Positions 1 to 64,000 of a stretch of 64,000 nt of DNA are shown in pieces. The notes under the pieces are model-generated. The model ran no database searches, was not told where the DNA came from, and saw nothing but the letters and a program-made list of their open reading frames with translations. Location of the stretch: contig NZ_JAKVME010000003.1 in assembly GCF_022483985.1 (NCBI RefSeq), forward strand, positions 9,442 through 73,441, written 5' to 3'. Numbering within the stretch: the first letter of the stretch is position 1; each line of letters opens with the position of its first letter. The stretch comes from Acetobacter sp. (GTDB taxonomy: Bacteria; Pseudomonadota; Alphaproteobacteria; Acetobacterales; Acetobacteraceae). The translations under genes and the position numbers were made by a program.

Positions 1-458
1 AACGCTACGGCGTGGTCAGCTTCGATGAGACCGGCAAGGCTCTCACGGTTGAGGAAAAACCGGCTGAGCCGGCTTCCAACTGGGCCATCACCGGCCTCTA
101 TTTCTACGATGACCGTGTGTATGACTTCGCCCGCAAGGTGAAGCCTTCCGCGCGCGGCGAACTGGAAATCACCGACCTCAACCGTTTCTACCTTGAGGAA
201 GGCACATTGCAGGTCGATCGTCTGGGTCGTGGCTGCGCGTGGCTGGACGCCGGACTGCCGGAAAGCCTCATGCAGGCCGGTCAGTTCGTCCACACGATTC
301 AGGCGCGTCAGGGCATGCTCGTCGGCTCGCCGGGAGAAGTGGCCTTCCGCATGGGTTATATCACTGCGGACCAGCTTCGGGATCACGCCGCGAAGATGGG
401 CAAGACCGAACTTGGTCGTGTGCTGAAAGAACTGGCCGACCACGGCCAGCAGGGCTGA
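1..458 (+). CDS. rfbA: glucose-1-phosphate thymidylyltransferase, C-terminal part (5' end lies outside the window)
   Basis: The frame is open from the window edge (..RYGVVSFDETGKA..). It has RmlA-type C-terminal sequence (ELEITDLNRFYLEEG, LGRGCAWLDAG) and is followed by rfbC and rfbD. Confidence 0.9.
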   Translation, partial: RYGVVSFDETGKALTVEEKPAEPASNWAITGLYFYDDRVYDFARKVKPSARGELEITDLNRFYLEEGTLQVDRLGRGCAWLDAGLPESLMQAGQFVHTIQARQGMLVGSPGEVAFRMGYITADQLRDHAAKMGKTELGRVLKELADHGQQG

Positions 459-570
459 ACACCCCGTCTCCCCCTTGCCCGACCGACGGACAGGGGGGAA
501 AGTTCACCAGTACGGCACCGCGATTGTTGCAAAAGGGCCGTCATGGCCCGTTTTTTATGGAGTAGAGTCT

Positions 571-1131
571 ATGAAGGTCGAGCGTCTGGCTATTCCCGAC
601 GTCATTCTCGTCACCCCGCCGCGATTCTCCGACAATCGTGGGTTCTTCTCCGAAACCTACAATATCGACCGTATGAAGGACGCCGGGATCACCCTCCCCT
701 TCGTGCAGGACAACCAGAGCCTGTCCCGTCAGAAAGGCGTGGTCCGTGGCCTGCACTGCCAGCTCGATCCGCATGCACAGGGCAAGCTCGTGCGCTGCAC
801 CAAGGGCGCGATCTGGGATGTCGCCATCGACGCCCGCACAGGCTCCCCGACCTACGGCAAGTGGGTAGCGGCTGAGCTGTCCGAGGAAAACTGGTCGCAA
901 CTCTGGATTCCGCCGGGCTTCCTGCACGGCTTCTGCACTCTCACGGACAATGCCGAGGTGCAGTACAAATGCACCGGCCTGTATGACAAGGCGTCCGAAC
1001 GTGCAGTGATCTGGAACAGCACGGAACTGGCGATCGACTGGCCGATCAAGCCGGAAGAGGCCGTGCTGTCCGACAAGGATCTGGAAGCGCCTGAGTTTTC
1101 CGCAGCCAAGGGATGGTTCGAATACAAATGA
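571..1131 (+). CDS. rfbC: dTDP-4-dehydrorhamnose 3,5-epimerase
   Basis: ATG at 571 (MKVERLAIPDVILVTP..). Contains RmlC motifs FSDNRGFFSETY and RGLHCQ. I used the internal start of ORF 475..1131. Confidence 0.9.
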   Translation: MKVERLAIPDVILVTPPRFSDNRGFFSETYNIDRMKDAGITLPFVQDNQSLSRQKGVVRGLHCQLDPHAQGKLVRCTKGAIWDVAIDARTGSPTYGKWVAAELSEENWSQLWIPPGFLHGFCTLTDNAEVQYKCTGLYDKASERAVIWNSTELAIDWPIKPEEAVLSDKDLEAPEFSAAKGWFEYK

Positions 1132-2033
1132 CCGACAGTTCCAGCAAAGGTCCGATCCTCGTCACTGGCGGCAACGGACAGCTCGCCACGTCTCTGGCCA
1201 ATCTTGGCGCCCCGCGCATTGATCGCGTGGGGCGTCCCGAGTTCGATTTCGCCAGGCCGGAAACCATCGAAGCCGTGCTTGACGCGCACAGGCCCGTCGC
1301 CGTGGTGAACGCTGCCGCATGGACGGCCGTCGATCTCGCGGAGACGGAAGTCGCGGGTGCGGAAGCGGCCAACAGCACCGGCCCGGCCCTGCTGGCTGCC
1401 GCCTGCGCCAGACGCAACATCCCCTTCATTCATGTCTCCACGGACTATGTGTTTTCCGGTGACAAGGGCGCTCCCTATCTGGAGAGTGACCCGGTTTCCC
1501 CCGACACCGTCTATGGCCGCACGAAGGCCGAGGGTGAGCAGAAGGTTCTGGCGGCTGACCCGAAGGCCATCATCCTACGCACCTCATGGGTTTATTCCGC
1601 GCACGGCAAGAATTTCGTCCGCACGATGATCAATGCCGGTGCGAAGAACCCGGCCCTGAAGGTTGTGGGCGACCAGCGAGGCAATCCGACCAGTTCGGAC
1701 GATCTGGCCGAGGCGATTCTCTCCATCCTCGCGCTGATCGAGCGTGACGGCTGGGAGGATCAGTATGCGGGCATCTACCATGCCTGCGGCACAGGAGAGG
1801 CGACATGGCATGAGCTGGCTGTCGCGGCGCTGGAAAACGCGGCGCGTCATGGTCAGAAAATGCCGGAAGTCGCAGCCATCCGCACCGAAGACTGGCCGAC
1901 ACCAGCCAAGCGCCCGGCTGATTCGCGCATGGACAACAGCAAGCTGAACGACGTGTTCGGCGTGAAGATGCCGGACTGGCGTCAGAGCGTAACGCGTACA
2001 GTCGATATGCTGTTTTCCGGCAAGACGGACTGA
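1128..2033 (+). CDS. rfbD: dTDP-4-dehydrorhamnose reductase
   Basis: ATG at 1128 overlaps the rfbC stop (ATGA). Has a Rossmann motif ILVTGGNGQL, STDYVF and the YGRTK catalytic motif. Confidence 0.9.
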   Translation: MTDSSSKGPILVTGGNGQLATSLANLGAPRIDRVGRPEFDFARPETIEAVLDAHRPVAVVNAAAWTAVDLAETEVAGAEAANSTGPALLAAACARRNIPFIHVSTDYVFSGDKGAPYLESDPVSPDTVYGRTKAEGEQKVLAADPKAIILRTSWVYSAHGKNFVRTMINAGAKNPALKVVGDQRGNPTSSDDLAEAILSILALIERDGWEDQYAGIYHACGTGEATWHELAVAALENAARHGQKMPEVAAIRTEDWPTPAKRPADSRMDNSKLNDVFGVKMPDWRQSVTRTVDMLFSGKTD

Positions 2034-2064
2034 CGGCACGCAGCCGGACAATGGGCGCATCTTC

Positions 2065-3060
2065 ATGAATTCAGGTGACGATGCCTCGTTTCCGGACCGT
2101 GTTCCCCGACTTGTCTCCTCCCGGATGAGAAACGCGTCGTCCGGCGTTACGATCCTGCTATCCGTTCATAACGGCGAAGCCTATCTGAACGCCCAGATCG
2201 ATTCCTTTCTGGCTCAGGATTATACCAACTGGAGATTGATCTGGCGGGATGACGGGTCATCCGATGCGTCCCGCTCTATTGTCCGGGCCTTCGCCGCCCA
2301 TCGTGGCGCCGGACGCTGTCTGGAAATCGACGCAGGGACTTCGGCCTGTCTCGGCATCGCCGAGTCCTACCGCCGCCTCCTCGCGCATGTGCGGCCCGGC
2401 GCCATGGTCGCTTTTTCAGATCAGGACGATGTCTGGCTTCCCGACAAACTCCAACGCGCCGTCACCCGCCTTGGGGACGTTCCGGCGGGAACGCCCGCCC
2501 TTTACTGCGCCCGGCAGGTCCTTACGGACAACACCCTGAAACCCATCGGGCTCTCGCCTGCCCTGACACCGCCAGCAAGCTGCCTTTCGGCCCTGACACA
2601 GAATATCGCAACCGGATGCACGGTCGTTTTCAATGCCGCAACGCTGGCACTGCTTATGGCGACGCAGCCTCCGCCGTCACTCATTCTGCATGACTGGTGG
2701 GCCTATCTGACGGTCTCCGCGGCGGGCGGCACGATCTGCGTCGATAACAGTCCGAGCATCCTTTACCGGCAGCACGGCGCCAACGCGATCGGAGCCGCGC
2801 CATCCAGACTGAACCGGGGTAAGGCCGCGCTCCGCAGAGGACCGACGGCGTTCATGGCGATCTTCCGGTCCAGTCTCGACTGGTTGCTGGCTCACGGCAC
2901 CATCCTTTCGCCTGAGACCATCGACGCTCTTGTCATCATTCGCGATGGCCTGAGAGGCGGTCCGCTGTCACGGATGCGGCTCCTGTGGCGTTTCCCGCAT
3001 CTCGCACGAGCCGGTTTCGCGGAGAACCTGCTGTTCCGTCTCTGGTTTGTCTGCGGATAA
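2065..3060 (+). CDS. family 2 glycosyltransferase (rhamnosyltransferase-like)
   Basis: GT2 N-terminal signature VTILLSVHNGEAYLNAQIDSFLAQDY..WRDDGSSD and FSDQDDVW (DxD). It sits next to the rfb genes. An alternative start is at 2125. Confidence 0.75.
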   Translation: MNSGDDASFPDRVPRLVSSRMRNASSGVTILLSVHNGEAYLNAQIDSFLAQDYTNWRLIWRDDGSSDASRSIVRAFAAHRGAGRCLEIDAGTSACLGIAESYRRLLAHVRPGAMVAFSDQDDVWLPDKLQRAVTRLGDVPAGTPALYCARQVLTDNTLKPIGLSPALTPPASCLSALTQNIATGCTVVFNAATLALLMATQPPPSLILHDWWAYLTVSAAGGTICVDNSPSILYRQHGANAIGAAPSRLNRGKAALRRGPTAFMAIFRSSLDWLLAHGTILSPETIDALVIIRDGLRGGPLSRMRLLWRFPHLARAGFAENLLFRLWFVCG

Positions 3061-3316
3061 TATCAGCGGCCTTTTTGCCTGACCTTTTCTGCCGGGGAGA
3101 TTGACAGGGCGCTACCCCGAACCCCGCCAAAGGCGCGCCTTTGGAAACTGTTTTATGATCAATAAATCGGGACGCAGGGACCTCCGATTCCTGCCGGGTG
3201 CGGGCAGAACCGGCTTCGACCTATGTCCTTCCTGTCGCCGACAGGTCGCCTATTTGCCCTTGGTGCCTGTTTTTGCGAGAACACAGGCTGATCGGATCAA
3301 CCAGAGGAGCGCGTCC

Positions 3317-4294
3317 ATGTTTCTGGCCCACAGGAACGGCCAGCCAGCCTGCGCTGTCGTGACTGAGGCGGATGCCAGAGGCGCTGTCTGGCTCGATCTT
3401 GTCGATCCAACAGACTCCGAGCGCGATCTGGCTGCGCATCTGACCGGTAAAATCATTCCGCAGCGCAGCGATCTGGAAGAGATCGAAAGTTCTTCAAGAC
3501 TGCATACGGACGATGACGCCGTCTACATGTCGCTGCCGCTGGTGCGGCGCACGGAGACGGATCTTTATTCTTCTCCCATCGGTTTTGTGCTGACTCCCAA
3601 CTGGCTCGTAACCATCCGGTTTTCCGACTACGCTTCCTTTGACAACGCCGCACGTCAGGTCGCGGAATCCAGAACCGGTCTCAGCAGTGACGACAGTCTG
3701 GTCATGATTCTCGAATGTATCGTGGATCGTCTGGCTGATGTTCTTGAGCATGTGGGACTCAATCTGAATCAGCTCTCCCGTGATGTGTTCGCCGGATACG
3801 ACCCCAAAGGCAACACGAGGCTCGCATCATGGCAACGCACCATCCTGCGGCGGGTGGGACATGCCGAGGATTTCAGTTCGCTGATCCGTGACAGCCTGCT
3901 CGGCCTTGACCGTATCTCGATCTTCATCAGCGAGAACCGCAAGCACACACTTCCGCACGGTCTTGCCGCCCGTCTGGCCACGGTCAGCCGCGATGTCACG
4001 TCCCTGACGGACTTTGTTTCCCAGCTTTCCAACAAGATTCAGTTTCTGCTCGATGCGGCGCTGGGTTTCATCAGCATCGAACAGAATGACGGCATGAAGA
4101 TCCTGACCGTGGTCAGCTTCATCGGTGTCGCCCCGACATTGATCGCCGGCATTTACGGGATGAACTTCAAGGATATTCCCGAGTTATCGTGGTCGTATGG
4201 ATACTGGTATTCCCTGTGCGCCATGCTTGCCTCCGTTATCCTGCCGCTGCTCTGGTTCTGGCGGATCGGCTGGCTCAAGGGAGGCAATCGATAG
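3317..4294 (+). CDS. corA: CorA-family magnesium/cobalt transporter
   Basis: YGMNF (GMN) motif followed by two C-terminal TM helices. ATG at 3317 is preceded by gaggag. The upstream part of ORF 3101.. has no CorA-like sequence. Confidence 0.85.
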   Translation: MFLAHRNGQPACAVVTEADARGAVWLDLVDPTDSERDLAAHLTGKIIPQRSDLEEIESSSRLHTDDDAVYMSLPLVRRTETDLYSSPIGFVLTPNWLVTIRFSDYASFDNAARQVAESRTGLSSDDSLVMILECIVDRLADVLEHVGLNLNQLSRDVFAGYDPKGNTRLASWQRTILRRVGHAEDFSSLIRDSLLGLDRISIFISENRKHTLPHGLAARLATVSRDVTSLTDFVSQLSNKIQFLLDAALGFISIEQNDGMKILTVVSFIGVAPTLIAGIYGMNFKDIPELSWSYGYWYSLCAMLASVILPLLWFWRIGWLKGGNR

Positions 4295-4941
4295 GCCGGA
4301 AACACCGCGTCTACAGTGAGCAGGGGTTTCCGGCCCAACTTCTGTATCGTCGCCAGTGCGCCAGCATTAGCCGTCGGACCGAAAAACCTCGGAAGATCAC
4401 CCCCCCCCTCCCGCCGGATGATGACCGAACCGCAGCGTCTCCGGACCGGTTTTCGTGACACGATGCCCGATCTTCCAAGGGTGAATGCGCCTGACCCGGC
4501 ACTCCCTGCATTCAGCCCGGATCGGCACGTTTCATGGACATATTCTCGCTGCGCGTCCCGCCCTTTCCGAAGTGCTTTACGCTGGATCGCGTCACGCTCC
4601 GTCTGATGCCGGTTTCCCCTGAACATGCTCCTTCCCGACATCTCCGCTGGACAGTATCGGGCGACAAAAACCGGCTTCCGGGTAGCGCTGGTGTCTGTCG
4701 TGTGTGGTCCATGAGCGAACAGCCATGAGCTCGATAAAAATTGCTTGACAGAACAAAAACACGTGTCTACTCGGACAGCACCGCTGGTAAGTCTCTTGCC
4801 GGTGCGTTCCTCAAAATCAGGATTTCGCCCATCGGACGCGATAAACATCGTGATGCTCCGGGGCTGTGCCGAATGATGGCCAGTCTGCGAAAACCTTGAC
4901 CCTTTCCGGTATTCTGCCTGCCACATCAAGGCGCACTCTGC

Positions 4942-6237
4942 ATGCATCTCGCTGAACTGAAGGCCAAGTCTGCGGCCGATCTTCTCTCCTATGCCGAGGA
5001 ACTCGGCGTGGAGAACGCCTCCTCGCTTCGCAAGCAGGAGCTCCTTTTCGCCATTCTCAAGACGCTGGCCGACAATGACCAAGCGATTTACGGCGACGGC
5101 ACCCTTGAAATCCTGCCGGACGGCTTTGGCTATCTCCGCTCTCCGGAAGCCAACTACCTTTCCGGGCCGGATGACATCTACATCTCTCCGCTTCAGGTGC
5201 GCCGCTTCGGCCTGCGCACAGGCGATACGGTCGAAGGCCAGATCCGCGCCCCGCGCGACGGCGAGCGTTACTTCTCGCTGCTGAAGGTCAACACGATCAA
5301 TTTCGAGCCGCCCGAAGCGGTCCGTCATCGCATCAACTTCGACAACCTCACGCCGCTCTATCCGGAGCGTCGCCTGCAGATGGAAGTCGAAGGACAGGGC
5401 GAAGTCGAGCCAGCGCCGACCAAGGGCAAGAAGGGCACGCAACGCGACTTCACGTCCCGCGTCATCGACCTTGTCGCGCCGATCGGCATGGGCCAGCGCG
5501 CGCTGATCGTCGCGCCGCCGCGCACCGGCAAAACCGTGATGCTCCAGAGCATCGCCAGTTCGATCTCAGCCAATCATCCGGAAGTCTTCCTGATCGTCCT
5601 GCTGATTGACGAACGTCCGGAAGAAGTCACCGACATGGCCCGCTCCGTGCGTGGTGAAGTCGTGGCCTCGACCTTCGATGAACCCGCACAGCGTCACGTG
5701 CAGGTCACGGAAATGGTGCTGGAGAAGGCCAAGCGTCTCGTCGAGCACAAGCGCGACGTGGTCATCCTGCTCGACTCGATCACCCGTCTGGCCCGAGCCT
5801 ACAACACCGTCGTTCCTTCATCGGGCAAGGTGCTGACCGGTGGTGTGGACGCCAATGCGCTCCAGCGTCCGAAGCGTTTCTTCGGTGCGGCCCGTAACAT
5901 TGAGGAAGGCGGCTCGCTGACGATCATCGCGACCGCGCTGATCGACACCGGTTCGCGTATGGACGAAGTCATCTTCGAAGAGTTCAAGGGCACGGGTAAC
6001 TCCGAACTCATCCTTGACCGCAAACTGGCTGACAAGCGCGTCTTCCCGGCGATCGACATCACCAAGAGCGGCACGCGTAAGGAAGAGATGCTGGTCGATC
6101 GCGCCACGCTCTCGAAAATGTGGGTGCTGCGTCGTATCCTCGCGCCGATGGGCACGATGGACGCCATGGAGTTCCTGCTCGACAAGCTGAAATACAGCAA
6201 GTCGAACAATGACTTCTTTGAAGCGATGAATAACTGA
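4942..6237 (+). CDS. rho: transcription termination factor Rho
   Basis: [25 protein letters not shown].. N-terminal domain, Walker A APPRTGKT, and the conserved C-terminus [14 protein letters not shown]. 431 aa. Confidence 0.97.
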
Positions 6238-6270
6238 TTTTTCAGCGCCTGATGGACTGATACCTGAAAT

Positions 6271-6296
6271 GCCGTCTCCCTGAGACGGCATTTTTT
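6271..6296 (+). terminator. intrinsic terminator downstream of rho
   Basis: Stem gccgtctc (6271-6278) pairs with gagacggc (6282-6289) around a 3-nt loop, followed by attttttgt. Confidence 0.8.
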
Positions 6297-7046
6297 GTGT
6301 CTGTATCTTTTGATGGAATGAAGCCTGTATCCGGAAAAGCACTGGCTCTTTAGCCATCCATTTCAACAGGTCTGGATCAGGGGAGATGTGCTGCGTTGTG
6401 AGATTCGCGACTCGGTCTTGAACGTTCCTGTTAATATTTACGAAGCATATCCGTGTTTTTTGCCATTTCCGACTGGAGCCGGTCCAGCTTAAATGGGCGC
6501 TTCGTTTCTTTCAAAAATCATGCTGGAAATAAACAGCCGTCCGGTTATTTCGGTAGAGGTTCATCGGTAATATGCGTGCGACATGTTGTCGGCGCATTTT
6601 TTGAAATACCGAGGTATTTTAGTGCTGTCATATAGATACGGACACACATCCCATCGACAGGATTATCTCCAAAACAATACCTTGATTACGAAAGCGGTCA
6701 ATCTTTACCTTCCTTCCACTTCGCGAGATGGATGCGCTTGACGAAATACGATCATGCCTACAGACTTCGGACATAAGGCAATGGATTCTGCCTGATCTTT
6801 TCGAAGGTCGAACTGCCTGCAAAGGCTGATGATTCCTACCCCCGCTATAGAAGCATGGAGGAGGAGTCTGTTCAGAATCATAGGTCTTTTCTGGAAATCA
6901 TCACGTTGAATCGCTGCCTGAACCGGCAGCCCGCAACCATTTCCCGGACTCTGAAAAGATCCAGATTCCAACTGATTTTTTGTTTTGTCCGTAAGATGGA
7001 TGGTCAGGTTTTCAGGTAATGACAACCTTATCTGGGGAAAGTAGTC

Positions 7047-7865
7047 ATGCGTATTCTCGTCATTCTCGACCGTCCTGAGACAGCGCTCCTTACGCTGGAA
7101 ACGGTTGGCCTTCTTATAAAAAAAATCCCTGACTGTGCTATCAAGATCCTTCATCCACGTCTGGCTGCCGATCCAAAATTCCAGTCACCGGACGAAGGCA
7201 TCCCCAGCGCCGATGACACGACACACTTTGAAAATGAAATGGCTGCTCGATCTGCTGCGCTGCTCAGAGTCTTCAAAGAATGGCGTGCGATTTCATCCCC
7301 ATTGGAAAAAGCTGAATGGTCTGAAATCTCAGGGATTCCACGTGCGATCGTCGCCGAACAGGCCGCAATGGCCGACCTGACGGTTCTGGGACGCCCGCTT
7401 TCTGATGATCCTGATTATGTCAGGCAGGCCTTTGACGGCGCCCTGTATGACGCGCAAGCAACGGTTCTCATTACACCTCTCCAGCGGAAGCAGACTGTGG
7501 CAACCCGTCCGGTGATTGCCTGGCATCCGTCAGCCAGTCTGGAGCAGCTTGTCATCGAGGCGCATCCGCTGCTGAAGCAGGCTGCCCACGTCACGGTCCT
7601 TATTGGCGAAGAGCGGGAGAATGAAGAACAAACGCCCGATATCGTCCACGAGCTTCGTTCCGGGAATATTCCTGTTTGCGTAGAACGTTTTATCATTCCC
7701 CCTTCCGGTGCTGGAGAGGAAATCAGAAAACGTGCGCTCGCCGCAGGCGGCGACCTGCTGGTCATGGGAGCCTATACCCACTCGCATTTTCTCGAATGGC
7801 TTTTCGGCGGTGCAACGCAGGATATCCTCGCACACGACACGCTTCCCATTCTCACACATCACTGA
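7047..7865 (+). CDS. universal stress protein (tandem Usp domains)
   Basis: MRILVILD.. start. C-terminal Usp signature DLLVMGAYTHSHFLEWLFGGATQDIL. The 272-aa length fits two Usp domains. Confidence 0.8.
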   Translation: MRILVILDRPETALLTLETVGLLIKKIPDCAIKILHPRLAADPKFQSPDEGIPSADDTTHFENEMAARSAALLRVFKEWRAISSPLEKAEWSEISGIPRAIVAEQAAMADLTVLGRPLSDDPDYVRQAFDGALYDAQATVLITPLQRKQTVATRPVIAWHPSASLEQLVIEAHPLLKQAAHVTVLIGEERENEEQTPDIVHELRSGNIPVCVERFIIPPSGAGEEIRKRALAAGGDLLVMGAYTHSHFLEWLFGGATQDILAHDTLPILTHH

Positions 7866-7883
7866 CCGGAGACAAAACGGGAC

Positions 7884-8297
7884 ATGCCCACAACCATATT
7901 ACCGACGATCCTGATTGCACTGGGCGGCGCTGCCGGAACCCTGCTGCGATACTGGGTCGGCCTCGCAATGACGCGCTGGAGTCAGTCTCTCCCCTGGGGA
8001 ACTATCCTGATCAATGTGACCGGTTCCTTCGCCATCGCCTTTTTTGCCGCGCTGACCGCCGGTGGAGGGCGCCTTCAGGTTTCCGACACGGCGCGGCTGG
8101 TGTTCATGGTCGGCCTTTGTGGGGGATATACAACCTTCTCCTCATTCAGCCTCCAGACTCTGGACCTGCTGCGCAATGGCGCTCCTGAACGGGCGCTCCT
8201 GAATATCGGATTGTCTGTGGCGCTCTGCATGATGTCCGTCTCGGCAGGATATTTTGCCGCACAGGCCCTCAATGCGGCACATCCACCTGCCGGATAG
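7884..8297 (+). CDS. crcB: fluoride ion channel CrcB/FluC
   Basis: GGAAGTLLRY, WGTILINVTGSFAI and GLCGGYTTFSSFS motifs in a four-TM small protein. Confidence 0.9.
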   Translation: MPTTILPTILIALGGAAGTLLRYWVGLAMTRWSQSLPWGTILINVTGSFAIAFFAALTAGGGRLQVSDTARLVFMVGLCGGYTTFSSFSLQTLDLLRNGAPERALLNIGLSVALCMMSVSAGYFAAQALNAAHPPAG

Positions 8298-8617
8298 GGA
8301 CGAGCATTTTCGCTCATGCGTCGTTGAGCCGGTGATTTCTGCCACAGCAGGACCAGAGGGACACACGCCTTCACCTGAATCAAACCTGCGAGCCGGAAAA
8401 ACGATTCCCCCCTGAAATCAGAGCAGATTCATCAATCCTTGTCGGAGAGCTGACAGGAGGAACGGACGTCCTCACGATACGTTTGAGGGGAGAGGGAGAA
8501 GCTTTTATGAACGACGTTCAAAAATATATTGCCAACAGGGTGCGGGTGCGCTATCAAAATTGAACATCGTTCATTAACTAGACCCACACCAGAGCAACCC
8601 TTCTCCGGAGCCGGTAT

Positions 8618-11600
8618 ATGACCGCTTCTCTTCTGACACAGCGCCGCTTTCTTCCGCTGTTCATCAGCCTGTTCGCCTCCTCGCTCGGAGATACGCTTCT
8701 GCGTAATGCTCTGGCCGCACTGGTTCTCTGGACAGTCTCAAACGGAGCGCCGTGGATCGTGGCGTTTGCAGCCGCTGCATTTGTTCTCCCCGCTGCTTTC
8801 CTATCCGGTCTCGGAGGAGAACTTGCGGACCGGATGGACAAGTCCCGGCTGATCCGCATTCTGAAACTGATTGAAATCCCCATCGCCTTTCTGGCGGCAG
8901 CCGGGCTGATGACCGAGAACGTTCCTCTCGTCCTCGGCGCTCTGGCAGCATTCGGGGTGGTCGCATCACTCTTTGCGCCCGTAAAATACGGTATCCTTCC
9001 AGATCATATCGAAGCCGAGCGTCTGCCCGTCGCCAATGCGCTGGTTGAAGGCGCGGTCTTTGCCGCCATCCTGATCGGTTCCGTGGTCGGCACGGTGCTG
9101 ACCGGAAAGATCGGAGCGACCGAGGCAGGTGTCTGCATCGTCGGACTGGCCTGTCTTTCGTGGCTGAGCGCACGGACTATTCCCGCGTCTCCTGCGGCAG
9201 CTCCTGAACTGCGTGTACAGTGGAATATCCTGACCTCCGGCCTCACCCTGCTGCGCGAACTGCGCGCCGACCGACGCTCATGGTATGCGGCGCTGGTCGC
9301 CGCATGGTTCTGGATCATGGGCGTGACCATGCTGTCGCTTCTGTCTCCCGTGACGCGCGATGTGCTGAAGCTGACACCGACATGGAATGCGGTCTTTCTC
9401 GCGCTCTTTGCTGTCGGGATCGCCACGGGTTCCGCTCTTGCGGCCTTCCTGTGCGGTGGTCGCGCCATCCTGCTGCCGGTTTCATTCGGCGCCTCTCTCT
9501 CAGGACTGGCGATGGTCGCTCTGGGATTTTTCCTGCTACACCCAGAAAGTCTTCCGTTTGTTATCGTGCCTGTCTGTTTCTTTGTGGCTGCTTTAGGAGG
9601 AGGGTTGATCGCCGTACCAACCCAGGCCGCCATCCAGACATGGGCCAATCCCCAGCACCGCGCCCGTGTGGTGGCGGGCATGAACATGCTGGCCGCTATC
9701 GGCATGACGATCGCCAGCCTGCTGCTGTCCTTTACCCAGCGTATTGATGGTGAATCCGCCGCGCACGGCAGCGAAATCATGCCGTTCTTCGTGATCGGTG
9801 TGATCACATTGCTGCTGGTGCCTGTTTTCGCCCGGACCCTGACACGGAATCAGGTGGGCGAGCTGCTCTGGTGTCTCTTTCGCGTCGCTTATCGGGTGGA
9901 AGTGCAAGGAGAGGAACATTACCCCCTCTCCGGTGAGAAGGCCGTGATTACGCCTAACCATGTCAGTTGGCTCGATGCGGCGCTGATCGTCGCTATTGCG
10001 CCGTGCAAGCCAACCTTTGCCATCGACCTGAACATTTCCAGACTGTGGTGGGTCAGGACGCTCCTGCGCTTCGTGCCAACGGTTGCCGTTGAAAGTGGAA
10101 ATCCTTTTGGAATCCGCACTATGGCGCAGGTCGTGGAAGATGGCGCTGCACTGGTCATCTTTCCAGAGGGACGCATTACCGTCACCGGCTCGTTGATGGG
10201 TATTCAGAGCGGCGCTGCCTCGATCGCGGATCGCGCCGATGCTCCGGTTGTCGCCATGCGGATTCAGGGTGCCGAACGCTCCAGCTTCAGTCGCCTCACG
10301 CGTGCGCAGACTCCGAAAGCCCTGTTTCCCAAAATCCGCGTGACGCTTTTTCCTCCCCGTAAACTTGCTGTTGCAGATGATCTCTTTGGCCGGGCACGTC
10401 GTCATGCCCTGACCGCAAGCCTGCGCGATATGATGGAAGAGGCCGTTTATCTGACGACACCTTCTGACGGCACAATTCTGCAGGCGGCCGGTCGTGCGGC
10501 CCGGACGTATGGCATGAAGCGTGTTGCTATTGAAGACCCGATTTCAGGTGCGATGACGTGGAGAAAACTGCTTACAGCGTCGGAAGTTCTCGGTGAGGCG
10601 CTTTCCGGTCGGCTTGATCCCGCCCATCCGGTCGGGCTGCTGTTACCGACATCCAACGCGACGGCTGTCTGCCTGTTTGGCCTGTGGTCACGTGGTTTCA
10701 CACCGGCCCTGCTGAATGCGACCGCTGGTGCGGCGGGTTTGCGAGCGGCCCTGCTGTCGGCGGGAATCACCACGATCGTCACCTCCCGTGCGTTCGTTGA
10801 AAAAGCCCGGCTTGGAGCCGTTCTTGAAGCACTCGACCCGATGCCTGACATCCTGTTTCTGGAAGACGTGCGGAAATCAATCGGGCTGGCGCAGAAACTG
10901 CGTGGCGCCTTACGGGCCAGATTTGCTCCCGCGAAGGCTCATGTCCGGCGTGAAGCGCATGATCCGGCCGTAGTTCTTTTTACCTCCGGTTCCTCGGGCA
11001 CACCGAAAGGTGTCGTGCTGACCCATCGCAACATTCTCGCAAACATCGCGCAGGTGACAGGACGGATCGGTTTCAGTCCGGCGGATCGCGTGCTTTGCAC
11101 ACTGCCTCTCTTCCATGCGTTCGGGCTGACCGGAAGTTTCCTGCTGCCGCTTCTGTCAGGCATCCCGACCTTCCTCTATCCCTCGCCGCTGCATTACGCC
11201 GTTATTCCAAAGATCGCCTATTTCTGGAACGCCACTGTGCTTTTCGGCACGTCAACCTTTCTCAGGGGCTATGCGCGCAAGGCGGCTCCGACTGATTTCC
11301 GCTCTGTCCGACTGGTGGTCGCAGGAGCGGAACGTGTGCAGCAGTCTGTGCGGGAACTCTGGATGGAACAGTTCGGCCTACGCATTTTCGAAGGCTACGG
11401 TGTGACGGAATGTTCTCCTGTCGTCGCGCTGAACACTCCGGATTCCAGTCGTTCAGGCACGGTGGGACGGCTGGTGCCGGGGATGACGGCGATGCTGGAG
11501 ACTGTGGACGGTATGCCCGATGCCGGACGCCTCATTCTCTCGGGGCCGAACGTCATGGCGGGATATCTTCTGACCAGTCAGCCCGGCGTCCTTCAGCCAC

Positions 11601-12001
11601 CCGCCAATGGTGAGTATGACACGGGCGACATCGTTTCGGTCGGGACAGATGGTCATGTCACCATCGTCGGACGAGCTTCACGTATTGCCAAACCGGGTGG
11701 TGAGATGGTGTCTCTTGCCGCTGTTGAAGATCTTGCCATGCGGGCCTGGCCGGAGGCGCTGTCAGTGGCGGTCTCTATTCCCGATCCGCGCAAGGGAGAA
11801 CGGATCATCCTTTTGACCGAACAGTCCGACGCCGGACGGTCAGCCTTTGTAAACGTGGCGAGGGAGAGCGGCGCCGCGGATATCATGATTCCGGCGGAAA
11901 TCCGGATCGTCCGGAAACTTCCTCTTCTTGGTTCGGGGAAACCTGACTTTGTCGCCGCGCAGGCTCTGGTGACCATGCCGGAAGCTGCAATACTCCAATG
12001 A
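8618..12001 (+). CDS. aas: fusion protein: MFS lysophospholipid transporter (LplT-like) + PlsC-type acyltransferase + acyl-ACP synthetase (Aas-like)
   Basis: The N-terminal ~400 aa are a multi-TM MFS domain. The middle has the NHVSWLDA (HxxxxD) and FPEGRIT acyltransferase motifs. The C-terminus has the AMP-binding motifs FTSGSSGTPKGV, GYGVTE and TGD. Confidence 0.85.
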   Translation: MTASLLTQRRFLPLFISLFASSLGDTLLRNALAALVLWTVSNGAPWIVAFAAAAFVLPAAFLSGLGGELADRMDKSRLIRILKLIEIPIAFLAAAGLMTENVPLVLGALAAFGVVASLFAPVKYGILPDHIEAERLPVANALVEGAVFAAILIGSVVGTVLTGKIGATEAGVCIVGLACLSWLSARTIPASPAAAPELRVQWNILTSGLTLLRELRADRRSWYAALVAAWFWIMGVTMLSLLSPVTRDVLKLTPTWNAVFLALFAVGIATGSALAAFLCGGRAILLPVSFGASLSGLAMVALGFFLLHPESLPFVIVPVCFFVAALGGGLIAVPTQAAIQTWANPQHRARVVAGMNMLAAIGMTIASLLLSFTQRIDGESAAHGSEIMPFFVIGVITLLLVPVFARTLTRNQVGELLWCLFRVAYRVEVQGEEHYPLSGEKAVITPNHVSWLDAALIVAIAPCKPTFAIDLNISRLWWVRTLLRFVPTVAVESGNPFGIRTMAQVVEDGAALVIFPEGRITVTGSLMGIQSGAASIADRADAPVVAMRIQGAERSSFSRLTRAQTPKALFPKIRVTLFPPRKLAVADDLFGRARRHALTASLRDMMEEAVYLTTPSDGTILQAAGRAARTYGMKRVAIEDPISGAMTWRKLLTASEVLGEALSGRLDPAHPVGLLLPTSNATAVCLFGLWSRGFTPALLNATAGAAGLRAALLSAGITTIVTSRAFVEKARLGAVLEALDPMPDILFLEDVRKSIGLAQKLRGALRARFAPAKAHVRREAHDPAVVLFTSGSSGTPKGVVLTHRNILANIAQVTGRIGFSPADRVLCTLPLFHAFGLTGSFLLPLLSGIPTFLYPSPLHYAVIPKIAYFWNATVLFGTSTFLRGYARKAAPTDFRSVRLVVAGAERVQQSVRELWMEQFGLRIFEGYGVTECSPVVALNTPDSSRSGTVGRLVPGMTAMLETVDGMPDAGRLILSGPNVMAGYLLTSQPGVLQPPANGEYDTGDIVSVGTDGHVTIVGRASRIAKPGGEMVSLAAVEDLAMRAWPEALSVAVSIPDPRKGERIILLTEQSDAGRSAFVNVARESGAADIMIPAEIRIVRKLPLLGSGKPDFVAAQALVTMPEAAILQ

Positions 12002-12802
12002 ACACGGCATGCACAAAACGATTTACATGAGCCCGATCAAGTAACTTGAGAAAAACGCCATTCAGGCTGAATGAAGCGCACAATATCTGATTCACTTCCC
12101 TGAACGGTATGTTGAGCCTGCCGTTTATCCAGAAAACTCCTGATTTGCGACAAGAGTCCGAAGTAATCTGGGCAGAATGTGTATCTTGTCAGTTTTATGA
12201 ATTGATAGGATTTCAAAGAAAGAATCAGAAGTTTCTTTGAAAATTTCAGCAATTGAAACGATATCGACATCATGGGGCCGATGTCGTTTTCAGTCTCGGC
12301 CCTTCCCGGAATATCTGGAACTGCCTTATGAGCATGCTGTTTCAGATGGTCCATAAGCCACGCGATTACGAAACTTCTGTTTCGTTCACTCTCGTCTCTA
12401 CAGAATTATAAGCCTTCGTCGAAAAGACCAGAGGTCCACACCGGTACCGTCCTGTCAACTCTGAGATGGATATTACTCGGGTCAGAGGAACAGGATCAAA
12501 AAAAACGGACCATCAAGCATTTTTTGCAAAACAGTTCGACCATTCCATGTGTCTACAAAATAAAACACATCCTAAATGAAGCGACCTTTCACTGACCTTA
12601 AAACGTCATTAAAAATCGATTGAGTATTGTTAAAAATAGTCCCTAAAAGGCGCCAAGGACGACTTGGAGAAATGATCACTCAAACAGATTGAATGCATGT
12701 ATTTACAGTTTTATTGCATTTTTTTGAATGATTTATTTCCGTGACTCCTGTCGATTCAACAAGCAGCGATGCTTTACCCGGACTTGAGGTTCTTCTTCCA
12801 TC

Positions 12803-15169
12803 ATGACGATCAACCTATCAAAGCGGAATTTCCTGCGCTCTTCGCTCGGCTCGGCTGCTGCCATGGCGACCCTTTCCACCTTCCCGCCTGCCATCCGTCG
12901 TGCGCTCGCCATTGATGCGCACAACAGAACAGGTACCATTCAAGACGTGAAGCACGTCGTTATGCTGATGCTGGAAAACCGATCCTTCGACAGTTACTTC
13001 GGCACGTTCAAAGGTGTGCGCGGGTACGGTGACCGTTTCCCCATCCCCACATCCAACGGCGCCAACATCTTTTATCAGAACTATACGAAGAGCAGCGTCA
13101 CCAGCACACTGATTCCGTACCACCTTGACGAGACAAAAGGTAACGCCCTGCGTGCCGGCAGTACGCCGCATACATGGTCTGACGCTCAGGCGGCGTGGGA
13201 TAATGGCCGCATGAGTTCCTGGCCGACGGCCAAGACACCGCTGTCGATGGGTTATTACGAGACATCGGAAGTGCCTTTCCATCGTGCGCTCGCCGACGCC
13301 TTCACACTCTGCGATTCGTATCACTGCGGTATGCACACAGGGACAATCGCAAATCGTCTGTTCTACTGGACGGGCACCAACGGTCCGAACGGCGTCAGCC
13401 CCACGGATGGCAGCCGTGTCAATGTTGCTGCGCTGAACAACCAGTTCAACGGCGGTAATGACATCGGTGCATCGACAACGGGCTGGACCTGGACCACCTA
13501 TGCAGACCGTCTGGAATCAGCCGGTGTCAGCTGGAAGGTTTACCAGAGCCTGATCGACAATTTCGGCTGCAACGAGATGATGGGTTTCCGTCACTGGCGC
13601 GCCGCCATCGAAAAAATGCCGGAGGAAAGACGCCCTCTGTATGTCGCTTCCGAAGATATCAAGCAGGATGTGACAGCCGCCGGTCCGTTCTACGACGCCA
13701 GCATTGACGATGCGATCAGCCCGCTCGCCAAGGGCTTTGGCAATACCATGCCATACGGCTTTCTTGAGACGTTCCGTGAGGATATCCAGAGCAACACACT
13801 ACCTGAAGTGTCATGGATCATTCCGCCGTCAGCCTATAGCGAGCATCCGTCTCCTTCCAGCCCGACACAGGGTGGCTGGTATATTCAGGAAGTGCTCGAC
13901 GCCCTCACATCCAATCCGGAAGTCTGGAGCAAGACCGTTCTGCTCGTGAACTACGATGAGAATGACGGCTTCTTTGATCACCTGCCCCCTCCGTCAGCTC
14001 CTTCTCATAATACCGACGGCACGCTCGCCGGCGGTAGCACGCTCAGTGATGAATCCATGGCCGTGGAGTATCACAACTATACGCCCGCCACATCCAGCCA
14101 GCCTGCGATCGACGGTCGTCCCTACGGACCCGGTCCACGTGTTGCTCTGTGGGCGATCTCTCCTTGGAGCCGCGGCGGTTTTGTCAACTCACAGGTCTTT
14201 GACCATACTTCGACACTGATGTTCCTTGAAGCGAGGTTCGGTGTAATCGAGCCTCAGATCAGCGACTATCGTCGTGCAATCTGTGGTGATCTGACCTCAT
14301 GCTTTGACTTCGTGAACCCGAACAGACGCACAATCCCGACGCTGTCCGGCCGCAGCACCAAGGATGATGCCGACAGTCTGGCTGTCGCCCAGAAGGCTGA
14401 AGCGGCTATTGCTGTCCCTGCCGCCACGACGACCTCCACATTGCCGAAACAGGCGACGGGTTCCCGTCCATCACGCGCCCTTCCTTACGAGCTGCACGTC
14501 TCGTCACATGTTGACGTAAGCGGAGGCACGGTCACACTTCGCTTCACCAACACAAGCTGTGACGGCGCCGGTGCGGTTTTCCACGTCTATGACCGCAATC
14601 ATCTTGATCTGGTGCCGCGACGTTATGTGGTGGAAGCACAGAAAGCTCTCAACGGTGTCTGGACGCCCACGGCGGACGACAAGGGGAACTACAACCTCTG
14701 GCTGATCGGCCCTAACGGTTTCCATCGTGAGTTCACTGGCAATATCACTGAACTGGGCAAAACCAGTCACCCAGAGGTCGAAGTTGCCTATAAAACCCGC
14801 GGCAGAGCCGAAATCCTTGTGAAACTCCACAATCACGGTCATCATGCCTGTTCTTTTCAGGTAGAATCAGAAGCCTACAGGGTCGATGGTCCAAATGGCG
14901 TACGGGTTGCACCGGGTGGCTCCAGCGAACTGCGGTGGCCGGTTGAAGAGAACGGCAACTGGTATGACTTCACGATCACAAGCAGTGCGTCCGCATCCTT
15001 CAAGCGTCGCATTGCCGGTCGTATCGAAACCGGAGAGGACTCCATCTCCGATCCTGCCATGGGAGGAGGTCACGCAGGCCATCGTCCACAGCCACCTCAT
15101 CACCACCATGAAGATATGTGGCCTGATTTCAGGGAAGAAGACCCCATGATGGGCCGCCACAGGTTCTGA
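12803..15169 (+). CDS. phosphocholine-specific (non-haemolytic) phospholipase C, Tat-exported
   Basis: Twin-arginine-type signal SKRNFLRSSLGSAAAMA..ALA. Phosphoesterase motifs MLENRSFDSYFG and YDENDGFFDH. Duplicated C-terminal DUF756-like region. Confidence 0.85.
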   Translation: MTINLSKRNFLRSSLGSAAAMATLSTFPPAIRRALAIDAHNRTGTIQDVKHVVMLMLENRSFDSYFGTFKGVRGYGDRFPIPTSNGANIFYQNYTKSSVTSTLIPYHLDETKGNALRAGSTPHTWSDAQAAWDNGRMSSWPTAKTPLSMGYYETSEVPFHRALADAFTLCDSYHCGMHTGTIANRLFYWTGTNGPNGVSPTDGSRVNVAALNNQFNGGNDIGASTTGWTWTTYADRLESAGVSWKVYQSLIDNFGCNEMMGFRHWRAAIEKMPEERRPLYVASEDIKQDVTAAGPFYDASIDDAISPLAKGFGNTMPYGFLETFREDIQSNTLPEVSWIIPPSAYSEHPSPSSPTQGGWYIQEVLDALTSNPEVWSKTVLLVNYDENDGFFDHLPPPSAPSHNTDGTLAGGSTLSDESMAVEYHNYTPATSSQPAIDGRPYGPGPRVALWAISPWSRGGFVNSQVFDHTSTLMFLEARFGVIEPQISDYRRAICGDLTSCFDFVNPNRRTIPTLSGRSTKDDADSLAVAQKAEAAIAVPAATTTSTLPKQATGSRPSRALPYELHVSSHVDVSGGTVTLRFTNTSCDGAGAVFHVYDRNHLDLVPRRYVVEAQKALNGVWTPTADDKGNYNLWLIGPNGFHREFTGNITELGKTSHPEVEVAYKTRGRAEILVKLHNHGHHACSFQVESEAYRVDGPNGVRVAPGGSSELRWPVEENGNWYDFTITSSASASFKRRIAGRIETGEDSISDPAMGGGHAGHRPQPPHHHHEDMWPDFREEDPMMGRHRF

Positions 15170-15181
15170 TTGCCGTATCCT

Positions 15182-15207
15182 GATGAAGGAGCTCTGCTGC
15201 CTTCATC
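15182..15207 (+). terminator. possible terminator hairpin after the phospholipase C gene
   Basis: gatgaagg (15182-15189) pairs with ccttcatc (15200-15207). The following tract (ggtaatttta) is only weakly T-rich. Confidence 0.4.
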
Positions 15208-15844
15208 GGTAATTTTAAGACTGGTCATGATACAGAGGGCGGCATCGATCCTGTTGGACGATGCCGCTTTTCATTTCAATCCCGGCAAAACTTCTTTCAG
15301 GTGGTGTATTGTACCACATAAATCTCGCACTTGCTGTTGCGCTGGCTCTACATTTTATCTGCATTTTGATGTGATGTTGAACTTCTCCTGCAACGCAAAT
15401 TCAGAAGAAAATCATCATATTATTCCTATAAAAATCACTTCTAATAGAAATCTACACATCCCGAAACAGGAGAGCAGTTCCCGCTCCAGGAACGCCCTGG
15501 AATTGAAGTAAGAGCCAAAAATAGAAAATAAATTAATTGAAAATGCATAACAAACTCTTGTTTTTTAAAAAAGTCAGTCCACCATCACGACTGTACATGT
15601 GTACCGCAGGCATAGCGTAAACGGCACGCCTGAACTATCCCGCCCTACCGTTTGCTCGCACCTTCGATCAGCACGGTGCGAGCACAATTGCGCCACTTCA
15701 GCCAGAAAAACATTGATCAGCATGATTTCATCCATCGTCACGTTATTCACAATTTTAGTGTTATTCTTTTCCATAACAAAAAATTGTGCATTTAATGGAT
15801 TAATTAGAGCATCCATATCCGTCATTTATTTCAAAAATTTTTAA

Positions 15845-17233
15845 TTACTTCTTTAAAGAACAAGAGCGGAGCCTGTTAAGATGAACAAACCTTACAGTTT
15901 GCAGGCAGGCGGAGCAAAACACACCGATACAGATACCAGCCCACACACCCAGCACAGGCTGAGGAGTTAGACGTGCGAGTATCATCGCAAACACAAATCC
16001 CACAATCCAGTAGCTTGCAACGGCCATAAGCATTGGAATTTTCATATCCAACTGCCCTCTGAGCGCACCGGAGGAAGCGGCTTGGAGAGCATCGAAGACC
16101 ACAATCCCGCACACGGCAATAAACATACCATATAAACTGCCGCCAAAGCTGGCAGCAAGCTCACCTGTATCCACAATACTGACCTTGTAGATGGCATCAT
16201 GAAACAGCATGATAAGTGCAACCTCTGCAAACGCGACAAGCAGGATGAATGTCACTGCGACACGATGAACCAGACGGATGCGCGCAGCCTCACCTTTGCC
16301 ATGGAAATACGCAACGCGCACCGATACAGCCTGGCTCATAGCCAGAGAGGGCATAAAAGTCAGAAGTTCTATGGATTGGCAGAGTTGATGCACGCTCATC
16401 TGAGTCACGCCTGATGCCCCGACAAACATTGCCAGCATAGTATTAGCGCTCATTTCAGAGGCCACACCAAGCCCGACAGGCCATCCGGCTGACAAAATCG
16501 CCAAACAGTCCGCGAAGACGATATGTTTATTAGAGTCAGACAACGTTCTTTTAAGAACAGACAGAATATCGAGAGAAAGAAATGAAATAATAGCCACCAC
16601 GGTCCAGGAAAGAGAGAATATCACTCCCATCAGCATCAGAAGATTCTGCTCTGTTACACTCCGGAAAAACATCACTACCACTGCGGCGCACACGCCGTAA
16701 AAAAAAACACCACACCCTACCGCTTTGAGAATGGAAGCAGCTTTTCTCGATGCCGAAGCATAGGACCTCATAACTGAAAAAAAAACCATGCCTGGCGTGG
16801 CAAAAACCGCACTACTCATATACAGTAGCGCACCCTGTCCCATCGTCGCCTCAAACACATAAGCACGACAGAAAAGAATAATCAGGATCAGCAGAATCAA
16901 TAGAAAAACAGACAGAATCAGTGCTATAATGCATGCGCAACCCACAAAACGCTCTGCAACACGATCCCCCCTCCCCTGAGCCTGTCCGAAGAGAGACTGA
17001 AAAGAAGAAATTGCTGACTGAACTATGACAACGCCAGTCTGAATCAATATATTGCAGATACCGCCAGACGCCAGAGCTTCAACTCCAATTCCACCCAAGG
17101 CAAGATTGGAGCACACTGTGATGCTCACTTGCATCAACTGAGCCAGAGAAAGCGGGAAAAATATTCTCGAACTCTCTTTCGATTCTTCAAGAATAAAATA
17201 TTTGTTTTTCAAAGATCTTACCGCCGATGCCAT
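15845..17233 (-). CDS. MATE-family efflux transporter
   Basis: 462 aa and about 12 TM. The layout is MATE-like (FPLSLAQLMQ.. N-terminus, GALRGQLDMKIP in the second half). Last gene of the AT-rich one-strand block. Confidence 0.7.
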   Translation of the reverse strand: MASAVRSLKNKYFILEESKESSRIFFPLSLAQLMQVSITVCSNLALGGIGVEALASGGICNILIQTGVVIVQSAISSFQSLFGQAQGRGDRVAERFVGCACIIALILSVFLLILLILIILFCRAYVFEATMGQGALLYMSSAVFATPGMVFFSVMRSYASASRKAASILKAVGCGVFFYGVCAAVVVMFFRSVTEQNLLMLMGVIFSLSWTVVAIISFLSLDILSVLKRTLSDSNKHIVFADCLAILSAGWPVGLGVASEMSANTMLAMFVGASGVTQMSVHQLCQSIELLTFMPSLAMSQAVSVRVAYFHGKGEAARIRLVHRVAVTFILLVAFAEVALIMLFHDAIYKVSIVDTGELAASFGGSLYGMFIAVCGIVVFDALQAASSGALRGQLDMKIPMLMAVASYWIVGFVFAMILARLTPQPVLGVWAGICIGVFCSACLQTVRFVHLNRLRSCSLKK

Positions 17234-17250
17234 CTATTATCACACATCCA

Positions 17251-17895
17251 TCACGCCCCGTGCCCAATCACGGAAAAAGCCGCCATGACATCCTGAGCGT
17301 TCCTGCGCGCACCAGCCTGTAGATATTCCATAGCAGACAGAGCCGCCTCATGTGCACGATAGCTGGAACCGGCAACACAATCTTCAACAACACGGCAGTA
17401 ATAATCCATCTGGTGCGCATCAACAAAACTGTAATGGACGCAAACGTCTGTAAAGCCCCCGACCATGACAAGCGTCTGAACTCGCAACCCCTTGAGCAGG
17501 ATCTCCATATCCGTGCCAAAAAAAACAGAATAGCGCCTCTTTGTAATCCGGTAATCATCCGCTAACATACCTAATTCTTCCACAGCAAATTCAGTAACTA
17601 AATCACCTTCAAGACAATGAATATTTTCAGAACCATCCAACTCACGACCAAAATCGATCAGATTACTACGATGAGCCTCCTGAACGAAAATGACAGGAAT
17701 ATCTGCTACACGGGCAGCGTCCACCATTTTTCTGGCCCGCGTATAACGCTCTACGGCATCTGACATGAACTCAAGACGAGAGCTCGCAGGACGTGGAGCA
17801 AAGCAGCCTTTTTGAATATCTATGACAACCAGAGCTGGACGACCAACAATCATTGGTTGGGCCGTAATCTGTTTTGCTGCGCTCATGCAATGCAC
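17251..17895 (-). CDS. isochorismatase-family cysteine hydrolase (amidase-like), paralog 1
   Basis: LVVIDIQKG.., KRRYSVFFGTDMEILLK and the GGFTDVCVHYSFVDA catalytic-Cys motif. By eye roughly 60 percent identical to ORF 22353..22988. Confidence 0.8.
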   Translation of the reverse strand: MHCMSAAKQITAQPMIVGRPALVVIDIQKGCFAPRPASSRLEFMSDAVERYTRARKMVDAARVADIPVIFVQEAHRSNLIDFGRELDGSENIHCLEGDLVTEFAVEELGMLADDYRITKRRYSVFFGTDMEILLKGLRVQTLVMVGGFTDVCVHYSFVDAHQMDYYCRVVEDCVAGSSYRAHEAALSAMEYLQAGARRNAQDVMAAFSVIGHGA

Positions 17896-18030
17896 TCCTC
17901 TAAAAAGAATAAGAGTATTTATTCCTCTTTCTCTTTCAATATCAAATGAGACAAATAAACTTGCCTGATATAGTAGATGTATGCCGGACGGTAGTTTACC
18001 GGAGCGAGCTACGCTACGTGAACTCTGTAT

Positions 18031-19311
18031 TCAACCAAGCGTGGGATTTAATCTCTGAGCTTCATCCATGTCCTGTTTGATATGTTTACAAGACAAAATC
18101 AGAAGCACGCCTGCTGGCAGGATGGCCACAAGCATGGAAAGAAATGCCGCTTGCAGAGGGTCTCTCATTCCCATACCTTTGTACAGATCACTCATCACTC
18201 CCACGAGGTAGTTCCCGCCCCCGGCTCCGATCACACTCATGCTGACAAGGATGACCGTAGCCCCCAGAGCCCTCTGGGCGGGTGGCAGAACCTCTTGTGA
18301 AAGGGAAAGCACTGGGGAAAGATACGCCCCAATACCAAAAATGACAAAAGCATAGAAAAGATACGATACAGCCCCTGTAGTCTGAAAAAATGCGAGCATG
18401 GATACATTCACAAGCACACATGCGACGAGAGGAATCAGACCGTAAGCCCGCCTGTCCTTTTTGACAAAATAGTCACAGAGAACACCAGCCATAATCGTAC
18501 CGGATATTCCGCCAATTCCTTCAACAAGGCCACTGATATTACCTGCCTGCTCAACAGTTAGTTCCCGACTGCGGATAAGATACGCCGGACACCAACTCTC
18601 AAATCCGGAACTCGCCATCACAAGCAGGGTATAAGCCATACCGGTCATCCAGTAACTTTTTCGAATCACCAGAAGTTGCAGTCCCTCTGCAAATGAAGTC
18701 TGGGGCACCTGAATATCCACGAGCGCTGGAGAAGTCTCTCGAATAATGAACCAGGCTCCCAGCGCAAGAACAAGACCTGGCGCACCAAGTATAAACAGTG
18801 CATATCGCCAGCCCAACCAAGGAACCAGCATGCCACCAGCACTCAGACCAATCCATATACCCAGAGAAATACCGCTATTATAGACCGAAATGGCACGTGC
18901 ACGGTACCGGTCTGGAAAATAGCGTGAAATGATATAATAACAGACCGGACTGCTGCCCCCTTCAAAAAAAGCGACTGCCAGCCTCGAAAATGCAAAGGAC
19001 CACAGGCCAGATGCTATTCCCCCCATCAGGGTAAACAAGCCCGCGCCCAGAGAGACCACCGCCAGCAGACGACCTGAGGGCACCTTGTTAACCAGATAGG
19101 AAAATAGGAAACCCGAAAGCGAATAGACCAGAGAAAAGAGCGCCCCATTGATCAGCCCGACATGATGATCTGTAATATTCAGATCTTTTTCGATTGGATC
19201 AATGAGAATGGAAATACTGAACCGATCTACCCATTCAAAGCTGAAAATGCACAACATGATCGCAAGGTAAATCAGCATTCTTTGCTTACCGATTTTTTCC
19301 ATGACTCGCAT
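18031..19311 (-). CDS. MFS transporter
   Basis: 426 aa and 12 predicted TM, with MFS loop motifs (RLAVAFFEGGSSP, DRYRARA). Confidence 0.8.
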   Translation of the reverse strand: MRVMEKIGKQRMLIYLAIMLCIFSFEWVDRFSISILIDPIEKDLNITDHHVGLINGALFSLVYSLSGFLFSYLVNKVPSGRLLAVVSLGAGLFTLMGGIASGLWSFAFSRLAVAFFEGGSSPVCYYIISRYFPDRYRARAISVYNSGISLGIWIGLSAGGMLVPWLGWRYALFILGAPGLVLALGAWFIIRETSPALVDIQVPQTSFAEGLQLLVIRKSYWMTGMAYTLLVMASSGFESWCPAYLIRSRELTVEQAGNISGLVEGIGGISGTIMAGVLCDYFVKKDRRAYGLIPLVACVLVNVSMLAFFQTTGAVSYLFYAFVIFGIGAYLSPVLSLSQEVLPPAQRALGATVILVSMSVIGAGGGNYLVGVMSDLYKGMGMRDPLQAAFLSMLVAILPAGVLLILSCKHIKQDMDEAQRLNPTLG

Positions 19312-19346
19312 TCTAGCCTTGTATTAAAAGACTGATCGTCTGTAGA

Positions 19347-20651
19347 TCAATAATTGAACGGAACATGCGGATCTGGCTCCTGTATCGGACCAGGAATATG
19401 GAGTAAGTGACAGTTTGAAACCGGCTTTCTGCCTTCCCGCAATGCGGTCACAAACCTCAGCTCATCGGGGAATGCCGCATTAACCGTTCCGCTGTGCGTC
19501 AGATCCGGATAATAGTGCCATTCCACTTTGTCCTGAGCCGAACACATGGCTGCAACCACGTTATATTGCGGGATAGTTCCTGCTTCCGCATCAGCAAGGC
19601 CTGTCGCTGTAAAAACAGGAGCACTCTGGTAGGCATCCGGCAACATTCTGGCCTGCTGGGCCAGAGTTTCATAATGAGTGATAGCTGGATAGTAGATATC
19701 ATCTGCCTTCATGTGGTGGTTGCGGGCATAGCCCATCAGGTCATGGAGGCAGGCATGAGAAGCCAGAGCTATGATCTCATGTCCCTTCTCCCTGATCAGG
19801 GAAAAGAGACCGGGATAACCCAACCCTTGCAGACTGCCCAGAAAGTAGAGGGTGGAATAGGCGGCATCAACGTCCTCTCCCCCTTGATACGCTCCTTCAG
19901 GAAGCGCCGGAGCATTGTGTCTGTCTCTGATATCAAGCACGAGCCCACTGGCGATCACACCCACAATATGCAGGTCCGGCGCAGCGGAGGGTGCAAGATA
20001 GGCTGCTCCCAGAGCAGCGCCAGAACCTTGGGATTGTCCCGCCAGCACAACACTGTTTGCAAGCTCATGCGGGTAGGCCTTGAGCACAGCACGAACACCA
20101 TCGAGAATGCTGTACCCTTCCGGTCTGTAAAGTAGATACGGGTGCACACCCGGCGTACCCAGCCCCTGATAATCTGTACCAAAGACAGCAAAGCCGTGGT
20201 CAAGCCACTGCTTGAAATACGCCATGTCCCTAGGGGACGAGCCACGCCAGGAAGGCGCACATACATCCGCAACTCCCGTTGTGCCGTGTGCCCACGCTAC
20301 AACGGGCCAGCCACCCGTCGGCGGCTTTCCGGTCGGGACATACAAGACACCCGAAACCGCTGTTGCCTGCCCTTCTCGTAGACCATCGCGGGCAGAATAC
20401 AGCAAACGGTAAGCCTGATACCCGGACTCTGCCACTGGGTACGGTTCCTGTCGCAGGACTATGCCATTCGCCGCGGGCAGAGGTGCATCCCATTTGTAAA
20501 ATGCTGATACACCACCATCACCGGATGGCAGTACCTGTGCCGCCATGACCTGATTATTCCAAAGCGTTGCAGCCACACCTCCGGACACACAGGCTTTCAA
20601 CATACGAGCACTGTGCCATAATGCTCTTTTGATATTTCTTTTCATTTTCAT
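19347..20651 (-). CDS. secreted LIP-family lipase / alpha-beta hydrolase
   Basis: N-terminal signal peptide ending NNQVMAA. AWAHGTTGVADVCAPS and a GQSQG nucleophile elbow, as I recall them for the secretory lipase (LIP) family. Confidence 0.65.
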   Translation of the reverse strand: MKMKRNIKRALWHSARMLKACVSGGVAATLWNNQVMAAQVLPSGDGGVSAFYKWDAPLPAANGIVLRQEPYPVAESGYQAYRLLYSARDGLREGQATAVSGVLYVPTGKPPTGGWPVVAWAHGTTGVADVCAPSWRGSSPRDMAYFKQWLDHGFAVFGTDYQGLGTPGVHPYLLYRPEGYSILDGVRAVLKAYPHELANSVVLAGQSQGSGAALGAAYLAPSAAPDLHIVGVIASGLVLDIRDRHNAPALPEGAYQGGEDVDAAYSTLYFLGSLQGLGYPGLFSLIREKGHEIIALASHACLHDLMGYARNHHMKADDIYYPAITHYETLAQQARMLPDAYQSAPVFTATGLADAEAGTIPQYNVVAAMCSAQDKVEWHYYPDLTHSGTVNAAFPDELRFVTALREGRKPVSNCHLLHIPGPIQEPDPHVPFNY

Positions 20652-20657
20652 CTTGTT

Positions 20658-22325
20658 TTACCACACAGATAGGCCGGAAAGTCGACTGAAAATCCAGTCC
20701 AGTTGAGTCTGTCGGAAATGCGTTCTGACCGAGACATCATGCGCTCCGAACTCCAGCACAGGACCAGAAGATGGCACATAACGCGGCCATGTCGGCGCCA
20801 GCTTCCCGGCATCCGGCGCACCCGTCTGTACAAAACTGACCCAGTACGCCATCATTTGTCTTGAAAGCTGGTGTACTTCTTTTTCACTATCCACTTCCTT
20901 TCCGGTCGATGAGCCCTCCTCTGTTACCTGATACGGCTGTGTGCCCTGATTAGTATAGGCTCTGGTCAGATTTCCAAAAACATAGGGGAGTTCAGAAGCA
21001 TGAGCCGCACCCGCACACCCTTCGGACTGCCAGCCCTGCCCCTTGATCGCGTGATCAAAATTATAAACCCATACGGATAGACCGCTGGTGGACCATGCCT
21101 GAGCCTGAAAGCGGACAGGTTCAGTCTCTATCCGGTCGGTCTGCGCTTCTCGGACAGCCATCTGGAGTGGGCCTGGATATAACCGTCGGAAAACCGGATC
21201 TGTATAGGAAGCAAAGGTAAAAAGGGCCAGCGCATCTGGCCCGTAAACACTAGCATCACAACTGGTACCCCCCACCATAAGGGTAACAGACAGCATTTTC
21301 CCTTGAGCGAGCAGATCCGGCAAAGATGCAGACAGCATCTGACCGTCCACTATCGGCATTGGCGTAGTGCGATCTATATCCTCAGGTGGATCATCCTCTA
21401 CAAGTGCGGACGCAGGCAAGGCACGCAGGGCCGCTGCCTGTTGAGCAGATGTTCCTTCAATCCCATGTCGGTGTGCATATTCAGCCCCTATGGCTTCGGC
21501 AGAACCTGCGCCTGTATTCAGTGGACGCCCAGCCCAACGTGGAAAACCTGACTGTGAAATAGCACGTGCAAATAATCCTTTTGCCGCAGGCATCACAGAC
21601 AGAAAATTGACAGACGCCCCTCCAGCACTCTGACCGACAAGAGTCACCTGAGAGGGATCACCGCCAAAACCTGCGATGTTGTCTTGCACCCAACGTAGGG
21701 CGGCCAACTGGTCCATCAATCCATAATTAGCCTGCCACTCCCCCTGCGACTGCATGGCAGAAAGAGCAGGATGCGCAAAAAAGCCAAGCCGACCGAGACG
21801 ATAGTTAAAACTGACAACAAGAATACCCTGCTGAGCCAGATGAGTACCGTCATACAGTGGTTCAGCCGAAGCACCTCCAATAAAAGCTCCCCCATGAATC
21901 CATACCATGACGGGCAGAAGCCGTGTGCGCTCACCAGAGAAACGGGTAGCGGGCCGCCAAATATTGAGTGTCAGACACGACTCACTTGTAGGAAGACCGC
22001 GGGCCGCCATGCGTTTAATCTGTAAACATGCTGGACCAAAATGCTTGGCGTCAATTTCTATCTTTCGTGCAGATTCCGGCAATAGCAAAGGTTCTGGAGG
22101 ACGCCAGCGCAAGGTGCCGACAGGAGGAACCGCATAAGGAATACCTTTAAAACTTTCTACTCCCATATCTGATACGCCCCTCACCAGACCATAACGGGTC
22201 TGAACCAAGGGTACGCCAGTATCCGCAGTAGCTATCTGGCATGAAAATGCCAGCACAACACCATGCAGAAAAAATCCGGAAAAAATTTTTATTCTTTCTG
22301 GTATTGCTTTTTCCTTAAACCTCAC
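20658..22325 (-). CDS. secreted type-B carboxylesterase (para-nitrobenzyl-esterase-like)
   Basis: Signal peptide ..SCQIATA. VWIHGGAFIGGA oxyanion region and GQSAGGASV nucleophile elbow. 555 aa. Confidence 0.85.
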   Translation of the reverse strand: MRFKEKAIPERIKIFSGFFLHGVVLAFSCQIATADTGVPLVQTRYGLVRGVSDMGVESFKGIPYAVPPVGTLRWRPPEPLLLPESARKIEIDAKHFGPACLQIKRMAARGLPTSESCLTLNIWRPATRFSGERTRLLPVMVWIHGGAFIGGASAEPLYDGTHLAQQGILVVSFNYRLGRLGFFAHPALSAMQSQGEWQANYGLMDQLAALRWVQDNIAGFGGDPSQVTLVGQSAGGASVNFLSVMPAAKGLFARAISQSGFPRWAGRPLNTGAGSAEAIGAEYAHRHGIEGTSAQQAAALRALPASALVEDDPPEDIDRTTPMPIVDGQMLSASLPDLLAQGKMLSVTLMVGGTSCDASVYGPDALALFTFASYTDPVFRRLYPGPLQMAVREAQTDRIETEPVRFQAQAWSTSGLSVWVYNFDHAIKGQGWQSEGCAGAAHASELPYVFGNLTRAYTNQGTQPYQVTEEGSSTGKEVDSEKEVHQLSRQMMAYWVSFVQTGAPDAGKLAPTWPRYVPSSGPVLEFGAHDVSVRTHFRQTQLDWIFSRLSGLSVW

Positions 22326-22352
22326 AATGGCATGCTCCTTGTCTGCTCGTTA

Positions 22353-22988
22353 TTATCCAGCACGCAGTGCCGCATAACGGGCCAGAGCATCAACCGCATA
22401 CGCGCTATCAATATTTGAGCCATGCTGCAGATATTCCATAGCTTCCAGCGCGGCCGTGTGCGCTCTGACACTTGAACCAGCGACGCAATCATGCACCACT
22501 CGACAATGATAATCGTGCTGATGACCATCTACAAACGTGTAGTGAATACACACATCTGTAAAACCCCCAATAAGAATAAGGGTCTCTGCCTTGACCGCCT
22601 TCAAAAGAATTTCAAGCTCCGTACCAAAAAAACATGAATACCGACGTTTCTGGATAACATAATCATCTTTTTTCAGACCTACGATATCAGACGCGATAGG
22701 TGTCCCGGGATTACCTTCCACACAATGCGGCCCCTCACTCCCATCCAGTTCACGACCAAAATCGATCATGGAAGCCCTATGAATTTCCTGAAAGAAAATG
22801 ACAGGAACATCCGCTGCACGCGCTGCATCGATAATTTTACGTGTCCGGGTCATGCGTTCGATCATGTCGGGCATGAGGGGCAGATGAAAATCAGGAGGGG
22901 GAGTCACAAACGATCCCTTCTGGATATCAATAGCCAGAACAACAGGATTTCCCACAATAAAAGGGTTATTTTTCTTCATTTTTACCAC
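22353..22988 (-). CDS. isochorismatase-family cysteine hydrolase (amidase-like), paralog 2
   Basis: LAIDIQKG.., KRRYSCFFGTELEILLK and GGFTDVCIHYTFVDG. Paralog of 17251..17895. Confidence 0.8.
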   Translation of the reverse strand: MVKMKKNNPFIVGNPVVLAIDIQKGSFVTPPPDFHLPLMPDMIERMTRTRKIIDAARAADVPVIFFQEIHRASMIDFGRELDGSEGPHCVEGNPGTPIASDIVGLKKDDYVIQKRRYSCFFGTELEILLKAVKAETLILIGGFTDVCIHYTFVDGHQHDYHCRVVHDCVAGSSVRAHTAALEAMEYLQHGSNIDSAYAVDALARYAALRAG

Positions 22989-23109
22989 AACATTTCTCTT
23001 TCAGGTAGTGCTTTTACACACTCAAAAGGTGCTGCCATCTCAGCCCGTTTCAAAACCACAATGAAACAGCATTTTTTGCATAACAGAGAGTGAGAGCGCC
23101 TTAGAAAAT

Positions 23110-25534
23110 TCAATAAGATGCACTTATTGTTCCAAAAAACTCGCGAACTGCACCACGCTGAAGCGATTGATAATCACCTGACACAGGAAAACCATTTTCA
23201 CCCATCATGGAGACGTATTTCTGGTTAAGCAGATTATAAACTGTAAAATTTACCTTGACATTTTTCAGAACAGATATCTTCCCGAAGTCATAAGAAGCGC
23301 CAGCACTTGTGAACCAGTACGGATGAACAGAAGTATCATTAACAAGAGAATAGTATCTCTTTGAAAAATAGTTAGCTGAAAAATTGGCCGAAAAACCCTG
23401 ATAATGAAAATCCATACCCGTCTTATAAATAATTGAAGGATAAGCAACCATTTTCTTGCCATATAGATCACAGTTGCCATCAAGCGGACAGGCATTAACG
23501 TGTGCACCATATGTCATGTGATTGTAGCTGATGGAATTCATAATCCCCAGCCATTTGAAAGGATAATAATTAAGAGAAGCATCAACTCCGTACATGGAAG
23601 CTTTCCGGCTGTCGATCACGGTTGAAACGGGATTGTTGATGCTTCCGACAGAAGCTGACAGCAGACGATGCGAAATATCCGCATGATACGCCGCAACAGA
23701 TGCCACAATTTTTTTACTGGTATAGCGGTAACCCACAACATAGACCCAATCTTTTTCCGGTCTGAGTTTGGAATGATTCTGCTCAAACAGGTCCTGAGTA
23801 GATACACCCCACGGTGAAGTATAGCTGCCTCTTGCCGCAACACTGTAAGGACGCATTGTTTCAGCCACGTCAAAATACAGTTCATGATGCTTCATAAAAC
23901 GCCAGACAAGATTAACGTTAGGCAGGAATGCTGCCGACGATGTCAAGGTTCCATGGGCAAGCTTGGAAAATCCAGCTTGAGCTCCACCCGATGTTGTCTG
24001 CAACATGGATTTAAATCCATAAGTTAGCTGCAGATTGTCCAAAGGCTTATATACATCCATCAAATGATACTGAAATGTATTTGTATTCCACTGATAATGA
24101 TAAATCGGGTAAAGGAGTCCGTACGTATCATATGGACCTGTGACTGAAACTGGCTTACCCTGTCCAAGGACAGGCTGATTGACAGCATTAAAAGCCGTTT
24201 CCTGTCTGTTGTTTTCAAACCAAACACCAGTTTCAATATGGTGCTTCCTATAATCATACGTAAAACTAGTTGTAAAACCACCGCGCTGCTGCTGAAGGTG
24301 CCATACATCCTCGGCCAATGGCGCACCCGTTGTAGAAGAGTCATACGGATCACCTACAACCGTATGTGTATCATCCTTATGACCATACAGAAGACCATGC
24401 CATTTCAGGCGATCGGTAATATCAATATCCAGATGCAAGCCGGTCAGATAGTCAACCGTAGCCTGTCCCGCATCATAAAAAGCCGTGCCATAGGTTGTTG
24501 AAACATTCTGCCACCCTGCAGGAAGCGCTCCTGCAGGAAGCGCTCCTGCAGCTCCGTTTGTCTGCCCCCATAAACCTGCCGCATACGCACCAGCATAATT
24601 GGGATAGAAATTGGCAGTTCTCCAGCCAATTTTATCCAACATTTCCAGAGAATTATCGGAATAGTTCCATACTTCCGCATTTGACCAGTTGAAAAACAAT
24701 GACATTCTTGCGCGTTCACCCAAAGGCTGCACAAGCTTACTGTCAACATTCTGCATAAAATCGGGGCTGGAACTGTTGTATTTTTTTTCATATGCCCGCG
24801 CATAGGAAACAAAGAATTTCGTACCTTCTTTATTTAACCTTCCACTATCCAGACGGACATATGTTCTCTTCATACCGTAACTACCAAACCCTTGAGAAAC
24901 CTTGGCACCAGCAACATCCTCAGGATCCTTTACGGACATTTGCATGGAACCACCAAGATTACTATTAGACGGCAGAGACACCCCCCCCAGCACCAACTGA
25001 AAGTGATACCCGGCCAATGTCATCAGAAATCACGGCATTGTTGATATTCAGACCATTGAGATTAGCATAAGTCTGATCATTCAATGGGATACCATCCAGT
25101 GTCACACCAAGCTGGTTCTGGCTGAAACCTCGGATACGGATACTGGATGACCATCCATCTATTCCAAGCGGATCGGATGAGCTGTAGCTAGTTCCCGGAA
25201 GCTGTCCTAGAGCCTTAAGAATATTCTGTCCCGGCACCTCATTCTGCATGATCCGACGCTCAAGCTTCATATCGCTTCCGGTCTGCATATAACGCTGAGA
25301 ACCAGTAACCTTCAGCTCCTCAGTCTGATGAGAGATGGCTGCATGATGTATTTTTTTGCTCTGATGAACTGCGCGCGGTATAATGCTTTTTTTTACAGGC
25401 GTCTTAGCATCAAGATGAGCCGTTTTTCCCTCAGCCTTCGCAGAAGCGCTCCATGCACACATTGAATATACAAGCAAAAAACTCAATTTCACTAAAAATA
25501 CAGAACTTTGCTTTTCCGAGAATACACCTCTCAC
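23110..25534 (-). pseudogene. TonB-dependent outer-membrane receptor, reading frame broken at a G8 (plus-strand C8) tract
   Basis: ORF 24965..25534 encodes the signal peptide and plug (IRIRGFSQNQLGVTLDGIPLND). ORF 23110..25023 encodes the beta-barrel, ending in aromatic Y. The two frames overlap at cccccccc 24981-24988, and removing one base fuses them (..SVGAGGVSLPSNS..). Confidence 0.85.
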
Positions 25535-25681
25535 TGCGGCTCTCCCTCACTGCCCTCTCTACATACAGTGAAGATTTTGTTTCGGATTAAAAATAACTTA
25601 TGAGGAAATTTTATTTTCCTTTTTTGTAAAGTTGACCACTCAGGAGCCTCTATTTTGAATCTTTTTTGAGCCTCCGGAAAT

Positions 25682-25870
25682 ACTCTAGGGCGTGTTGTCA
25701 GTTAATTCCGATGATGGCGGAAACGAGTTGCACTGCTGCGAGGAATGTTGATTTCAGCTTGTCGTAGCGTGTTGCAATGCCTCTGAACTGCTTCAGCCTG
25801 GCGAAGAAGCGTCCAATGATGTTTCTGTTTTTGTAGAGCTGGAAGCTGATTTTCTGTGGATTGTGTGCTT
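25682..25870 (-). mobile_element. IS5-family (IS427/IS1031-like) element, 3' end only
   Basis: The minus strand translates to ..KNRNIIGRFFARLKQFRGIATRYDKLKSTFLAAVQLVSAIIGIN*, a typical transposase C-terminus. The terminal repeat actctagggcgtgttgtcagtta at 25682 matches the one at 47859. Confidence 0.75.
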
Positions 25871-25886
25871 GTCGTTCTGGTCAGAA

Positions 25887-26185
25887 TTATCCGCGCGGTG
25901 CCAGCGCTTCGATATCCACTGCCTCGCAGCACTGATTCTTGCGGTAAACGAAAGCGAGAAGCGTGCTGACCTGTTTCATAAAAAACCCGAGATTCCGTGC
26001 CAGCCGGATGAAGCTCAGGCTACTACGTTGGCGCGTGTGATATCGGTCATTCGGCGTGTACCGAGCTTTGGTACGATGAACAGATCGACCGAACGGCGAT
26101 ATTCTGCCTGCATCGTGGGTTTAAGATGAACTTCGACGTGACGTTCCATGAAAGTCTTGCCGAACTGTTTGAAGGACTGAAACCC
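25887..26185 (-). pseudogene. two gene scraps: MerR-like fragment (about 25887-26025) and tyrosine-integrase N-terminal fragment (about 26028-26185)
   Basis: Minus-strand translations: LSFIRLARNLGFFMKQVSTLLAF.. (MerR effector-helix-like) and FKQFGKTFMERHVEVHLKPTMQAEYRRSVDLFIVPKLGTRRMTDITRANVVA* (integrase SAM-like N-domain). Confidence 0.5.
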
Positions 26186-26197
26186 AGCCTATCACTA

Positions 26198-27016
26198 TTA
26201 TGGCGACGATACCTTAAAACCATTCAAACGGGCTGAAGAAATAAGAACGAGATCAGCCTCCCGTGCAAGACGCAGGGCGAACGCTGTCGGAGAAGACAGA
26301 GCCACAACGGCACCGATTCCCGCCGTTATGGCCTTGGCGACCATCTCGTAGGAACAACGGCTGGTGAGCACGCAGAAGCCTCGGCTTAAATCGACCTCGC
26401 GACGCAAACTGAGGCCTATGAGCTTATCAAGGGCATTATGTCGCCCCACATCCTCACGGATATGGAGGATATGTCCATCCTCCCGGCACCAGGCTGCCGC
26501 ATGAAGCATACCGACGCCTTTATTCAGCACCTGATGAGCACGAATATTTTCCAGAACTCTGCGCACGGAGGCAGGCGATGGCTCACTCCCGGTAACCGTC
26601 CTGACGGAATGGTGCATCAGGCTTTCCTCATCCGCCCCGCAGACTCCACATCCGGTGCGGCCTGCGATCGGGCGGCGACTGCGTGACAGCACTTTTCGCA
26701 TTGCCTCCGGGCCGACCTGAATCTCCGCCTTCAGACCATTTATGCTTCTGCTGACTGCGATCTGCCGCAACTCCGTAACGGACGTGATGATTCCCTCTGT
26801 CAGGGAAAAGCCAGTAACGAAATCCTCCACATCATGAGGGGTAATCATCATGACAGCGTAATCCATGCCGCCATAAATCAGTGACAGCGGCACTTCGTCC
26901 GCAACCACAAGGTCTTTCTGCTCGCGGATGACATCATCACAATCAGCACCTTCCTGCCATCTGACCTGCTGAACACTGTAAATATGTGAAACGGGCAGGA
27001 GCGTATTCTCACTCAT
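26198..27016 (-). CDS. fdhD: formate dehydrogenase accessory sulfurtransferase FdhD
   Basis: 272 aa with the GRTGCGVCG motif and C-terminal SSPTAFALRLA. Located in the fdh cluster. Confidence 0.9.
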   Translation of the reverse strand: MSENTLLPVSHIYSVQQVRWQEGADCDDVIREQKDLVVADEVPLSLIYGGMDYAVMMITPHDVEDFVTGFSLTEGIITSVTELRQIAVSRSINGLKAEIQVGPEAMRKVLSRSRRPIAGRTGCGVCGADEESLMHHSVRTVTGSEPSPASVRRVLENIRAHQVLNKGVGMLHAAAWCREDGHILHIREDVGRHNALDKLIGLSLRREVDLSRGFCVLTSRCSYEMVAKAITAGIGAVVALSSPTAFALRLAREADLVLISSARLNGFKVSSP

Positions 27017-27624
27017 GGGTTCCGGCTTTCTGTTTCGTTCCGGTTCTGAGCCGCGATCAGATCCTCAGGCGTATTGATGTTCATGAACGGATCTCCGCCG
27101 CTCAGACGACCGAAATCCACGGCGCGTGCGGCAATGGAACGGGCCAGTGTGCGGACACGCGTGTTGCGCTTTTTTGCCTCACCGACGGCGTCAGCCAGTT
27201 GCCGGGCCAGTATGGAACGGCACGAAACCGGCCACGCCGCAACGAGCGGATGCTCCTCGCCGTTCCAACTGGCGAAACTCGGGGCCGGAAGCAGAGAAAT
27301 GACCAGATCGGAAGGGATGAACGGCGTATCGACCGGCACAGTGACCAGTGTGTCGTAGCCACTGGTTTCTGCCCACTCCAGTCCACTGAGAAGACCGGCC
27401 AGCGGACCGATATCGTGCAGACGATCAGCCAGTACCGGACACGACCACTCCCTGAAACGGGACGAATCTCCGTTCGCACTGATGGCAATGGCAGCACACT
27501 GCCTGTGCAGGCGTGAAAACACATGTGTCAGGGAATTTATGCCATTGATATCGAGAAAAGCCTTATCCCGACCCTGCATACGGCTTCCCTGCCCCCCTGC
27601 CAGCACAAGCCCTGCCGTCGACAT
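27013..27624 (-). CDS. mobA: molybdenum cofactor guanylyltransferase MobA
   Basis: GLVLAGGQGSRMQGRDKAFL N-terminus. ATG at 27624 is preceded by gagggga. The stop overlaps the fdhD start. Confidence 0.85.
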   Translation of the reverse strand: MSTAGLVLAGGQGSRMQGRDKAFLDINGINSLTHVFSRLHRQCAAIAISANGDSSRFREWSCPVLADRLHDIGPLAGLLSGLEWAETSGYDTLVTVPVDTPFIPSDLVISLLPAPSFASWNGEEHPLVAAWPVSCRSILARQLADAVGEAKKRNTRVRTLARSIAARAVDFGRLSGGDPFMNINTPEDLIAAQNRNETESRNP

Positions 27625-27707
27625 CTCATTCCCCTCATCATTCTGTCGGTCACTGGTTTTCGCCAGAGAACTGGTTACAATAAATCCTGAAACCCGCTGC
27701 AAAAATA

Positions 27708-28247
27708 TTGAGTGCGTTTATGCAATTCCGTCGTACACAATCCGTTTTCGGCATTATCGGTCGCAGCGGCTCCGGAAAAACCACACTGATCACCCGTCTT
27801 CTTCCTGTCTTCAGGCAGGCAGGGTTGCGCGTCTCGACCATTAAACACACACATCATGGTGTGGATATGGACCAGCCCGGAAAGGATACGTTCCTGCACC
27901 GGGAAAACGGCGCGCATGAGGTGATGCTGGCAACACCCGGACGATGGGTGCTCCAGCATGAAACACCTGAGGTGCCCGCTCTGGAAACTCTGGTGCAGGC
28001 TATGTGTCCGGTGGATCTGATTCTGGTTGAGGGATTCCATGCAACCGTCCCGGCCTGCCTGGAAGTATGGCGTCCCGAAATCGGGAAGGCTCCGCTGTTC
28101 CCGGATACACTCTCAGTCACTCTTGTCGCGACGGACAGCACGTCTCTCCCCGAATGCCGATCTGGTCTGGAATTCATACAGCTTGACGATATCGCCGGGA
28201 TTGCCGCCTTCATAACAGCCCATGCGGCGACGATAACACCGGAATAG
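27708..28247 (+). CDS. mobB: molybdopterin-guanine dinucleotide biosynthesis adaptor MobB
   Basis: Walker A GIIGRSGSGKTTL, then STIKHTHHGVDMDQPGKD. TTG start at 27708, or ATG at 27720. Confidence 0.85.
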   Translation: MSAFMQFRRTQSVFGIIGRSGSGKTTLITRLLPVFRQAGLRVSTIKHTHHGVDMDQPGKDTFLHRENGAHEVMLATPGRWVLQHETPEVPALETLVQAMCPVDLILVEGFHATVPACLEVWRPEIGKAPLFPDTLSVTLVATDSTSLPECRSGLEFIQLDDIAGIAAFITAHAATITPE

Positions 28248-28266
28248 GAATAGTCCGGCGCCACGA

Positions 28267-29484
28267 TTAAATGCCTGTGAAAGGCAGCATATCGCACTCC
28301 TGACCGATTTCCAGAGACTGCCCGGCATCGATCTGTACGAGCCCGTCTGCATGTGTGAGGCACGAAATGTCCGAGGCTCCGACAGAGGGGACGAGGTTGA
28401 AAAACGCTCCCTCTCCCGGTTTTTGTGCAATACTGACAGGAAGAAAGCATGTGGCCTGAGCAGGAGCGGTGTAGGTGAATGCGCTGCGGCCACGCACCGG
28501 CCAGATGTTCTCCGGAGTTCCCGATGCTCTGGACAGCGCCCGCAGACAGGGCAGCACAAAAAGCTGTGCACAGAACGCTGCGGCTCCGGGATTACCCGGC
28601 AGGCAGAAAACGATTTTTCCACCGAGACGCATCACCGTAACCGGCTTGCCGGGGCGCATGCTCACCCGCCGGAAGACGCACGAAGCTCCCATTTCCAGAA
28701 GAACAGCCAGAACGTGGTCTGTATCGCCGACGGATATGCCGCCCGTGGTCACGATAACATCAGACTGCCCAAGATATCTGACGAGAGCCTCACGGAGTTC
28801 TTCTTTGCTGTCGGATGCGGCAACCAGCCGTGTGACGTGCACGGTCCCGCTGCGCATCATCGCAGCCAGCATGTGGGTGTTGAGTTCTGTCCGGCCATCC
28901 CCGGCCTGCTCACCGAACTCAGCGCCGTTTGCCAGTATGCTCACCGTAACGGGCCGGTAAACCTCTACATCCGTCATACCCTGACTGAGCAGCAGAGGCA
29001 TATGCCGCCAGTCGAGACCTTGCCCGCGCCGGAGAAGGCGCTTGCCCGGAGAAAATTCCTCTCCCTTACGGCGGATGTTAAGCCCTTTCCCTGTGACTGG
29101 CTTTGTCAGCGTCACATGATTCTGCTGCAGCACTGTATATTCCCGTGCCACAACGCAATCCGCACCTTCGGGAATTCGTGCTCCGGTCAGAATAATACTG
29201 GCCGTTCCGTGCAAAAGCGCTGCTGGACAATCTCCCGCTGCAACATAGCCCACAACCGGCAGACCGGCCTGTCCCGCCTTTTGCATCTCCTCAGAATGAA
29301 ATGCATAGCCATCCATTGCCGAAATATCAGCTTCTGGTCGGGCAGTTACCGCATACACATCCTGAGCAAGAACGCGTCCAGCCGCCTCGGAGACAGGAAT
29401 ACGCTCGCCTCTGACAGGCGTCAGATCATGCAGCGCGGCGGCAAGAAGAGCCTGCGCCGTGTCGTAATCGACCATTGAAGGCAT
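28267..29484 (-). CDS. moeA: molybdopterin molybdenumtransferase MoeA
   Basis: MoeA-type sequence (DISAMDGYA, TTGGISVGDTDH, LPGNPGAA). I chose the start at 29484 (MPSMVDYDTAQ) so that it lies downstream of the fdhE stop. Confidence 0.85.
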   Translation of the reverse strand: MPSMVDYDTAQALLAAALHDLTPVRGERIPVSEAAGRVLAQDVYAVTARPEADISAMDGYAFHSEEMQKAGQAGLPVVGYVAAGDCPAALLHGTASIILTGARIPEGADCVVAREYTVLQQNHVTLTKPVTGKGLNIRRKGEEFSPGKRLLRRGQGLDWRHMPLLLSQGMTDVEVYRPVTVSILANGAEFGEQAGDGRTELNTHMLAAMMRSGTVHVTRLVAASDSKEELREALVRYLGQSDVIVTTGGISVGDTDHVLAVLLEMGASCVFRRVSMRPGKPVTVMRLGGKIVFCLPGNPGAAAFCAQLFVLPCLRALSRASGTPENIWPVRGRSAFTYTAPAQATCFLPVSIAQKPGEGAFFNLVPSVGASDISCLTHADGLVQIDAGQSLEIGQECDMLPFTGI

Positions 29485-29536
29485 ACAAGACTGTGGTTCT
29501 TGGGCGGGACTCACGATATTTCCGACCGGCTGTGGA

Positions 29537-30436
29537 TCAGACGGGGAAGGAAAACGGGTTGAGGCCAGCACGGCTGAAGCCTTCCGCCTGCACCAGCGCG
29601 TCGAGCGTGAATCCTCCCAGATCATCGGCGACGACTTCAAGGTCAGGGTCATAATCGAGACGGATCACTTTCAGATAGGTTCCGCAATCTCCACATGCCT
29701 CGGCCTGTGTGGCGGACTTCAGATCGTCGAGCGTAAAATGTTCCAGCTTGCTGGAAGCCCCGCAACTGACGCAGAGACCGCGGACCCGATGCCAGCGTGT
29801 CTCGCACAGACTGCACTGCAGATAGCGCAGCCCCTCGCGGTCTCCGCCAAGGACGACGCTCCCTGACGGAGGGGCGCCACAACACGGACATGCCGCAACC
29901 TGACCGCCTTTTGCGGACTGGCTGAAAAACGCCACTGTCTGTGCCCAGCAGACAGACAGCGCAGCCCACAGCACAACGGACAGACCGGCATCGACCGTGG
30001 CGTAATCTCCCCGCAGAAGCTGCGCCGCCTGTCGGCTCAGGGCTAATACCGACTGCTGTGAGGCTTCCATTGCAGCCTGCGCGGAAAGAGGCAGAACCGG
30101 CAGAAGTTCCTGAACCAGTTCCGCGAAGACTGTCCGCCAGACAGCTATCTCTTCAAGCTTCTGCTCCAGGTCCGGCTGGGCGTAGCCGTGCTGAATGAGA
30201 GCATGGATGGCCGTCGCATCCGCTTCACTGAGCAGCATCCTGCCTACGAGGCTCTGCTGTATCCCGACCAGACGGGACAGAAAGCGAAAATACTCTCCCT
30301 GTTCGCCAGCGAGCGCATTCAGCCTTCTGATGCGGCGGGCGTAAAGCCGGTCCGGCTGAGGAAAGATCAGTTCCTCAATCGCCGGAACGCCCGGAGTCCG
30401 CTTGTCCAGCGGGACAACATCAGAGTCCCTGTGCAT
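29537..30436 (-). CDS. fdhE: formate dehydrogenase accessory protein FdhE
   Basis: Four CxxC pairs (CPCCG, CSLCETRWH, CVSCG, CGDCGTYLK), as in FdhE. Confidence 0.9.
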   Translation of the reverse strand: MHRDSDVVPLDKRTPGVPAIEELIFPQPDRLYARRIRRLNALAGEQGEYFRFLSRLVGIQQSLVGRMLLSEADATAIHALIQHGYAQPDLEQKLEEIAVWRTVFAELVQELLPVLPLSAQAAMEASQQSVLALSRQAAQLLRGDYATVDAGLSVVLWAALSVCWAQTVAFFSQSAKGGQVAACPCCGAPPSGSVVLGGDREGLRYLQCSLCETRWHRVRGLCVSCGASSKLEHFTLDDLKSATQAEACGDCGTYLKVIRLDYDPDLEVVADDLGGFTLDALVQAEGFSRAGLNPFSFPV

Positions 30437-31092
30437 CAGGAATGCCGTTTCACGGAGGTTTCCTCCTCAGAGAGGACTTCCTCAGCATACCAGCGATCAT
30501 GATGCTGGCGCGCCCATGCGCGGGAAACATAGCCTGTGATCATGCCGCCGATCGAGCCACGGACCCAGATGCCCATATAGATATGCCCGAGCACCAGAAG
30601 AATGAGCGCAAGAGCCGCCGCCGAGTGCGCCAGAAGCGCCAGCCGGATGACCGGGATCGGGAAATACATCGCGAAATAGGCCCGCCAGATCACCAGTCCT
30701 GTAACGAACAGTGCGCTGATCAGGGTCATGATGCCCCAGAAGAGAATTTTCTGCCCGGCATTATATTTACCGATCAGGAGCTTCTCACCGTGACGGTTCA
30801 TCAGCACGTCGAAAACATGACGGAACCAGACCCCGTCCGTCCGTACGGGCATATTATGGTGCACGAAGCGCACGAACATGCACATCAGCAACAGGAAAAC
30901 CACCACACCGAGGAAAGGATGCAGGATACGCGCCAGTTGTGGCGGTCCGAGAACGCTGCCCAGCCAGTGCAGGCTGGGGAAGAACCACGAGAGTCCGGAC
31001 ATGGCGACAAGAAAGAAACACGCCACCATCGTCCAGTGAAGCAGGCGATCGCCAAACTTCGTGCGCAGAATGCGACCGGAATTATCCATCAC
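30436..31092 (-). CDS. fdoI: formate dehydrogenase cytochrome b556 (gamma) subunit
   Basis: 218 aa and 4 TM with conserved His residues. Follows the beta subunit with an overlapping stop/start. Confidence 0.85.
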
Positions 31093-32042
31093 GCGTCCCT
31101 CCGATCTTCTGAAGAGTCGTTACCGGCTGTTTCCAGTTCTTTTTCAGGTTCCGGAATATGTTCCGGCCCGGCTTCCGGCGTTTCATCCGTCGTGTTGGGA
31201 CCGACGCCCATGTAATGCGCAAAGGCGCCCGCCACTGTGGCGATGAAACCAAGTGCGCCCACAGGCTTGAGCCATTCCTTCCAGCCACGGACAACAGGGC
31301 TGATCGTGGGATTGGCAGGCAGGCGGTGATAGAGTTCAGGCTTATCCGCGTGTGTCAGCACATACATGACGTGCGTGCCCCCAACGCCAGCAGGATCGTA
31401 CAGGCCGGCCCCATCATGCCCGCGGCCTTTGAGTTCCTCCACCCGCTCGGCCGCGAGATCCTTCATTTCAGCCTTGGAGCCGAAAGCGATCGCGCCCGTC
31501 GGACAGGTTTTCACACAGGCCGGTTCCTGTCCCACAGCCACCCTGTCCGCGCAGAGCGTGCATTTATAGGCGCGGTTGTCGGTCTTGCTGATGCGGGGAA
31601 TATCGAAAGGACAACCCGCCACGCAGTACCCGCAGCCGATGCACTGCTCGGACTGGAAATCGACGATACCGTTTGCGAACTGTAGAATCGCACCGGGGCT
31701 GGGACATGCTTTCAGGCAGCCCGGATCCTCGCAGTGCATACAGCCCTCCTTGCGGAGAAGCCATTCCAGCTTATCGCTCTCATCCTCGACTTCATCGAAG
31801 CGGATGACCGTCCATGTTTCCGCCGTAAGATCGGCGGGGTTGTCATAAACGCCCACATTGTGCCCGACCTCGTCACGCAGATCGTTCCATTCGGAACACG
31901 CAACCTGACAGCCCTTGCACCCCGTGCAGAGGGAAACGTCGATCAGTTTGGCGACTTCCGTTTCATGGCTGCGGACCTGAGGCGTCGGAGTAAAACCATT
32001 GGTGGCGGAGCGGCGGATGATGTCCTGTGACTGCATGCCCAT
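31089..32042 (-). CDS. fdoH: formate dehydrogenase iron-sulfur (beta) subunit
   Basis: Multiple 4Fe-4S Cys clusters ([38 protein letters not shown]) and a C-terminal TM anchor. Confidence 0.9.
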
Positions 32043-32053
32043 CGTGATGCTCC

Positions 32054-35000
32054 TCAGGCTTTCTCAACATTGACAAGGAAGGCCTTGAATTCCGGCGTCT
32101 GGGAATTTGCATCGCCTATGGCGGGCGTGAGGGTGTTGGCAAGGAAGCCCTTGCGTGTCGCTCCCCTGAAACCCCAGTGGCAGGGAATACCGACCTGATC
32201 GAGATCGTTTCCCATCACATTGAGGCGCTTGAGCCGCTTGGTGACCACAGCCTTTGCCTCAATGTAACCGCGCTTTGAAGACACGCGCACCTTGTCGCCC
32301 GCGACGACTCCCAGTTTGCCGGCAAGCCGTTCGCCAATCTCCACGAACTGCTCCGGCTGCATGATGGCATTCAGATGCGAATGCTTCGTCCAGTGACGGA
32401 AAAGTTCCGTGATGGAGTAGGTCGTGGCCACATAGGGGAACTGATCCGGACTGCCCATACGGGACATCTCATCGGCAAACATGCGGGCAACAGGATTGTG
32501 CCGGACGACCTTGCCAAGCGCAGGCCCCGTGACAGGACTTTCGGTGGGTTCGTAATGTTCCGGGAACGGGCCATCAGCCATGGACCGGCCGGCAAACAGG
32601 CGCGACACGCCTTCACTCTGCATAATGAACGGCCCGACGCCACTGCCGGGAGGGGAGGTGAGCGGATAGTCAGGCACATCCGCTCCGCCCCAGCGCTTTC
32701 CGTCCCATGAGATGATCTGGCGGCGCGGGTCCCACGGACGCCCCTGCGGATCCAGCGATGCGCGGTTATACAGCAGCCGTCGGTTGGCGGGCCATGCCCA
32801 TGCCCAGCCCGGCGTGTTGCCAAGACCGGTATCGGTGTTATCGCGGCGCGCCATCTGGTTTCCGGCCTGCGTCCAGGAACCGGCAAAGATCCAGCAGTAA
32901 CTGCTGGTCGTCCCATCATCTTTCATGACAGAAAAGTCGGGCAGCAGCTCACCCTTACGCACCACGACCTGACCTGAGGCGTCCTGAATGTCCGCAAGGG
33001 CGTATCCATTGGATTCCTGCGCCACTTCTTCCGGGGTCGGCTCTTCCGGATCGTGGTAATTCCACTGCATGTTCAGCACGGGTTCGGGGCAGGTTCCGCC
33101 TTCCCTCGTGTACAAATCCCGCATCTTTGTATAGATGGTGCCGAGAATACGCCCGTCGCTCCAGGCATCGCCCGGCGGTTTTGCACCCGAAAAATGCCAC
33201 TGAAGCCAGCGGGCCGAGTTGACGATTGAACCGTTTTCTTCAGCAAAGCAGGTGGATGGCAACCGGAAGACCTCGGTCTGGATCTCTTCCGGCTTTGCGT
33301 CGTTGTAGACGCCCTCATTGCGCCAGAAGTTGGAGGTTTCCGTATCCAGCGGGTCGATCGTGACGAGGAATTTCAGTTTCGAGAGCGCTTCGCGCATCCG
33401 GTTCTTGTCGGGCATCGCGGCAAGCGGATTGAAGCCCTGCGCGATGTAGCCGTTAACCTTTCCCTGATGCATCAGTTCGAAGTAGGCCAGCATGTCATAG
33501 CTGCGATCCCATTTCGGCAGCCAGTCATAGCCCCAGCTGTTGTCCGCGGATGCATGATCGCCCCAGAGGGTTTTCATCAGGCTGACGAAGAATTTGGGTG
33601 TGTTGTGCCAGTAATTGACCTCGTTCGGCTCATCGCTCTTCGGTGTCGTGGCCTCCAGATACGTCTCGATTGTCTGCTGACTGTCTTTCGGAAGGTTCAT
33701 ATAGCCCGGCAGACGTGTGGAGAGCAGGCCGAGATCCGTGTAGCCCTGAATGTTCGAATGCCCGCGCAGAGCATTCAGACCGCCGCCAGGCATCCCGACA
33801 TTGCCGAGAAGCATCTGAATCATGGCTGCCGTGCGGATAACCTGCGCGCCGTTTGTATGATGCGTCCAGCCAAGGGCGAACAACATGGTTGCCGTGCGAT
33901 CAGGGACACTGGTGGAGGCGAGTTCCTCACAGACATGCAGGAAATCCTTTTCGGACGTGCCTGTGATCTGCGAGACGAGTTCGGGCGTGTAGCGACTGAC
34001 GTGCTGCCGGAGAAGATTGAGGACACAGCGCGGATTCTGGAGCGTGGGATCTTTTCTGGCAAACCCCTGTTCGTCGCGCTCATAGTCCCACGACCCCATG
34101 TCGTAGCTGCGCTTCGCCGCGTCATAACCGGTGAAGATGCCGTCATGGAACTCGAAGTCTTCCCGAACGATCAGCGCCGCATTCGTATAGGCGATCACAT
34201 ACTCATGCTGAATCTTGTCCTGACTCAGGAGATATCGGATCACGCCCAGCAGGAAGGCCGCATCGGACCCTGCCCGGATCGGCGCATAGAAATCCGCAAC
34301 GGCGGCGCTGCGATTGAAGCGGGGATCAACCACCATCACCCTGGCGGCGTTACGGATTTTGGCTTCCATAACCCATTTGAAACCAACCGGATGGGCTTCA
34401 GCCGGGTTGCCGCCCATGATCAGAACGACATTGGCGTTCTTGATATCCACCCAGTTGTTGGTCATCGCGCCACGCCCGAAACTCGGAGCAAGAGCTGAGA
34501 CCGTCGGAGCGTGACAGAGACGGGCCTGACAATCCAGACCCAGCATTCCAAGGGAGCGGGCAAACTTGAAATCCAGCAGACCGGTCTCATTGCTGGCTGC
34601 GGAAGACGCCAGCATACCAGAACTGAGCCAGCGATTGACCAGTTCGCCTTTCTCGTTGCGCTGGATAAAGTTTTTGTCGCGGTCATCCTTCAGCAGGCGG
34701 GCAATCCTGCTGGTCGCCTCATCCCAGCTTATCCGCTTCCATTCATTGCTGCCCGGCGCGCGATAGGTCGGATATTGCAGGCGGCTCTCGCTGTGGATGA
34801 AATCAACCAGCCCCGCACCCTTCGGACACAGCGAACCACGGCTCACAGGATGGTCCGGATCGCCTTCAATATGGAAGATGCTGGGTTTCGCGTTCTTTGC
34901 GCCGTCACCAAGCGAATACATCAGGATTCCGCAACCGACCGAGCAGTAGGTGCAGTTGTTGCGTGTCTCTTTCGCCCGCAGGAGCTTGTACTGTCGCGTC

Positions 35001-35107
35001 TCCTGCGCATGGGCCAGAGGCGGCGTAAACCCAAGAGCGACAGCGCTGGCACCGGCGATGCAAGCGCCGGTGTTTTTCAAAAAGTCTCTACGCCCAAGGG
35101 TCGTCAT
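32054..35107 (-). CDS. fdoG: formate dehydrogenase-N/O catalytic (alpha) subunit, Cys-type, Tat-exported
   Basis: Tat signal [17 protein letters not shown] from ATG 35107. CTYCSVGCG FeS motif. [10 protein letters not shown] has Cys (tgt, 34514-34516) where the E. coli enzymes carry Sec. Confidence 0.9.
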
Positions 35108-35465
35108 AAGGGATATCCTGCTACCCTGATCAATAAGTCGGATAGCATATATCTGAAATTTATTGAGATTGTCTTTGATACGGATCATAAAAAAGTGATT
35201 TTTATTCAGAACAACAGGAAAACACGCTTCTTTTATCTATATTTCTCTGTATATAGTTGTGCTGCCGGACCGGAACCGGCCAACATAACCACAACTTCTC
35301 AAACCGGCTATTTTCCTCATATTCAGAGAACCGACGGACACATCAACACGTTGGCCGGAAATTTCAGTGTCGTTCAGAGGTCAGAGGTTGCAACGGTGAC
35401 GACGTTCGCAGCCGAAACAGTCATATCCATCACCGTTATCGTGCTGTCCGTGCGAGGTCGAATGC

Positions 35466-35600
35466 CTCAATAAGCATCTGTTCCGTAACATCGCCCACGC
35501 ACCGACGGTCATCGCGGACTGGCGGGCCGACTACAACGCCGTCAGGCCCCACACCAGTCTCAATGGCATGACCTCAGATGCTTTCGCTCAACACGCCGAC
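35466..35600 (+). mobile_element. IS3-family transposase C-terminal scrap
   Basis: Translates to LNKHLFRNIAHAPTVIADWRADYNAVRPHTSLNGMTSDAFA, which matches the end of the rve integrase-core region (W-R-x-D-Y-N-x-x-R-P-H). Confidence 0.65.
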
Positions 35601-35635
35601 AAGGCATTCGCCAGCTACCGCTGCCCGGATCACAG

Positions 35636-36352
35636 TCAGACTGACAGAAAGCGCGTCAACTGATCGATATCCGCGTCTGCTCGTGTCGTTTCATGCACGA
35701 TACGACCGCCTTCAATCACGATGATCCGATCCGCGACATCCAGTGCGAAACTAAGCACCTGTTCCGACACCATGATCCCAAGCCCACTTTCATCGCGAAT
35801 TCTGCGGAGTGTTCTGGCCATATCCCGGATGATCGAAGGCTGAATTCCCTCGGTTGGTTCGTCGAGCAGCAACAGTTTCGGCTCTGTCGCCAAGGCTCGG
35901 GCAATGGCAAGCTGCTGCTGCTGGCCACCGGACAGGTTGCCTCCTCTCCGTGTCCCCATTTCCTTCAATACCGGAAACAACGCATACAGCCTTTCGGGAA
36001 TGCTCGATTTTCCACGCACGAATAATCCGGTTTCGATATTTTCTTTCACGGTCATCGCCGGAAAAATCATCCGTCCCTGTGGCACATAAGCCAAACCGGC
36101 CTTTACGCGCTCACAAGCCGCCAGCGAAGCCAGTTCCGTCCCTTCCAAGCGGATTGTTCCTGACCGGATGCCCATATTGCCAATCAGGGACTTCATGAGC
36201 GTGCTTTTACCCATCCCGTTTCGTCCCATCAGGACCAGTATCTCGCCCTGAGCGATCCGCAGATTGATGCCATGCAGGACTTCGCTGGCTCCATAAGCGA
36301 CGTGAAGGTCGCCTACATCCAGCAACGTGCCCATAACCGGAGCCGGGGCCAT
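35636..36352 (-). CDS. urtE: urea/short-chain-amide ABC transporter ATP-binding protein (UrtE-like)
   Basis: Walker A GRNGMGKST, signature LSGGQQQQLAIARAL and Walker B LLLDEP. Start at 36352, or 36334. Confidence 0.8.
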   Translation of the reverse strand: MAPAPVMGTLLDVGDLHVAYGASEVLHGINLRIAQGEILVLMGRNGMGKSTLMKSLIGNMGIRSGTIRLEGTELASLAACERVKAGLAYVPQGRMIFPAMTVKENIETGLFVRGKSSIPERLYALFPVLKEMGTRRGGNLSGGQQQQLAIARALATEPKLLLLDEPTEGIQPSIIRDMARTLRRIRDESGLGIMVSEQVLSFALDVADRIIVIEGGRIVHETTRADADIDQLTRFLSV

Positions 36353-36359
36353 GCCGCTT

Positions 36360-37106
36360 TCAATGCCCAAGATACACCTCCACAACTTTAGGATCATTTT
36401 TCACATGCTCCATGGAGCCGTCTGATATGATGCGTCCCTGGTGCAGAACCGTGACCTGATGGGCAATTTTCTCGACAAAACCCATATCGTGCTCAATGAC
36501 CAGAACCGAACGTGACTGGATGATACGTTGCAGCAGTTCCGCTGTGCGTACACGTTCGCTGATTGTCATGCCTGCAACCGGTTCATCGAGCATCAACAGC
36601 GCCGGATCCTGTATCAGCAGCATACCGATTTCCAGCCACTGTTTCTGGCCATGACTCAACCCGCTGGCCTGCTGATCCAGTTTGTCATCCAGATAGATCA
36701 TCGCAGCAATGTCGTTGATCCGTTCGAGCATGGCCCGGTCCTGCCGGAAAAACAGAGCTTCGAAGACTCCTCGACCGCGGGGATAGGATATCTCCAGATT
36801 TTCAAACACCGTCAGATCCTCATAGACGGAAGGCGTCTGAAACTTCCGCCCTACGCCTGAGCGCACGATGTCGTATTCCTTCATCCGTGTCAGTTCGCGT
36901 CCAGCGAAACGGATGGACCCGGATGTGGCTGCCGTGCGACCACAGATCAGATCCAGAACCGTCGTCTTGCCCGCGCCGTTCGGCCCGATGATGACGCGGA
37001 TCTCGCCGCGATTGATACGGAATGACAAATCATCAACAGCCTTGAAGCCATCGAAAGAAACGCTCAGTCCTTCAACTTCCAGAAGGGGTTCGTTCGTTGT
37101 TGTCAT
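36360..37106 (-). CDS. urtD: urea/short-chain-amide ABC transporter ATP-binding protein (UrtD-like)
   Basis: GPNGAGKTT, LSHGQKQWLEIGMLL and LMLDEP, with the UrtD-type N-terminus LLEVEGLSVSFDGFKA. Confidence 0.8.
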   Translation of the reverse strand: MTTTNEPLLEVEGLSVSFDGFKAVDDLSFRINRGEIRVIIGPNGAGKTTVLDLICGRTAATSGSIRFAGRELTRMKEYDIVRSGVGRKFQTPSVYEDLTVFENLEISYPRGRGVFEALFFRQDRAMLERINDIAAMIYLDDKLDQQASGLSHGQKQWLEIGMLLIQDPALLMLDEPVAGMTISERVRTAELLQRIIQSRSVLVIEHDMGFVEKIAHQVTVLHQGRIISDGSMEHVKNDPKVVEVYLGH

Positions 37107-37118
37107 GCTGGTCTCTCC

Positions 37119-38282
37119 CTACGCCTTTTCATCGGTGGTGCTGGAGATCCTGCTGCCCAGCACGCTCAGAAAGCGGTCCACATATCGGTCGAGGTGAGTC
37201 CGGTAGAGGCTGGCAAGACCACCGGGAAGAAACAGCACGATTCCGATGAACAGTCCCCCCATCGCGAAGGTCCAGAGTTCGGGGAGCGATTCTGAAAAAC
37301 TCGTTCGTGCCCAGTTGACGATCAATGTGCCGTACACCGCTCCGAACAGGGAGTTCCGTCCGCCGACCGCACAGTAAATGACCATTTCGATGGACGGCAC
37401 GATCCCGACGAAGGTCGGCGACATGAATCCGACTTCCAGCGTGAACAGGGCGCCACCGATACCGGCCATGGCCGCGCAGAACGCAAAGATGAAAATCTTG
37501 AAGTTCGCCACATTGTATCCGGAAAACCGGACCCGGTCTTCCTGATCCCGTATCGCGCGCAGGATACGGCCCAGCTTACTGCGCCGCACGAAACGGACCA
37601 TCAGCATGCAGACCAGCAGCAGAACCGCGCCGACGTAATAAAGGACCAGTTTCGCGTGGTCACTCTGGATATCCCAACCATCCAGAGTTCGCAGATCGGT
37701 AATGCCGTTGACGCCACCGGTATAGCCCTGCTGTCCGATGATAAGGATGGTCAGGATCGACGCGATAGCCTGTGTGATGATTGCAAAATAAGTGCCACCC
37801 ACACGGCGGCGAAACATGGCGATGCCAATGACCATGGCCAGAAGCGTCGGAACTGCCAGCACGGCCAGAAATGTGAAGGACAGGCTGTGGAATGGTTTCC
37901 AGAACCACGGCAAGGCTGTGATCTGGTTCCAGTCCATGAAATCGGGAATCCCCGGAGTGGACTGACTCTTGGTCGCTTCTGGTGTCGAGGCCTGGAGTTT
38001 CAGGAACATCGCCATGCAATACCCGCCAAGGCCAAAGAATATTCCCTGCCCCAGACTGAGGATTCCCGTGTCGCCCCAGCAGGCGACCAGCCCGATGGCC
38101 ACGAAGGCATAGGTCAGATATTTTCCGACCAGCGTCAGGCGAAACGCATCCAGCCCCGCGGGCAGCACGACCAGAAGAACCACGGCGAGGATACTGAAGA
38201 ACAGGATATCCTTGCGGTTCTGAAGGGAAAGCATGTCTTTCTCCCGAAATATGGAAATTTTGGCCTGAATGCCCTTCGGCAT
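37119..38282 (-). CDS. urtC: urea/short-chain-amide ABC transporter permease (UrtC-like)
   Basis: LivM/UrtC-like multi-TM protein. ATG at 38282 (TTG at 38288 and ATG at 38234 are also possible). Confidence 0.75.
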   Translation of the reverse strand: MPKGIQAKISIFREKDMLSLQNRKDILFFSILAVVLLVVLPAGLDAFRLTLVGKYLTYAFVAIGLVACWGDTGILSLGQGIFFGLGGYCMAMFLKLQASTPEATKSQSTPGIPDFMDWNQITALPWFWKPFHSLSFTFLAVLAVPTLLAMVIGIAMFRRRVGGTYFAIITQAIASILTILIIGQQGYTGGVNGITDLRTLDGWDIQSDHAKLVLYYVGAVLLLVCMLMVRFVRRSKLGRILRAIRDQEDRVRFSGYNVANFKIFIFAFCAAMAGIGGALFTLEVGFMSPTFVGIVPSIEMVIYCAVGGRNSLFGAVYGTLIVNWARTSFSESLPELWTFAMGGLFIGIVLFLPGGLASLYRTHLDRYVDRFLSVLGSRISSTTDEKA

Positions 38283-38284
38283 CT

Positions 38285-39235
38285 TCAACGCCTGACCTTG
38301 ATGGCAAACAGACCCTGCGGACGGATCATCAGTATTCCCACGACCGTCAGCAGAACGACCACCTGCGCCATTGAGCCGTTGAAGAAGAATTCAAGGATTG
38401 AACGCACCTGCGAAATGCTGAAAGCCGAGGCTATCGTGCCACCCAGACTCTCCGTCCCACCGAAAGCGACTACCAGAAACGTATCCACGATATACTGCTG
38501 TCCCGCCGTCGGGCTGGTGGAGCCGATCATGGTAAAAGCTGCACCGGCGACGCCAGCCACACCGCAACCAAGCCCGAATGTTGTGCGATCGACCCGCTCG
38601 GTATCGATGCCAACCGCACCGGCCATGGTCCGGTTCTGCATCACCGCCCGCACCTGCTTGCCCCAGCCGGAACGGTAGAGAAGCGCGTAGACACCGCCGG
38701 TAATCAGCAACGTCAGAGTGATGACGATCATCCCGTTGATCGGAATCTGGATGGTCTCGGTCAGGTCCCATGACCCCATCATCCACGAGGGCAGCGTCAC
38801 GCCGACCTCGCGTGCGCCGAACGTCGAACGCAGAACCTGTTGCAGGATCATGCTGACGCCCCAGGTTGCAAGCAGCGTGTCGAGCGGCCTCTTGTAGAGA
38901 AAACGTATCAGTGACCATTCCAGCAACATCCCGATTCCACCAGCAACGATGAAGGCCAGAATCACGGCGAAGAAGAAGTAAAGGCCGAACAGACCGGGCA
39001 ACCATCGCTCGAATATCTGCGAGCAGACATAGGTCGTATAAGCGCCCAGAATCATGAATTCGCCATGCGCCATGTTGATGACGCCCATCTGGCCGAACAC
39101 GATCGCCAGTCCCAATGCCATCAGGAGAAAAACCGAAAACAGAATCAGTCCGGCGAAACTCTGCATGACGAAGATCGACGCCAGATCGTTGATCGAATAT
39201 CCCGCGAACATCGAGATCCTCCTGATGAAGGACAC
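38285..39235 (-). CDS. urtB: urea/short-chain-amide ABC transporter permease (UrtB-like)
   Basis: LivH/UrtB-like. 316 aa with the INMAHGEFMILGAY motif. Confidence 0.8.
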   Translation of the reverse strand: MSFIRRISMFAGYSINDLASIFVMQSFAGLILFSVFLLMALGLAIVFGQMGVINMAHGEFMILGAYTTYVCSQIFERWLPGLFGLYFFFAVILAFIVAGGIGMLLEWSLIRFLYKRPLDTLLATWGVSMILQQVLRSTFGAREVGVTLPSWMMGSWDLTETIQIPINGMIVITLTLLITGGVYALLYRSGWGKQVRAVMQNRTMAGAVGIDTERVDRTTFGLGCGVAGVAGAAFTMIGSTSPTAGQQYIVDTFLVVAFGGTESLGGTIASAFSISQVRSILEFFFNGSMAQVVVLLTVVGILMIRPQGLFAIKVRR

Positions 39236-39307
39236 ATGGCCGCGACACAGGCAGACACTGCCTGAACGCGACCTATGACATGAAAAATATTTCTGTAATA
39301 AGGGTTT

Positions 39308-40570
39308 TTACTGATACCCGACCGGGAAAGGATTGGGCTCGATCAGATCGGGCGTCTGATAGATGACATTGAACTGTCCGTCCGTCCGGGCCTGCCCAAC
39401 CAATGTGCGGCTCCACAAATGATGGTTTTTGGCAATGCGGACATACCCTTCAGGCGCATCCTTGAATTCGATCCCCGGTGATGCGTCGATAACCTTGTCG
39501 ATATCGAAAGAGCCAGCTTTTTCGACGCTCATTTTCCAAAGCCACGGCCCCAGATAGGCGGCCTGAGTCACGTCGCCGATTACGCTGTTCTCTCCCCACA
39601 TTTTCTTGAAGGCCGCGACGAATTTCTGGTTTTCCGGAGTCGCGATACTCTGGAAATATTTCATGCAGGCGTAAGCACCGGCGATATTTTCACCACCGAT
39701 ACCAAGAATTTCGTCCTCCGTGACCGAAATGGTCATCAGATTATGTTTCGACAGATCCAGTCCAGCGGCTTTCAGCTGCTTGTAGAAGGCGACATTCGAA
39801 CCGCCAACAATGATCGCGTAGATCACGTCGGGCTTCATGAGCTTGATCTTGTTGATGACTGAATTGAACTGCGCATCGCCAAGAGGGAAATACTCCTCTC
39901 CCACAACACGTGATCCCTTCAGATGATTTTCAATATGCTTGCGTGCGATCTTGTTCGCGGTGCGCGGCCAGATGTAGTCCGACCCAAGCAGATAATACGT
40001 CTTGGCGTTCTTTTCCTTGGAAATCCAGTCCAGACCTGCCAGAATCTGCTGCGTCGCTTCCTGACCGGTGTAGATCACGTTGCGGGACTGCTCCAGTCCT
40101 TCGTAAAAAGTCGGATAGTAAAGCAGCCCGTTGTAATGCTCGAAAACCGGCAGTACCGCTTTGCGCGAGGCAGAAGTCCAGCAGCCGAATACTGAGGCGC
40201 ATTTATCGTTTTCCAGCAATTTGCGCGCCTTCTCGGCGAAGGTCGGCCAGTCGCTTGCGCCATCTTCCTGAATAAATTTGATCTTGCGTCCCAGAACGCC
40301 GCCCGCCTCGTTGATCTGCGCGATCGCAAGCTTCTCGGCTTCAACCGACCCTGTTTCACTCAACGCCATCGTACCGGTGATGGAATGCAGAATACCGACA
40401 GTCACACTGTCGTCGGTGACGGCCAGACCGCTCTTGTTGATCAGCGCCGTGGCCGGGGTATCCGCTCTGGCCAGACGCGGCATCAGCGCACCGAGGGGGA
40501 GCGCCGACATGCCCATCAGAACCCTGCGGCGACTGGATTGCTTGTTCAACGGATTCTTTCTGTCAGGCAT
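39308..40570 (-). CDS. urtA: urea/short-chain-amide ABC transporter substrate-binding protein (UrtA/FmdD-like)
   Basis: ATG at 40570 (MPDRKNPLNKQSSRRRVLMGMSALPLGA..ARA signal). Type-I periplasmic binding fold sequence (VGILHSITGTMA, YYPTFYEG). Confidence 0.8.
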   Translation of the reverse strand: MPDRKNPLNKQSSRRRVLMGMSALPLGALMPRLARADTPATALINKSGLAVTDDSVTVGILHSITGTMALSETGSVEAEKLAIAQINEAGGVLGRKIKFIQEDGASDWPTFAEKARKLLENDKCASVFGCWTSASRKAVLPVFEHYNGLLYYPTFYEGLEQSRNVIYTGQEATQQILAGLDWISKEKNAKTYYLLGSDYIWPRTANKIARKHIENHLKGSRVVGEEYFPLGDAQFNSVINKIKLMKPDVIYAIIVGGSNVAFYKQLKAAGLDLSKHNLMTISVTEDEILGIGGENIAGAYACMKYFQSIATPENQKFVAAFKKMWGENSVIGDVTQAAYLGPWLWKMSVEKAGSFDIDKVIDASPGIEFKDAPEGYVRIAKNHHLWSRTLVGQARTDGQFNVIYQTPDLIEPNPFPVGYQ

Positions 40571-40646
40571 TATCTGTTCACCTTCGCTGCAAGTGTTCGT
40601 GCTCTTGGGACGACCAGACAAGAATTCAGGATCGGGTAGCGCATTT

Positions 40647-40665
40647 TCCATACGTCGATTGACGT
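40647..40665. promoter_or_regulatory. candidate operator, 7-2-7 palindrome TACGTCG-AT-TGACGTA, in the urtA / kinase divergent region
   Basis: ccatacgtcgattgacgta. The same 19-mer with one mismatch recurs at 46132-46150, upstream of amiF. Confidence 0.6.
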
Positions 40666-40786
40666 ACCAGGACGGAAGCAAAAGACGCTTCTTTGTTCTG
40701 GTTTCGATATGTAGAGTGATGCCAACCGGATGCCTGTCCTGTTCGGCCGTACGGAAAGGCGCATGTTTCCACATCAACGGATCATT

Positions 40787-43700
40787 ATGTCGCGTCGCAG
40801 CTACAACCGCTGGGTCGCGGACGAGACGATGGAAGACTACGCCTTGCGTTTCACGCCGGGTTCGGCCCGGCGCTGGTCATTACCGGGCGTCGCCAACACT
40901 GCTTTTGGAGGCGTGTCATTTCTGGCGCTGGAAATGATCGGCGGTCTGGTGTTTCTGCAATACGGCTTCACCAACGCAACGTTGGCGCTGCTGATCGGCG
41001 TGGTGCTGATTTTCCTGCTCAGTCTCCCCATCAGCTATCATTCGTCGCGCTGCGGTATTGATATCGATCTGCTCACGCGCGGAGCGGGCTTCGGCTATAT
41101 CGGATCGACACTGACCTCGCTGGTCTACGCATCGTTCACCTTCATGTTCTTCGCCATCGAAGGCGCGATCCTGTCCGATATCCTGAAACTGAGTCTCGGA
41201 ATTCCGCTCTGGCTGGGATACATCCTGTCCACACTGGTCGTCATACCCATCGTTGCACGCGGCTTCACGCTCATCAGCCGGTTTCAGGCATGGACAGTCA
41301 TACCGTGGCTGGCGCTTCAGCTTTTGCCCTTCGTGGTTATCGCGTGGCGACAGCCTGATGCAGCGGCTGGGTGGTCGCATTATGCGGGACAGAATCCGTC
41401 CATGCCCCGGCTGATGGGAATAGGGGCTGCTTTTTCCATCATCTTTTCTGTTGTCACCCAGATCGGTGAGCAATCGGATTTTCTGCGCTTTCTCCCCGTC
41501 CCGCAGAATGGACGACAGAAATGGGCGTGGTGGACGGTCATTCTGACCTGTGGCGCGGGGTGGATCTTCGCGGGCGGACTGAAGATTCTGGCGGGTATGT
41601 TTCTGGCCTGGCTGACACTGCGTCACGGAGAGCCCTCCGCCATCGCACAGCAACCGACGACAATGTATCTGATGGCGTTCAGGCAGGTAACAGCCCACCC
41701 CGGCTGGGCGCTCGCTCTGACCACTCTTTTCATTGCGTTATCCCAGATCAAGATCAACATCACCAACGCCTATGCCGGGTCGATAGCGTGGTCCAATTTC
41801 TTCTCGCGTGTCACCCACAGCCACCCCGGTCGCGTCGTGTGGCTTGCGTTCAATGTCGGACTCGCCCTGCTACTGATGGAAATGGACATCTACAGCACCA
41901 TCATCAGTCTGCTGTTTCTGCATTCGACCGTTGCGGCCTCATGGATCGGTGCATTGACGTCCGATCTGGTCGTCAACAAGCCGCTGGGGCTCAGTCCGCC
42001 GGGGATCGAATTCCGTCGGGCCTATCTGTACGACATCAATCCCGTCGGTATCGGCGCCATGACCGGGGGCATCGCGGCGGCGGCGGCTCTCTACCTTGGG
42101 GTGTTCGGTCCCGCCTTCACTGTCTTCGCCCCGATGGCCGGACTGGTTTGCGCTTTCTGTCTGGCGCCGCTTATCGGTTGGGCAACGCGGGGCCGGTACT
42201 ATCTGGCGCGACGTCGCTTCGTCCCGCCGGTGAACGCTAACCGTTATACCTGTGTCATCTGTCAGAACAGTTTTGAAGGCGAGGACATTGCCCGCTGTCC
42301 CGTCTATGCGGGCTTCATATGCTCGCTGTGCTGTAGTCTGGATTCACGCTGCCGTGACGCCTGCAAGCCGGATGGCGCACGTCTGAGCGGCCAGATCGCA
42401 TCTCTGGCGCGCGCACTGCTGCCGAAGGCGATCATGACACCCAACTTCGGGATCATCTGCCGCTATCTGGCCATTCTGTTCGCGCTGATGGTCTGTGCCG
42501 GCGGCGTTCTCTTCGGACTGTATGCTGCGATCGTGCCATTCGCCGCTGTTCAGTCATCCGGACTATACGCGGTTTTCTGGAAGACGTTCTTTCTGCTGCT
42601 GCTGCCACAGGCAGTGCTGGCATGGTTCGTGGTCCTGAACCAGCGAAGCTATCGTACGGCTGAAGACGAAAACCGTTACCAGACCAGACTGCTGATGAAA
42701 GAAATACGGGCTCACCGTCGCACTGACCAGCAACTGAAAAAAGCCAAGGAGCGTGCAGAATCGGCCAACCTGTCAAAAAGCCGTTTTATGGTCGGCGTAA
42801 ATCATGAAATTCGCACTCCACTCAATTCGATAATGGGATATGCCTATCTGCTGGAAAACCGGATGCTGACACCGGCACGACGTGACGAGGGGTTGAAGAT
42901 CATCCAGCGCAGCGCCGAGCATCTGAGCGGCCTGATCGAGGGGCTGTTCGACATCTCCAAGATCGAAGCAGGCCGGATGGATGTGCTGCACGAAAAAATC
43001 AACCTGCGCGACTTCCTGCGGCATCTGACGGATATGCTGCGTTTTCAGGCCAATCAGAAAAACCTTGATTTTATTGAGGATATTCCAGACACGATCCCGG
43101 ATTACGTCATCACCGACCAGCGTCGGCTGAGGCAGATTCTGATCAACCTGCTGTCAAACGCGATAAAATTCACCAATCAGGGATTCGTTTCATTTTCAGT
43201 CCGCTGGGGGACTGAAATTGCGACATTCGAAATCCGGGATAGCGGAATCGGTATCCCGGAGGAGGACATGGAGCGTATTCACGAACCATTCCAGCGGAGT
43301 TCTCACCCGAATTCCCATCGTATTCCCGGAACCGGTCTGGGGCTGACCATAACGCGCCTGTTAGTCCAGATTCTGGGAGGAGAGTTGACGATTTCCAGCA
43401 AGGTCGGACAGGGGACCTCCTGTCGCGTGCGCTTGATGCTGGCCAGCGCTCAGTCTGATGCAGGAACGGTGCCGCCGATCAGCCTGCTGACGGAAACGGG
43501 ATCAATGGCAATGGGAAAACGTCGGCCCAGCGTCTTCGTCGTCGATGACGATCCGATTCATAGAGGCATGATCAACGATGCTCTGGAGCCGCTGGGCTTC
43601 GTGGTCTATTCTGCCTCCAATGGACAGGAATGTCTGGATATCGCGGCTCATGCTTCGATCGACCTGTTTCTGCTGGACGTCAACATGCCTGGCATGAGCG

Positions 43701-44116
43701 GGTGGCAACTGGCGCGCCGGTTACGTCAGGGGAGCAATCGTGCCTCCGTTATCCTGATCATTTCCGCCGACGAGCAGGTAAGGACCCAGACAAATCGCGA
43801 CGGATTGTGCGATGGTATCCTGTCCAAGCCCATTTCGATCTCCGAACTACTGACTCTGATTGACCGAACGCTGGTTCCCGCTGCTTCCACTTCCGAACCT
43901 GCTGTCAAGAACACGACAAACCAGTTGCTGACACCCCCAGACCTGTCGGAACTCCGGCGACTGGCCCGGCTTGGCCATATCGCTGGTCTATTGCGCTTTC
44001 TGGATACGGTTGCAGACACCGCACCGGACGATGCACGAATTATCCGTGACATGGCGAAACATTTTCAGATCGGGGAACTGCGCTCTTTCCTCGACAACTA
44101 CAAGGAGCGGGAATGA
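40787..44116 (+). CDS. hybrid sensor histidine kinase/response regulator with N-terminal permease-like (cytosine/purine-permease-type) 12-TM sensor domain and an 8-Cys cluster
   Basis: ATG at 40787. About 480 aa of transporter-like TM helices, then the Cys cluster CVICQ..CP..CSLCCS..CRDAC (42251-42364), 2 TM, HisKA (VNHEIRTPLNSI), HATPase (GTGLGLTITR) and REC (VFVVDDD..LLDVNMPGMSG). Confidence 0.8.
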   Translation: MSRRSYNRWVADETMEDYALRFTPGSARRWSLPGVANTAFGGVSFLALEMIGGLVFLQYGFTNATLALLIGVVLIFLLSLPISYHSSRCGIDIDLLTRGAGFGYIGSTLTSLVYASFTFMFFAIEGAILSDILKLSLGIPLWLGYILSTLVVIPIVARGFTLISRFQAWTVIPWLALQLLPFVVIAWRQPDAAAGWSHYAGQNPSMPRLMGIGAAFSIIFSVVTQIGEQSDFLRFLPVPQNGRQKWAWWTVILTCGAGWIFAGGLKILAGMFLAWLTLRHGEPSAIAQQPTTMYLMAFRQVTAHPGWALALTTLFIALSQIKINITNAYAGSIAWSNFFSRVTHSHPGRVVWLAFNVGLALLLMEMDIYSTIISLLFLHSTVAASWIGALTSDLVVNKPLGLSPPGIEFRRAYLYDINPVGIGAMTGGIAAAAALYLGVFGPAFTVFAPMAGLVCAFCLAPLIGWATRGRYYLARRRFVPPVNANRYTCVICQNSFEGEDIARCPVYAGFICSLCCSLDSRCRDACKPDGARLSGQIASLARALLPKAIMTPNFGIICRYLAILFALMVCAGGVLFGLYAAIVPFAAVQSSGLYAVFWKTFFLLLLPQAVLAWFVVLNQRSYRTAEDENRYQTRLLMKEIRAHRRTDQQLKKAKERAESANLSKSRFMVGVNHEIRTPLNSIMGYAYLLENRMLTPARRDEGLKIIQRSAEHLSGLIEGLFDISKIEAGRMDVLHEKINLRDFLRHLTDMLRFQANQKNLDFIEDIPDTIPDYVITDQRRLRQILINLLSNAIKFTNQGFVSFSVRWGTEIATFEIRDSGIGIPEEDMERIHEPFQRSSHPNSHRIPGTGLGLTITRLLVQILGGELTISSKVGQGTSCRVRLMLASAQSDAGTVPPISLLTETGSMAMGKRRPSVFVVDDDPIHRGMINDALEPLGFVVYSASNGQECLDIAAHASIDLFLLDVNMPGMSGWQLARRLRQGSNRASVILIISADEQVRTQTNRDGLCDGILSKPISISELLTLIDRTLVPAASTSEPAVKNTTNQLLTPPDLSELRRLARLGHIAGLLRFLDTVADTAPDDARIIRDMAKHFQIGELRSFLDNYKERE

Positions 44117-45009
44117 CCAGCATTGTACTTGTCGTGGATGACGAACCTGTCAATCTGTCTCTCGCCACGGACATTCTGGAAGCTGGAGGCTTTACGGTCC
44201 TTGTGGCCCAGTCGGCGGACGACGGTCTGGCCATTCTGGCCGATGTTCCGGTCGATCTGGTATTGCTGGATGCCGTGATGCCGGGGAAGGATGGATTCCA
44301 GATGTGCCGCATCATGAAAACGATCCCGGATTACTGTGATATTCCAGTCATTTTCATGACCGGCCTGTCCGGACAGGATGACATTGTTCTGGCATTTGAA
44401 GCGGGCAGCGTCGATTATATCATCAAGCCCATCCAGCCAGCCGAACTGCTGGCCCGCACGCGCACACATCTGGATAATGCTAGAAAAACCAAGAATATTT
44501 TTCGGGCCATAAATTTTTCGGGCCGCCATTTCCTGGCCACTGACCGGGAAGGCGTCGTGCAGTGGTTCTCTCCGCAGGTTCCCGCCATCATTGGAAGTGG
44601 CGCAGCACATGACGCGACGCCGAAGCTGTCTGCGGACACACTGCGCTGGCTGCTGACCTGTATCAATACATCATCATCCGTCGATACCAGCTACAGGCAG
44701 CAGGACACGGAGTATGGTATCGAATTCAATTTTATGGGGCAGTCTGAATCCGATGAATTTCTGGTCCGTCTGACTGTTGTCAGGGATGGACAGGACATTA
44801 CGTGCCTACAGGTCAAACTGGGACTGACGGTAAGGGAGGCTGAGGTTCTGTTCTGGGTGGCAAAAGGCAAAACCAATCGGGATATTGCTGAAATCCTGTC
44901 GATCAGCCATCGAACCGTCAATAAACATCTTGAACAGGTCTACATAAAAATCGGTGTGGAAAACAGGGCGGCCGCAACCGCCCGTGTTCTCCAGGCACTT
45001 CATGGATAG
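44113..45009 (+). CDS. response regulator, REC + unknown middle domain + LuxR-type HTH
   Basis: ATGA overlap with the kinase stop. REC motifs VLVVDDE..LLDAVMPGKDG. C-terminal LTVREAEVLFWVAKGKTNRDIAEILSISHRTVNKH. Confidence 0.85.
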   Translation: MTSIVLVVDDEPVNLSLATDILEAGGFTVLVAQSADDGLAILADVPVDLVLLDAVMPGKDGFQMCRIMKTIPDYCDIPVIFMTGLSGQDDIVLAFEAGSVDYIIKPIQPAELLARTRTHLDNARKTKNIFRAINFSGRHFLATDREGVVQWFSPQVPAIIGSGAAHDATPKLSADTLRWLLTCINTSSSVDTSYRQQDTEYGIEFNFMGQSESDEFLVRLTVVRDGQDITCLQVKLGLTVREAEVLFWVAKGKTNRDIAEILSISHRTVNKHLEQVYIKIGVENRAAATARVLQALHG

Positions 45010-45012
45010 AAA

Positions 45013-46020
45013 CTATTTGGGCATCGGTCCAAGTTTCACGCCGTCTGGATAATATTTCCAGCCATCGCGGATACGGACTTTGTCATCCCAGGGAAGTTTA
45101 TATTCTCCAGCGGCAAGGTCGCGTACCCAGGTCAGATAGTTAGCCTTCTCACCACCCGGTTTGCCGACATAGGCGCGGCACCCCAGATTGAAGATATTGT
45201 TTTCCAGCGCCCAGTTTTCACGCGCCTTGTCCACCAGACGTGGGAACAGCTCGGCGGTAACGATTTCCCAGGGGTTGCGATGTCCCTGCTGGATCACGTT
45301 GCCGTCGTAATTGCAGACTGTACCTTCACCAAAATAATAAAACACATTGTCATATCCAGCAAGGTTGACGGATATGGTGTACATCAGATTTTGCCAGGCG
45401 TTGGTCCTGTTGGTCCATATCCACTGGTCGTTAACCTGCGTGGAATAGCCGGAAATGCGGATATAGACATTCGCTCCCTTATAGGCCGCTTCACGCGCCA
45501 GTTCCGGAAACATGCCGTCATGGCAGATGCATACCGCCAGACGTGATCCCTTGGGACCATCGCAGACCGGCATTCCAAAGTTTCCCGGCGACCAGGGCTC
45601 GATCGGCACCCAGGGCTGCAATTTGCGGTAATGCAGTGCGATCTCACCATCAGCGTTAATAATGATAGCTGTATTGTAGGGAGGCAGCGACGGATCTTCG
45701 TTTCGCTCCATGAGCGAGAAAACCCCCCACACATCGTTGCGCTTGCATGCTTCCTTGAAACGGGTGATTTCCGGACTTTCGACCGTCAGCAGCATTTCGT
45801 CGTAGGTCCAGATCGACGTATTCAGCCCTTGCGTCGAATATTCCGGGAACACAATGACGTCCAGATCCGGGTATCCGGCCTTCGTTGAATCGACCGCACG
45901 GCAGATCTGATCAACCTGTGTCTGGATATCTTCAGGACCTTTGATGACCGGGACCGGATATTGAATCAGCGCGACCAGAAGAGCCTCTTCCCACGCGCTC
46001 ACACTCCCTGTGCTTCCCAT
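45013..46020 (-). CDS. amiF: formamidase (AmiF-type, nitrilase superfamily)
   Basis: From ATG 46020 (aaaggag RBS): [59 protein letters not shown]. This matches Helicobacter AmiF closely as I recall it, including the Glu/Lys/Cys triad context. Confidence 0.85.
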
Positions 46021-46131
46021 GAACTGCTCCTTTGCAAAAACGACAGCCCTACTCGGCCAGTCAGACAGCGGATCGAAGACTTCACGCTCCCGACCCAGGA
46101 GATAATCGTCACGCGTCATGTGGATTCAGGC

Positions 46132-46150
46132 CCATACGTCGTTTGACGTA
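46132..46150. promoter_or_regulatory. candidate operator upstream of amiF (second copy of the palindrome)
   Basis: ccatacgtcgtttgacgta. Its centre lies about 120 bp upstream of the amiF ATG, and 18 of 19 positions match 40647-40665. Confidence 0.6.
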
Positions 46151-46700
46151 AAATGGTGGTTCTAAAGGCAATTCAGGGATGAGCGTTTTTCGGATGAGAC
46201 TGGCGCCCAGTGCGATGAGGATGATGGCCTGTGAGATATCGAGGCGGCGATCGTAGTCGTGCATGAAACGTGGCCATCTTGTCATCCAGCCGACTGATTC
46301 GCTTCATGGCTCGACCGCTTCCGTTCCAGCATCAGTCCCACGTCTTGAATGGTCTGGAGCAGGAACCGTCGGACCAATTCCCTGAACCAGCCATAGACCG
46401 TCGCCAAGACCCGAAATGAATCGGAAGCATCCGCCAGCCGCAGCCGGATCGAATCAAATCGTGCACCGCGTTGATCGCGAAAAACTGGACATCAAAGTCT
46501 GAACACATGAAGCGGACTCTTGTCCTCGCTGATGTGAGGTTTGCGACCAGATCGGTGCATGTCTTGGCAATGATCGAACGGAGTATTGATGCTGGCGTGC
46601 CGTTCCTCTGGATAGCATCGGTCGTCTGGACTTTGGTAAGATCAATTGGTTATTATTCCGGTACCGGAATGGAAGGTTTTCGACTCCTCCCATTTTTGCA
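46151..46700 (-). mobile_element. IS5-family element remnant (frameshifted, internally deleted transposase)
   Basis: Minus-strand frames give ..AINAVHDLIRSGCGWRMLP.., ..TVYGWFRELVRRFLLQTIQDVGLMLERKRSSHEANQSAG.. and ..TRWPRFMHDYDRRLDISQAIILIALGASLIRK... These are the N- and C-terminal blocks of IS5-type transposases with the DDE core missing. Confidence 0.65.
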
Positions 46701-46739
46701 GAACATGCTGAGTTCGCATGAATAAGAAGGCGGATATGA

Positions 46740-47648
46740 ATGAGTTTACAGAAAAAATTTCGTGGAAAGATCACGGGTAGCGATGTTCGTTTGATCAAAG
46801 TGTTCTGTACTATTGTAGAATGCGGAGGGTTTGCGGCTGCCGAACCGGTTTTGCAGATTGGATTGCCTGCGATTAGTCGTTGCGTTTCTGATTTGGAAAT
46901 TCGCACTGGTGTAACTGTATGCCGAAGGGGTAAGGCTGGTTTTTCTGTTACGGAACACGGTTTACGTCTGTATGATTACTGCAAACGGCTTTTGTATGAT
47001 ATCGAGCGTTTTGAGCATGAAATTTCAAGCTTGAACACAGAAGTCAGCGGTACCCTGCGTTTGGCGGTAGTGGACGCTTTGATTACGGATGAAAGTTTCA
47101 GGCTGACGGCAGTCCTCAATAACTTCTGCACGCTTTATCCAGACGTTCTCCTTAATTTAACTTCAAAAACAACGGAAGAAGTTGAATCTGGCATTGTTAA
47201 TAATGAATTTGATGTTGGTATTATATTTAAAAGGAGAGCTGTAGAAAAAATAGAATATAAGTTTCTTCATGGAGAAGTGAATCATCTGTATTGTTCTGTT
47301 GGTCATGAGTTGTTTAAAAATCCACCTAAAAACATCAGCGAAATAAAGCATAAAAAATACAGTTTTTGTGGTTATGATCTGAATAGGGCAACAAGACTTC
47401 CGGAAATTGTTAGAAGTTTTAAGCAAAAAGCTATTGTTCAAAACATGGAGTTAGCTGCAACGCTCATTGGAAGTGGGTGTTATCTGGGATTTCTGCCAGC
47501 GCACTATGTTGACTCACTCTGGAGAAAAGATGATTATAAAAAAATACTTCCGTCAGAAATCCAGTTCATTAATTCTATTGAGATTATTACGCTTAAGGGA
47601 AAAACTTCTTCATTGATAAAAAAATTTCTTTTTTGTATGCATGAATAG
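46740..47648 (+). CDS. LysR-family transcriptional regulator (AT-rich, orphan)
   Basis: N-terminal wHTH (VRLIKVFCTIVECGGFAAAEPVLQIGLPAISRCVSDLE) and a LysR substrate-binding domain. Flanked by IS scraps on both sides. Confidence 0.85.
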   Translation: MSLQKKFRGKITGSDVRLIKVFCTIVECGGFAAAEPVLQIGLPAISRCVSDLEIRTGVTVCRRGKAGFSVTEHGLRLYDYCKRLLYDIERFEHEISSLNTEVSGTLRLAVVDALITDESFRLTAVLNNFCTLYPDVLLNLTSKTTEEVESGIVNNEFDVGIIFKRRAVEKIEYKFLHGEVNHLYCSVGHELFKNPPKNISEIKHKKYSFCGYDLNRATRLPEIVRSFKQKAIVQNMELAATLIGSGCYLGFLPAHYVDSLWRKDDYKKILPSEIQFINSIEIITLKGKTSSLIKKFLFCMHE

Positions 47649-47858
47649 AAATGGTTTCGCTATAAAAACAGAAATTATATTTTGTTTTTATCGGGGGAAT
47701 TGTAATGGGTGTCGCTCCTTAGTTTATAAAAATCTCTTTGGGAATTTATCTGTTAATGATGAATTGGCCTCGTGGAGCATATGTATGACGTTTGAAAATA
47801 CCAATTTTTCGCCATTTTCCTGTTAACGTAAAAAAACCGTCTCCATACTCATTTCGGG

Positions 47859-48280
47859 ACTCTAGGGCATGTCGTCCGTTAGCATCAGACGCTATGAGGC
47901 TTGTACTTCCATCTGATCTGTGATGTTTTCTCCCTGTTTTCAGGGAGAAAATGAATGCGACGATATGGCCTGAGTGACAGCCAGTGGGAACGGATAAAAG
48001 ATCTTCTCCCGGGTCGCGAAGGTCATGTCGGTGGAACGGCTGCCGATAACCGTCTGTCCGTGGAAGCGGTTCTGTATCGTTACCGTGCCGGCATTCCCTA
48101 GCGTGACCTGCCTGTCCGTTTTGGTGACTGGAAGAACGCCGTCATCCCCAAACGGAATCGCAACAATGTATCAACGTGGTGTGTGACGGACCGATATCAG
48201 ACTTAAATCGCAAATTTGGAAGATCTGGCCTCTGCTCACTCGAAACGAAGTGGTCGTTTTATGGTGGAGGCGTCAGGCAT
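47859..48280 (+). mobile_element. IS5-family (IS427/IS1031-like) element, 5' part, degenerate
   Basis: Terminal repeat actctagggcatgtcgtccgtta at 47859. From 47955: [52 protein letters not shown], with an in-frame stop where W is expected. The sequence decays after about 48135. Confidence 0.7.
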
Positions 48281-48295
48281 ACTAAATGGTGGGCG

Positions 48296-48596
48296 TTCCT
48301 TAGGCTCAGGACTCATAGCCAGAACATGACGGTTGCGGCGAGGCAGATGGCTGAGAAGAAGGCGGTCGGGCATCTGTCGTAGCGTGTTGCGACCCGCCGC
48401 CAGTCCTTGAGGCGGCCGAACATGATTTCAATGCGGTTGCGTCTTTTGTATTTTCGCTTGTCGTATTTGACTGGTTTTGCGCGGGATCTTCTTCCTGGAA
48501 TGCAGGGCCTGATCCCTTTTTCCTCCAGAGCATCCCGGAACCAGTCAGCATCATAACCTCGATCCGCCAGCAGCCACTGTAAGGGGACACTTAGTT
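48296..48596 (-). mobile_element. IS5-family transposase C-terminal fragment (a different IS)
   Basis: The minus strand gives QWLLADRGYDADWFRDALEEKGIRPCIPGRRSR..RRNRIEIMFGRLKDWRRVATRYDRCPTAFFSAICLAATVMFWL*. Confidence 0.75.
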
Positions 48597-48840
48597 CTGC
48601 ACCACGGGTAGGCCGGGATTACGTGGGACGAACGGGGACGCCGTGGGATAAAATTTGGCAGGTGGCCGCGATTGAAACGCGGCGTTCAGTTTTATCCACA
48701 GAGGAAAAGCGATCTTAGAGAGGTTTTGCACCAAAATGGATTTCGGCGATTTCGGACAGTTGGTGTTGCACTTTCTGGGCTGAGCGCGGACCGCGTGTCA
48801 GGTTGCGCTCAGAGACCGCTTAGAACTTGATGAAGTTGTG

Positions 48841-49223
48841 TCAGACGCGAGTCTGAATTGCCTCCTCTATCGCGGATTTTAGACGTAGGGCTTGTTCCTT
48901 GTTTTTCGTCGTGAGGATTGGCTGATCGCCAGACGAGTTTTTGATCATCACTTTGTAAGTCGCTGCTTCTATCTTTGATTTACCAATCCCGGCAATAATT
49001 ATTAAAATGATAAAAAAGAAATAAAACCCCAAATAAACCCTTCCGAACTACCTATCATAAACCCAAAAAACAAAGAAATTAAAAAAACAATTCCCGAAAA
49101 TATGCTATCTTCTTTTTTTAACGAGACACTTCCTATGGAGGATACTGAATAACTTGTCTCTCCTATTTTTATTATATTGCTATCAACGGAGAAATTGCCT
49201 TCTGATAAAATAGGATCGCTCAT
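48841..49223 (-). pseudogene. small AT-rich membrane protein, apparently split by a frameshift in a T-run
   Basis: ORFs 49002..49223 and 48841..49032 overlap at tttctttttt. A 1-nt shift would give one protein of about 125 aa (soluble N-terminus, 2 TM, soluble C-terminus). I recognise no family. Confidence 0.35.
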
Positions 49224-49310
49224 TTATGCTGCCTTATGACATGGCCTGGATGCCTGCGACAAAGCGGGGTGTGCAGGAGCGCATTCAGTCTGAGGTCTGG
49301 ATGAAACCTG

Positions 49311-49754
49311 AACAGGAAGGCCAAGGACATCGACGTGACCCGCGCCGATGTCGTCGAATTGCACCAAGGGCTGAAAGAGACACCCTATCAGGCCAACCGG
49401 GTGCTGGGCGTGCTGGCGAACATTCCCCGGATCGACGGCAATCCCTATGTGATCACCGGGAAGATGGAGGGCCAGTATCTGACCGACATCCAGAAACCCC
49501 GGCGGCGGCTTCGCACACGGGCCGGGCTGGACACGCTGCGTATCCATGATCTGCGCCATTCCTTCGCCTCGGACGCGCTCCAGCTTGGCGCGGACCTGAC
49601 CATGATCGGGCGGCTGCTGGGCCATACGCAGGTACAGACCACCGCGCGGTATGCCCACCTCAAGACCGATCCCGTCCGCACCACCGCCAACAAGGTGGCG
49701 GATGCCATCGCCAGCGCGCTCGGGCACGTCGCGCTAGAAAACAGGGTCAACTAA
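49311..49754 (+). pseudogene. tyrosine integrase remnant (N-terminus missing, internal deletion)
   Basis: ..DIDVTRADVVELHQGLKETPYQANRVLGVLANI joins directly to ..NPYVITG..LRIHDLRHSFAS..LLGHTQVQTTARYAHL. The catalytic R-H-R-Y C-terminal box is present, but about 130 aa of the core are absent. Confidence 0.75.
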
Positions 49755-49835
49755 GTTTCCACCCCAGACGATGTGCCTTTTCTATTCAAAGAGTCGGATT
49801 TTCACGTTAACGGAAGGAAAATGATCCTTACATTC

Positions 49836-50405
49836 CTACTTCAATCCAAGAAAAAATGACATTATCGCCACGAGCAATGGAAACACAACTCCCACTACCA
49901 GCTTTCCAAATATTCCATCCCAAAATCCTGTCGCGATTTTTTCAACCGCTTCATTCGTATGATTTATTTGATTAATCGTAACACTTCCATCAGATTGAAT
50001 ATTTCCGATAGATTGATTATTACCATTTGACCCAATCAATTTCTGAAGATCCAAAAAAGAGGCTGCTTCAGATATTAACCTAAAATCTCGTTGTGCTCTG
50101 TCCGTAAACCAAGCACCTGCAAGAAAAAGACTCAACGCGACCATTATGGTGATATTGTAGAATATCTTAAATACTTCATTTGAGGGGTCTGAAGTTATGT
50201 GCCAAAATGCTCTAACTACTATATATCTATCATAAAAATCCCGAACAATATCGGATTTCAAGGGGAAATTTGAAATATAAGATATTTTTAATACCTCTTC
50301 TATTAACAAAATTATAGCCATAAAACCACATAACCCCCCAAATACATATGAGGCCATCGCCCTATTACGCGCTTTTTTCAACATCAGAGACGGATCTTTC
50401 CACAA
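49836..50405 (-). CDS. hypothetical membrane protein (very AT-rich)
   Basis: 189 aa with 3 predicted TM helices. No recognisable motif. It sits between the integrase and methylase remnants. Confidence 0.45.
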   Translation of the reverse strand: MWKDPSLMLKKARNRAMASYVFGGLCGFMAIILLIEEVLKISYISNFPLKSDIVRDFYDRYIVVRAFWHITSDPSNEVFKIFYNITIMVALSLFLAGAWFTDRAQRDFRLISEAASFLDLQKLIGSNGNNQSIGNIQSDGSVTINQINHTNEAVEKIATGFWDGIFGKLVVGVVFPLLVAIMSFFLGLK

Positions 50406-50730
50406 TTAATCCAATAAATTGGCAAATTTTTATTTTTTATGTCGAGACGATTTCTTCATTGAAGAGTCTTTCTACCGTCTCCACAAACAAGAGATTATAT
50501 CCACATCTCTATCGACAAAGAAGGGGAAGGAAGGCCCTTCGCCTCCCTTCCCCCAAAGGCCGCCTACAGAGCGGCAGGGCCGCGCGACGGCGCAGGTCTT
50601 CGCCCCGCTGGCGCGCAACCCGGCCACTCCCGCCGTCATTTGTCCCCAATTCTCCCGCGCGGTCACCCGCCTCCGGGAAGCACTCAGGGGTGCTTCCCCC
50701 GGCGATGATACCGGCAAAGGAGTCGGGGAT

Positions 50731-51400
50731 ATGACCGACAATATGAATGGGGCCTTCCGTAATGTGATCCTTCACGGCGACAGCGTTGCCCTCATGCGGG
50801 CGATGCCGCGCGAGAGCGTGGATTTCATCCTCACCGACGCGCCTTATTCTTGTGAACTACCGGGGCCGGGACGGGCGGACGGTGCGCAATGACGACAACA
50901 CCGCATGGCTTCGCCCGGCGTTCAACCAGATGCACAGAGTCTTGAAGGACCGCGGGTTCGCCCTCTCGTTCTATGCGTGGAACCGGGTTGACCTGTTCAT
51001 GGCGGCCTGGAAGGCGGCGGGGTTTCGGCCCATGGGGCATATCATCTTTCGCAAGTCCTATGCGTCATCCGCCCGGTTCGTCCGCTACACCCATGAGGCG
51101 GCTTACCTACTGGCCAAGGGTGACGCGAAGCTGCCCCGCCAGTCCATCCCGGACGTGATCGACATGCCCTATAGTGGCAGCAGGATGCACCCGACACAGA
51201 AGCCCGTCGCGGCGCTATTGCCCCTGGTTCATGCCTTCTGCCCGGCTGGCGGCCTGGTTCTGGACCCGTTCTGCGGTTCCGGTTCGTCCCTGGTCGCGGC
51301 GCAGCATCTTGGCCGCGACTGGCTGGCATGGAACTGGACGCAACCCACGCCGCCACGGCATCTCGGCGGCTGGCCTATTGGGGCGAGAGACGGGCGGCGG
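50731..51400 (+). pseudogene. ICE-type N6/N4 DNA methyltransferase, frameshifted
   Basis: MTDNMNGAFRNVILHGDSVALMRAMPRESVDFILTD reads in one frame. The rest (..LVNYRGRDGRTVRNDD..MHPTQKPVAALLPLV..VLDPFCGSGSSLVAAQHLGRDW) reads in another, so the DPPY region is broken near 50850. The tail is shifted again after about 51320. Confidence 0.75.
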
Positions 51401-51879
51401 CATAAGTCGCCCCCTCCCTCTTTCCGGCCTGTCACCTACTACGAAGTAGTCGCGCGCTGATCCTTACGGATTGGAAGAAAAAACAAGACCGCATTAATCA
51501 CCGTTCCACTTGAAGCGCGCTCTGAATAATCGCGACCAACCTTCGCGTAATACGGTCTCGTTTTCCTTGCGGAGTCACCATGATCACCCCCCTCTTTCGT
51601 CCACAATTCGCACCGCAGATTCAATGTGTGATTGATCGCCTTTATTCCGAGACACTCTCGCAAGATCCAGCGATACGCCAATTGGCGCAAGCCAAAGGAC
51701 TGACACATGACGGCCAGCGTGGTTTCTACGAGGCCATGAAAGATGAGATCGTTCATCCGGTTGTTGCGGGGTGCGATGTCGTCGAATTCATCAGTCGGGT
51801 CGAGTGTGAACTCGTTCTCCATCGGCTCTTTCTTTTCGACAGTGCCTTCGCCCAGTTCAGGCTGACGGCGTCGGGCGGA

Positions 51880-52330
51880 CTAGTTCGGATCTTCTTCCTC
51901 ATCGTCCGTGGCCGCTTCACCTGCTCCCGTGTCCGGAACAGGTGGCCTGGGGGGCAAGGGCTGGCTACTCCAGTCATCCGGACAACCGTCCTTGGGACGT
52001 GTGGGCTTTGGCGGTGGAAGAACACGCTCGCGGAAGCGGTCATCCTCGAAATAACGGGCCTTCTTTGCACGGATCGGGTAGAGGCCGGAGACCATGACAA
52101 TCTCGTCCGTGGGCGAAAGCTGCATGATCTCGCCGGCCGTCAACAGCGGGCGCGCCGTTTCCGAGCGCGAAACCATCAGATGGCCCAGCCAGGGCGAAAG
52201 CCGGTGTCCGGCATAGTTCTTCATCGCCTTCATCTCTGTGGCGGTGCCGAGCGCGTCCGAGACACGTTCGCGGTCCGCTCATCGTTGGTGGCGACCCGAC
52301 AGCCCCCCCAGGAGATACGATGCCGGCATG
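51880..52330 (-). pseudogene. traG: type IV coupling protein TraG/VirD4, C-terminal fragment
   Basis: ..ATNDERTA(frameshift)RVSDALGTATEMKAMKNYAGHRLSPWLGHLMVSRSETARPLLTAGEIMQLSPTDEIVMVSGLYPIRAKKARYFED. This is only the last ~130 aa of an ~650-aa protein. Confidence 0.75.
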
Positions 52331-52806
52331 ACCGGTCCGACAGGTGGGGAACGTGCGACACAGATGAATATCGCGTTCGCCCGGTGCGACCGTCTTCCAT
52401 GCTGGTGCCGCGGGCTGCGACCTGACACCCGCCCCCGACTGCCACGTCCCTGCTGCGAACGGTTCGGGCCGTATCCTACGGACCCGTCGTTCCAACGAAG
52501 GCCTGCCAGCCGCTTGCCCGCTGGACGATCCCTCCTTCGCCACGGACAGTCCGACCGTTTCACGGGTGAGGAAGGGGCAGTCACGTCTCTTGTCAGCCAC
52601 TCGCACAGCCGGACATGGGAGAGACGTCGCCGCCCATCCCGGTCTCCCCGGGCGGGGTCTTCCGGGTGCGCCGCGCCCGAGGCGGCGAGCAAAATGGTCG
52701 CACTCCGGCTGACCGTTCATGTCCGCAGCCCCATGATATGTGACGACGACATGATGGAATTGTGCTAGAATGCGCCGTCTAGAGGCTGAACAAGTAATGG
52801 GCTGTC

Positions 52807-53229
52807 ATGATGCCAACGATGACGAGCAAGAATGATGGGGGCAGCATCGCCGTCGATGCTGTTCACAAAGCCGCAGGATCGCGAGACTGGCGGCATAACA
52901 ATCGGACGCGTGCCCTACTGGCAAGCGAACCTAAGCTCAAAACCATTGTTCGTCTGGCAAAGCAGAAGCTGGGAGCGAAGCAGGTCTGGATTTTCGGGAG
53001 CCGGGCCACCGGTACAAATCGCCCTGATAGCGACTGGGATATTTTCCTCGTTCTTCCGAACCGTGCCAGTGACAGTGACCTCAGTCCCAGCAAAACCTGG
53101 GCCGTCGGTCGAGAGGCCGGCCTGATTGCGGATATCGTCGCTGAACGAGACGCCGAGATTCGCTCGACCATCAACGTGCCCAACACATTGTCCTATATTC
53201 TTCACCGTGAGGGTGTGCGCGTTGGCTAA
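52807..53229 (+). CDS. nucleotidyltransferase-domain protein (MNT-type antitoxin candidate)
   Basis: Minimal NTase motif IFGSRATGTNRPDSDWDIFLV (GS-x9-D-x-D). Confidence 0.65.
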   Translation: MMPTMTSKNDGGSIAVDAVHKAAGSRDWRHNNRTRALLASEPKLKTIVRLAKQKLGAKQVWIFGSRATGTNRPDSDWDIFLVLPNRASDSDLSPSKTWAVGREAGLIADIVAERDAEIRSTINVPNTLSYILHREGVRVG

Positions 53230-53686
53230 AACGCCCGATCCCGTTGCAAAGAAGATCGGCTCGCAGATCTGGCTGGCCAATAATTTCCTCAGTGATGCGC
53301 GCCTGCTCCACGCTTCCGGCAGCCGAAATGCGGTCAACCAGCTTTTCTACGCGGTCGAGGCCGCCCTGATTGCCGTCATGACTGCGGAAGGGATCCATAT
53401 CGGACGTCAGCATCAGCACCAGCTCGGCGCCATTCTCGATGACCTGCCTGACGATAACCCGTTGAAACCGGGGTTTCGTGAGGTTGAGGTGCTGACGGCT
53501 TATGCGACCACCTATCGTTATGCGACACCCGGCGGCAATATTCCCCGCGCTCCTGATCCGGATGACGTCGATCGCTGGCAGGAAACGGCTTCACGTCTGG
53601 TCGAAACCATCACACGACATTTCGGGGTGACGGTCACACCAGATGCGTTCAATGCGATAGCAGACGTTACCTCGCCCCCTCGCTAA
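53213..53686 (+). CDS. HEPN-domain protein (toxin candidate of an MNT/HEPN pair)
   Basis: GTG at 53213 (or 53207/53222) overlaps the MNT stop. The helical protein has AVNQLFYAVEAALIAVMTAEGIHIGRQHQHQLG, which is HEPN-like. The R-x4-H motif is not a clean match. Confidence 0.5.
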   Translation: MCALAKTPDPVAKKIGSQIWLANNFLSDARLLHASGSRNAVNQLFYAVEAALIAVMTAEGIHIGRQHQHQLGAILDDLPDDNPLKPGFREVEVLTAYATTYRYATPGGNIPRAPDPDDVDRWQETASRLVETITRHFGVTVTPDAFNAIADVTSPPR

Positions 53687-53852
53687 GCCTCCCTGCCCCG
53701 GCTTTGCCGGAAGATCACAATTGAGTCTGGGACAGTCGCGCCATGCGGCGGATCGTTGTGCAAAATGCATCCGCCTCCCGACGGTGCATGTGGTCGAGCG
53801 GGAACGACCGCCAAAAGTATACCGAAACAGTATTCTCATCTGGAGGAGGCGC

Positions 53853-54170
53853 TCACGCGCCAGCCTCCCTGCGGAATCGCCAGACCGGAATGCCCATCTG
53901 CTTGGCCTTGTCGGCCAGATTGTCCTGTATGCCCGATCCCGGAAACACCATGATGCCGACGGGCAGGACTTTCAGCAGGGCGTCGTTGCGCCGGAACGGG
54001 GCGGCCTTGCCATGCCGGTTCCAGTCGGGTTTGAAGGCGATCTGGGCAACCTGCCGATGATCGGCCCAGCGGGAGGCGATGAATTCCGCGCCCTTGGGTG
54101 AACCGCCATGCAACAGCACCATGTCGGGATGCTTCTCGCGCACCTTGTCAAGATGGTTCCAGATCAGAAG
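53853..54170 (-). pseudogene. DUF2493 (SLOG-like) ICE protein, N-terminally truncated
   Basis: ..LDKVREKHPDMVLLHGGSPKGAEFIASRWADHRQVAQIAFKPDWNRHGKAAPFRRNDALLKVLPVGIMVFPGSGIQDNLADKAKQMGIPVW. The upstream part of the ORF is unrelated sequence. Confidence 0.6.
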
Positions 54171-54487
54171 ATGACCAGCTCGGCGCGGTGCGACAGCAGC
54201 CCGTGCTGGAGATTGATCGCCGCCAGAGGCGCGGGGAGATTGCGCAGGTACGACGATGGCGCGCCGACCAGACTGCACATCTGGCCAAACGACCAGTGCG
54301 TGGGCGCGATCGGGTCATTCTGTCCCGGCACGGTCAGGGTCAGGGTCATCATCCGATCCGCAGCGAACGCCAGCATCTCACGAACAAAATCGCCATCCGA
54401 CGCTTGCTCCACAAGCTCCAGCAGCGCCATCTTCTCGCCGGTCATCGTCAGGTCCTTCAGGTTCATTTCGCACCCGAACCCTATCAA
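54164..54487 (-). pseudogene. chimeric scrap: IS256-family transposase N-terminus fused to a DUF932-like ICE gene fragment
   Basis: MALLELVEQASDGDFVREMLAFAADRMM is IS256-like. It is followed by LTVPGQNDPIAPTHWSFGQMCSLVGAPSSYLRNLPAPLAAINLQHGL, which is DUF932-like. Confidence 0.45.
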
Positions 54488-55093
54488 AGACCGGCGATGG
54501 CCGCCTCAGCGGCCAATCTCACTCCTACACCACGCCCCGTGACAGCGATTCCGCCGGTGAGCGTATTGTCGTCACATCGCGCAATTTCCACTAATCAATA
54601 AGGCCGCCGATAAAGCTCACGCCATCGTGAAGCGCCCCGATTTCAGCCCAACCTACGCTGGAGTTTCACTCCCGTTTGCATCCTATACGGATCCTGCGCG
54701 TATGTCCCAAACGCAGAAAGCCGCCCTTACGGACGGCTTAACATGCTGATGATGTTGGATAATGTATGGTTGCGGAGGCACGCAAACCCCGATACCGACA
54801 GTCACTTCAGGCGGCAATATAATTACGTGATGTCAGTAGTTTAATACCTTAAATTAGGACAGGCACTCAGTTTAGCTCCACGAAGCGGCATCAGTTCAAG
54901 AAGCTATATATCGTCAACATTTGGACCCATCATCCAACTCAGCCTTTTTGCGTATAATAAGTTATCGACCCATCACTCTCTTCCGACCAGGCAGAGCACA
55001 CATTCTTAAAATCAATCAGAATAACCAGCATTCGGCGCTCTTGCATCTATACCCAGAGCTTAAATTACGCTTTGCTTTTTATTAGCACTATCC

Positions 55094-55963
55094 TCAAGCA
55101 CATAATTCTACGGGCTCCAAACCAAGAGACTCCGGCATTCTTAGTTTTTTTGATAATATTAAAAGTTCTTTTCCAATACGTTTTTTTTGGACTGAATAAT
55201 TTATATCAAATCCGAACTGCCGTCGTTTTTTATATAAGTTTTGAATTTCAGGCACAAAATCGTAGGTTACAATCCATGGGCACTTAATTCCCATCACGGC
55301 TTCAGAAAGTTTTTGATGGTCTTCAGCATCATAAAAACTTGTATATAAAGACGATCCCTTATTATAATAGGGAGGATCAATACAAAACAAAACTTTTTCG
55401 TCAAAGAGCAATGATTTATTTTTTATGTAAGATGAAGCATCTTCATTTGTAAGGTTTATTCTATCTTTATACTTGAAAACCCTTTCAATTCTTGATATTA
55501 GATCCTCCTTATTAAACCTACAATCAATCTTATAATTACCTTCTTGAGACAGTCCTCCAATAACCCCAGCCCCTTTTATGATACCAGATCTATTCGTTCT
55601 GTTTAAAAAGAATGCAGAAAATCCCAAAGATAAAGGGTCTCTAATATCCTGCTGCAAAAACATTTCTCTTTGTCTATGCCATTCGTGCATGTTGACCGGA
55701 GTATATGTAATCATATCTAAAAAATCTCTATTATGATTTAATACACTAAACCAAAATGCATAAATAGCCGGGTCTATATCGTTAATATGAATATCTGAGA
55801 CCTCTCCTCCATAAAGCAATGTCAAAGCTAACCCAGCCCCTCCTGCAAACGGCTCCACATAATGGCCCCGCTCCAATTTATTTAACTTCAATATGTAGGA
55901 CACCATCTCGGCTAGACAGGTTTTGCCACCGGGATAGCGCAGCGGGGATACAGTTCGTGCCAT
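55094..55963 (-). CDS. Dam-family (D12 class) N6-adenine DNA methyltransferase
   Basis: SPLRYPGGKTCL, YVEPFAGGAGLAL (SAM site) and CIDPPYYN (DPPY catalytic motif). ATG at 55963. Very AT-rich. Confidence 0.85.
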   Translation of the reverse strand: MARTVSPLRYPGGKTCLAEMVSYILKLNKLERGHYVEPFAGGAGLALTLLYGGEVSDIHINDIDPAIYAFWFSVLNHNRDFLDMITYTPVNMHEWHRQREMFLQQDIRDPLSLGFSAFFLNRTNRSGIIKGAGVIGGLSQEGNYKIDCRFNKEDLISRIERVFKYKDRINLTNEDASSYIKNKSLLFDEKVLFCIDPPYYNKGSSLYTSFYDAEDHQKLSEAVMGIKCPWIVTYDFVPEIQNLYKKRRQFGFDINYSVQKKRIGKELLILSKKLRMPESLGLEPVELCA

Positions 55964-56009
55964 TACCAATCATACCAACTCGAAAAATGGGCTATAAAGC
56001 ATCAACATC

Positions 56010-57500
56010 TCATCCAGATTTTTTCTCTGCACTCTGTTTAATTATATCTTCAATGCACGCATTAACCAATGGTGCTATCGCTTCCATATCATTCGCCAAC
56101 TGGTGTCCATAAAAATTTGCAGAGGTTCCATGGTGTTTCGTCGTATTGCCATGTTCTGAAATTCTTTTAACCGCTTGGTTGAATGCATTATATGTTTCTT
56201 TTTCTTGAAACCCGTAAGCTTTTACCTTTTCCTTACTCCAAAACGATATAAAATCATTATTGGGTCCTTTCCCTGCGAGGGCAGCTAGTGATTCAAGAAA
56301 GGCCCAGCATCCAACTGATAATAAGGGCGTATTGTCATACAGAGACACATTGCAAAGTGAACAATATAGACTTTCTAGTTTTTTACTTTTTATTTTCTTC
56401 AGACCATCAAGTATATTCGAATGATTTTGGATGTATTTCTGCGTACTTGGACGAATCTGTCGCCCAGAGTGATCTCCATTATTTTTAGAATCGACTTCGT
56501 TATCTCGTTCGAAATCTGGATCGGTTTTATCCTTACTTCCCTCCTCAGTTGTTCGATCTGTCTGATTTTCGGTAGGAGAATTACCCGCATCATGAGTTGA
56601 GGCGTTGTCAGATGTCTCTTTAGATATTTTCCTACCGGATGAGTGATCAAGTGCCGCCGATGGTGTTTTCGGTGCCTGGTCTATCAACGGCCATTTCAAA
56701 ATTCTAGGGCTATCAGAAGTTTCTAGGTGAATTAATTTATCAGCATATTTATCAATTTCAGCTTTTTTTGCCCGAGAATTCACAACTCCAGACAAAAGAT
56801 CTTCAATAAATAACTTTGACAAGTCATTAAAAGTTTTCTTATTTCTATCAGTACAAACAATATCATCATCATTAAGAGATAGTCCGAAGCATAATTCTCT
56901 TATTTTTGAATTGCTCAAATATCTTTGTACCGTTGTTAATCTTCCTTTTCTATTTCCGTTTTCTATAATCGACTCTCTCTCAGAATAATCCAAAAATTCT
57001 AAAGCAAATTTATTCTTATCATTTTTCTGTTTGTCTCTAATGAACCTAGATTTTTGATCGGCGTCCCAAGATTTCCGGCCTATGCCACCATTTTGGCCGG
57101 AATGATTTCGTTCTACCCAAATGCTAGCATCATCTACATCAGAAAAAATCACACATCTTACAGAATTTATACCTTCAAACGACTTCTCAAGTCTTTTGAA
57201 TTGGGACTTAAATTTGGTCGGAGCAAGTTCTGGATCTTTGAGAAGTTTCAATGCACATAAGCGCCGATTGCCCTCGACGACTTCATATGCGCCTTGATTG
57301 CCAGCCACAGGTATAACAGCAAACATTTCAATGGGGCTCAAGCCATTGGTTGCTATATCTCGAGCCAATGGATAGACATCTTCTTTATCACAAAGATACT
57401 CTATTGCATCAGATTCTGTTCCTGACGGAGTATGCCTGGGATTTTTTAAATCAAGAAATAGTTTAGAAAGACTAATATTTTTTATATCTCGCTTTACCAC
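56010..57500 (-). CDS. ParB/Srx N-terminal-domain protein with a disordered acidic linker and an unknown C-terminal domain
   Basis: GTG start. LFLDLKNPRH and YEVVEGNRRLCALKLL (GxxRxxA arginine patch). A low-complexity S/T/D/E/N stretch near the middle. The C-terminal ~130 aa are unassigned. The gene lies 46 bp upstream of the Dam gene on the same strand. Confidence 0.7.
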   Translation of the reverse strand: MVKRDIKNISLSKLFLDLKNPRHTPSGTESDAIEYLCDKEDVYPLARDIATNGLSPIEMFAVIPVAGNQGAYEVVEGNRRLCALKLLKDPELAPTKFKSQFKRLEKSFEGINSVRCVIFSDVDDASIWVERNHSGQNGGIGRKSWDADQKSRFIRDKQKNDKNKFALEFLDYSERESIIENGNRKGRLTTVQRYLSNSKIRELCFGLSLNDDDIVCTDRNKKTFNDLSKLFIEDLLSGVVNSRAKKAEIDKYADKLIHLETSDSPRILKWPLIDQAPKTPSAALDHSSGRKISKETSDNASTHDAGNSPTENQTDRTTEEGSKDKTDPDFERDNEVDSKNNGDHSGRQIRPSTQKYIQNHSNILDGLKKIKSKKLESLYCSLCNVSLYDNTPLLSVGCWAFLESLAALAGKGPNNDFISFWSKEKVKAYGFQEKETYNAFNQAVKRISEHGNTTKHHGTSANFYGHQLANDMEAIAPLVNACIEDIIKQSAEKKSG

Positions 57501-57734
57501 GGGGCCTCACAAAAAGTTCTAATTTGACTAATATGTGCCTTAAGAATACCCAGAACCATCTCTACCCGCAACGGTTGCCCGAATTCCATTCAGAATTAAC
57601 TCAAATACGACAAAGGGAGCCTAGAATTTCCCAAACCTGTGGCGATGAACCGTTCCAACAGGTGTTATGAGAAATGTGAAATCGGGATGCCTTGGCCGGT
57701 TCCGGGCATCAATATCTCAGCATAGACGGAAAGA

Positions 57735-57818
57735 TTACGTTAGCCGGGTGGAGAGCAGCAGAAATGTTACCTTCATGCGCTTGTCGTCCTTGATCGGGCC
57801 GAGCCTCAGCTTCGTCAG
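57735..57818 (-). pseudogene. DUF2274-like ICE gene stub (start codon lost, truncated)
   Basis: LTKLRLGPIKDDKRMKVTF.. follows trbI as in Tn4371/ICE backbones. The expected overlapping ATG reads CTG, and homology stops after about 20 codons, where the AT-rich cassette begins. Confidence 0.5.
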
Positions 57819-59014
57819 GGCTGGATTTCCTTCGTTCTCCAGGGCTTGAGAACCAGATCGTGGTTCAGAATAAGCGTGAACGGTAGACCCGGCCGGTCGG
57901 TCAGCGTCGGCTGGACGTTAAGGCTGCGATCGATCAGGCGGTTGCCTACCATGGAAAACCCGTTACTAGCCCCACTGCGGATCGCCTGCATCAGGTTGTT
58001 CTCGTTCCACGACGTCCCGGCTTCGGAGCCCACGCTGAGCAGGGTTGTGACCAGCGCCGCCCTGAAAAGCTGTCCCCAATGGTTGTTTACCTCATCGGAC
58101 AGGCCGGACTGACCGATGGCGTCGCCACCGGGCAGCTTTTCCAGCACCAGGCTCTCCCCGTTCAGGTAGATCAACCGGGTCCAGATGATCTGGGTCCGCT
58201 GCTGCCCGAAGGAAACACTGCTGTTATAGGCCCCGAACAGGGTGCTGCCCTGCGGGATCAGCAGGAATCGGCCGGTCGGGCTGTCATAGACGTTCTGGGT
58301 GACATGACCGACAATCTGACCCGGCAGATCGGAGCTGATTTTCGTATTCAGCGCACCAGCGATGACAGTACCCGCCTGCAGAACGTATGGCGAGGTCGGG
58401 AGCATAATCCGGTCGGGACTCACCGTCGCACGGTCTGACTGACCCGCCAGAAAGGCGCGATTGCCAGCCTGCTGGTCGGTTCCTGCCGATGATGCCTGCG
58501 CTCCGGGAGCGGTCGCCATCACCGGCACCGCCTGCGCACTCTGCCCCTCCCGCACCTCGACCTGCGCGAAAAGTCGGCTGGTGCGCGCCGCCTCGATTTC
58601 CTGGTCGCCGCGACGATCCTCCATGCCGGGAACCGGTCCCGCACGTCCCTGCCACTGCGCGTTGACGATCGGCCGGCCCAGATCGCCGGGCAGAGGCTGC
58701 CCCAGCTTCGGGGCATTGGTATAGTCGCGGGGCAAAGCCGACAGCCCGTCGGCCGAGGCACGCGCGTCGGTATCCTGTGCCGCCTGAACCGGTCCTTTTG
58801 GCGTGTTGCCTTGCAGCGCGTAGCCCAACGCGAGACCGATGGCGAGCATTCCGATGGCCCCCAGGGTCCAGATGACGGGGCGCGAAAGCTTTACGACCGG
58901 CGGACGCTGCGCGCGCAGCCGCAGATCGGGTGGCACTGCTGATCCCGGCCCCGCTGCGCTCCCGTTGCCAATAGCGCCTCCGTCCTCACCCGGGCGTTCT
59001 TCCGCGCTGCTCAT
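57815..59014 (-). CDS. trbI: conjugal transfer protein TrbI (VirB10 family)
   Basis: Gly/Pro-rich N-terminus, a single TM (VIWTLGAIGMLAIGLALGYAL) and a conserved C-terminal VirB10 barrel sequence (QAGTVIAGAL..DLPGQIVGHVT..). Confidence 0.85.
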   Translation of the reverse strand: MSSAEERPGEDGGAIGNGSAAGPGSAVPPDLRLRAQRPPVVKLSRPVIWTLGAIGMLAIGLALGYALQGNTPKGPVQAAQDTDARASADGLSALPRDYTNAPKLGQPLPGDLGRPIVNAQWQGRAGPVPGMEDRRGDQEIEAARTSRLFAQVEVREGQSAQAVPVMATAPGAQASSAGTDQQAGNRAFLAGQSDRATVSPDRIMLPTSPYVLQAGTVIAGALNTKISSDLPGQIVGHVTQNVYDSPTGRFLLIPQGSTLFGAYNSSVSFGQQRTQIIWTRLIYLNGESLVLEKLPGGDAIGQSGLSDEVNNHWGQLFRAALVTTLLSVGSEAGTSWNENNLMQAIRSGASNGFSMVGNRLIDRSLNVQPTLTDRPGLPFTLILNHDLVLKPWRTKEIQP

Positions 59015-59265
59015 GACTTTCTGCCATCCGTGCGCACGATACGCACGCGCTGCTCGGAATGTTTGTCACCCAGACGCAATTCAGCGGCGGCAAACAGGCG
59101 GTCGACGATCATCCAGTTCTGCCGCATCCGGTAATTGACCAGTTCCGGGCCGCCATCGGACCCAAGCACGAAAAGCGGCGGCAGTTCCCCCTGTCCGATC
59201 CCGGCCGGAAACGCGATATAGACCTTGTGGCCATCGTCAAACGCCCGGCCAGGCAGCCAGGGCGG
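59011..59265 (-). pseudogene. trbG: TrbG (VirB9 family), C-terminal fragment only
   Basis: ..AFDDGHKVYIAFPAGIGQGELPPLFVLGSDGGPELVNYRMRQNWMIVDRLFAAAELRLGD... It joins directly to the trbD 3' end. Confidence 0.7.
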
Positions 59266-59524
59266 CGTAGCGGAGATGCCGCCGTCCGACCTCGACGAAC
59301 AGCGGATCGCGTTTGGCACCCCAAACCGCGAGGCTATGCCCCACGATCCAGAATACCGCCCCGACCAGCCAGAGCCGCAGACCCAGCGAGATCGCGGCGC
59401 CCAGCGTGCCATTGGCGATGGCCAGCGTACGGGGTGCCCCGCCCAGCAGGATCTGGTCGGTCAGCGAGCGATGCACCGGGACATGAAAGCCCGGCACCGC
59501 GTCATCGTCATATCCAGCGCCCAT
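59237..59524 (-). CDS. trbD: TrbD (VirB3 family), C-terminus altered by the deletion junction
   Basis: MGAGYDDDAVPGFHVPVHRSLTDQILLGGAPR..LWLVGAVFWIVGHSLAVWGAKRDPLFVEVGRRHLRY. The ATGA overlaps the trbC stop. Confidence 0.7.
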   Translation of the reverse strand: MGAGYDDDAVPGFHVPVHRSLTDQILLGGAPRTLAIANGTLGAAISLGLRLWLVGAVFWIVGHSLAVWGAKRDPLFVEVGRRHLRYAALAAWPGV

Positions 59525-59853
59525 CAGATCAGCGCTCCACCGCTGAAGCTGAAGAACGACAGGAAGAACGAGCTGGCCGCAAAAGCGATGGACAGGCCGA
59601 AGACGATCTGGATCAGGCGGCGGAAGCCACCAGAGGTTTCCCCGAACGCCAGCGTCAGGCCGGTCACGGTGATGATGATCACCGACACGATACGCGCTAC
59701 CGGTCCCTGCACGGATTCCAGAATCTGGTTGAGCGGTTCCTCCCACGGCATGTCCGATCCGGACGCCAAGGCCGAGGAGCACCATGCGATGGACAGCAGC
59801 ACGGCGGAAAAGACAGGCGCGTGCCGACGCACGCGAAACAGCGTGATGTTCAT
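59524..59853 (-). CDS. trbC: TrbC (VirB2 pilin family)
   Basis: MNITLFRVRRHAPVFSAVLLSIAWCSSALA signal, MPWEEPL and two TM helices. The ATGA overlaps the trbB stop. Confidence 0.75.
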   Translation of the reverse strand: MNITLFRVRRHAPVFSAVLLSIAWCSSALASGSDMPWEEPLNQILESVQGPVARIVSVIIITVTGLTLAFGETSGGFRRLIQIVFGLSIAFAASSFFLSFFSFSGGALI

Positions 59854-60808
59854 TGGAAATCTCCATCGGTATCGATTGAATGAATGCGATAGGCGCCTGT
59901 GGCGGGGTCGATCCCGTCCACGGTGGCGAGTTCGGACAACCGGCGCTGTGTGCCTCGCCCCGACAGGACAGCGATCACGTCGATCGTCTCGGCGATCAGC
60001 ACGCGGGGCACGGTGACGACGATTTCCTGGATCAACTGCTCCATGCGATGCAACGCGCCGATGGCGGTGCCGGCGTGGAGCGTACCGATGCCGCCAGGAT
60101 GGCCCGTGCCCCACGCCTTGAGCAGGTCGAGCGCCTCGGGACCGCGCACCTCGCCGATCGGGATACGGTCGGGCCGCAGGCGCAGGGCTGAACGGACCAG
60201 TTCGGACAGGGTGACGATGCCATCACGGGTGCGCAGGGACACGAGGTTGGGTGCCGCGCATTGCAGTTCGCGCGTGTCCTCGATCAGCACGACCCGGTCG
60301 TCGGTTTTCGCGACCTCGGCCAGCAGGGCATTGACCAGCGTGGTCTTGCCGGTCGAGGTTCCGCCCGCGACCAGGATGTTCTTCCGGTCTGCTACAGCGC
60401 GACAAAGGTATGCTGCCTGCCCCGCTGTCATGATCCCGGCAGCGACATAATCGTCGAGGGTAAACACGGCGACGGCGGGTTTGCGGATGGCGAAGCTCGG
60501 GGCCGTCACCACGGGCGGGAGCAATCCCTCGAACCGTTCGCCGGTCGGCAATTCGGCCGAGACACGCGGGGCACCGTCATGCACCTCCGCCCCAACATGA
60601 TGCGCTCAGCGTCGGCGAGTGTGATGACGTCGCCCGTGTCGGACAGGCCCTCCGACAGACGGTCGATCCACAGCCGCCCGTCCGGGTTAAGCATCACCTC
60701 GACCACGGAAGGATCGGCAAGGTGCCCTGCGATCGCCGGCCCCATCGCTGTGCGCAGCATGGAAATGCCACGTGCCTGACTTTCCGAATTATGGTGCGAA
60801 ACCGCCAT
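59850..60808 (-). pseudogene. trbB: TrbB (VirB11 ATPase), broken by a small deletion/frameshift near 60590-60600
   Basis: The N-terminal part (MLRTAMGPAIAGHLADPSVVEVMLNPDGRLWIDRL..ADAERI) is in one frame. The rest ([27 protein letters not shown]..) is in another. Confidence 0.8.
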
Positions 60809-60910
60809 CTGATCCCCGCTCGAACGGGACCGGAACAGATGGCCCCCATACGGGGATGATTAAAAGAAGGCCATTTCGGCTCGATTCAACAACTATCGCA
60901 TACCGTGCGG

Positions 60911-61255
60911 TCATCGCGTGGAAACGGCGGCGATCGGCGGGATTGACGAATCCTTGCGGCAACCCCACGCAATCTGACGATTACTGGGGGTCTTCGCCTT
61001 TTCGGCTGGGGTCAGCGGACGGGCAGGAAAGACCCGGCAGGGTGTCTCGTCGATGGTGGACCTGCGGACACCATTCTCGACCCACATCTGAAGATCTGGG
61101 AGAGCATAAACGATGCGACCGCCGATTTTCCGGTAGGTCGGGCCGGTGCCGTAGGTGCGGTGTTTTTCCAACGTGCGGATGGAAATACCTAGGAAGCGCG
61201 CCGCATCGGGCGTGCGCAGGAAACGGGGCGGCAACCCCGTCTTGGGATCGAGCAT
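60911..61255 (-). CDS. excisionase/AlpA-like helix-turn-helix protein
   Basis: RFLRTPDAARFLGISIRTLEKHRTYGTGPTYRKIGGRIVYALPDLQMWVE. I chose the start at 61255. The C-terminal tail may be read-through. Confidence 0.55.
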   Translation of the reverse strand: MLDPKTGLPPRFLRTPDAARFLGISIRTLEKHRTYGTGPTYRKIGGRIVYALPDLQMWVENGVRRSTIDETPCRVFPARPLTPAEKAKTPSNRQIAWGCRKDSSIPPIAAVSTR

Positions 61256-61803
61256 GATCGGGCCTCCGGTTGGGTTCGGCGGCTGTCGGTCACGACAGCG
61301 GGCCATGGCGAACCGTGGCGGAAGATCGGCAAGATAGAGAGTGCCGGAATCAAGGCGGTATGGTTTCGGCACCCCAATGGATCTTACTTATGAAGAATGG
61401 CAGCAATGGCGAGGAACGGAATGTCTGCTTTGTGTAGGGAAATTGGTAAAACCGGACATGCACACAGACGACCGACGCGAAGGATTCCATCCCATTCTGG
61501 TCGTTCAAATAACCCGTGAGACTTTCTGAAGCCAACATTTTCTCATCAATCAGCCAAGCGTCAGCTAATTGATTCGGTTTACGTGTTCGGACCCCACCTG
61601 GTCCGCCGATTACCGTGCAAACTGGCCACCTGTCCATTCTCTATCAAAGAGAAAGCGCCTTAAGGGGCGGTTGCTCTGCGGGCAGGGATTCTCTTACATC
61701 CTACCAACCAGCATAGCCCGTCGCCACAACCGCCGCTCACATGTCATCGCGTGAATGGCGGCGCATTCACCCCCGTTCCATTCTGCACCTCCCCGCATGA
61801 GTG

Positions 61804-61830
61804 GCATAGAAGCCGGAAAGGCTTCTATGC
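61804..61830. other. perfect 11-bp-stem hairpin / palindrome
   Basis: gcatagaagcc ggaaa ggcttctatgc, about 90 bp upstream of the XRE gene. No T-run follows on either strand. Confidence 0.6.
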
Positions 61831-61918
61831 AGCTCGCTTTCCAGCTAGACGCCCGAGGTGCTCAATGTTACCGTTTTTATATAACCTTTGAGTAAATCTT
61901 CGATCTGCGAGGCTAGAC

Positions 61919-62146
61919 GTGACCATAACGCCAGAGCAGTGCCGAATGGCGCGAGCTGGACTGCATATGAGTCAGGCCGATTTGGCCCGACGCGCTGATG
62001 TCGCACCCGCGACCATCGCAGAATTCGAGAAGGGAAGAAGAACACCTTATGACCGCACGGTTCGCGACATCCAACGCGTTCTCGAAGAGGCAGGGGCAAC
62101 TTTTGTAGATGGTGGCGTGACGCTCACAGCGGAGCAAGGAAAATGA
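61919..62146 (+). CDS. XRE-family HTH transcriptional regulator
   Basis: GTG start. ITPEQCRMARAGLHMSQADLARRADVAPATIAEFEKGRRTP (Cro/C1-type HTH). The stop overlaps the next start (ATGA). Confidence 0.8.
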   Translation: MTITPEQCRMARAGLHMSQADLARRADVAPATIAEFEKGRRTPYDRTVRDIQRVLEEAGATFVDGGVTLTAEQGK

Positions 62147-63303
62147 CGAACAACCCAATCCAGAAGCCTGCCGATGTCCCGCTTGAAGATACGACTAAAG
62201 TCAGCGTCGATTGGCTGAAACTCGACCACGAGAACCCTCGTCTTGTGGGTATAAGCGCTCGCACGACAGATGAAAGCATTGTGGCGCAGCTTTACCGGGG
62301 CGAAGAATTGGGCGAGTTGCTCCAGTCTATTTCGGCGAACGGCTATCTGGACATCGAGCCTCTGATCGTCTGGTTGGACCCCGCCGACCAGAAATTCACA
62401 GTTCTTGAAGGCAACCGCAGGCTTGCAGCTATTCGTCTGTTTCGCGAGCCTGCGTTTGTTGATGCCATTGCCAAAAATGAACGCATTAAGATCGGCGTCC
62501 CTGTAATCAACAACGCGGTTGAGGCATCGCTTGCCGAGGTATCTGTCTATCGCGTCCCTGACCGGGACGCGGCTCGCTCATTCATCGGCTTCAAACACAT
62601 CAACGGCGCGGCGAAGTGGGAATCTTACGCCAAGGCAAAATTTGCAGCGGGGTGGTACAATTCCGGGAATGTGTCGCTGGAGGAAATTTCTGAGAAGATC
62701 GGTGACCGGCATGACACGATCAAGCGAATGGTTGCCGCGATTTACGTTCTGGATCAGGCCGAGCGTCAGGGCGTCTTTTCGCTAACAGATCGTAAGATCA
62801 CCAAGTTCAATTTCTCGCATCTGTATACGGCCCTCTCCCGCTCAACATACATGAGCTATTTGGGGCTTGAGACCGCCTGGTCTCGGTATGACCCGCAGCC
62901 TGATCCGGTGCCGGCTGATAAGCTGGACCGCCTGCGGGAAGTGCTGGTCTGGATTTATGGTTCTAAGGATGATGATAAGGAACCAGTTGTCCAGTCGCAA
63001 AACCCCGACATCAAGAACCTTGGCGAAACGCTCGCAAGCGCCGAAGGACTCCATATCCTGCGCGCAGGCGGCACACTGGCAGAAGCGCACGCAAGCACCA
63101 AGCCAGCCGATGAAACCCTTTCGGCGTCGCTGATTCGTGCCCGCAGCGTCTTACGGGAGGCGGCGAACAGCCTTCGAGGCTATGACGGACGCGATCAGTC
63201 CCTTCTGAACATTGCGGAAGACGTGTCTGAGACTGCGCAAACCATTTATGATCGAATGAGGAAGAAATTCCGCGATGCCATGGGGGACGGCCGTGGCAGT
63301 TGA
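62143..63303 (+). CDS. ParB/Srx N-terminal-domain protein (paralog type of 56010..57500)
   Basis: VDWLKLDHENPRL and FTVLEGNRRLAAIRLF (GxxRxxA). A shared downstream block: GFKHINGAAKWESYAKAKF here, versus ERNHSGQNGGIGRKSWDADQKSRF in the other copy. I see no ParB HTH or dimerisation region. Confidence 0.7.
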   Translation: MTNNPIQKPADVPLEDTTKVSVDWLKLDHENPRLVGISARTTDESIVAQLYRGEELGELLQSISANGYLDIEPLIVWLDPADQKFTVLEGNRRLAAIRLFREPAFVDAIAKNERIKIGVPVINNAVEASLAEVSVYRVPDRDAARSFIGFKHINGAAKWESYAKAKFAAGWYNSGNVSLEEISEKIGDRHDTIKRMVAAIYVLDQAERQGVFSLTDRKITKFNFSHLYTALSRSTYMSYLGLETAWSRYDPQPDPVPADKLDRLREVLVWIYGSKDDDKEPVVQSQNPDIKNLGETLASAEGLHILRAGGTLAEAHASTKPADETLSASLIRARSVLREAANSLRGYDGRDQSLLNIAEDVSETAQTIYDRMRKKFRDAMGDGRGS

Positions 63304-64000
63304 ACTTTATTTTCCACATGATGAAGTGGACACCAAAAAGCCGAACTTCGATCTTGCCGCTGACTATCTTGAACTGACGGCTTTCTTTTCAGAAGAAGCT
63401 AGGTCATTTACGAAAGACCTAATTAACGCGACAGAGATTGGCGCAGAAGACGACTACGAGACTGCCGATGAAGAGATGACCGACCGGGAAGAAATCGTTT
63501 CCGGGGCGGTCAGACGAATTGACGGCAGACGTGACGCGCTTGGCGAATCTTACCCATTCACTCTGGATGAGAATGGCGATGTCCTGACATATGGCGGGAA
63601 TGATCCTTCCTACGGGCAAGCCGCCTATATCCTCTCGCTCATTCTTTCGCATCTGAAGGCATTATCGCCAATTCTCGATGGATCGGCTGTTTATCCGACA
63701 GACGCGGAAATTATAGAGCTTAGGAAATATTTCCAGTATTTTGCGACGGCAGCGTTGGCGGCAGAAGTAAATGGTCGGGCTTGGTCTTTCGGTCATCCCC
63801 GACCGGACAAGACCAATTTTCACACGAAGCTCGCCGAAATATGGGGGGTATTTCGAGATGGCGTTCTACAGGCAGCCGTGGGCGTGCCTGACAGGCCGCA
63901 AGATGACCAGATAGACGTTTTCGCAGCTCGTCTCCAACCGGATGGTCTCCCCGGCTTTCTACTTGCCGCAGGACAAGTCGCGACTGGCAATAACTGGCGT
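63275..64000 (+). CDS. unknown protein, 3' end beyond the window (third gene of the XRE/ParB-like operon)
   Basis: The frame is open with no stop from 63275 (ATG) or 63293 (GTG) to 64000, as checked by reading the codons. It overlaps the upstream stop. The visible end carries DDQIDVFAA..x20..GQVATGNNW. It is absent from the supplied ORF track because no stop codon is reached. Confidence 0.6.
   Translation, partial: MPWGTAVAVELYFPHDEVDTKKPNFDLAADYLELTAFFSEEARSFTKDLINATEIGAEDDYETADEEMTDREEIVSGAVRRIDGRRDALGESYPFTLDENGDVLTYGGNDPSYGQAAYILSLILSHLKALSPILDGSAVYPTDAEIIELRKYFQYFATAALAAEVNGRAWSFGHPRPDKTNFHTKLAEIWGVFRDGVLQAAVGVPDRPQDDQIDVFAARLQPDGLPGFLLAAGQVATGNNWR

Follow-up and report, generated by a model that had tools for sequence, protein, structure and literature searches.

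A LysR-controlled, horizontally acquired island in Acetobacter, possibly dedicated to nitrogen harvest from an ester- or amide-linked compound

The stretch of Acetobacter DNA analysed here (64,000 nucleotides, hereafter the window) carries a horizontally acquired, LysR-controlled gene set, the bulk of which forms a seven-gene block encoding, from its last gene to its first, a MATE-family transporter, a cysteine hydrolase (CH2), an MFS transporter, a LIP esterase, a type-B carboxylesterase, a second cysteine hydrolase (CH1) and a TonB-dependent receptor (table 1). Our preferred reading, on which we stand evenly balanced, is that this island would take up and hydrolyse, under LysR control, an ester- or amide-linked compound with a small amide core of the ureido/guanidino type, and so harvest its nitrogen.

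The initial annotation had described the block as seven genes on one strand, separated by short gaps, richer in AT than the flanks and abutted by an IS scrap. Recomputation agrees with this description: all seven genes are on the minus strand, the gaps are of 17, 135, 35, 6, 27 and 121 bp, the genes have a GC content of 44–55% and a GC3 of 41–52% (versus a GC3 of 58–64% for flanking genes), and the scrap beside the receptor end is an IS5-family transposase remnant. However, the receptor gene does not form a single open frame; its frameshift, the block's composite origin and the displaced eighth gene (LysR) had all been overlooked.

Table 1. Features of the island and of its rearranged surroundings in the window.
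Feature	Position	Strand	Length	Basis or remark
MATE-family transporter, last gene of the block	15845..17233	-	462 aa	PF01554 (MatE), E 1e-23
CH2, isochorismatase-like cysteine hydrolase, cytoplasmic	17251..17895	-	214 aa	PF00857, E 1.5e-35
MFS transporter	18031..19311	-	426 aa	PF07690 (MFS_1), E 7e-40
LIP-family serine hydrolase, exported	19347..20651	-	434 aa	PF03583 (LIP), E 1e-15
Type-B carboxylesterase, exported	20658..22325	-	555 aa	PF00135 (COesterase), E 5e-100
CH1, isochorismatase-like cysteine hydrolase, cytoplasmic	22353..22988	-	211 aa	PF00857, E 4e-38
TonB-dependent receptor gene, first of the operon, interrupted in this genome	23110..25534	-		TonB plug + barrel
G8 homopolymer carrying the receptor frameshift	24981..24988	-		direct sequence reading
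Predicted promoter/operator region upstream of the receptor gene	25535..25632	-		conserved across five clusters
C-terminal end piece, IS5-family (IS1031-like)	25681..25880	-		PF13586; transposase scrap 25698-25880
LysR-type regulator of the island	46740..47648	+	302 aa	PF00126 + PF03466
N-terminal end piece, IS5-family (IS1031-like) type	47924..48138	+		PF13340

CH1 and CH2, judged by eye to be about 60% identical in the initial annotation, share a measured 61% identity and belong to a large uncharacterized family of isochorismatase-like proteins. The catalytic Asp-Lys-Cys triad columns are invariant in the family alignment (D21, K114 and C147 in CH1), and both paralogues keep 67–71 of the 72 family-conserved columns, CH2 deviating at one of the 72. 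The nearest folds to the AF2 model of CH1 (pLDDT 91.9) are maleamate amidase, biuret hydrolase, N-carbamoylsarcosine amidase and nicotinamidase, each at no more than 27% identity, and its fold neighbours, which include 6xix, 6xjm and 6azn, are small-amide deamidases without exception. These distances, and scores far under the cut-offs of the BiuH, RutB and PncA models, set the two proteins apart from the housekeeping enzymes of known subfamilies, membership of which would have spoken against the initial annotation. In the tree, both fall in one clade (support 92) with receptor-linked sphingomonad hydrolases, CH1 clustering with those of Pseudoxanthomonas, Sphingobium and P. syringae and CH2 being sister to the LysR-CH-MatE hydrolases of Devosia, Ciceribacter and L028 (SH-aLRT 97).

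Signal peptides are confined, within the island, to the two serine hydrolases and the receptor, which has a clear N-terminal hydrophobic signal segment. The signal peptides assigned earlier to both hydrolases are clear on the carboxylesterase (hydrophobic segment at residues 14–32) and present in all LIP orthologues, where they precede a conserved GDGGVS.FY, the signal of the window copy being weaker. The GQSAGG motif of the carboxylesterase aligns with the PnbA nucleophile GESAGG, its segment AAHASELPYVFG matches, in the alignment, the segment with the catalytic His, and among solved structures the enzyme comes closest to 8wdm, PnbA and the fumonisin B1 esterase 8s6d (E 3e-62 for the latter). 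The LIP hydrolase possesses a GQSQG nucleophile motif, its nearest solved relative being the Xanthomonas oryzae LipA esterase (3h2g). Concerning the transporters, the MFS protein is a probable importer because, at subfamily level, it most resembles the anion:cation symporters of galactonate, phosphoglycerate and aromatic acids (TIGR00893, E 4e-32, below the cut-off), drug-efflux models giving far weaker matches; alternatively, it could be an exporter. For the MATE protein, a crude scan finds nine hydrophobic segments, and in the family model search the NorM models stay well under their cut-offs.

In the scheme that we infer, as to substrate class, transport direction, step order and MATE cargo alike, the receptor would bring the compound into the periplasm, where the two exported serine hydrolases would cleave it, and the symporter-like MFS would take the released fragment into the cell; there, CH1 and CH2 would strip the terminal amide nitrogen as ammonia, and the MATE protein, paired with CH2, would export a leftover cationic product, e.g. 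guanidinium. The layout logic first proposed, from receptor through exported hydrolases, importer and cytoplasmic amidohydrolases to exporter, is retained in this scheme and the gene order is conserved; likewise, neither the initial annotation nor our search found a described pathway combining this gene set. An ester- or amide-linked substrate is also kept, but the comparative context would favour a ureido/guanidino-type amide over a generic diester. The target of the esterases in a guanidino or ureido compound is unexplained, which we count against the nitrogen reading.

The guanidine link comes from relatives of the hydrolases at 57–69% identity. Approximately one-third of 84 hydrolase-family loci adjoin guanidine-catabolic genes, and the family is thus genomically associated with guanidine catabolism, an association that could in part be a general clustering of nitrogen-scavenging genes. 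These 84 loci comprise 12 DUF1989 pairs, 11 allophanate hydrolases, six biotin carboxylases and 10–13 NMT1-ABC/arginase-family/His-rich operons, a Guanidine-I riboswitch preceding all four of the operons of this last type that were examined. At three loci, the hydrolase lies beside carboxyguanidine-deiminase-like genes, with no carboxylase in the DNA fetched. The Pseudoxanthomonas locus reads, on one strand, receptor, CH, MFS, GntR, LIP, DUF1989, DUF1989 and allophanate hydrolase, the stop of LIP overlapping the start of the next gene; Asticcacaulis displays CH, two DUF1989 genes and allophanate hydrolase, with receptor, LIP, LysR and MFS genes alongside; Devosia and L028 display ABC, CH, M20, two DUF1989 genes and allophanate hydrolase, divergent from a LysR-CH-MatE set. 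LIP homologues (41–46% identity) adjoin a CH gene in Stakelama, Pseudoxanthomonas, Sphingomonas and Asticcacaulis, as do MFS homologues (34–39% identity) in Stakelama, Pseudoxanthomonas, Caulobacter and Sphingomonas. Since CH relatives are found in guanidine-breakdown operons, the island probably harvests nitrogen.

Two other roles can be weighed against these neighbourhoods. The nearest solved relatives of both exported esterases (PnbA, fumonisin esterase, Xanthomonas LipA) act on carboxylic esters, the MFS resembles organic-acid symporters, and neither the Acetobacteraceae islands nor the 64-kb window contain DUF1989, allophanate hydrolase or carboxylase genes or a guanidine riboswitch, all of which would suit the catabolism of an ordinary ester as a carbon source (of plant or insect origin, lipid-like, or a xenobiotic diester), with CH1 and CH2 handling an amide side group outside guanidine/urea chemistry and the MATE protein serving as generic efflux. 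We consider this somewhat unlikely, as it leaves unaccounted for the operons shared, in several lineages, by the CH family, LIP/MFS homologues, and genes for CgdAB-like proteins and allophanate hydrolase, and as none of the five islands has downstream dehydrogenases, CoA ligases or oxygenases. Some isochorismatase-like hydrolases inactivate antibiotics, e.g. the streptothricin hydrolase SttH, and this precedent, together with two efflux-capable transporter families in a mobile, IS-flanked island, would fit a detoxification or resistance cassette whose esterases and amidases disarm a toxic ester/amide compound, natural or xenobiotic, and whose MFS and MATE proteins both expel it or its products. 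Such a role seems quite unlikely to us: an operon that opens with a receptor gene points to deliberate uptake, the MFS matches importer subfamilies best and drug exporters weakly, and relatives lie inside operons for assimilation that also encode ABC importers and allophanate hydrolase.

The complete eight-gene order, with an intact receptor and LysR directly upstream of it, is present in A. senegalensis (two strains), Acidomonas methanolica and one metagenomic lineage, and the Acetobacteraceae islands are IS-flanked and foreign in composition. The initial annotation had made its reading hinge on the gene order recurring elsewhere; at least three other lineages carry the block order, and on this point the reading therefore holds. 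Two older recurrent modules have fused in the island, namely a receptor/CH/esterase/MFS/LysR module, as in sphingomonads (whose receptors have no close homology to that of the Acetobacter island), Asticcacaulis and Pseudoxanthomonas, and a LysR-CH-MATE module, as in Devosia and Ciceribacter. MATE and CH2 form a conserved gene pair, a CH-MatE pair existing likewise in Devosia, Ciceribacter, L028 and P. syringae. The island is without the carboxyguanidine deiminase and allophanate hydrolase genes that relatives use to finish the breakdown.

The eighth gene is the LysR regulator, moved 21 kb away and inverted with respect to the operon by an IS-linked inversion. Over its full length it shares 82% amino-acid identity with the A. 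senegalensis LysR whose gene lies immediately upstream of the receptor, and it is 71–74% identical in nucleotides to three clusters. Approximately 100 nucleotides upstream of the receptor, from ACTTTAC on, are conserved in all five clusters, and homology to the LysR-bearing clusters ends at position 25632. The two IS pieces, which lie in opposite orientations, mark the inversion breakpoints: the one near the receptor, linked to the promoter region by short-read contigs, is 77% identical in nucleotides to the IS adjoining the A. senegalensis island, and the one near LysR is 85% identical to the transposase of that IS over its first 61 residues. An integrase is split, and IS and integrase scraps lie at the island edges.

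Regulator and promoter also bear on the ester-backbone xenosiderophore that had been listed among the candidate substrates. TonB-dependent receptors are combined with esterases in the Fes and IroD/IroE systems, and the island recalls this logic: the ferric complex would enter through the receptor and be linearized by the esterases, its pieces being recycled by the hydrolases and exporters. We nevertheless consider this substrate highly improbable, since no Fur-like box was found upstream of the receptor (best match 11/19, equal to shuffles), the regulator is of the LysR type in all clusters rather than an iron regulator, a Fes/IroE-type esterase, a FecIR system and a reductase are all absent, CH1 and CH2 are not EntB-like, and the neighbours of the hydrolase family are nitrogen-catabolic genes.

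In this genome, a frameshift within a G8 run specific to the lineage breaks the receptor gene into two overlapping ORFs, a plug (24965–25534) and a barrel (23110–25023), with PF07715 and PF00593 on separate ORFs. The identical G8 occurs in contigs of three metagenome runs (X1–X3, depth 16–112), whereas orthologues have at this site the non-homopolymeric GCTGGCGGACTTGCC, one base fewer, and a continuous single ORF of 803–814 aa. We infer a loss of function: with the receptor frameshifted and the regulator 21 kb away, the island is here probably switched off or decaying. Against this count that LysR regulators act in trans, that the operator region is kept and that a homopolymer can slip back. 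That the block is a decaying remnant without present function, its pathway logic a relic of the donor, appears unlikely; the frameshift in all three runs, the LysR split off by inversion and the scraps at the edges speak for it, but the other six genes are intact, full length and with their catalytic motifs, the operator region is retained, and LysR is intact and able to act in trans. As this explanation concerns the state of this copy and not the role of the island, it is compatible with nitrogen harvest.

Among known systems, the mineralization of guanylurea and guanidine by Pseudomonas mendocina GU and MET involves GuuH, guanidine carboxylase, CgdAB and AtzF, its guanylurea hydrolases belonging to the same superfamily as CH1 and CH2 (PMC9800807). 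In both systems, an isochorismatase-like cysteine hydrolase deamidates a small nitrogen-rich amide (as predicted for the island), dedicated pumps export toxic guanidinium-type cations (presumably so for the island), and DUF1989 (CgdAB-like) pairs and allophanate hydrolase share operons with CH1/CH2 relatives. However, CH1 and CH2 belong to another large subfamily, 29–31% identical to the GuuH of pMET-2 (30% for CH1) and with 30 of the 72 family-conserved columns in common with it, and the island lacks carboxylase, CgdAB and AtzF genes of its own but adds exported esterases, a TonB-dependent receptor, MFS and MATE. The triuret/biuret pathway (TrtA, TrtB, BiuH, AtzF) likewise employs two isochorismatase-like paralogues of shared fold, working in series, on a nitrogen-releasing route that ends at allophanate hydrolase (PMC12625717); by contrast, CH1 and CH2 reach only 57–60 bits with the NCBIfam BiuH model (cut-off 370) and no more than 25% identity to the solved BiuH and TrtA structures, and the island has neither decarboxylase nor AtzF. 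MATE-like MepA proteins under Guanidine-IV (mepA) riboswitches are proposed guanidine exporters (PMC12186494), a cargo that the island's pump may share. Such a riboswitch is absent from the island and its relatives, with LysR control instead.

The fumonisin cluster of Sphingopyxis sp. MTA144 contains the type-B carboxylesterase FumD, a TonB-dependent receptor and regulators. The island likewise pairs a receptor with an exported type-B carboxylesterase to deal with a large esterified compound, and 8s6d, the structure of FumD, is among the best matches of our carboxylesterase, a likeness at family level only; the island differs in having no aminotransferase/dehydrogenase set and in adding cysteine hydrolases, a LIP esterase and MATE. 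Lastly, the polysaccharide-utilization-style layout suggested initially is an analogy only, because there is no SusD partner. The island, hosted by Alphaproteobacteria, also lacks the glycoside hydrolases and the hybrid two-component/ECF regulator of Bacteroidota polysaccharide utilization loci, but follows the same design, in which a single locus combines TonB-dependent transport across the outer membrane, hydrolysis in the periplasm, import across the inner membrane and a regulator of its own.

The block at 15845-25534 comprises seven genes, all found on the minus strand as the initial annotation had it, and the short gaps it had reported (6 to 135 bp) were measured at 17, 135, 35, 6, 27 and 121 bp. 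Family-level assignments are clear for the island genes with both Pfam and NCBIfam. The AT-rich character also stands: GC3 is 41-52% versus 58-64% in the flanks (phospholipase C, fdhD, mobA, moeA and acyltransferase genes), and the block is compositionally foreign. The two isochorismatase-like cysteine hydrolases, CH1 and CH2, which had been judged about 60 per cent identical by eye, share 61% identity when computed, and the insertion sequence (IS) scrap noticed at one end is that of an IS5-family transposase (25698-25880), located just upstream of the receptor gene. On the MATE side, the flank (15170-15844) gave no Pfam match and no likeness to any comparison locus. The proposed seven-gene unit nevertheless has to be amended: the seven genes are present, but the receptor gene is interrupted, and an eighth gene, coding for a LysR-type regulator, belongs to the unit.

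Positions in the window of the island genes, the displaced regulator gene and the mobile-element scraps
Feature	Position	Strand	Size or remark
MatE	15845-17233	minus	462 aa
CH2, isochorismatase-like hydrolase	17251-17895	minus	214 aa
MFS_1	18031-19311	minus	426 aa
LIP (PF03583 serine hydrolase)	19347-20651	minus	434 aa
COesterase	20658-22325	minus	555 aa
CH1, isochorismatase-like hydrolase	22353-22988	minus	211 aa
TonB-dependent receptor	23110-25534	minus	two ORFs
IS1031-like (IS5-family) transposase, C-terminal end	25681-25880	gene on minus	
Integrase N-terminal SAM-like scrap	26015-26188	minus	just upstream of receptor gene
LysR	46740-47648	plus	full length, 302 aa
Same IS1031-like element, transposase N-terminal end	47924-48138	gene on plus	
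Integrase catalytic C-terminal scrap	49305-49754	plus	

A TonB-dependent receptor should unite a plug and a 22-strand barrel in one polypeptide; here both domains are present, yet on two frames. The ORF for the plug (24965-25534) and that for the barrel (23110-25023) change frame where they overlap, at a run of eight G (24981-24988). The same run occurs in contigs of three metagenome runs (depth 16-112), which may be the window's own source sample. At this site, the four orthologues carry GCTGGCGGACTTGCC, which lacks a homopolymer and is shorter by one base; their receptors are continuous (803-814 aa). The absence of a homopolymer in the orthologues indicates that the tract is specific to this lineage, and nothing demonstrates that it evolved as a switch. 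Elsewhere in the barrel ORF (24516-24551), the translation reads GALPAGALPAG, an in-frame short tandem duplication.

In every other copy of the island (four orthologous clusters), the LysR gene lies directly upstream of the receptor gene, in the same direction. Homology of the window to these clusters ends at 25632, approximately 100 nt upstream of the receptor start, and the window LysR gene (82% protein and 71-74% DNA identity to the cluster LysR) is found intact but inverted, 21 kb from the operon. The conserved region of approximately 100 nt upstream of the receptor was kept, and is indeed shared by all five clusters, window included. Compared with the IS next to the A. senegalensis island, the N-terminal IS piece shows 85% identity over the first 61 residues of that element. 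We propose that an IS would have landed between the stop codon of LysR and the promoter of the receptor gene, and that a segment of approximately 22 kb (about 25.9-48.1 kb) would then have inverted, with one breakpoint inside that IS. When this inversion is undone on paper, the LysR stop codon comes to adjoin the IS and the promoter, which restores the layout of the other clusters, and the integrase halves fall on one strand in the right order. Judging from their orientation, the split IS, the split integrase and the displaced LysR would all fit one history of insertion followed by inversion. Terminal inverted repeats were looked for at both IS scraps and not identified, and no comparison locus matches the 275 bp (47649-47923) that separate the stop of LysR from the IS end. 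Short-read contigs support the path from the promoter to the IS end, from the IS scrap to the fdhD side and from LysR to 47896; since these contigs are interrupted within the repeated IS sequence, the path of the assembly across 25754-25825 is left without independent contig support.

The apparently inverted segment holds formate dehydrogenase/Moco genes, a urea/amide ABC transporter, a sensor kinase-regulator pair and a formamidase. An N6/N4 DNA methylase gene (50768-51460, plus strand) adjoins the integrase and IS scraps in a low-GC patch at 47-51 kb.

Given the receptor frameshift and the displaced LysR, the copy in the window could be silent or undergoing decay. Regulators of the LysR type work in trans, and with this gene and the six others intact and the operator region kept, the copy may still function. 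It would also illustrate clearly how an island can decay by IS-mediated inversion and homopolymer frameshift.

The gene order, which the initial annotation had suggested searching for elsewhere, was retrieved as an eight-gene order (LysR, receptor, CH1, carboxylesterase, LIP, MFS, CH2, MatE) in A. senegalensis 108B and LMG 23690, in Acidomonas methanolica DSM 5432 and in one lineage seen across several metagenome assemblies. These orthologous islands are 65-88% identical to the window in protein and 68-77% in DNA. By comparison, the Acidomonas methanolica and A. senegalensis islands display 89% DNA identity over 11 kb, adjacent IS sequence included, which indicates transfer between genera. For acetic acid bacteria, the island is thus a mobile trait, one that has crossed genus boundaries. 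In A. senegalensis 108B, IS copies lie on both flanks with a tRNA gene nearby; one end of the A. senegalensis island carries two tandem IS5-family copies (17145-18772 of locus L001) followed by the tRNA gene (19168-19240), a typical setting for island insertion.

The two cysteine hydrolases match PF00857 over the whole protein (CH1: 131.7 bits; CH2: 123.3 bits; cut-off 27), and the Asp-Lys-Cys triad (D21, K114 and C147 in CH1) is invariant in 33 aligned members, both proteins included. The AF2 model of CH1 (pLDDT 91.9) gave Foldseek matches of probability 1.00 and TM 0.7-0.77 to maleamate amidase, BiuH, CSHase and PncA. The nearest solved folds, all at most 27% identical, are maleamate amidase, biuret hydrolase, N-carbamoylsarcosine amidase, nicotinamidase and triuret hydrolase, enzymes which have in common the deamidation of a small terminal amide or ureido group. 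The family of CH1 and CH2 (hereafter CH) is very large, with 5067 matches at 55-69% identity in Alpha- and Gammaproteobacteria, Actinomycetota and Chloroflexota. Of 72 columns with a conservation of at least 90% among 81 other members, the two proteins keep 67-71, and, on this sequence evidence, both are probably active and chemically like the rest of the family.

Placing these hydrolases against characterised members, another check put forward with the first reading, set them apart. The BiuH, RutB, PncA and YcaC-like equivalogs were rejected, with best scores of 57-60 bits (38-60 bits for the BiuH, RutB and PncA models) against NCBIfam cut-offs of 174-378, and none of the curated models claims the CH family. 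Orthology with guanylurea hydrolase (GuuH) was likewise rejected: CH1 and CH2 are 29-31% identical to the pMET-2 enzyme (PMC9800807), the one experimentally shown GuuH compared, which has only 30 of the 72 CH-conserved columns and falls in another large subfamily. A search seeded with this enzyme did not bring up the GuuH of strain GU. A plasmid search returned only family members annotated as cysteine hydrolases.

Export signals were seen on the receptor and on both serine hydrolases, in agreement with the signal peptides first reported for the latter, and on neither cysteine hydrolase; that of LIP is found in all orthologues and is weaker in the window copy. The carboxylesterase (PF00135, 336 bits) aligns with PnbA at GQSAGG and at the His segment, and its acid is probably the Asp in GGTSCDAS (GTTRDEG in PnbA), as read by eye at an alignment gap. 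LIP matches PF03583 with 58 bits over part of the profile and displays the GQSQG nucleophile motif. The MFS protein scores best with anion:cation symporter subfamilies. The remaining transporter is a MATE (PF01554, 84 bits), yet not a recognised NorM (95 and 38 bits versus cut-offs of 449 and 950).

Two of the first ideas on the role of the island lost ground. The layout had been likened to polysaccharide utilization, but the SusC/SusD pairing is absent: no SusD-like lipoprotein ORF or Pfam family was detected in the block or its orthologues, and a Bacteroidota-type locus was rejected. A xenosiderophore had been listed among the candidate substrates, and is not supported. Of the regulators and Fur boxes that were to be looked for, a LysR-type regulator was retrieved in the clusters and a Fur-like box was not (best match to the Fur consensus 11/19, equalled by 64% of shuffles); no iron-system components were found, and the esterases are of the PF00135 and PF03583 families instead of the Fes/IroD/IroE type. 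Rfam detected no riboswitch in the island or in seven related loci, where the other matches were tRNAs; the sole match in the window is a fluoride riboswitch (RF01734, 6768-6845, plus strand; 45 bits versus a gathering score of 34). Promoter-like and terminator-like sites occur in the block no more often than in shuffled sequence, and no such site points to a boundary within it.

In a tree of 92 CH-family members (quick IQ-TREE search, SH-aLRT support), CH1 and CH2 share a clade (support 92) with the receptor-linked hydrolases from sphingomonads and Caulobacter. The sister group of CH2 (support 97) consists of hydrolases from the LysR-CH-MatE units of Devosia pacifica, of Ciceribacter and of a proteobacterial MAG, and CH1 groups with members from Pseudoxanthomonas, Sphingobium, Vibrio and Pseudomonas syringae, the last arranged as ABC importer-CH-MatE-M20-OprD-IclR. 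Homologues of LIP (41-46% identity), MFS (34-39%) and LysR (35-40%) accompany CH in Stakelama, Sphingomonas SCN 67-18, Pseudoxanthomonas and Asticcacaulis, and a Caulobacter MAG has a carboxylesterase homologue in the place of LIP. The receptors of these loci are not close homologues of the island receptor. Devosia, Ciceribacter and the locus L028 each possess a second CH paralogue too, the one next to an importer and the other next to MatE, so that the pairing of two paralogues is a recurrent design. Komagataeibacter medellinensis (L090, 9001-16087) combines a LIP homologue (50% identity) and a TonB-dependent receptor with no cysteine hydrolase, next to two inosine-uridine nucleoside hydrolases, an adenine deaminase and a xanthine/uracil permease; the LIP-receptor pairing is therefore not confined to the pathway of the island.

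Neighbouring genes were called and clustered in 84 non-redundant CH-bearing loci, with representatives checked against Pfam; these calls (longest ORFs) are crude in GC-rich loci. As counted by tblastn with a 50% coverage filter, a DUF1989 gene pair occurs in 12 of the 84 loci, an allophanate hydrolase (AtzF) in 11 and a biotin carboxylase in six. DUF1989 is the family described as carboxyguanidine deiminase CgdAB (Schneider et al. 2020, as cited in PMC9800807). The association extends to the operon level. In Pseudoxanthomonas, receptor, CH, MFS, GntR, LIP, two DUF1989 genes and allophanate hydrolase follow on one strand, the LIP stop overlapping the next start. Asticcacaulis displays CH-DUF1989-DUF1989-allophanate hydrolase with gaps of at most 10 nt, flanked by receptor, LIP, LysR and MFS. 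Devosia and L028 have ABC-CH-M20-DUF1989-DUF1989-allophanate hydrolase, divergent from LysR-CH-MatE, and in Stakelama the module abuts a complete carboxylase/DUF1989/NMT1-ABC operon. Altogether, guanidine-pathway genes were detected in six of the 11 non-Acetobacteraceae loci of the clade holding CH1 and CH2. Neither the DUF1989 pair nor allophanate hydrolase nor carboxylase gave a tblastn match in the 64-kb window, and none is present in the islands of A. senegalensis, Acidomonas and the orthologous locus L005.

The dominant marine arrangement has as its core a PotD-type ABC importer, CH and a protein of approximately 250 aa without known family, with a divergent 2-oxoglutarate oxygenase plus small protein and a metallo-beta-lactamase-fold protein nearby. 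At 10-13 loci, it adjoins an operon coding for an NMT1-type ABC transporter, an arginase-family protein and a His-rich protein, preceded by a Guanidine-I riboswitch in all four loci tested. In marine Alphaproteobacteria (L029, L038, L039 and L045, about 11.5-17 kb), this riboswitch operon lies directly beside the CH operon; with its NMT1-type ABC, 414-aa arginase-family protein and His-rich protein of approximately 170 aa without Pfam match, it may be a guanidine-hydrolase-like system with a metallochaperone. The divergent oxygenase, of plant type (DIOX_N + 2OG-FeII_Oxy), and a 150-aa protein without Pfam match stand upstream of the ABC-CH operon in L029, L033, L036-L038, L042, L055, L064, L068 and L081, a pair whose arrangement recalls that of the methylguanidine hydroxylase/lyase MgdH/MgdL (PMC12508155). 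Another guanidino-compound context was seen in a soil metagenome contig (L089, 13171-14984), where a 198-aa CH member is followed by a creatinase-like M24 protein (Creatinase_N + Peptidase_M24) and ABC permeases.

Several CH loci with DUF1989 or allophanate hydrolase genes have no carboxylase within the DNA stretch examined. From gene content, this would make sense if CH itself yielded carboxyguanidine or allophanate, which is what deamidation of a guanylurea- or biuret-type compound would give. For the island, we infer a route in which the receptor would take up an ester- or amide-linked conjugate, from which the periplasmic esterases would release a small acidic or zwitterionic fragment; the MFS would import this fragment, CH1 and CH2 would release ammonia, and the MATE, which always travels with CH2, would pump out the remaining cation, export being expected because the island has neither CgdAB nor AtzF. 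Related steps are described: triuret degradation employs two isochorismatase-like hydrolases one after the other (PMC12625717), Aminobacter uses Gdx pumps to export guanylurea (PMC9800807), and a role in guanidine export has been proposed for MATE-like MepA proteins controlled by Guanidine-IV riboswitches (PMC12186494).

Taken together, these elements could be read as making the CH family the natural entry enzyme of a carboxylase-free guanidine branch, a joint reading that we regard as rather improbable. Acting on a guanylurea- or carbamoylguanidine-type compound, its members would give carboxyguanidine directly by deamidation, CgdAB and allophanate hydrolase would complete the degradation at no cost in ATP, the Acetobacteraceae islands devoid of these genes would expel guanidinium via the paired MATE pump, and the exported esterases and receptor would mark an esterified natural precursor of guanidine. 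A generic catabolism of esters as carbon source is a possible alternative, and so is a role in detoxification. Both leave two features unexplained: that CH recurs in operons with CgdAB-like and allophanate hydrolase genes, and that genes for downstream carbon catabolism are absent.

The guanidine reading bears on the natural source of free guanidine and carboxyguanidine, as well as on CgdAB-like and allophanate hydrolase genes without adjacent carboxylase. A family thousands strong and repeatedly found in operons with those genes offers a concrete and cheap enzyme target and, if the substrate class is right, its enzymes could help to break down guanylurea-type pollutants or carbamate/ureido compounds. 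In the literature searched, we found neither this gene combination, nor the hydrolase subfamily, nor its tie to guanidine genes. The parts themselves belong to known families, and the design, with a receptor, periplasmic hydrolases, an importer, cytoplasmic enzymes and a regulator, is of a known kind.

Follow-up and report, generated by a model that had tools for sequence, protein, structure and literature searches.

A predicted operator and regulon of an amide-responsive two-component system in Acetobacter

In Escherichia coli, NarL and NarP recognize sites arranged as 7-2-7 with the heptamer consensus TACYYMT, and for amiEBCRS of Pseudomonas aeruginosa AmiC/AmiR act by ligand-regulated transcription antitermination on RNA. 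CrbS/CrbR (MxtR/ErdR) and RpuS/RpuR combine SLC5/STAC hybrid kinases with LuxR-family regulators (PMC5715377, PMC9100948); in CrbS/R, whose hybrid kinase has a transporter domain and whose regulator is of the LuxR type, an inverted repeat is required for activation (PMC5715377). For fmdCABDEF of Methylophilus methylotrophus, the small zinc-ribbon protein FmdB has been proposed as the regulator, and the review that summarizes this cluster describes no kinase-regulator pair or operator (PMC10781810).

Here we analyzed a 64-kb stretch of an Acetobacter contig (the window), in which two palindromes lie in the promoter regions of a urea-type transporter operon and a formamidase gene (Table 1). Judging from sequence comparisons, the palindromes are very probably binding sites of a widespread kinase-regulator pair controlling formamide-type nitrogen uptake and breakdown, and very probably the pair has this role in many other proteobacteria as well as in this Acetobacter. 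Most likely, both palindromes are operators of the LuxR/NarL-type regulator whose gene lies between them, through which an amide-responsive system would activate urtABCDE and amiF. A literature search retrieved no characterization of the kinase-regulator system or of its members.

Table 1. Genes and predicted regulatory elements of the locus (window coordinates)
Feature	Position	Strand	Assignment	Basis
urtA	39308..40570	(-)	urtA-like periplasmic substrate-binding protein (urea / short-chain amide)	TIGR03407, Peripla_BP_5
urtB	38285-39235	(-)	permease/ATPase subunit set	NCBIfam Urt equivalog
urtC	37119-38288	(-)	permease/ATPase subunit set	NCBIfam Urt equivalog
urtD	36360-37106	(-)	permease/ATPase subunit set	NCBIfam Urt equivalog
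urtE	35636-36397	(-)	permease/ATPase subunit set	NCBIfam Urt equivalog
Hybrid kinase	40763..44116	(+)	hybrid sensor histidine kinase, 1117 aa	Pfam, conserved start, AlphaFold model
Regulator	44113..45009	(+)	LuxR-type response regulator, 298 aa	Pfam REC + GerE
amiF	45013..46020	(-)	formamidase, nitrilase superfamily, 335 aa	NF009803, CN_hydrolase
Site 1, CCATACGTCGATTGACGTA	40648-40666		predicted operator, urtA promoter	sequence + conservation
Site 2, CCATACGTCGTTTGACGTA	46132-46150		predicted operator, amiF promoter	sequence + conservation
GATTAT	46102..46107	(-)	candidate -10 hexamer, amiF promoter	inferred from conserved block

Transporter, formamidase and two-component genes

The original prediction had named a urt operon, amiF, a kinase and a LuxR-type regulator, and NCBIfam and Pfam profiles agreed with all of these gene calls. 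Each subunit of the five-subunit Urt urea ABC transporter scored above its NCBIfam cut-off (bits/cut-off: UrtA (TIGR03407), 545/493; UrtB, 400/250; UrtC, 438/296; UrtD, 372/304; UrtE, 320/286). The urtBCDE genes (35636..39235) form a single operon with urtA, whose product carries a Tat-type signal peptide, and urt synteny is kept in ~80 loci. The amiF gene has the ribosome binding site AAGGAG, and its product matched the formamidase model NF009803 with 605 bits against a cut-off of 406, in addition to Pfam CN_hydrolase; assignment as an aliphatic amidase was rejected, with 238 bits against a cut-off of 427 for that model.

From its N terminus, the kinase has a transporter-like domain of 12 helices with a modeled NCS1/LeuT fold, a motif of eight invariant cysteines (nt 42251-42364), two further TM helices, HisKA (its histidine at nt 42803), HATPase and a receiver. 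An AlphaFold2 model built from a 119-sequence alignment (pLDDT 86.7, pTM 0.88) had CodB (7qoa, E = 4e-9) and Mhp1 (2jln, E = 1e-8) as its best Foldseek matches, with TM scores of 0.65-0.76 for these NCS1 proteins and lower scores of 0.53-0.61 for SLC5 members, and the sensor domain models as a 12-helix NCS1 (CodB/Mhp1-like) transporter fold of the LeuT/NCS1 type. Pfam gave no match to residues 1-480 even at E = 10, and at E = 0.001 the whole kinase matched nothing besides HisKA, HATPase and REC. Classification as a SLC5/STAC sensor kinase was rejected, as there was no SSF or STAC Pfam match and SLC5 folds scored below NCS1. A phosphorelay with an HPt domain was likewise rejected: no Hpt Pfam match followed the receiver, and no invariant His was present in the C-terminal ~80 residues among 12 aligned homologues.

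The regulator has the architecture of NarL/FixJ (LuxR-type) response regulators, with a receiver (Response_reg, 85.6 bits, residues 5-116), a middle region of ~115 aa to which no domain was assigned, and a helix-turn-helix of the LuxR/GerE type (GerE, 62.3 bits, residues 238-289) that aligns to RhlR, VraR, GerE and DosR chains. Regulators of this family bind inverted repeats of about 16-20 bp as dimers; the palindromes described below span 16-18 bp. The protein was rejected as a NarL orthologue, scoring 58 bits with the NarL model against a cut-off of 250.

The two palindromes and their promoters

As originally claimed, the two 19-mers differ at a single base, A versus T, which lies in the spacer. 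The interval first reported for site 2 was correct, whereas that for site 1 (40647-40665) needed adjustment by one base to the one in Table 1. The 16-bp core of site 1 is TACGTC-GATT-GACGTA at 40651-40666, and that of site 2 lies at 46135-46150. The TAC...GTA frame of these cores is the NarL-type frame, in keeping with the 7-2-7 inverted repeat originally described, but the perfect part of the symmetry is 6-4-6, TACGTC-N4-GACGTA (7-4-7 if the flanking A/T is counted), and a 7-2-7 reading would pair G with T at position seven, which are not complementary. Comparison of the flanks revealed no similarity beyond the 19 bp. Within the window we found no third copy with up to two mismatches, in agreement with the original reading, and a position matrix scored the sites at 22.6 and 22.3 bits, compared to 13.1 bits for the next-best match.

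Inside the window, the repeat exceeds chance only modestly. There were 36 perfect 6-4-6 palindromes compared to 18 +/- 4 in shuffles, with TACGTC as the sole recurring arm, and four diagonals of 19-mer pairs with at most one mismatch compared to a shuffle mean of 0.4. It is the comparison with other genomes, not the window statistics, that puts the repeat far beyond chance. We considered whether the two copies could be a product of chance or a duplication relic, or a 5'-leader RNA hairpin (6-bp stem, 4-nt loop), instead of protein-binding DNA, and regard this as exceedingly improbable. Some arm of a 6-4-6 palindrome did recur in 11 of 200 shuffles (~5%), and every DNA palindrome can be drawn as a hairpin. 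However, the sequence itself (ATACG...CGTAT), beyond its pairing, is kept across three proteobacterial classes, the spacer is constant in length and variable in sequence, as expected of a dimer site, and the inner arm positions change together with a regulator residue (see below). The dissimilar flanks of the two sites argue against segmental duplication.

Site 1 is centered 88 bp before the urtA ATG (40570) and site 2 is centered 122 bp before the amiF ATG (46020), matching the ~87 and ~120 bp initially proposed; the ~130 bp proposed for the divergent kinase ATG did not hold, the distance to the conserved start codon at 40763 being ~104 bp. The candidate -10 hexamer of amiF belongs to a block, GAC-GAT-YAT, found 25-33 nt past the core in the window and in two other loci (L081 and L082) and shifted by one nt in a third (L084). 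This hexamer would place the center of the amiF site near -47, an activator geometry that is as provisional as the -10 assignment from which it derives. A consensus scan found no complete sigma-70 promoter at the urtA or amiF region, which fits activator dependence.

The same regulator could instead use the site as a repressor or autoregulatory operator, such that the signal de-represses, or such that the divergent kinase-regulator operon is the main target. This arrangement would suit the position of site 1 in the divergent intergenic region, ~104 bp from the kinase start, and the presence in one locus (L075) of an additional site located 124 bp ahead of the kinase gene. We nevertheless consider it unlikely. 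When the genes separate, the site follows urtA, remaining 43-162 bp from it with urtA and the kinase gene 1-5 kb apart, and usually none is left at the kinase gene; on this basis the site belongs to the urtA promoter rather than primarily to that of the kinase gene. Furthermore, the site is upstream of the candidate -10 without overlapping it (center ~36 nt before the hexamer), both promoters lack a usable -35 consensus, which is typical of activator dependence, and CrbR and RpuR, the nearest analogues that have been characterized, act as activators (PMC5715377, PMC9100948).

Conservation of the sites and covariation with the regulator

Across 84 loci of alpha-, beta- and gammaproteobacteria carrying the same kinase-regulator pair, the motif ATACG-N8-CGTAT, mainly ATACGTC-N4-GACGTAT, was present upstream of urtA in ~75. 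A scan for ATACG-N8-CGTAT returned sites upstream of urtA in ~60 of 80 loci and five matches elsewhere. The exact TACGTC-N4-GACGTA, for which the chance expectation is ~0.1 in 1.6 Mb, occurred in ~25 of the 80 loci anchored on the kinase, nearly always between urtA and the kinase gene. When 1.74 Mb were scanned with the matrix, 90 of 91 matches with at least 14 bits fell upstream of urtA, fmdA, amiF, amiE or the kinase gene. In an unbiased scan, the exact 19-mer matched 40 metagenome contigs, and in 14 of these it adjoined urtA, the kinase-regulator pair, amiE or fmdA. A few kinase-bearing loci (L058, L066) lacked a recognizable site.

Among four Acetobacteraceae (kinases 63-91% identical), sites 1 and 2 were the only invariant intergenic blocks, and in A. 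aceti, A. oryzifermentans and Komagataeibacter site 2 persisted upstream of amiF despite diverging flanks. Non-homologous amidase genes (amiF, fmdA, amiE) have a second copy in front of them, at 123-132 bp before amiF in the four Acetobacteraceae and at 104-139 bp in other taxa, including fmdA in Alcanivorax and Marinobacter (108-139 bp), a formamidase in Thioclava (104 bp), an aliphatic amidase in Azospirillum and amiE in two metagenome contigs (L105, L120). The regulon of relatives usually also holds fmdA and/or amiE. Conservation at both urtA and amiF, a check suggested with the original prediction, was observed in the four Acetobacteraceae, and conservation at urtA in most of the 84 loci, and phylogenetic footprinting together with the second sites before amidases strongly favors a small regulon marked by the palindrome.

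The recognition helix of the regulator reads SHRTVNKHLEQ, and its Asn270 (codon 44920-44922) aligns with NarL Lys188, a base contact in the NarL-DNA structure 1JE8. In the aligned loci this residue covaries with the half-site, N going with ATACGTC and D, T, Q and S with other sequences: ATACGTC was read in 107 of 130 half-sites with RTV-N-KH, 0 of 50 with D, 1 of 12 with T and 0 of 4 with Q or S. Counted by locus, the figures were 49 of 50 versus 1 of 32 (Fisher p = 3e-20, ignoring kinship of the loci), and a rough neighbor-joining tree contained at least six independent departures from N. The rule gave correct predictions for Azospirillum (D) and for six metagenome loci (N); its exceptions were L074, with T and one GTC half-site, and L071, with N and no GTC half-site. 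The covariation backs the LuxR-type regulator as the binder, the candidate named in the original prediction.

Could another factor, such as a global nitrogen regulator or one encoded elsewhere, bind the palindrome, with the two-component system as a bystander? Tistrella has a LysR gene beside urtABCDE-fmdA where other loci have the two-component system, and a degenerate look-alike, GTACGTGGGATTACGCAG, is kept in the same intergenic region with 9.8 bits, the best matrix score at that locus. In addition, the exact 19-mer also occurs in ~14 unrelated lineages of metagenome contigs, in some of them upstream of unrelated genes; by a rough estimate that assumes ~10^12 bases searched, such matches are near chance level. 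In seven of these contigs, the site is upstream of one secreted protein with no assigned family. We nonetheless judge a bystander role highly unlikely because a bystander would show no covariation between residue and half-site, which here shifted in at least six lineages, and because the motif is tightly linked to loci with the kinase-regulator pair. To our knowledge, the motif is unlike NtrC or NtcA sites. The weak Tistrella site would then serve as a natural control, coming from a locus where the two-component system is absent.

We regard the palindromes and the genes behind them as operator and regulon of an amide-responsive two-component system, a prediction with good support. For the signal, the route of phosphotransfer, physical binding and activation as opposed to repression, we infer a scheme in which the NCS1-type membrane domain of the kinase would detect a short-chain amide or urea and the kinase would set the phosphorylation of the regulator. 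A regulator dimer would bind ATACGTC-N4-GACGTA, with one helix-turn-helix per half-site, immediately ahead of the -35 region or overlapping with it, and binding would switch on urtABCDE for uptake and amiF for hydrolysis to formate and ammonia. Formamide is the likeliest signal; urea is a less likely alternative, given that the transporter annotates as urea-specific (Urt).

Comparison with known systems

Like NarL and NarP, the regulator combines REC with a GerE-type helix-turn-helix, and its 16-bp inverted sites have an outer TAC in each half-site. The half-site is instead (A)TACGTC(R) with perfect 6-4-6 symmetry, and kinase, signal and regulon differ; a NarL-type 7-2-7 TACYYMT pair was rejected, since the heptamers TACGTCG and TACGTCA violate positions 4 (G) and 7 (G/A). 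Compared to fmdCABDEF, the window has amiF, of the nitrilase superfamily, in place of fmdA, and is without fmdB or fmdC. The AmiC/AmiR system would share amide-inducible expression of an aliphatic amidase with the regulon of gammaproteobacterial relatives, which includes amiE and amiB homologues, but here a DNA operator for a two-component regulator is predicted, and Pfam and NCBIfam profiles detected neither amiC nor amiR at the window locus.

The Crb and Rpu systems differ in that the sensor here is NCS1-like, with SSF/STAC not detected by Pfam, STAC-PAS is replaced by the motif of eight invariant cysteines together with two additional TM helices, and the regulator is ~90 aa longer, with a middle region that has no assigned domain. 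The motif also differs, and the substrates are amides or urea rather than acetate or pyruvate. In common with Crb and Rpu, the locus encodes a hybrid kinase with a LeuT-fold solute-transporter-like sensor and a cognate LuxR-type regulator, the predicted regulon is small and consists of genes for taking up and degrading a single small substrate, and the promoter inverted repeat is conserved across species and missing where the system is missing.

The two palindromes and their genes

Direct reading of the sequence identified near-identical 19-bp palindromes in the promoter regions of urtA (site 1, CCATACGTCGATTGACGTA) and amiF (site 2, CCATACGTCGTTTGACGTA). The original prediction had located site 2 exactly and site 1 one base too low; as it stated, the two 19-mers differ at one base, which lies in the spacer. 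The inverted repeat described there with a 7-2-7 geometry is present, but the seventh bases are not complementary and the perfect symmetry is 6-4-6, TACGTC-N4-GACGTA. The urtA ATG lies 88 bp from the center of site 1 and the kinase ATG about 104 bp from it, and the amiF ATG lies 122 bp from the center of site 2. When 240 bp around each site were aligned, identity was limited to the 19-mer, so the sites are not a duplicated segment.

No third copy with up to two mismatches occurs in the 64 kb, in agreement with the original prediction, and under the position matrix of the motif the two sites scored 22.6 and 22.3 bits, compared to 13.1 bits for the next-best position. That position (CGATACGCCAATTGGCGCAAGC), which was rejected for want of a functional link, holds the perfect inner palindrome CGCCAATTGGCG, lies among small ORFs without a Pfam match and adjoins a DNA methylase gene. 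A candidate at 35131 (9.7 bits) was also rejected, being too weak and, at 24-45 bp from the fdoG ATG, too close to the gene. The window contains 36 perfect 6-4-6 palindromes, compared to 18 ± 4 in shuffled sequences, and TACGTC is the sole palindrome arm that recurs, any such recurrence being found in 11 of 200 shuffles; a search allowing three mismatches was uninformative (5 matches, 3.5 expected). Taken alone, these window statistics provide only moderate evidence. Other near-identical short direct repeats (19-mers with at most one mismatch) were found at 17641-17681 and 22749-22789, a pair extending over about 45 bp, at 437 and 60311, and at 12516 and 23068. The hairpin-like inverted repeat beside site 1 has a different inverted repeat at the equivalent position in A. 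oryzifermentans.

Features of the urt-amiF locus and its flanks, in window coordinates
Feature	Position	Strand	Description
Formate dehydrogenase operon (fdoG, fdoH, fdoI, fdhE)	29537-35107	-	Downstream of urtE, beyond the left IS remnant, same strand
IS3-type integrase-core remnant	35400-35635	+	rve_3, E = 5e-13; directly after the urtE stop
urtB, urtC, urtD, urtE	down to 35636	-	All above NCBIfam Urt cut-offs
urtA	39308-40570	-	Tat-type signal; above NCBIfam Urt cut-off
Site 1	40648-40666		Predicted operator
Hairpin-like inverted repeat	40674-40701		GGAAGC-N7-GCTTCT, then T-run; 8 bp from site 1, kinase side
Hybrid histidine kinase	40763-44116	+	HisKA + HATPase + receiver; conserved start ATG 40763; divergent from urtA
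Eight-cysteine module	42251-42364		Kinase residues 497-534
Response regulator	44113-45009	+	298 aa; receiver + GerE/LuxR; 4-bp overlap with kinase gene
Regulator middle region	44470-44815		Residues ~120-235
amiF	45013-46020	-	Formamidase model 605 bits (cut-off 406); convergent with regulator gene
-10-like element	46102-46107		GATTAT
Site 2	46132-46150		Predicted operator
IS4/5-family transposase remnant	46152-46530	-	Internally deleted; DUF4096 fragment (E = 2e-6) and typical C-terminal tail
Rejected 13.1-bit match	51671-51692		

The kinase matches an 'Acetobacter sp.' protein at 100% identity and its counterpart in A. aceti NBRC 14818 at 91%, and the 10.5 kb from 35633 to 46151 are collinear with A. 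aceti at 88.6% identity; a plasmid megablast with the locus returned distant urt matches only and no close relative. Homology to A. aceti runs from 3 bp past the urtE stop to 1 bp past the distal edge of site 2, and both flanks differ from those in A. aceti. Since IS remnants abut both ends, the right one starting 1-2 bp beyond the distal edge of site 2, the urt-kinase-regulator-amiF block is bracketed by IS remnants, and the rearrangement took everything upstream of the amiF operator but spared the operator itself. One frame of the IS4/5-family remnant reads through site 2 (…FYVKRRMG…). The amiF gene has a good ribosome-binding site (AAGGAG), and fdoG, encoding the molybdopterin subunit with a Tat signal (RRDFLK), has its true ATG at 35107. 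Formate is the product of formamidase, and a search of the urtE-fdoG interval gave no terminator-like site; A. aceti carries unrelated genes at this position, so the proximity of fdoGHI-fdhE to the urt block may be a by-product of the rearrangement.

Conservation of the site at urt and amidase genes

The 80 genomic loci retrieved by alignment of kinase homologues, which come from alpha-, beta- and gammaproteobacteria, almost all have urtEDCBA divergent from the kinase-regulator pair. Exact TACGTC-N4-GACGTA was present in about 25 of the 80, nearly always in the urtA-kinase intergenic region, with about 0.1 occurrences expected per 1.6 Mb, and ATACG-N8-CGTAT with at most one mismatch was found upstream of urtA in about 60, with only five matches elsewhere. 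Clade variants were seen in Bradyrhizobium (ATACGCAAGATCGCGTAT; operators of the Bradyrhizobium type take the form ATACGCGATCTTGCGTAT), in Methylobacterium (ATACGCTGTTTTGCGTAT) and in Alcanivorax, Marinobacter and Cellvibrio (CTACGTCATTTGACGCAT). A symmetrized 22-bp matrix scanned over 1.74 Mb (the window and 83 loci) gave 91 matches of at least 14 bits, all but one upstream of urtA, fmdA, amiF, amiE or the kinase gene; its training set consisted of urtA sites, which makes the urtA matches partly circular, and the non-circular parts are the near absence of matches elsewhere, the amidase-proximal matches and those in loci added later. At five loci where urtA and the kinase gene lie 1-5 kb apart (L062, L074, L075, L078 and L080), the site remains with urtA.

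A second site at amidase genes is the rule rather than an accident. In most taxa fmdA, of the Acetamidase/Formamidase family, directly follows urtE and is presumably transcribed from the urtA promoter. In Alcanivorax and Marinobacter, where amiE and an amiB-like AAA gene intervene behind urtE, a separate copy of the motif lies 108-139 bp upstream of fmdA. Azospirillum oryzae carries an aliphatic amidase gene with its own site after the regulator gene on the opposite strand, placed as amiF is in the window; in Thioclava a formamidase gene lies behind the regulator gene with a site 104 bp upstream; and amiE is directly preceded by a site in one further comparison locus (L027) and in two metagenome contigs (L105, L120). 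A. aceti, A. oryzifermentans and Komagataeibacter share the window architecture and keep the sites before both urtA and amiF, the conservation in relatives that had been proposed as a check; among these and the window the two sites are the sole invariant blocks, the surrounding intergenic DNA having diverged beyond alignment. The occurrence of AmiF, FmdA and AmiE, three unrelated or distantly related families, behind the same element is an argument for a single regulon dedicated to short-chain amides.

A gene-blind search of a metagenome collection, in which the 19-mer had to match exactly apart from W at its one variable position, identified 40 contigs, of which 14 adjoin urtA, the kinase-regulator pair, amiE or fmdA. 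The other 26 represent about 14 lineages. In seven soil contigs of one lineage (L086, L091, L093, L098, L114, L116 and L118) the 19-mer lies 47-140 bp upstream of a gene for a 382-aa secreted protein without a Pfam family, which heads an operon of DUF1592, DUF1588 and DUF1552; as the operon has no evident link to amides, this protein was set aside as a regulon member. In two contigs (L088/L108) the 19-mer precedes a TonB-dependent receptor gene by 163 bp, in three it lies inside phage-like coding sequence, and the remainder are scattered. The copies before the secreted-protein and receptor genes may reflect chance or further targets in other organisms. On a rough, soft estimate that assumes a collection of about 10^12 bases, tens of chance matches would arise, so that the off-target set would be near chance and the on-target fraction enormously enriched.

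Covariation of the regulator with its predicted operator

The recognition helix of the regulator reads S-x-R-T-V-X-K-H, and the identity of X changes together with half-site positions 6-7 (the NN of ATACG-NN). With Asn at X, 107 of 130 half-sites are ATACGTC; with Asp none of 50 are, these reading CA, CG or TG instead, and the sequence is found in 1 of 12 with Thr and 0 of 4 with Gln or Ser. At least one GTC half-site is present at 49 of 50 N-type loci but at only 1 of 32 others (Fisher p = 3e-20, uncorrected for phylogeny). A neighbor-joining tree of the regulators showed at least six separate departures from Asn, in the Bradyrhizobium/Enhydrobacter clade, Aureimonas, a Burkholderiales MAG, Methylobacterium, Acidisoma and Terrihabitans. 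Loci examined afterwards followed the prediction of this rule, with Asp and non-GTC sites in Azospirillum and Asn and GTC sites at six metagenome loci.

X aligned without gaps with the position that follows 'TV' in the recognition helices of other LuxR-type proteins. In NarL, aligned by MAFFT, this position is Lys188, a base contact in the NarL-DNA structure; BLASTP of the regulator helix-turn-helix against NarL gave no alignment. The covariation of X with the half-site is expected if this regulator reads its operator directly and is hard to square with the regulator being a bystander. A natural control is provided by plasmid pTM2 of Tistrella mobilis (L125), where the kinase-regulator pair beside a urtABCDE-fmdA-zinc-ribbon cluster is replaced by a divergent LysR gene, and the intergenic region (9476-9511 of that locus) holds only a look-alike, GTACGTGGGATTACGCAG (9.8 bits), apparently a degenerate relic of the motif. 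From these comparisons we consider it highly probable that the regulator binds both sites and controls urt and amiF. Owing to its middle region of about 115 aa, which has no Pfam match and by eye looks like a small PAS-like domain, the protein exceeds typical NarL/CrbR-type regulators in length by about 90 aa.

Sensor domain, proposed mechanism and relation to known systems

Residues 1-480 of the kinase matched nothing in Pfam or PDB sequences. An AlphaFold model of the N-terminus built from a 12-sequence alignment was unusable (pLDDT 46), whereas one built from 119 sequences was confident (pLDDT 86.7); its best fold matches were the NCS1 transporters CodB and Mhp1 (TM 0.65-0.76), and other LeuT-fold carriers, including the urea transporter DUR3, matched less well. 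The transporter-like domain is followed by eight invariant cysteines (C-x2-C-x11-C-x7-C-x2-CC-x5-C-x3-C), which have no Pfam match and probably bind a metal or cluster, then by two more transmembrane helices, HisKA, HATPase and the receiver, behind which no conserved HPt histidine was found.

Consensus scans of both promoter regions found no full σ70 promoter, so the promoter geometry is drawn solely from a conserved −10-like block. This block, GAC-GAT-YAT, lies 25-33 nt past the core in the amiF promoters of four Acetobacteraceae and includes GATTAT in the window; if GATTAT is the −10 element, site 2 would be centered near −47, abutting or overlapping the −35 region, as for an activator. Beyond the existence and conservation of the sites and their co-evolution with the regulator, we infer a mechanism in which the transporter-like domain would report formamide, short amides or urea through their presence or flux, the kinase would set the phosphorylation state of the regulator, and a regulator dimer would bind the palindrome and activate uptake (urtABCDE) and hydrolysis (amiF). 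On balance we favor activation, with formamide or another amide as the signal.

In sum, the original reading of a small palindrome-defined regulon with the LuxR-type regulator as candidate is supported and extended by the conservation and covariation, which point to the predicted operator and regulon of an uncharacterized, widespread amide-responsive two-component system with an unusual NCS1-type sensor. Hundreds of genomes of alpha-, beta- and gammaproteobacteria carry the system, among them those of Bradyrhizobium, Methylobacterium, Azospirillum, Alcanivorax and Acetobacter, and it offers a concrete cis-element, ATACGTC-N4-GACGTAT, with a testable regulon of a urt-type transporter and the resident amidase (amiF, fmdA or amiE), recasting 'urea' transporters as part of a module for short-chain-amide or formamide utilization. 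The clean covariation makes the amide-responsive system directly testable and is a ready-made experiment on DNA recognition in the LuxR family. The locus is also a possible source of formamide- or urea-inducible promoters, relevant to formamide-based bioprocesses (PMC10781810). More tentatively, the kinase could be the founding example of a second transporter-derived sensor-kinase class, in which an NCS1 (CodB/Mhp1-like) domain is coupled to a hybrid histidine kinase through the invariant eight-cysteine, probably metal-binding module. Such a kinase would sense, by binding or flux, formamide, short-chain amides or urea, and a single-residue specificity switch in its regulator (Asn/Asp/Thr270) would have evolved in step with the operator on at least six occasions; if true, nature would have supplied orthogonal pairs of regulator and operator as a portable set for amide biosensors.

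No functional study of the kinase-regulator system or motif was found in the literature searched, an absence that is no proof; clusters of urtABCDE, a LuxR-type two-component system and fmdA are mentioned descriptively in genome papers (PMC13296017, PMC13209695). For the fmd cluster of Methylophilus, a review links the formamidase with an ABC transporter for amides and urea whose inducers are formamide and urea (PMC10781810); no kinase-regulator pair or operator is described for that cluster. The site shares with 7-2-7 NarL sites the 16-bp TAC...GTA frame but does not fit the NarL heptamer consensus. The closest characterized analogues are CrbS/R and RpuS/R, SLC5 and STAC hybrid kinases paired with LuxR-type activators, which use an imperfect inverted repeat that is needed for activation and conserved across species (PMC5715377, PMC9100948). 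The present kinase has neither SLC5 nor STAC and, with its NCS1-like fold, is not a member of that family. It appears to work in the same way.

Follow-up and report, generated by a model that had tools for sequence, protein, structure and literature searches.

Small nitrogen sources of major importance include urea and formamide, the latter being under development as a selective nitrogen feedstock; in the literature searched, no dedicated urea/formamide sensor is described. A 64,000-nucleotide stretch of DNA from an Acetobacter sp. (contig NZ_JAKVME010000003.1; hereafter, the window) raises the question of what is sensed by a hybrid histidine kinase that begins with a permease-like membrane domain and is encoded between the genes of a urea/amide transporter and a formamidase. 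The answer modestly favored here, on the basis of sequence comparison and structure prediction, is that the kinase would be an NCS1-derived receptor or transceptor, the sensory partner in a two-component system governing how urea and small amides of the formamide type are scavenged.

The Kinase Gene and Its Product

An uninterrupted open reading frame (ORF) spans positions 40787-44116 of the + strand, as seen in the ORF listing and its translation, and the longest version of the frame begins at 40730. The NCBI start for the identical protein, WP_291494246.1 (1117 aa), is the ATG at 40763, and the N-terminus that this start provides, MFPHQRIIMSRRS..., agrees with those of Acetobacter homologs and of the RefSeq protein. 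The ATG at 40787, from which the first-pass annotation had read the gene, is probably eight codons too short, and the hybrid sensor histidine kinase is accordingly placed at 40763..44116 (+); residues are numbered throughout with M1 at 40787.

The product comprises 12 transmembrane (TM) helices, a cluster of eight cysteines, two further TM helices, and HisKA, HATPase and receiver (REC) domains. The succession of helices and signaling domains after the cluster, proposed earlier from the sequence, is confirmed by AlphaFold helices, hydropathy and Pfam. HisKA (residues 664-729) and HATPase_c (776-885) occupy 42776..43441 (+; Pfam E 1.5e-14 and 2.7e-26, respectively), with H673 and the N, G1, and G2 boxes (DxGxG, GxGLGL) both intact and invariant. 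In the Response_reg receiver (916-1025; 43532..43861, +; Pfam E 4.7e-21), D920/D921, D964, and K1014 are intact, and D920, D964, and K1014 are invariant among 41 homologs of approximately 50% identity. The receiver is followed by a conserved but unannotated C-terminal extension of about 85 aa (43862..44113, +) that is recognizable by conserved L, G, P, and R positions. This extension has no conserved His and no Pfam match, and Pfam finds no HPt domain in the kinase; a hybrid kinase without HPt is a point against the sensor reading.

All 14 TM helices are backed by AlphaFold helices, hydropathy, and a 24:1 bias of K+R for an N-in topology, which places the cysteine cluster in the cytoplasm. The periplasmic loops of the membrane domain are short. 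TM13 and TM14 (42452..42631, +) form a hairpin, and from it a long helix extends to HisKA, as indicated by AlphaFold helices at residues 556-582 and 590-639, hydropathy peaks, and the positive-inside count.

An NCS1-Like Input Domain

Residues 1-480 (40787..42226, +) had been likened to a permease of the NCS1/CodB type, a resemblance that is invisible to family and sequence searches. With the N-terminal 640 aa of the kinase, neither Pfam nor NCBIfam recognized any family; residues 1-481 gave no match to the Pfam NCS1 model PF02133 even at E 10, the kinase has no match to the Pfam SSF family, and searches of PDB sequences did not detect the permease likeness. The proposal was nonetheless borne out by predicted structure and profile comparison. 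The five best PDB matches found by Foldseek with the AlphaFold model (pTM 0.76) were all NCS1 proteins; CodB (7QOA) matched with an E of 6e-9 and a TM score of 0.76, and Mhp1, in three states, with TM scores of 0.64-0.70. LeuT-fold families other than NCS1 gave E 5e-5 or worse, with the SSS structures (SiaT, vSGLT, NIS) ranking behind NCS1 at E 1e-4 to 2e-3. By hhalign, the domain aligned with Escherichia coli CodB over 396 columns at approximately 16% identity (E 1e-4), and its score was 41.1, whereas 100 shuffles gave 16.3±2.9, with a maximum of 25.8, and the reversed sequence scored 13. This alignment pairs G41/F45 with CodB G29/F33, LLTRGAGFGYIGS with LLAR-FSFGVKGS, DFLRF with DFVRF, and KINITN..Y with NIWTTN..Y. 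A bridging relative, P0265, matches PF02133 over positions 34-418 of its 440, at 17.9 bits and thus under the cut-off of 23.5. In IMG/COG annotation, the proteins of the kinase family are already named 'purine-cytosine permease-like'. Together with residue conservation, these comparisons show in silico that the predicted input module, though divergent, is a complete LeuT-fold domain of the NCS1 family (CodB/Mhp1-like), with N-in topology.

The Predicted Ligand Pocket

Conservation of the input domain peaks in the TM2-3 loop, TM3, TM6, and TM8, where E125 and R234 are 100% conserved and K322, N324, N327, Q225, and Q229 at least 97%. The functional sites of CodB used for comparison are those of PMC9379551, in which the aromatic pair W108/F204 sandwiches the substrate and is stated to be conserved throughout NCS1. 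Whether substrate-site residues are retained, a check suggested with the first-pass annotation, receives a divided answer. CodB W108 aligns with F121, so that the aromatic is kept (75-100% F), and of the Na2-site side chains T279 is kept as T326; F204 aligns with V222 or Leu (93% L in the family; the confidence of the alignment in the TM6 region is moderate) and its aromatic is lost, as is T278 (I/V325), while N275 corresponds to the invariant K322. The loss of one NCS1-wide aromatic and one Na2-site threonine, along with the absent Pfam NCS1 match, counts against the sensor reading.

Since ureides and nucleobases are the substrates of the closest structural relatives, the ligand could be another nitrogen compound of the NCS1 type (allantoin, hydantoin, cytosine/uracil, or biuret-like ureides), or the signal could be general nitrogen status, with the urea/formamide genes being only part of a wider regulon. 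This is regarded as very improbable; W108 has become F and F204 V/L, and the degradation of this ring-stacking aromatic sandwich suggests that the ligand is smaller and not aromatic.

The Eight-Cysteine Module

The cysteine cluster noticed previously (42251..42364, +; C489-C526) proved to be a rigidly conserved module. Its cysteines, C489, C492, C504, C512, C515, C516, C522, and C526, are all invariant in the 41 homologs, and of 207 relatives 195 keep an eight-Cys pattern, the spacing being C-x2-C-x11-C-x7-C-x2-CC-x5-C-x3-C in nearly all of them (the last Cys is displaced by one in 15). For residues 481-658, Pfam yielded only noise, with no family and no STAC domain, and a fold search with the module returned RING/PHD/FYVE-like matches only, none of them significant. 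The module is predicted to be cytoplasmic and probably metal-binding, most likely holding two structural zinc ions.

The likeness of the cluster to the zinc ribbon of FmdB, on the other hand, did not survive comparison. The alignment by hhalign of 199 Cys-cluster sequences with 49 FmdB-like proteins of the same loci had a probability of 1.3% over 18 columns, neither Pfam nor NCBIfam matched the FmdB family to the cluster, and its start is a generic CxxC knuckle. A role as a mere permease-to-kinase adaptor was likewise rejected: relatives without a kinase carry the cluster too, and the module is therefore considered part of the permease module itself.

Eight invariant cysteines of fixed spacing would be unusual in a purely structural element, and they lend some weight to a different account in which the membrane domain is a ligand-blind scaffold and the signal enters either through the Cys module, by way of its redox state, an Fe-S cluster, or the supply of metal, or through co-sensing, in which the kinase would touch the Urt transporter or its binding protein. 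The pocket residues are also identical among Fmd-type, canonical Urt-type, and urease-linked loci, whatever the transporter or enzyme at hand, which may reflect a shared ligand but would also fit a ligand-independent role. Such a scaffold is rather improbable, however, given that conservation is concentrated in the four helices that form the pocket and in buried residues, polar or charged, which a scaffold could do without, that the module occurs without any kinase, and that the short periplasmic loops offer little surface for the docking of UrtA.

Neighboring Genes and a Candidate Operator

The start of the gene downstream of the kinase (44113..45009, +) overlaps the kinase stop codon. It encodes a NarL/FixJ (LuxR-type) response regulator consisting of a receiver (Pfam Response_reg, E 3e-24), an unannotated middle of about 110 aa, and a GerE/LuxR helix-turn-helix (E 3e-17), and it is most likely the cognate partner of the kinase. 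On the opposite side lies a gene for a UrtA/FmdD-type periplasmic binding protein for urea or short-chain amides (39308..40570, -; TIGR03407, 544 bits vs. a cut-off of 493), with a Tat-like signal and a start that is probably at 40570, inferred from sequence and homolog length. It is accompanied by genes for UrtB-, UrtC-, UrtD-, and UrtE-like proteins (38285-39235, 37119-38288, 36360-37106, and 35636-36397, respectively; together 35636..39235, -) that are identified by two BPD_transp_2 and two ABC_tran matches in Pfam and are conserved in 58-64 of 80 family loci at 63-69% identity. Beyond the regulator, an AmiF-type formamidase of the nitrilase superfamily is encoded at 45013..46020 (-; NF009803, 605 bits vs. 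a cut-off of 406), probably from the ATG at 46020, which is preceded by an AAGGAG ribosome-binding site; an orthologue at locus L082 has 335 aa. No FmdB is found in this window.

The NarL-like palindrome TACGTC-N4-GACGTA has exactly two exact matches in the window: TACGTCGATTGACGTA (40651..40666) lies in the divergent urtA/kinase promoter region, and a second copy, TACGTCGTTTGACGTA (46135..46150), precedes the start of amiF by 115 bp. In A. oryzifermentans, an equivalent site is located 118 bp upstream of amiF. The palindrome is the sole conserved block in the alignment of Acetobacter urtA/kinase intergenic regions. Upstream of the kinase, it is exact in 21 of 78 loci and present with two mismatches or fewer in 48, against a background for the exact palindrome of 2 sites in 1.45 Mb; in Bradyrhizobium loci it was not found within two mismatches. 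Its position and co-occurrence suggest that the regulator may bind it, and both copies are considered candidate operators.

The Family, Its Loci, and Kinase-Less Relatives

The family numbers more than 4,000 proteins, with at least 600 matches among 185,579 GTDB species-representative genomes. At least one urea/amide gene is present in 72 of 80 loci, and the LuxR-type regulator is directly downstream of the kinase in 69. FmdA formamidase (NF045496, 752 bits) and FmdB-like proteins are each encoded in 49 loci, AmiE/F-like enzymes in 14; in most family loci, fmdA-fmdB follow the ABC genes. The claim that the kinase is flanked by an amide/urea transporter and a formamidase thus holds for the window, while across the family the partner is the Urt/Fmd-type ABC transporter, with FmdA or urease added in many lineages; AmiF as a partner is specific to the Acetobacter lineage. 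In silico, a conserved unit is seen across Alpha-, Beta-, and Gammaproteobacteria, in which the kinase is joined by its translationally coupled REC-LuxR regulator, by the Urt/Fmd-type ABC operon in divergent orientation, and by an amidase or urease.

Co-sensing with transporters is an established principle, as with DcuS-DctA, and the Urt/Fmd-type (UrtA-like) ABC operon is transcribed divergently from the kinase in 65 of the 80 loci, as a scaffold contacting the transporter would lead one to expect. Thirteen loci adjoin urease (UreC), though, and several of these have no ABC operon within 10 kb.

The standalone proteins P0188, P0189, and P0251, which consist of permease and Cys module, have a PF01425 amidase directly next in gene order, and this arrangement may represent an independent tie of the permease-Cys module to amides. 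These enzymes are of the amidase-signature type, with AtzE- and allophanate-hydrolase-like matches, and one standalone relative adjoins a PucR-type regulator; both observations would suit a ureide or related ligand. The kinase-fused members, by contrast, adjoin urea/short-amide transporters, formamidases, and urease rather than genes of ureide or pyrimidine catabolism.

That relatives lacking the kinase sit in amidase operons and have the same pocket and Cys cluster is also what would be expected of uptake permeases, and E125, K322, T326, and N327, pocket and candidate coupling residues, are common to the fused and standalone forms. These features favor a strict flux-sensing transceptor, the stronger reading of the first-pass annotation, with an active urea/amide permease in which the transport cycle, not occupancy, sets kinase output. 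There is precedent in CbrA, whose LeuT-fold domain can bind and transport its ligand (PMC7096432, PMC13022988), histidine being carried by the SLC5 domain (PMC7096432), but transport by CbrA and its activity as a kinase seemed independent (PMC7096432). The loci already encode an ABC importer that takes up these substrates with high affinity (UrtA-like in 65/80), which leaves no need for the sensor to carry out bulk uptake, and the losses at the Na2 site and the aromatic sandwich also tell against active transport. Flux sensing is therefore considered unlikely, if still deserving of some weight.

A Proposed Mode of Action

For the favored reading, a receptor or transceptor of urea and small amides, the following course of events is proposed. 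Urea and/or formamide would bind in a central pocket of TM1, TM3, TM6, and TM8, lined by the near-invariant polar residues T118, E125, Q225, E228, Q229, K322, N324, T326, and N327. The LeuT-type rocking so triggered would reach the DHp helix by way of TM12, the Cys module, and the TM13-14 hairpin and would there alter kinase or phosphatase output. The phosphorylated regulator would then bind the palindrome and turn on the uptake genes (urt/fmd), and likewise those for hydrolysis, these being amiF here and fmdA-fmdB or urease elsewhere. In CbrA, the SLC5 domain carries its ligand across the membrane; the chances that the N-terminal domain here has kept such an ability appear about even. The kinase activity of CbrA was not measurably changed by histidine in vitro (PMC7096432), and hence a transporter-like domain need not receive the signal.

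In the broadest, and more tentative, form of this proposal, the family may possibly constitute a second, evolutionarily independent class of transceptor histidine kinase, built on NCS1 instead of SLC5, and the first membrane sensor dedicated to urea and formamide in bacteria; the 8-Cys module might then be a new metal-binding domain, common to an unrecognized amide-permease subfamily, that couples the conformational cycle of the transporter to kinase or partner enzymes. If true, the bacterial 'transceptor' concept would extend past the SLC5/STAC kinases, and a second LeuT-fold family would permit a natural comparison of how rocking-bundle movement is converted to kinase control. The kinase family is, moreover, a testable sensor candidate with a defined regulator, a candidate operator, and a target-gene set, and sensor, regulator, and operator could possibly serve as a urea/formamide biosensor or inducible expression switch. 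The kinase-less relatives point to an unannotated amide-permease subfamily with a conserved metal-type module.

Comparison With Known Systems

In agreement with the first-pass annotation, no characterized kinase fused to an NCS1-type permease was found in the literature searched, nor was any experimental study of this kinase family. The nearest counterparts are the SLC5/STAC sensor kinases CbrA, CrbS/MxtR, and RpuS (PMC13022988, PMC7096432, PMC5715377, PMC9100948), of which CbrA has been termed a 'rare transceptor' (PMC13022988), and a 2026 structural preprint continues to describe it as rare. As in these kinases, a complete LeuT-fold secondary-transporter domain precedes the histidine kinase, and the paired regulator controls the uptake or catabolism of small nutrients. 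The transporter family here, however, is NCS1 and not SLC5/SSS, the connector is the 8-Cys module with two extra TM helices and not STAC, and the output comprises HisKA-HATPase-REC and a LuxR/NarL-type regulator with a predicted urea/formamide regulon.

With CodB and Mhp1 (TC 2.A.39, PF02133), the input domain shares the 12-TM LeuT fold, the glycine break of TM1, and the motifs R-x-(G)FG-x-x-GS of the TM2-3 loop, D-F-x-R-F of TM6, and I-x-x-T-N of TM8. It differs from CodB in the pocket changes Q105 to T118, W108 to F121, and F204 to V/L222 and in the new invariant residues E125, Q225, E228, Q229, N324, and K322 (K322 taking the place of Asn275 in the Na2 site), and from both transporters in its C-terminal Cys module and, here, kinase; at approximately 16% identity, it falls under the Pfam threshold.

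The family loci resemble the short-chain amide/urea system fmdCABDEF of Methylophilus methylotrophus in having an ABC importer with a UrtA-type binding protein, a formamidase, and FmdB. Unlike that cluster, for which no two-component sensor is described in review, the loci here encode a candidate sensor, and the formamidase of the window is the unrelated AmiF (nitrilase superfamily), without FmdB. In Pseudomonas aeruginosa, the aliphatic amidase is controlled by AmiC, an amide receptor that is soluble and resembles periplasmic binding proteins; its target is the antiterminator AmiR, and no membrane sensor, kinase, or DNA operator takes part. What the AmiC/AmiR system and the one proposed here would have in common is a short-chain amidase under substrate-responsive control by a dedicated amide sensor.

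Reading Frame and Signalling Domains of the Kinase

The open reading frame proposed in the first-pass annotation (40787-44116) was found to be genuine and free of interruption. An in-frame ATG at 40763 provides the N-terminus MFPHQRIIMSRRS…, which agrees with how Acetobacter homologues begin; an identical protein in RefSeq, WP_291494246.1, described as 'hybrid sensor histidine kinase/response regulator [Acetobacter sp.]', has the same start. The window is accordingly assigned to an Acetobacter close to A. aceti. Residues are numbered here with M1 at 40787. The RefSeq protein also carries the IMG tag 'purine-cytosine permease-like', and automatic annotation based on COGs already picks up the sensor family.

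The three signalling domains read earlier from the sequence were each matched in Pfam, namely HisKA (residues 664-729), HATPase_c (residues 776-885) and Response_reg (residues 916-1025), and the catalytic His673, the N, G1 and G2 boxes, and the receiver Asp964 and Lys1014 are all present and invariant. The receiver domain is followed by a conserved C-terminal extension of approximately 85 amino acids (window 43862-44113). Pfam, its HPt family included, returned no match to this extension, and a conserved His is absent among the homologues, His1064 of the window kinase being Tyr in most of them; an HPt domain was ruled out on these two grounds, and the protein is therefore a hybrid kinase without a recognizable HPt. 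Directly downstream, the REC-LuxR regulator (44113-45009) is approximately 90 amino acids longer than typical NarL-type proteins. Its unannotated middle region, …FSGRHFLATDREGVVQWFSPQ… (window 44485-44815, residues ~125-235), lies between the REC domain and the GerE helix-turn-helix; a family search found no domain in it, and it may be a small sensory or dimerization domain.

An NCS1-Related Sensor Domain

No Pfam or NCBIfam family was matched by residues 1-640 of the sensor, nor by the N-terminal 480-640 amino acids even at an E-value of 10, and searches of PDB sequences with phmmer and a 21-sequence profile recovered no transporter; when the kinase part was included in the profile, the matches were swamped by kinases. 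A rubredoxin-like match to nigerythrin in the PDB sequence search (E 0.28) was taken as noise. The relationship to NCS1 transporters was visible only to fold search and hhalign, and by these two routes the permease-like nature claimed earlier for the N-terminal domain was borne out in silico. Residues 1-640 were modelled with AlphaFold, with 50 homologues in the input; the model (pLDDT 76, pTM 0.76) has 12 + 2 membrane helices, and all five of its best PDB matches are NCS1 transporters, led by CodB (7QOA; E 6e-9, target TM-score 0.76) and including three conformations of Mhp1 (TM-score 0.64-0.70); Nramp, SSS, APC and NSS proteins rank after these, at E 5e-5 or worse. A 188-sequence domain profile was aligned by hhalign with Escherichia coli CodB over 396 columns (E 1e-4), with a score of 41.1 vs 16.3±2.9 (maximum 25.8) in 100 shuffled controls (global or local) and 13 in a reversed-sequence control. 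P0265, a kinase-less relative, gave a near full-length match to PF02133, below threshold. The predicted distribution of Lys and Arg residues, 24 inside and one outside, supports an N-in topology that puts the Cys module in the cytoplasm.

The hallmark motifs of NCS1 proteins fall on invariant residues of the sensor family when aligned to CodB with hhalign. Thus G29/F33 of CodB TM1 correspond to G41/F45, the TM2-3 loop motif LLAR-FSFGVKGS to LLTRGAGFGYIGS, DFVRF of TM6 to DFLRF, and N275-I-W-T-T279-N280…Y285 of TM8 to K322-I-N-I-T326-N327…Y329, the CodB site residues being those of PMC9379551. The pocket itself is remodelled, with Q105, W108 and F204 of CodB replaced by T118, F121 and V/L222, respectively. 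Near-invariant polar residues new to the sensor pocket are E125, Q225, E228, Q229, N324 and K322. If Trp117 of Mhp1 is equivalent to CodB Trp108, E125 would occupy the position of the substrate-binding Gln121 of Mhp1. In a 70%-non-redundant set, conservation peaked at the TM2-3 loop, TM3, TM6 and TM8, the elements that form the LeuT-fold binding site. This conservation counts against a rival reading, in which the permease domain is a ligand-blind scaffold and the signal is received by the Cys module or by the ABC system. The replaced aromatic residues count against a second rival, that the ligand is a different NCS1-type compound. A comparison of loci with Fmd-type and Urt-type transporters found a single difference, F/Y at position 232, and no specificity-determining residue among those of the pocket; the pocket residues are the same across locus context classes.

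The Cysteine Module and Standalone Relatives

The eight cysteines of the module are invariant in 41 homologues, and the pattern is kept in 195 of 207 relatives, nearly all with the spacing C-x2-C-x11-C-x7-C-x2-CC-x5-C-x3-C (the last Cys is shifted by one in 15); those that depart from it are mostly frameshifted fragments. No Pfam or NCBIfam model matched the module. The resemblance to an FmdB zinc ribbon suggested previously was rejected, as hhalign against 49 genuine FmdB-like proteins gave a probability of 1.3%; the likeness is confined to the first CxxC knuckle, and there is no Pfam match. A model of the isolated module (pLDDT 71; core 73-86) retrieved RING, PHD, FYVE, LIM and ZZ domains at the top of the Foldseek list, which suggests a two-zinc cross-brace, although the best match (E 0.15) was not significant.

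Kinase-less proteins of approximately 550 amino acids consist of the permease-like domain and the Cys cluster; the Cys module therefore belongs to the permease module, and the additions of the fused form are the TM13-14 hairpin and the kinase. Five standalone relatives were examined, and in three of them (P0188, P0189 and P0251, at L087 8001-11227, L090 1079-3927 and L092 1879-5023) the next gene encodes an amidase-signature enzyme (PF01425). From sequence, these proteins look like amide permeases of a subfamily that lacks annotation. Locus L087 also encodes FmdA_AmdA, CN_hydrolase and a second amidase. Two Leptolyngbya-type cyanobacterial MAGs (L057 and L060) encode the permease-like domain (54% identity), but a search for a kinase/receiver region behind it found none; either standalone forms or breaks in the assembly could account for this. 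In L057, an AmiE/F-like amidase is encoded close by, as are Urt-like proteins.

Distribution and Gene Context

More than 4,000 matching proteins were found in a set of 5.8 billion, an exhaustive search returned 1,486 matching cluster representatives (50% identity), and GTDB species-representative genomes gave at least 600 matches from Alpha-, Beta- and Gammaproteobacteria. Among the 80 best loci, a divergent UrtA-type ABC operon is found in 65, being Fmd-type and ~70% identical to that of the window in 55 and of the canonical urea type (~40% identical; e.g., Roseomonas, with a 521-aa UrtB) in 10. The REC-LuxR regulator lies directly downstream of the kinase in 69/80, and the same loci yielded FmdA formamidase after the ABC genes (49/80; NF045496, 752 bits), an FmdB-like protein (49/80), an AmiE/F-like amidase (14/80) and the urease α subunit (13/80). 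One or more of these urea/amide genes occur in 72/80, and five of the eight loci lacking them are contigs of <8.4 kb. The amidase of the Acetobacter lineage is AmiF, which is unrelated to FmdA.

The FmdB-like protein (~115 aa; e.g., L024 2946-3278 and L004 3188-3535) is encoded ~200-1,500 bp downstream of fmdA in its 49 loci. Its N-terminal part is a ribbon, MPxY(D/E)YxCxxCGxF…CPxC, and its C-terminus, …HxPGCGCC…RPWMISH, is conserved; no copy is present in the window. A 'small 67-aa ORF' after fmdA was discarded as a separate gene, being the C-terminal half of FmdB-like proteins. In the Bradyrhizobium-type locus L081 the gene is split by the gene caller because of a local frame break, and a LysR gene stands right behind the response regulator. 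A LysR-family regulator also lies beyond amiF in the window (46740-47648, +); orthology across loci was not detectable (1/80 by tblastn).

The mechanical ORF of the UrtA-like protein (39308-40777, -; 489 aa from a TTG) is too long. Translation probably begins at ATG 40570, giving 420 amino acids, and the N-terminus MPDRKNPLNKQSSRRRVLMG… looks like a twin-arginine signal peptide. Directly past the ABC genes is a complete formate dehydrogenase-N-type operon (26198-35188, -), comprising fdnG (32054-35188, -; TIGR01553, 1488 bits), fdnH, fdnI, fdhE, moeA, mobA and fdhD. With amiF (45013-46020, -), this operon is predicted to make up a contiguous route that converts formamide into formate and then oxidizes the formate.

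A Candidate Operator

When the intergenic region between urtA and the kinase gene was aligned between the window and A. oryzifermentans, a single conserved block remained, containing the palindrome TACGTC-N4-GACGTA; a repeat finder returned nothing from this region because the arms are only 6 bp. The 64-kb window holds exactly two exact copies, at 40651-40666 and at 46135-46150, the latter 115 bp ahead of the probable start codon of amiF, and one-mismatch copies occupy both equivalent places in A. oryzifermentans. No copy was seen upstream of fdnG. Within 500 bp upstream of the kinase, the palindrome is exact in 21 of 78 loci and present with at most two mismatches in 48 of 78; the other 1.45 Mb of locus sequence has two exact copies, both upstream of relocated fmdA genes. 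The extended palindrome ATACGTCA-NN-TGACGTAT resembles NarL-type 7-2-7 sites, and we infer that the adjacent regulator binds it. Bradyrhizobium loci (L001-L007, L010, L014, L020, L032) have no site within two mismatches upstream of the kinase and may use a diverged operator; they keep the same synteny.

Proposed Mechanism and Known Systems

With its architecture, homology, synteny and motif distribution observed in silico, the sensor is most likely a receptor derived from an NCS1 protein and gated by its ligand, urea and/or formamide; this ligand, the direction of control, metal and transport are what we infer. Rocking-bundle movement would reach the DHp helix by way of TM12, the Cys module and the TM13-14 hairpin, and the LuxR-type regulator would be the route by which the sensor controls the uptake and hydrolysis genes. 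A third rival is a strict flux-sensing transceptor, in which transport itself would set the kinase output.

In the literature searched, neither sensor kinases of the NCS1 type nor two-component systems for urea or formamide were found to have been studied, and no experimental characterization of the family was found; a 2024 review of formamide does not mention such a sensor, and two genome papers name the kinase and regulator next to urt genes but say nothing more of them. Among known systems, the SLC5/STAC kinases CbrA, CrbS and RpuS come closest; the present sensor shares their principle but differs from them in transporter family, connector and regulon.

Follow-up and report, generated by a model that had tools for sequence, protein, structure and literature searches.

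Within the 64,000-nt Acetobacter sp. window (the whole stretch of DNA analyzed here), an AT-rich block of 2.8 kb (~54,959 to 57,761; 37% GC, flanks ~60%) lies between trbI and a fragment of a DUF932 gene. The only genes between these two neighbors are PD-λ-5_A (A) and PD-λ-5_B (B), and no ParA-type partner is present. The locus reads as follows:

57815..59014, minus strand: trbI (context), the last intact gene of the trb operon (Pfam TrbI, E = 1e-55)
57762..57818, minus strand: DUF2274 remnant, first ~19 codons, with the frame continuing to a stop at 57735
54959..57761, minus strand: whole acquired AT-rich cassette, comprising a 5′ leader, A, B, and a 135-nt 3′ tail
56010..57500, minus strand: A, ParB-like sensor-effector candidate, 496 aa, PADLOC PDLC04000
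56676..57500, minus strand: A residues 1 to 275, predicted ParB/Srx-type N-domain plus helical ParB-like second domain (Foldseek)
56478..56672, minus strand: A residues 277 to 341, acidic/polar linker predicted to be disordered (pLDDT below 50)
56013..56453, minus strand: A residues 350 to 496, family-specific all-alpha C-terminal domain (predicted model)
55094..55963, minus strand: B, Dam-family (D12, alpha-class) N6-adenine DNA methyltransferase, 289 aa from ATG
54164..54487, minus strand: N-terminal fragment of a DUF932 gene (context), the first backbone gene past the cassette

In 300-nt windows, GC is 0.29 to 0.44 across ~54.8 to 57.7 kb, against 0.59 to 0.70 on the trbI side of the block and 0.56 to 0.64 on the other. 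Over the two genes (55,094 to 57,500) it is 0.370, compared with 0.598 at 57.8 to 64 kb and 0.608 at 51 to 54.6 kb, a drop well past sampling noise. We placed the 5′ junction where DUF2274 homology ends (~57,762) and the 3′ end where three metagenome sister contigs cease to match the window (GGTCGATAACTT at 54,959). The insertion leaves the DUF2274 gene, which normally follows trbI, ~20 codons long: from 57818 its frame reads LTKLRLGPIKDDKRMKVTF and then unrelated residues until the stop at 57735, and its start codon is changed from ATG to CTG. The stub aligns with positions 2 to 21 of the 69 in Pfam PF10038 (E = 8.5e-4, under the Pfam gathering score because the stub is so short) and with an intact 80-aa DUF2274 protein encoded after trbI on an Indioceanicola plasmid (L084). 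trbI lies directly upstream of the cassette in the same orientation; on the minus strand, neither a terminator-like site between trbI and A nor a sigma-70-like promoter upstream of A was found.

The element that hosts the cassette is a decayed, conjugation-defective trb (type IV secretion) element whose operon lacks trbE, trbJ, trbL, trbF, and most of trbG. On the far side of the cassette, the DUF932 fragment is encoded by an ORF of just 107 aa that overlaps the next gene; in tblastn, its residues 8 to 105 share 53 to 79% identity with DUF932 proteins annotated on rhizobial plasmids, and an IS256 transposase fragment considered for the start of this ORF was dropped when tblastn returned a DUF932 N-terminus. 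An MNT/HEPN toxin-antitoxin pair adjoins the cassette. The cassette is 94 to 100% identical between the window and the contigs with which it was compared, but trbI of those contigs is just ~80 to 88% identical, and this identity step against the sister element, the GC drop, and the truncated DUF2274 gene together indicate that the cassette was acquired separately. The original prediction, made from the letters and their open reading frames, had described an AT-rich block at ~54.9 to 57.7 kb with two co-oriented genes 46 bp apart (the first encoding 496 aa), a ~20-codon DUF2274 stub after trbI (57735 to 57818), and a separate acquisition, and on all of these our analysis agrees with it. Its placement of the block inside a trb region also stands, with the correction that the ICE backbone around the block is not intact.

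Both proteins match PADLOC models of the anti-phage system PD-λ-5 over essentially their full length. A, which starts at a GTG codon with GAGG six bases 5′ of it, aligns over residues 5 to 487 with positions 4 to 425 of the 428 in PDLC04000 (E = 2.5e-148) and matches at least 26 PADLOC models annotated as PD-Lambda-5_A at E ≤ 0.1. The ORF listing for B reaches a TTG at 55969, and the ATG start at 55963 gives the 46-bp spacing to A; the protein matches PDLC04018 over its full length (E = 2.1e-121) and also the PADLOC MTase_II model PDLC03358 (E = 1e-106) and Pfam PF02086 (E = 2.4e-12). The motifs previously quoted for the pair were all found: LDLKNPRH and VVEGNRRLCALKL in A, and FAGGAG and DPPY, both intact, in B. 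Given these full-length matches, adjacency, and co-orientation, the cassette is almost certainly PD-λ-5 defense cargo, an identity that rests on the PADLOC family models; the Escherichia coli prototype is RCQ13837.1/RCQ13838.1. Relatives from P2-like phages proved to be a distinct three-gene variant with a cytosine methylase; similarity to the related P2-phage proteins is limited to the N-terminal ~150 residues, at ~30% identity. Judged from sequence, the cassette is very probably an intact, functional PD-λ-5 copy, acquired horizontally and carried as cargo just after trbI of the defective trb element.

PD-λ-5 is a validated two-gene anti-phage system of E. coli from ECOR7, annotated as "ParB/HEPN, methyltransferase" and described by its discoverers as a compacted RM+Abi system (Vassallo et al. 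2022). The cloned ECOR7 system, which required an mrr-deleted host, protected broadly against phage: it gave protection against λvir, the phage of its selection, had an effect on nine of ten diverse phages, and was strongest against T-even phages (Vassallo et al. 2022). The pair has also been reported in ICE hotspots of Pseudomonas. The ParB plus methylase architecture, the defense activity, and carriage by ICEs are thus already published and the mechanism is not; our literature search found no account of a solved PD-λ-5 mechanism. This bears out the earlier suggestion of an unconventional methylase-linked defense system and removes the novelty that it implied, because the system has already been described and named, and the block should be annotated as PD-λ-5, not as a new discovery. 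The window copy shares with the prototype its carriage on a mobile element and its gene order, in which a ParB-like protein of ~430 to 500 aa with a helical C-terminal domain is followed by a D12 adenine methylase. It differs in belonging to a mostly alphaproteobacterial subfamily (PDLC04000), whereas the prototype has an E. coli P2-prophage context, and in its expanded acidic disordered linker (~65 residues), its position at the end of a trb operon, and its unusually low GC (0.37).

A belongs to a family with hundreds of diverse members (401 homologs at E ≤ 1e-5 among 8,000 candidates scored), none of which carries a Pfam domain. Searches of Pfam, NCBIfam, and PDB with the single sequence and with whole-family and C-terminal profiles returned nothing significant, with no sequence-level match of A to Pfam ParBc or to PDB and no ParBc (PF02195) match in any of 40 family members. 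In structure comparison, residues 1 to 275 nonetheless found ParB (7bm8_A; E = 3.5e-4, probability 1.0) as the top Foldseek match in PDB, with further matches to Noc, KorB, PadC, and sulfiredoxin (253 to 275 aligned columns); E values for ParB, Noc, and KorB ran from 3.5e-4 to 8e-3, all at probability 1.0. The predicted model of this region thus has a ParB/Noc/KorB-like fold that is visible by structure and not by sequence. Invariant or nearly invariant residues in the family alignment include N20, P21, R22, and H23 (NPRH); E76, G77, R79, R80, and A83, which form a GxRRxxA pattern; W128, R131, and H133; and a GGIGR stretch in which G139 and G141 are invariant and G138 is conserved at 90% or more. 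The disordered linker noticed earlier is recovered as residues 277 to 341 with pLDDT below 50. Most homologs have a short, basic linker; among them only P0002, at similar length, and P0039, with a shorter version, share the insertion that expands it in the window copy.

The C-terminal domain is modeled as a helical bundle with a pLDDT of 92.8. Foldseek against PDB and BFVD gave no significant neighbor and nothing under E = 0.5; the best HEPN entries reached a TM score of 0.40 to 0.42 at E > 2, hhalign against the bona fide HEPN protein encoded in the window itself was negative, and the conserved R446-x9-H456 spacing is unlike the canonical HEPN Rx4-6H motif. Invariant residues of this domain are K374, C383, G397, W399, F401, G451, T454, K455, H456, Q467, and N470. 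An exhaustive HMM search of 1.84 billion representative proteins found the domain in no other architecture, and being confined to one architecture it yields no functional clue. Structure prediction and fold searching of this domain, which the original prediction had proposed, thus gave a helical bundle that matches neither a nuclease nor a known nondefense family. Across Pfam, NCBIfam, PDB sequence, and Foldseek searches, no nuclease family or fold was recognized anywhere in A, in agreement with the earlier statement that no canonical restriction endonuclease is present.

These searches also bear on the idea that A depends on modification in the way of type IV enzymes such as GmrSD, BrxU, and SspE and attacks modified phage DNA, B providing no self-mark. 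λ DNA is not hypermodified. A shares with those proteins a ParB/Srx-fold N-terminal domain at the head of a defense protein, an NTPase domain in the known type IV enzymes, followed by a C-terminal domain presumed to be the effector, and PD-λ-5 acts most strongly on T-even phages, whose DNA is modified. The GmrSD group, however, consists of single-gene, modification-dependent systems combining DUF262, which bears a DGQQR motif, with a DUF1524 HNH nuclease, whereas A has EGNRR in place of DGQQR, contains neither HNH nor DUF1524, and has an obligatory methylase partner. Such an enzyme would not need the strict linkage of A to B seen in 76 of 80 loci, which could even do it harm, and the E. coli system protects against λvir and most of ten phages. 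We consider a type IV-like role very improbable.

Conservation of the pair elsewhere, which the original prediction had offered as a check, is clear. B lies immediately downstream of A on the same strand in 76 of 80 genomic relatives, and three of the four loci without an adjacent B are at a contig edge; the fourth (L017) has two tandem A genes with B absent within 6 kb, so A is able to persist without an adjacent B. Comparison with the L082 copy gives dN/dS values of 0.066 (A) and 0.016 (B) at a dS of ~0.09 (two natural copies). Both genes are, on this sequence comparison, under strong purifying selection, and the low ratios would mean that function has been retained in A and B, which gives indirect support for activity. 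A rival reading is a chiefly selfish addiction module of the sort that many restriction-modification pairs represent: once the cassette is lost, methylation would be diluted and A would kill the cell, so that the ICE remnant is stabilized and defense is a by-product. Retention of a conjugation-defective element that carries the cassette would fit such a role, as would the tight pairing with the methylase as the better-conserved partner, the neighboring MNT/HEPN toxin-antitoxin pair as another stabilizing pair, and carriage of the pair by transposons, phages, and ICEs. Addiction is compatible with defense and so does not exclude it, however; the E. coli homolog protects from a plasmid without any stabilization context, and the L017 locus argues against unconditional lethality of A in the absence of methylation. 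We regard addiction as the chief role of the pair as unlikely.

Location after the trb operon, co-oriented with it, raises a further reading already named in the original prediction, a transfer-associated anti-restriction or epigenetic module in which the methylase pre-protects transferred DNA and the ParB-like protein serves partition or regulation. Plasmids and ICEs commonly carry a ParB together with a methylase, and the best structural matches of A (ParB, Noc, and KorB) are partition or regulatory proteins. A TrbI relative is, however, encoded in none of the 80 genomic loci of A, and chromosomes, IS1595 transposons, and one phage harbor the same pair far from conjugation genes. A also lacks a ParA partner, a Pfam ParBc match, and the ParB C-terminal dimerization domain, in whose place stands its family-specific domain, and homologs show a direct defense phenotype. 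This reading is weaker than defense, and we give it very little credence.

The pair most likely works in the manner of restriction-modification: B would label DNA of the cell as self, and A would be a noncanonical sensor-effector. Mrr restricts methylated DNA, and we read the requirement for an mrr-deleted host as a sign that the E. coli methylase is active; this requirement, the intact motifs, and near-full-length conservation of B (most 10-residue blocks at 0.6 to 0.97 across 75 copies, including the inter-motif region) suggest that B would methylate the DNA of its own cell at a single short motif that is fixed. Variation is confined to residues 81 to 90, 101 to 110, 181 to 190, and 221 to 230 (0.39 to 0.47) and to the final ~10 residues. 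A would bind DNA through its ParB-like N-terminal half, which retains GxRRxxA, the signature of nucleotide binding in the ParB/Srx fold, and therefore probably binds NTP, and would recognize incoming DNA that lacks the mark of B. We lean toward methylation being the self-mark for A. A may then act on the invader or on the infected cell, with the ParB/Srx domain conceivably serving as a nuclease or NTPase, or with the C-terminal helical domain as the effector; the HEPN-like label that the discoverers gave the latter would imply cleavage of RNA and abortive infection. Any specific effector chemistry is tentative at best. T-even phages resist most classical RM systems, and since protection is best against them, restriction of unmethylated DNA may not explain everything.

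Like classical type II RM, the window pair couples a lone alpha-class N6-adenine methylase closely to a single partner gene, and the logic of methylation marking self is probably the same. The partner differs: A has no PD-(D/E)xK, HNH, GIY-YIG, or PLD nuclease fold and consists instead of a ParB/Srx-like half and a helical C-terminal domain. The CTP-dependent clamps ParB, Noc, and KorB are the best structural neighbors of A over ~265 residues, a match that spans the N-domain and the following helical DNA-binding-like domain, and they have the GxRRxxA pattern in common with it. Unlike them, A has no detectable sequence similarity to the group and no ParA partner, parS, or C-terminal dimerization domain, and the ENLQR-type catalytic helix is swapped for the invariant W..R.H motif. 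DndB and DpdB are likewise ParB-superfamily proteins encoded beside a DNA-modifying enzyme in self/nonself systems, but they take part in modification, or regulate it, within multigene systems (phosphorothioate, 7-deazaguanine), whereas the PD-λ-5 modification is a one-enzyme adenine methylation and A has an additional domain of its own.

Methylases of the B clade (41 to 50% identity) have other defense proteins in the upstream slot held here by A: AAA_15/AAA_21 OLD/GajA/AriA-like ATPases in eight loci, DruE in three, and Schlafen/AlbA_2 PDC-S50 proteins in two. This comparison assigns A to the effector position of a modular immunity linked to a methylase. One speculative extension, which we hold to be possible but improbable, is that A is an NTP-gated (possibly CTP-gated) ParB-type clamp that reads the methylation laid down by B and, on unmarked DNA, fires a helical effector of no known nuclease fold; the partner swaps in the B clade would then reflect a broader immunity of a methylase plus a plug-in effector. 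If the ParB-like half is indeed a methylation-reading nucleotide switch, it would represent a new principle for discriminating self from foreign DNA. The confident domain model supplies domain boundaries for work on PD-λ-5, and NPRH, GxRR, W128/R131/H133, T454-K455-H456, and Q467/N470, invariant across the A family, are targets for mutagenesis.

The pair is mobile beyond conjugative elements. Its GC is below that of its flanks in all 73 loci tested, and an IS1595-family transposon with 8-bp target duplications encloses it in ~21 loci, or ~30% of relatives (for example, L010, L047, L064, and L073). We conclude that the cassette spreads as an IS1595-family passenger and by recombination between related conjugative elements; no literature describing IS1595 as a carrier of PD-λ-5 was found, nor was near-identical DNA of the cassette found in plasmids. 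The window contains no IS1595 transposase (best tblastn E = 1.6), there are no inverted repeats around its cassette within 7 mismatches, and a search for flanking target duplications or transposon ends gave only chance-level repeats; with no transposase or inverted-repeat remnant, an IS1595 origin for the window copy is a conjecture. Among the other carriers of the pair is a temperate Paracoccus phage.

From about 54.8 to 57.7 kb, sliding-window GC falls to 0.29 to 0.44, between flanks of 0.59 to 0.70 on the trbI side and 0.56 to 0.64 on the other; over the genes themselves it is 0.370, versus roughly 0.60 in each flank. This confirms the AT-rich, two-gene block in a high-GC backbone that had been noticed from the sequence, and its two co-oriented genes are both intact:

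Window 56010..57500, minus strand: A (PD-λ-5_A, ParB-like protein), intact ORF, 496 aa, GTG start with GAGG ahead of it
Window 55094..55963, minus strand: B (PD-λ-5_B, Dam-family methylase), intact ORF, 289 aa counted from ATG

The ATG start of B, also called on sister metagenome contigs, gives the 46-bp gap to A described in the original prediction, and every sequence motif quoted for the two proteins was found, those of B intact. The truncation of DUF2274 after trbI was likewise borne out. Just past the trbI stop, the stub frame reads LTKLRLGPIKDDKRMKVTF from 57818, then unrelated residues and a stop at 57735; it resembles Pfam DUF2274 positions 2-21 (E=8.5e-4), can be aligned to an intact 80-aa DUF2274 overlapping trbI on an Indioceanicola plasmid, and has a start codon decayed from ATG to CTG.

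Both proteins match PADLOC-DB models over their full length (A, PD-Lambda-5_A, PDLC04000, E=2.5e-148; B, PD-Lambda-5_B, PDLC04018, E=2.1e-121), and Pfam places B among the D12 N6-adenine methyltransferases. PD-λ-5 was discovered in Escherichia coli ECOR7 through functional selection; its cloning needed an mrr-deleted host, its activity hit T-even phages strongest, and its supplementary table entry reads "ParB/HEPN, methyltransferase" (Vassallo et al. 2022, PMC9519451). Its carriage by ICEs has already been reported, ICEs of the PAPI-1 type being enriched for it at one cargo hotspot (2025 survey, PMC12629846). The matches and this published work establish family membership and make the window cassette a named, validated defence system, in keeping with the original main reading of an unconventional methylase-linked system. 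PD-λ-5 as a system is already known; new here are transposon carriage, exchange between ICE lineages, and partner-swapping by the methylase. Our literature search found no paper solving the PD-λ-5 mechanism, and with the mechanism of the family unsolved there is still room for a more novel reading.

Homologues of A number in the hundreds, are ~420-450 aa long, and are mostly annotated as hypothetical without a Pfam domain; profile searches of A against PDB and Pfam found nothing. Across an alignment of 40 homologues, N20-P21-R22-H23 is invariant or nearly so, E76-G77-N78-R79-R80...A83 is conserved as the GxRRxxA pattern of the ParB/Srx fold, and W128, R131, H133, G135, and a GGIGR stretch are conserved as well. 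In an AlphaFold model built from this alignment (mean pLDDT 84), the N-terminal half (~265 residues) has a ParB-like fold, aligning to ParB 7bm8_A (Foldseek versus PDB, E=3.5e-4, probability 1.0); Noc and KorB are further matches over ~265 residues, and PadC and sulfiredoxin match the first domain only. Judging by the model, the likeness of A to ParB proteins is structural only. Disorder is confined to residues 277-341 (window 56478-56672), the long acidic linker that had been predicted. It is 65 residues here and short, basic, and lysine/proline-rich in most homologues; of the 40 in the alignment, just two others have an insertion at this position, P0002 (of comparable length) and P0039 (shorter).

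The C-terminal part of A is conserved at K374, C383, G397, W399, F401, G451, T454, K455, H456, Q467, and N470. Modelled separately, the last 147 residues form a helical bundle (pLDDT 92.8) with no significant structural neighbour found in PDB or BFVD, and A as a whole shows no recognised nuclease fold. The discoverers' HEPN annotation is possible for this domain: the best HEPN entries reach TM 0.40-0.42 against the model, only at E>2, and its conserved Arg/His spacing is nine residues versus four to six in the canonical HEPN motif. When 1.84 billion representative proteins were searched exhaustively with an HMM of the domain, it turned up solely at the C-terminus of proteins with the same architecture.

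A is obligately paired with B, as the check proposed with the original prediction bears out: a B homologue (49-66% identity) lies directly downstream on the same strand in 76 of 80 genomic loci. Three of the four A loci without B end at a contig edge; L017 (5146-8053), where two tandem A-type genes adjoin ResIII helicase and pentapeptide-repeat proteins and no B-type methylase was found within 6 kb, is the sole clear case of A without B. Over 75 copies B is mostly well conserved, with variation limited to a handful of short stretches and the last ~10 residues, and conservation of the segment between its SAM-binding and DPPY motifs points to one shared specificity. Between the window and sister contig L082 (dS ~0.09), A has a dN/dS of 0.066 and B one of 0.016; both genes are therefore under strong purifying selection, and the pair, judged by sequence comparison, is a functional unit. 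Such distribution and linkage fit poorly with a transfer-associated anti-restriction module, the alternative offered in the original prediction, whose defence reading is supported; they also fit poorly with A as a type IV-like enzyme.

We surveyed B-anchored metagenomic loci with upstream sequence long enough to judge (n = 61). An A-type gene lies directly upstream of B in 41, and a divergent A is present in one further; in the remaining loci the upstream same-strand slot is filled by other defence proteins, paired with B-clade methylases (41-50% identity):

L100, L116, L133, L134, L137, L151, L165, L167 (8 loci): ABC ATPases of the OLD/GajA/AriA kind (AAA_15/AAA_21), 513-573 aa
L127, L144 (2 loci): Schlafen/AlbA_2 proteins matching PADLOC PDC-S50
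L106, L107, L114 (3 loci): Druantia DruE

The 573-aa upstream partner at L158 had no match in any library. Indirectly, this puts A in a slot that elsewhere belongs to effectors known or suspected to act in defence, the B-clade methylase being the partner throughout; the self-marking model predicts such an arrangement. The best-supported reading of A and B is a restriction-modification-like system, in which B would mark self DNA and A, a ParB-type DNA- and nucleotide-binding half joined to an unassigned candidate effector domain, would read that mark, possibly with nucleotide bound at its GxRRxxA site. Simple restriction-modification is harder to reconcile with A lacking a recognised nuclease fold, with A lacking an adjacent B in L017, and with the strong T-even activity of E. 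coli PD-λ-5, which is unusual for such systems. An addiction module formed by the pair would be compatible with defence.

The pair is also mobile. Its GC is below that of its flanks in each of the 73 loci tested, by a median of 9.7 points and, in the extreme case of the window pair, by 23 points. An IS1595-family transposase (Pfam PF12762, PF12760), about as divergent among loci as A and B, lies convergent just past B in 21-23 of 73 genomic loci. Leader, A, B, and transposase form a 3.6-kb unit bracketed by terminal inverted repeats (20-28 nt, GGCGATTATATAC...), with 8-bp target duplications around it in four loci:

L010, 5690-9266: IS1595 unit
L047, 5656-9214: IS1595 unit
L064, 5553-9212: IS1595 unit
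L073, 5686-9295: IS1595 unit

Repeats and duplications together make the pair an IS passenger in those genomes; we found no description of an IS1595-family carrier of the pair in the searchable literature. IS1595-type units also occur in L022, L024, and L078.

At the window cassette we looked for a transposase, an IS1595-type inverted repeat, and flanking repeats and found none. In three metagenome contigs (L081, L082, L083) the cassette likewise follows trbI, and its junction with DUF2274 is the one seen in the window. Compared over window 54959-58930, identity to them is ~80-88% across trbI, climbs to 94-100% at ~58.0 kb and stays there over the stub, A, and B; the match then stops abruptly at 54,959, which fixes the 3' end of the cassette. 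Given this step, cassette and junction seem to have passed together between diverged trb elements at a later date than the split of those elements; homologous recombination through trbI would be the simplest route. The GC drop, junction, and identity step uphold the separate acquisition originally proposed. A same-subfamily pair is present in temperate Paracoccus phage Pkon1. P2-like phages (Wphi, L085 29505-32684; vB_EcoM-12474II, L087 1-3653) have a three-gene variant. One of its proteins has only the ParB-like N-terminal ~150 residues in common with A, a second is unassigned, and the variant also encodes a divergent cytosine-5 methylase, which is DruM-like in vB_EcoM-12474II according to PADLOC and which the Wphi annotation calls "DNA cytosine methylase".

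The trb remnant in the window (59011-60584) runs from a partial trbB through trbC, trbD, and a trbG cut down to its C-terminal ~80 residues to trbI. The element lacks trbE, trbJ, trbL, and trbF and has therefore probably lost the ability to transfer itself; in sister contigs L081 and L082, trbE-L-F-G are retained. Two features lie beyond B:

Within 53853-54487, minus strand: DUF932 fragment, N-terminal, 107 aa, first gene downstream of the cassette
52807-53686, plus strand: nucleotidyltransferase (MNT) gene overlapping a HEPN gene, 1.4 kb away from the cassette

The DUF932 fragment overlaps the start of the next gene, DUF2493/YspA (SLOG; both within 53853-54487, minus strand), which suggests a further deletion on that side, and MNT/HEPN pairs typically form toxin-antitoxin or defence modules. 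The minus strand shows no terminator-like site from trbI to A, and the search for a sigma-70-like promoter ahead of A found none; transcription from the trb promoter could therefore continue into A. A possible terminator of the operon lies in backbone-like sequence ~360 nt downstream of B (54716-54735, minus strand): a GC-rich hairpin of 7 bp with a GTAA loop, then TTTCTGCGTTT, which the consensus scan left unflagged.

Several acquisitions have made the window a mosaic. Another DNA methylase (Pfam N6_N4_Mtase; 50786-51460, plus strand) adjoins an AT-rich patch (50.0-50.45 kb, GC ~0.32) encoding a 189-aa probable membrane protein (49836-50405, minus strand), and a tyrosine recombinase C-terminal fragment lies at 49335-49754 (plus strand). 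GC is low (0.37) at 47-48 kb (47001-48000), directly past a LysR gene, and 0.43-0.55 (average, ~0.48) across 15-26 kb (15001-26000).
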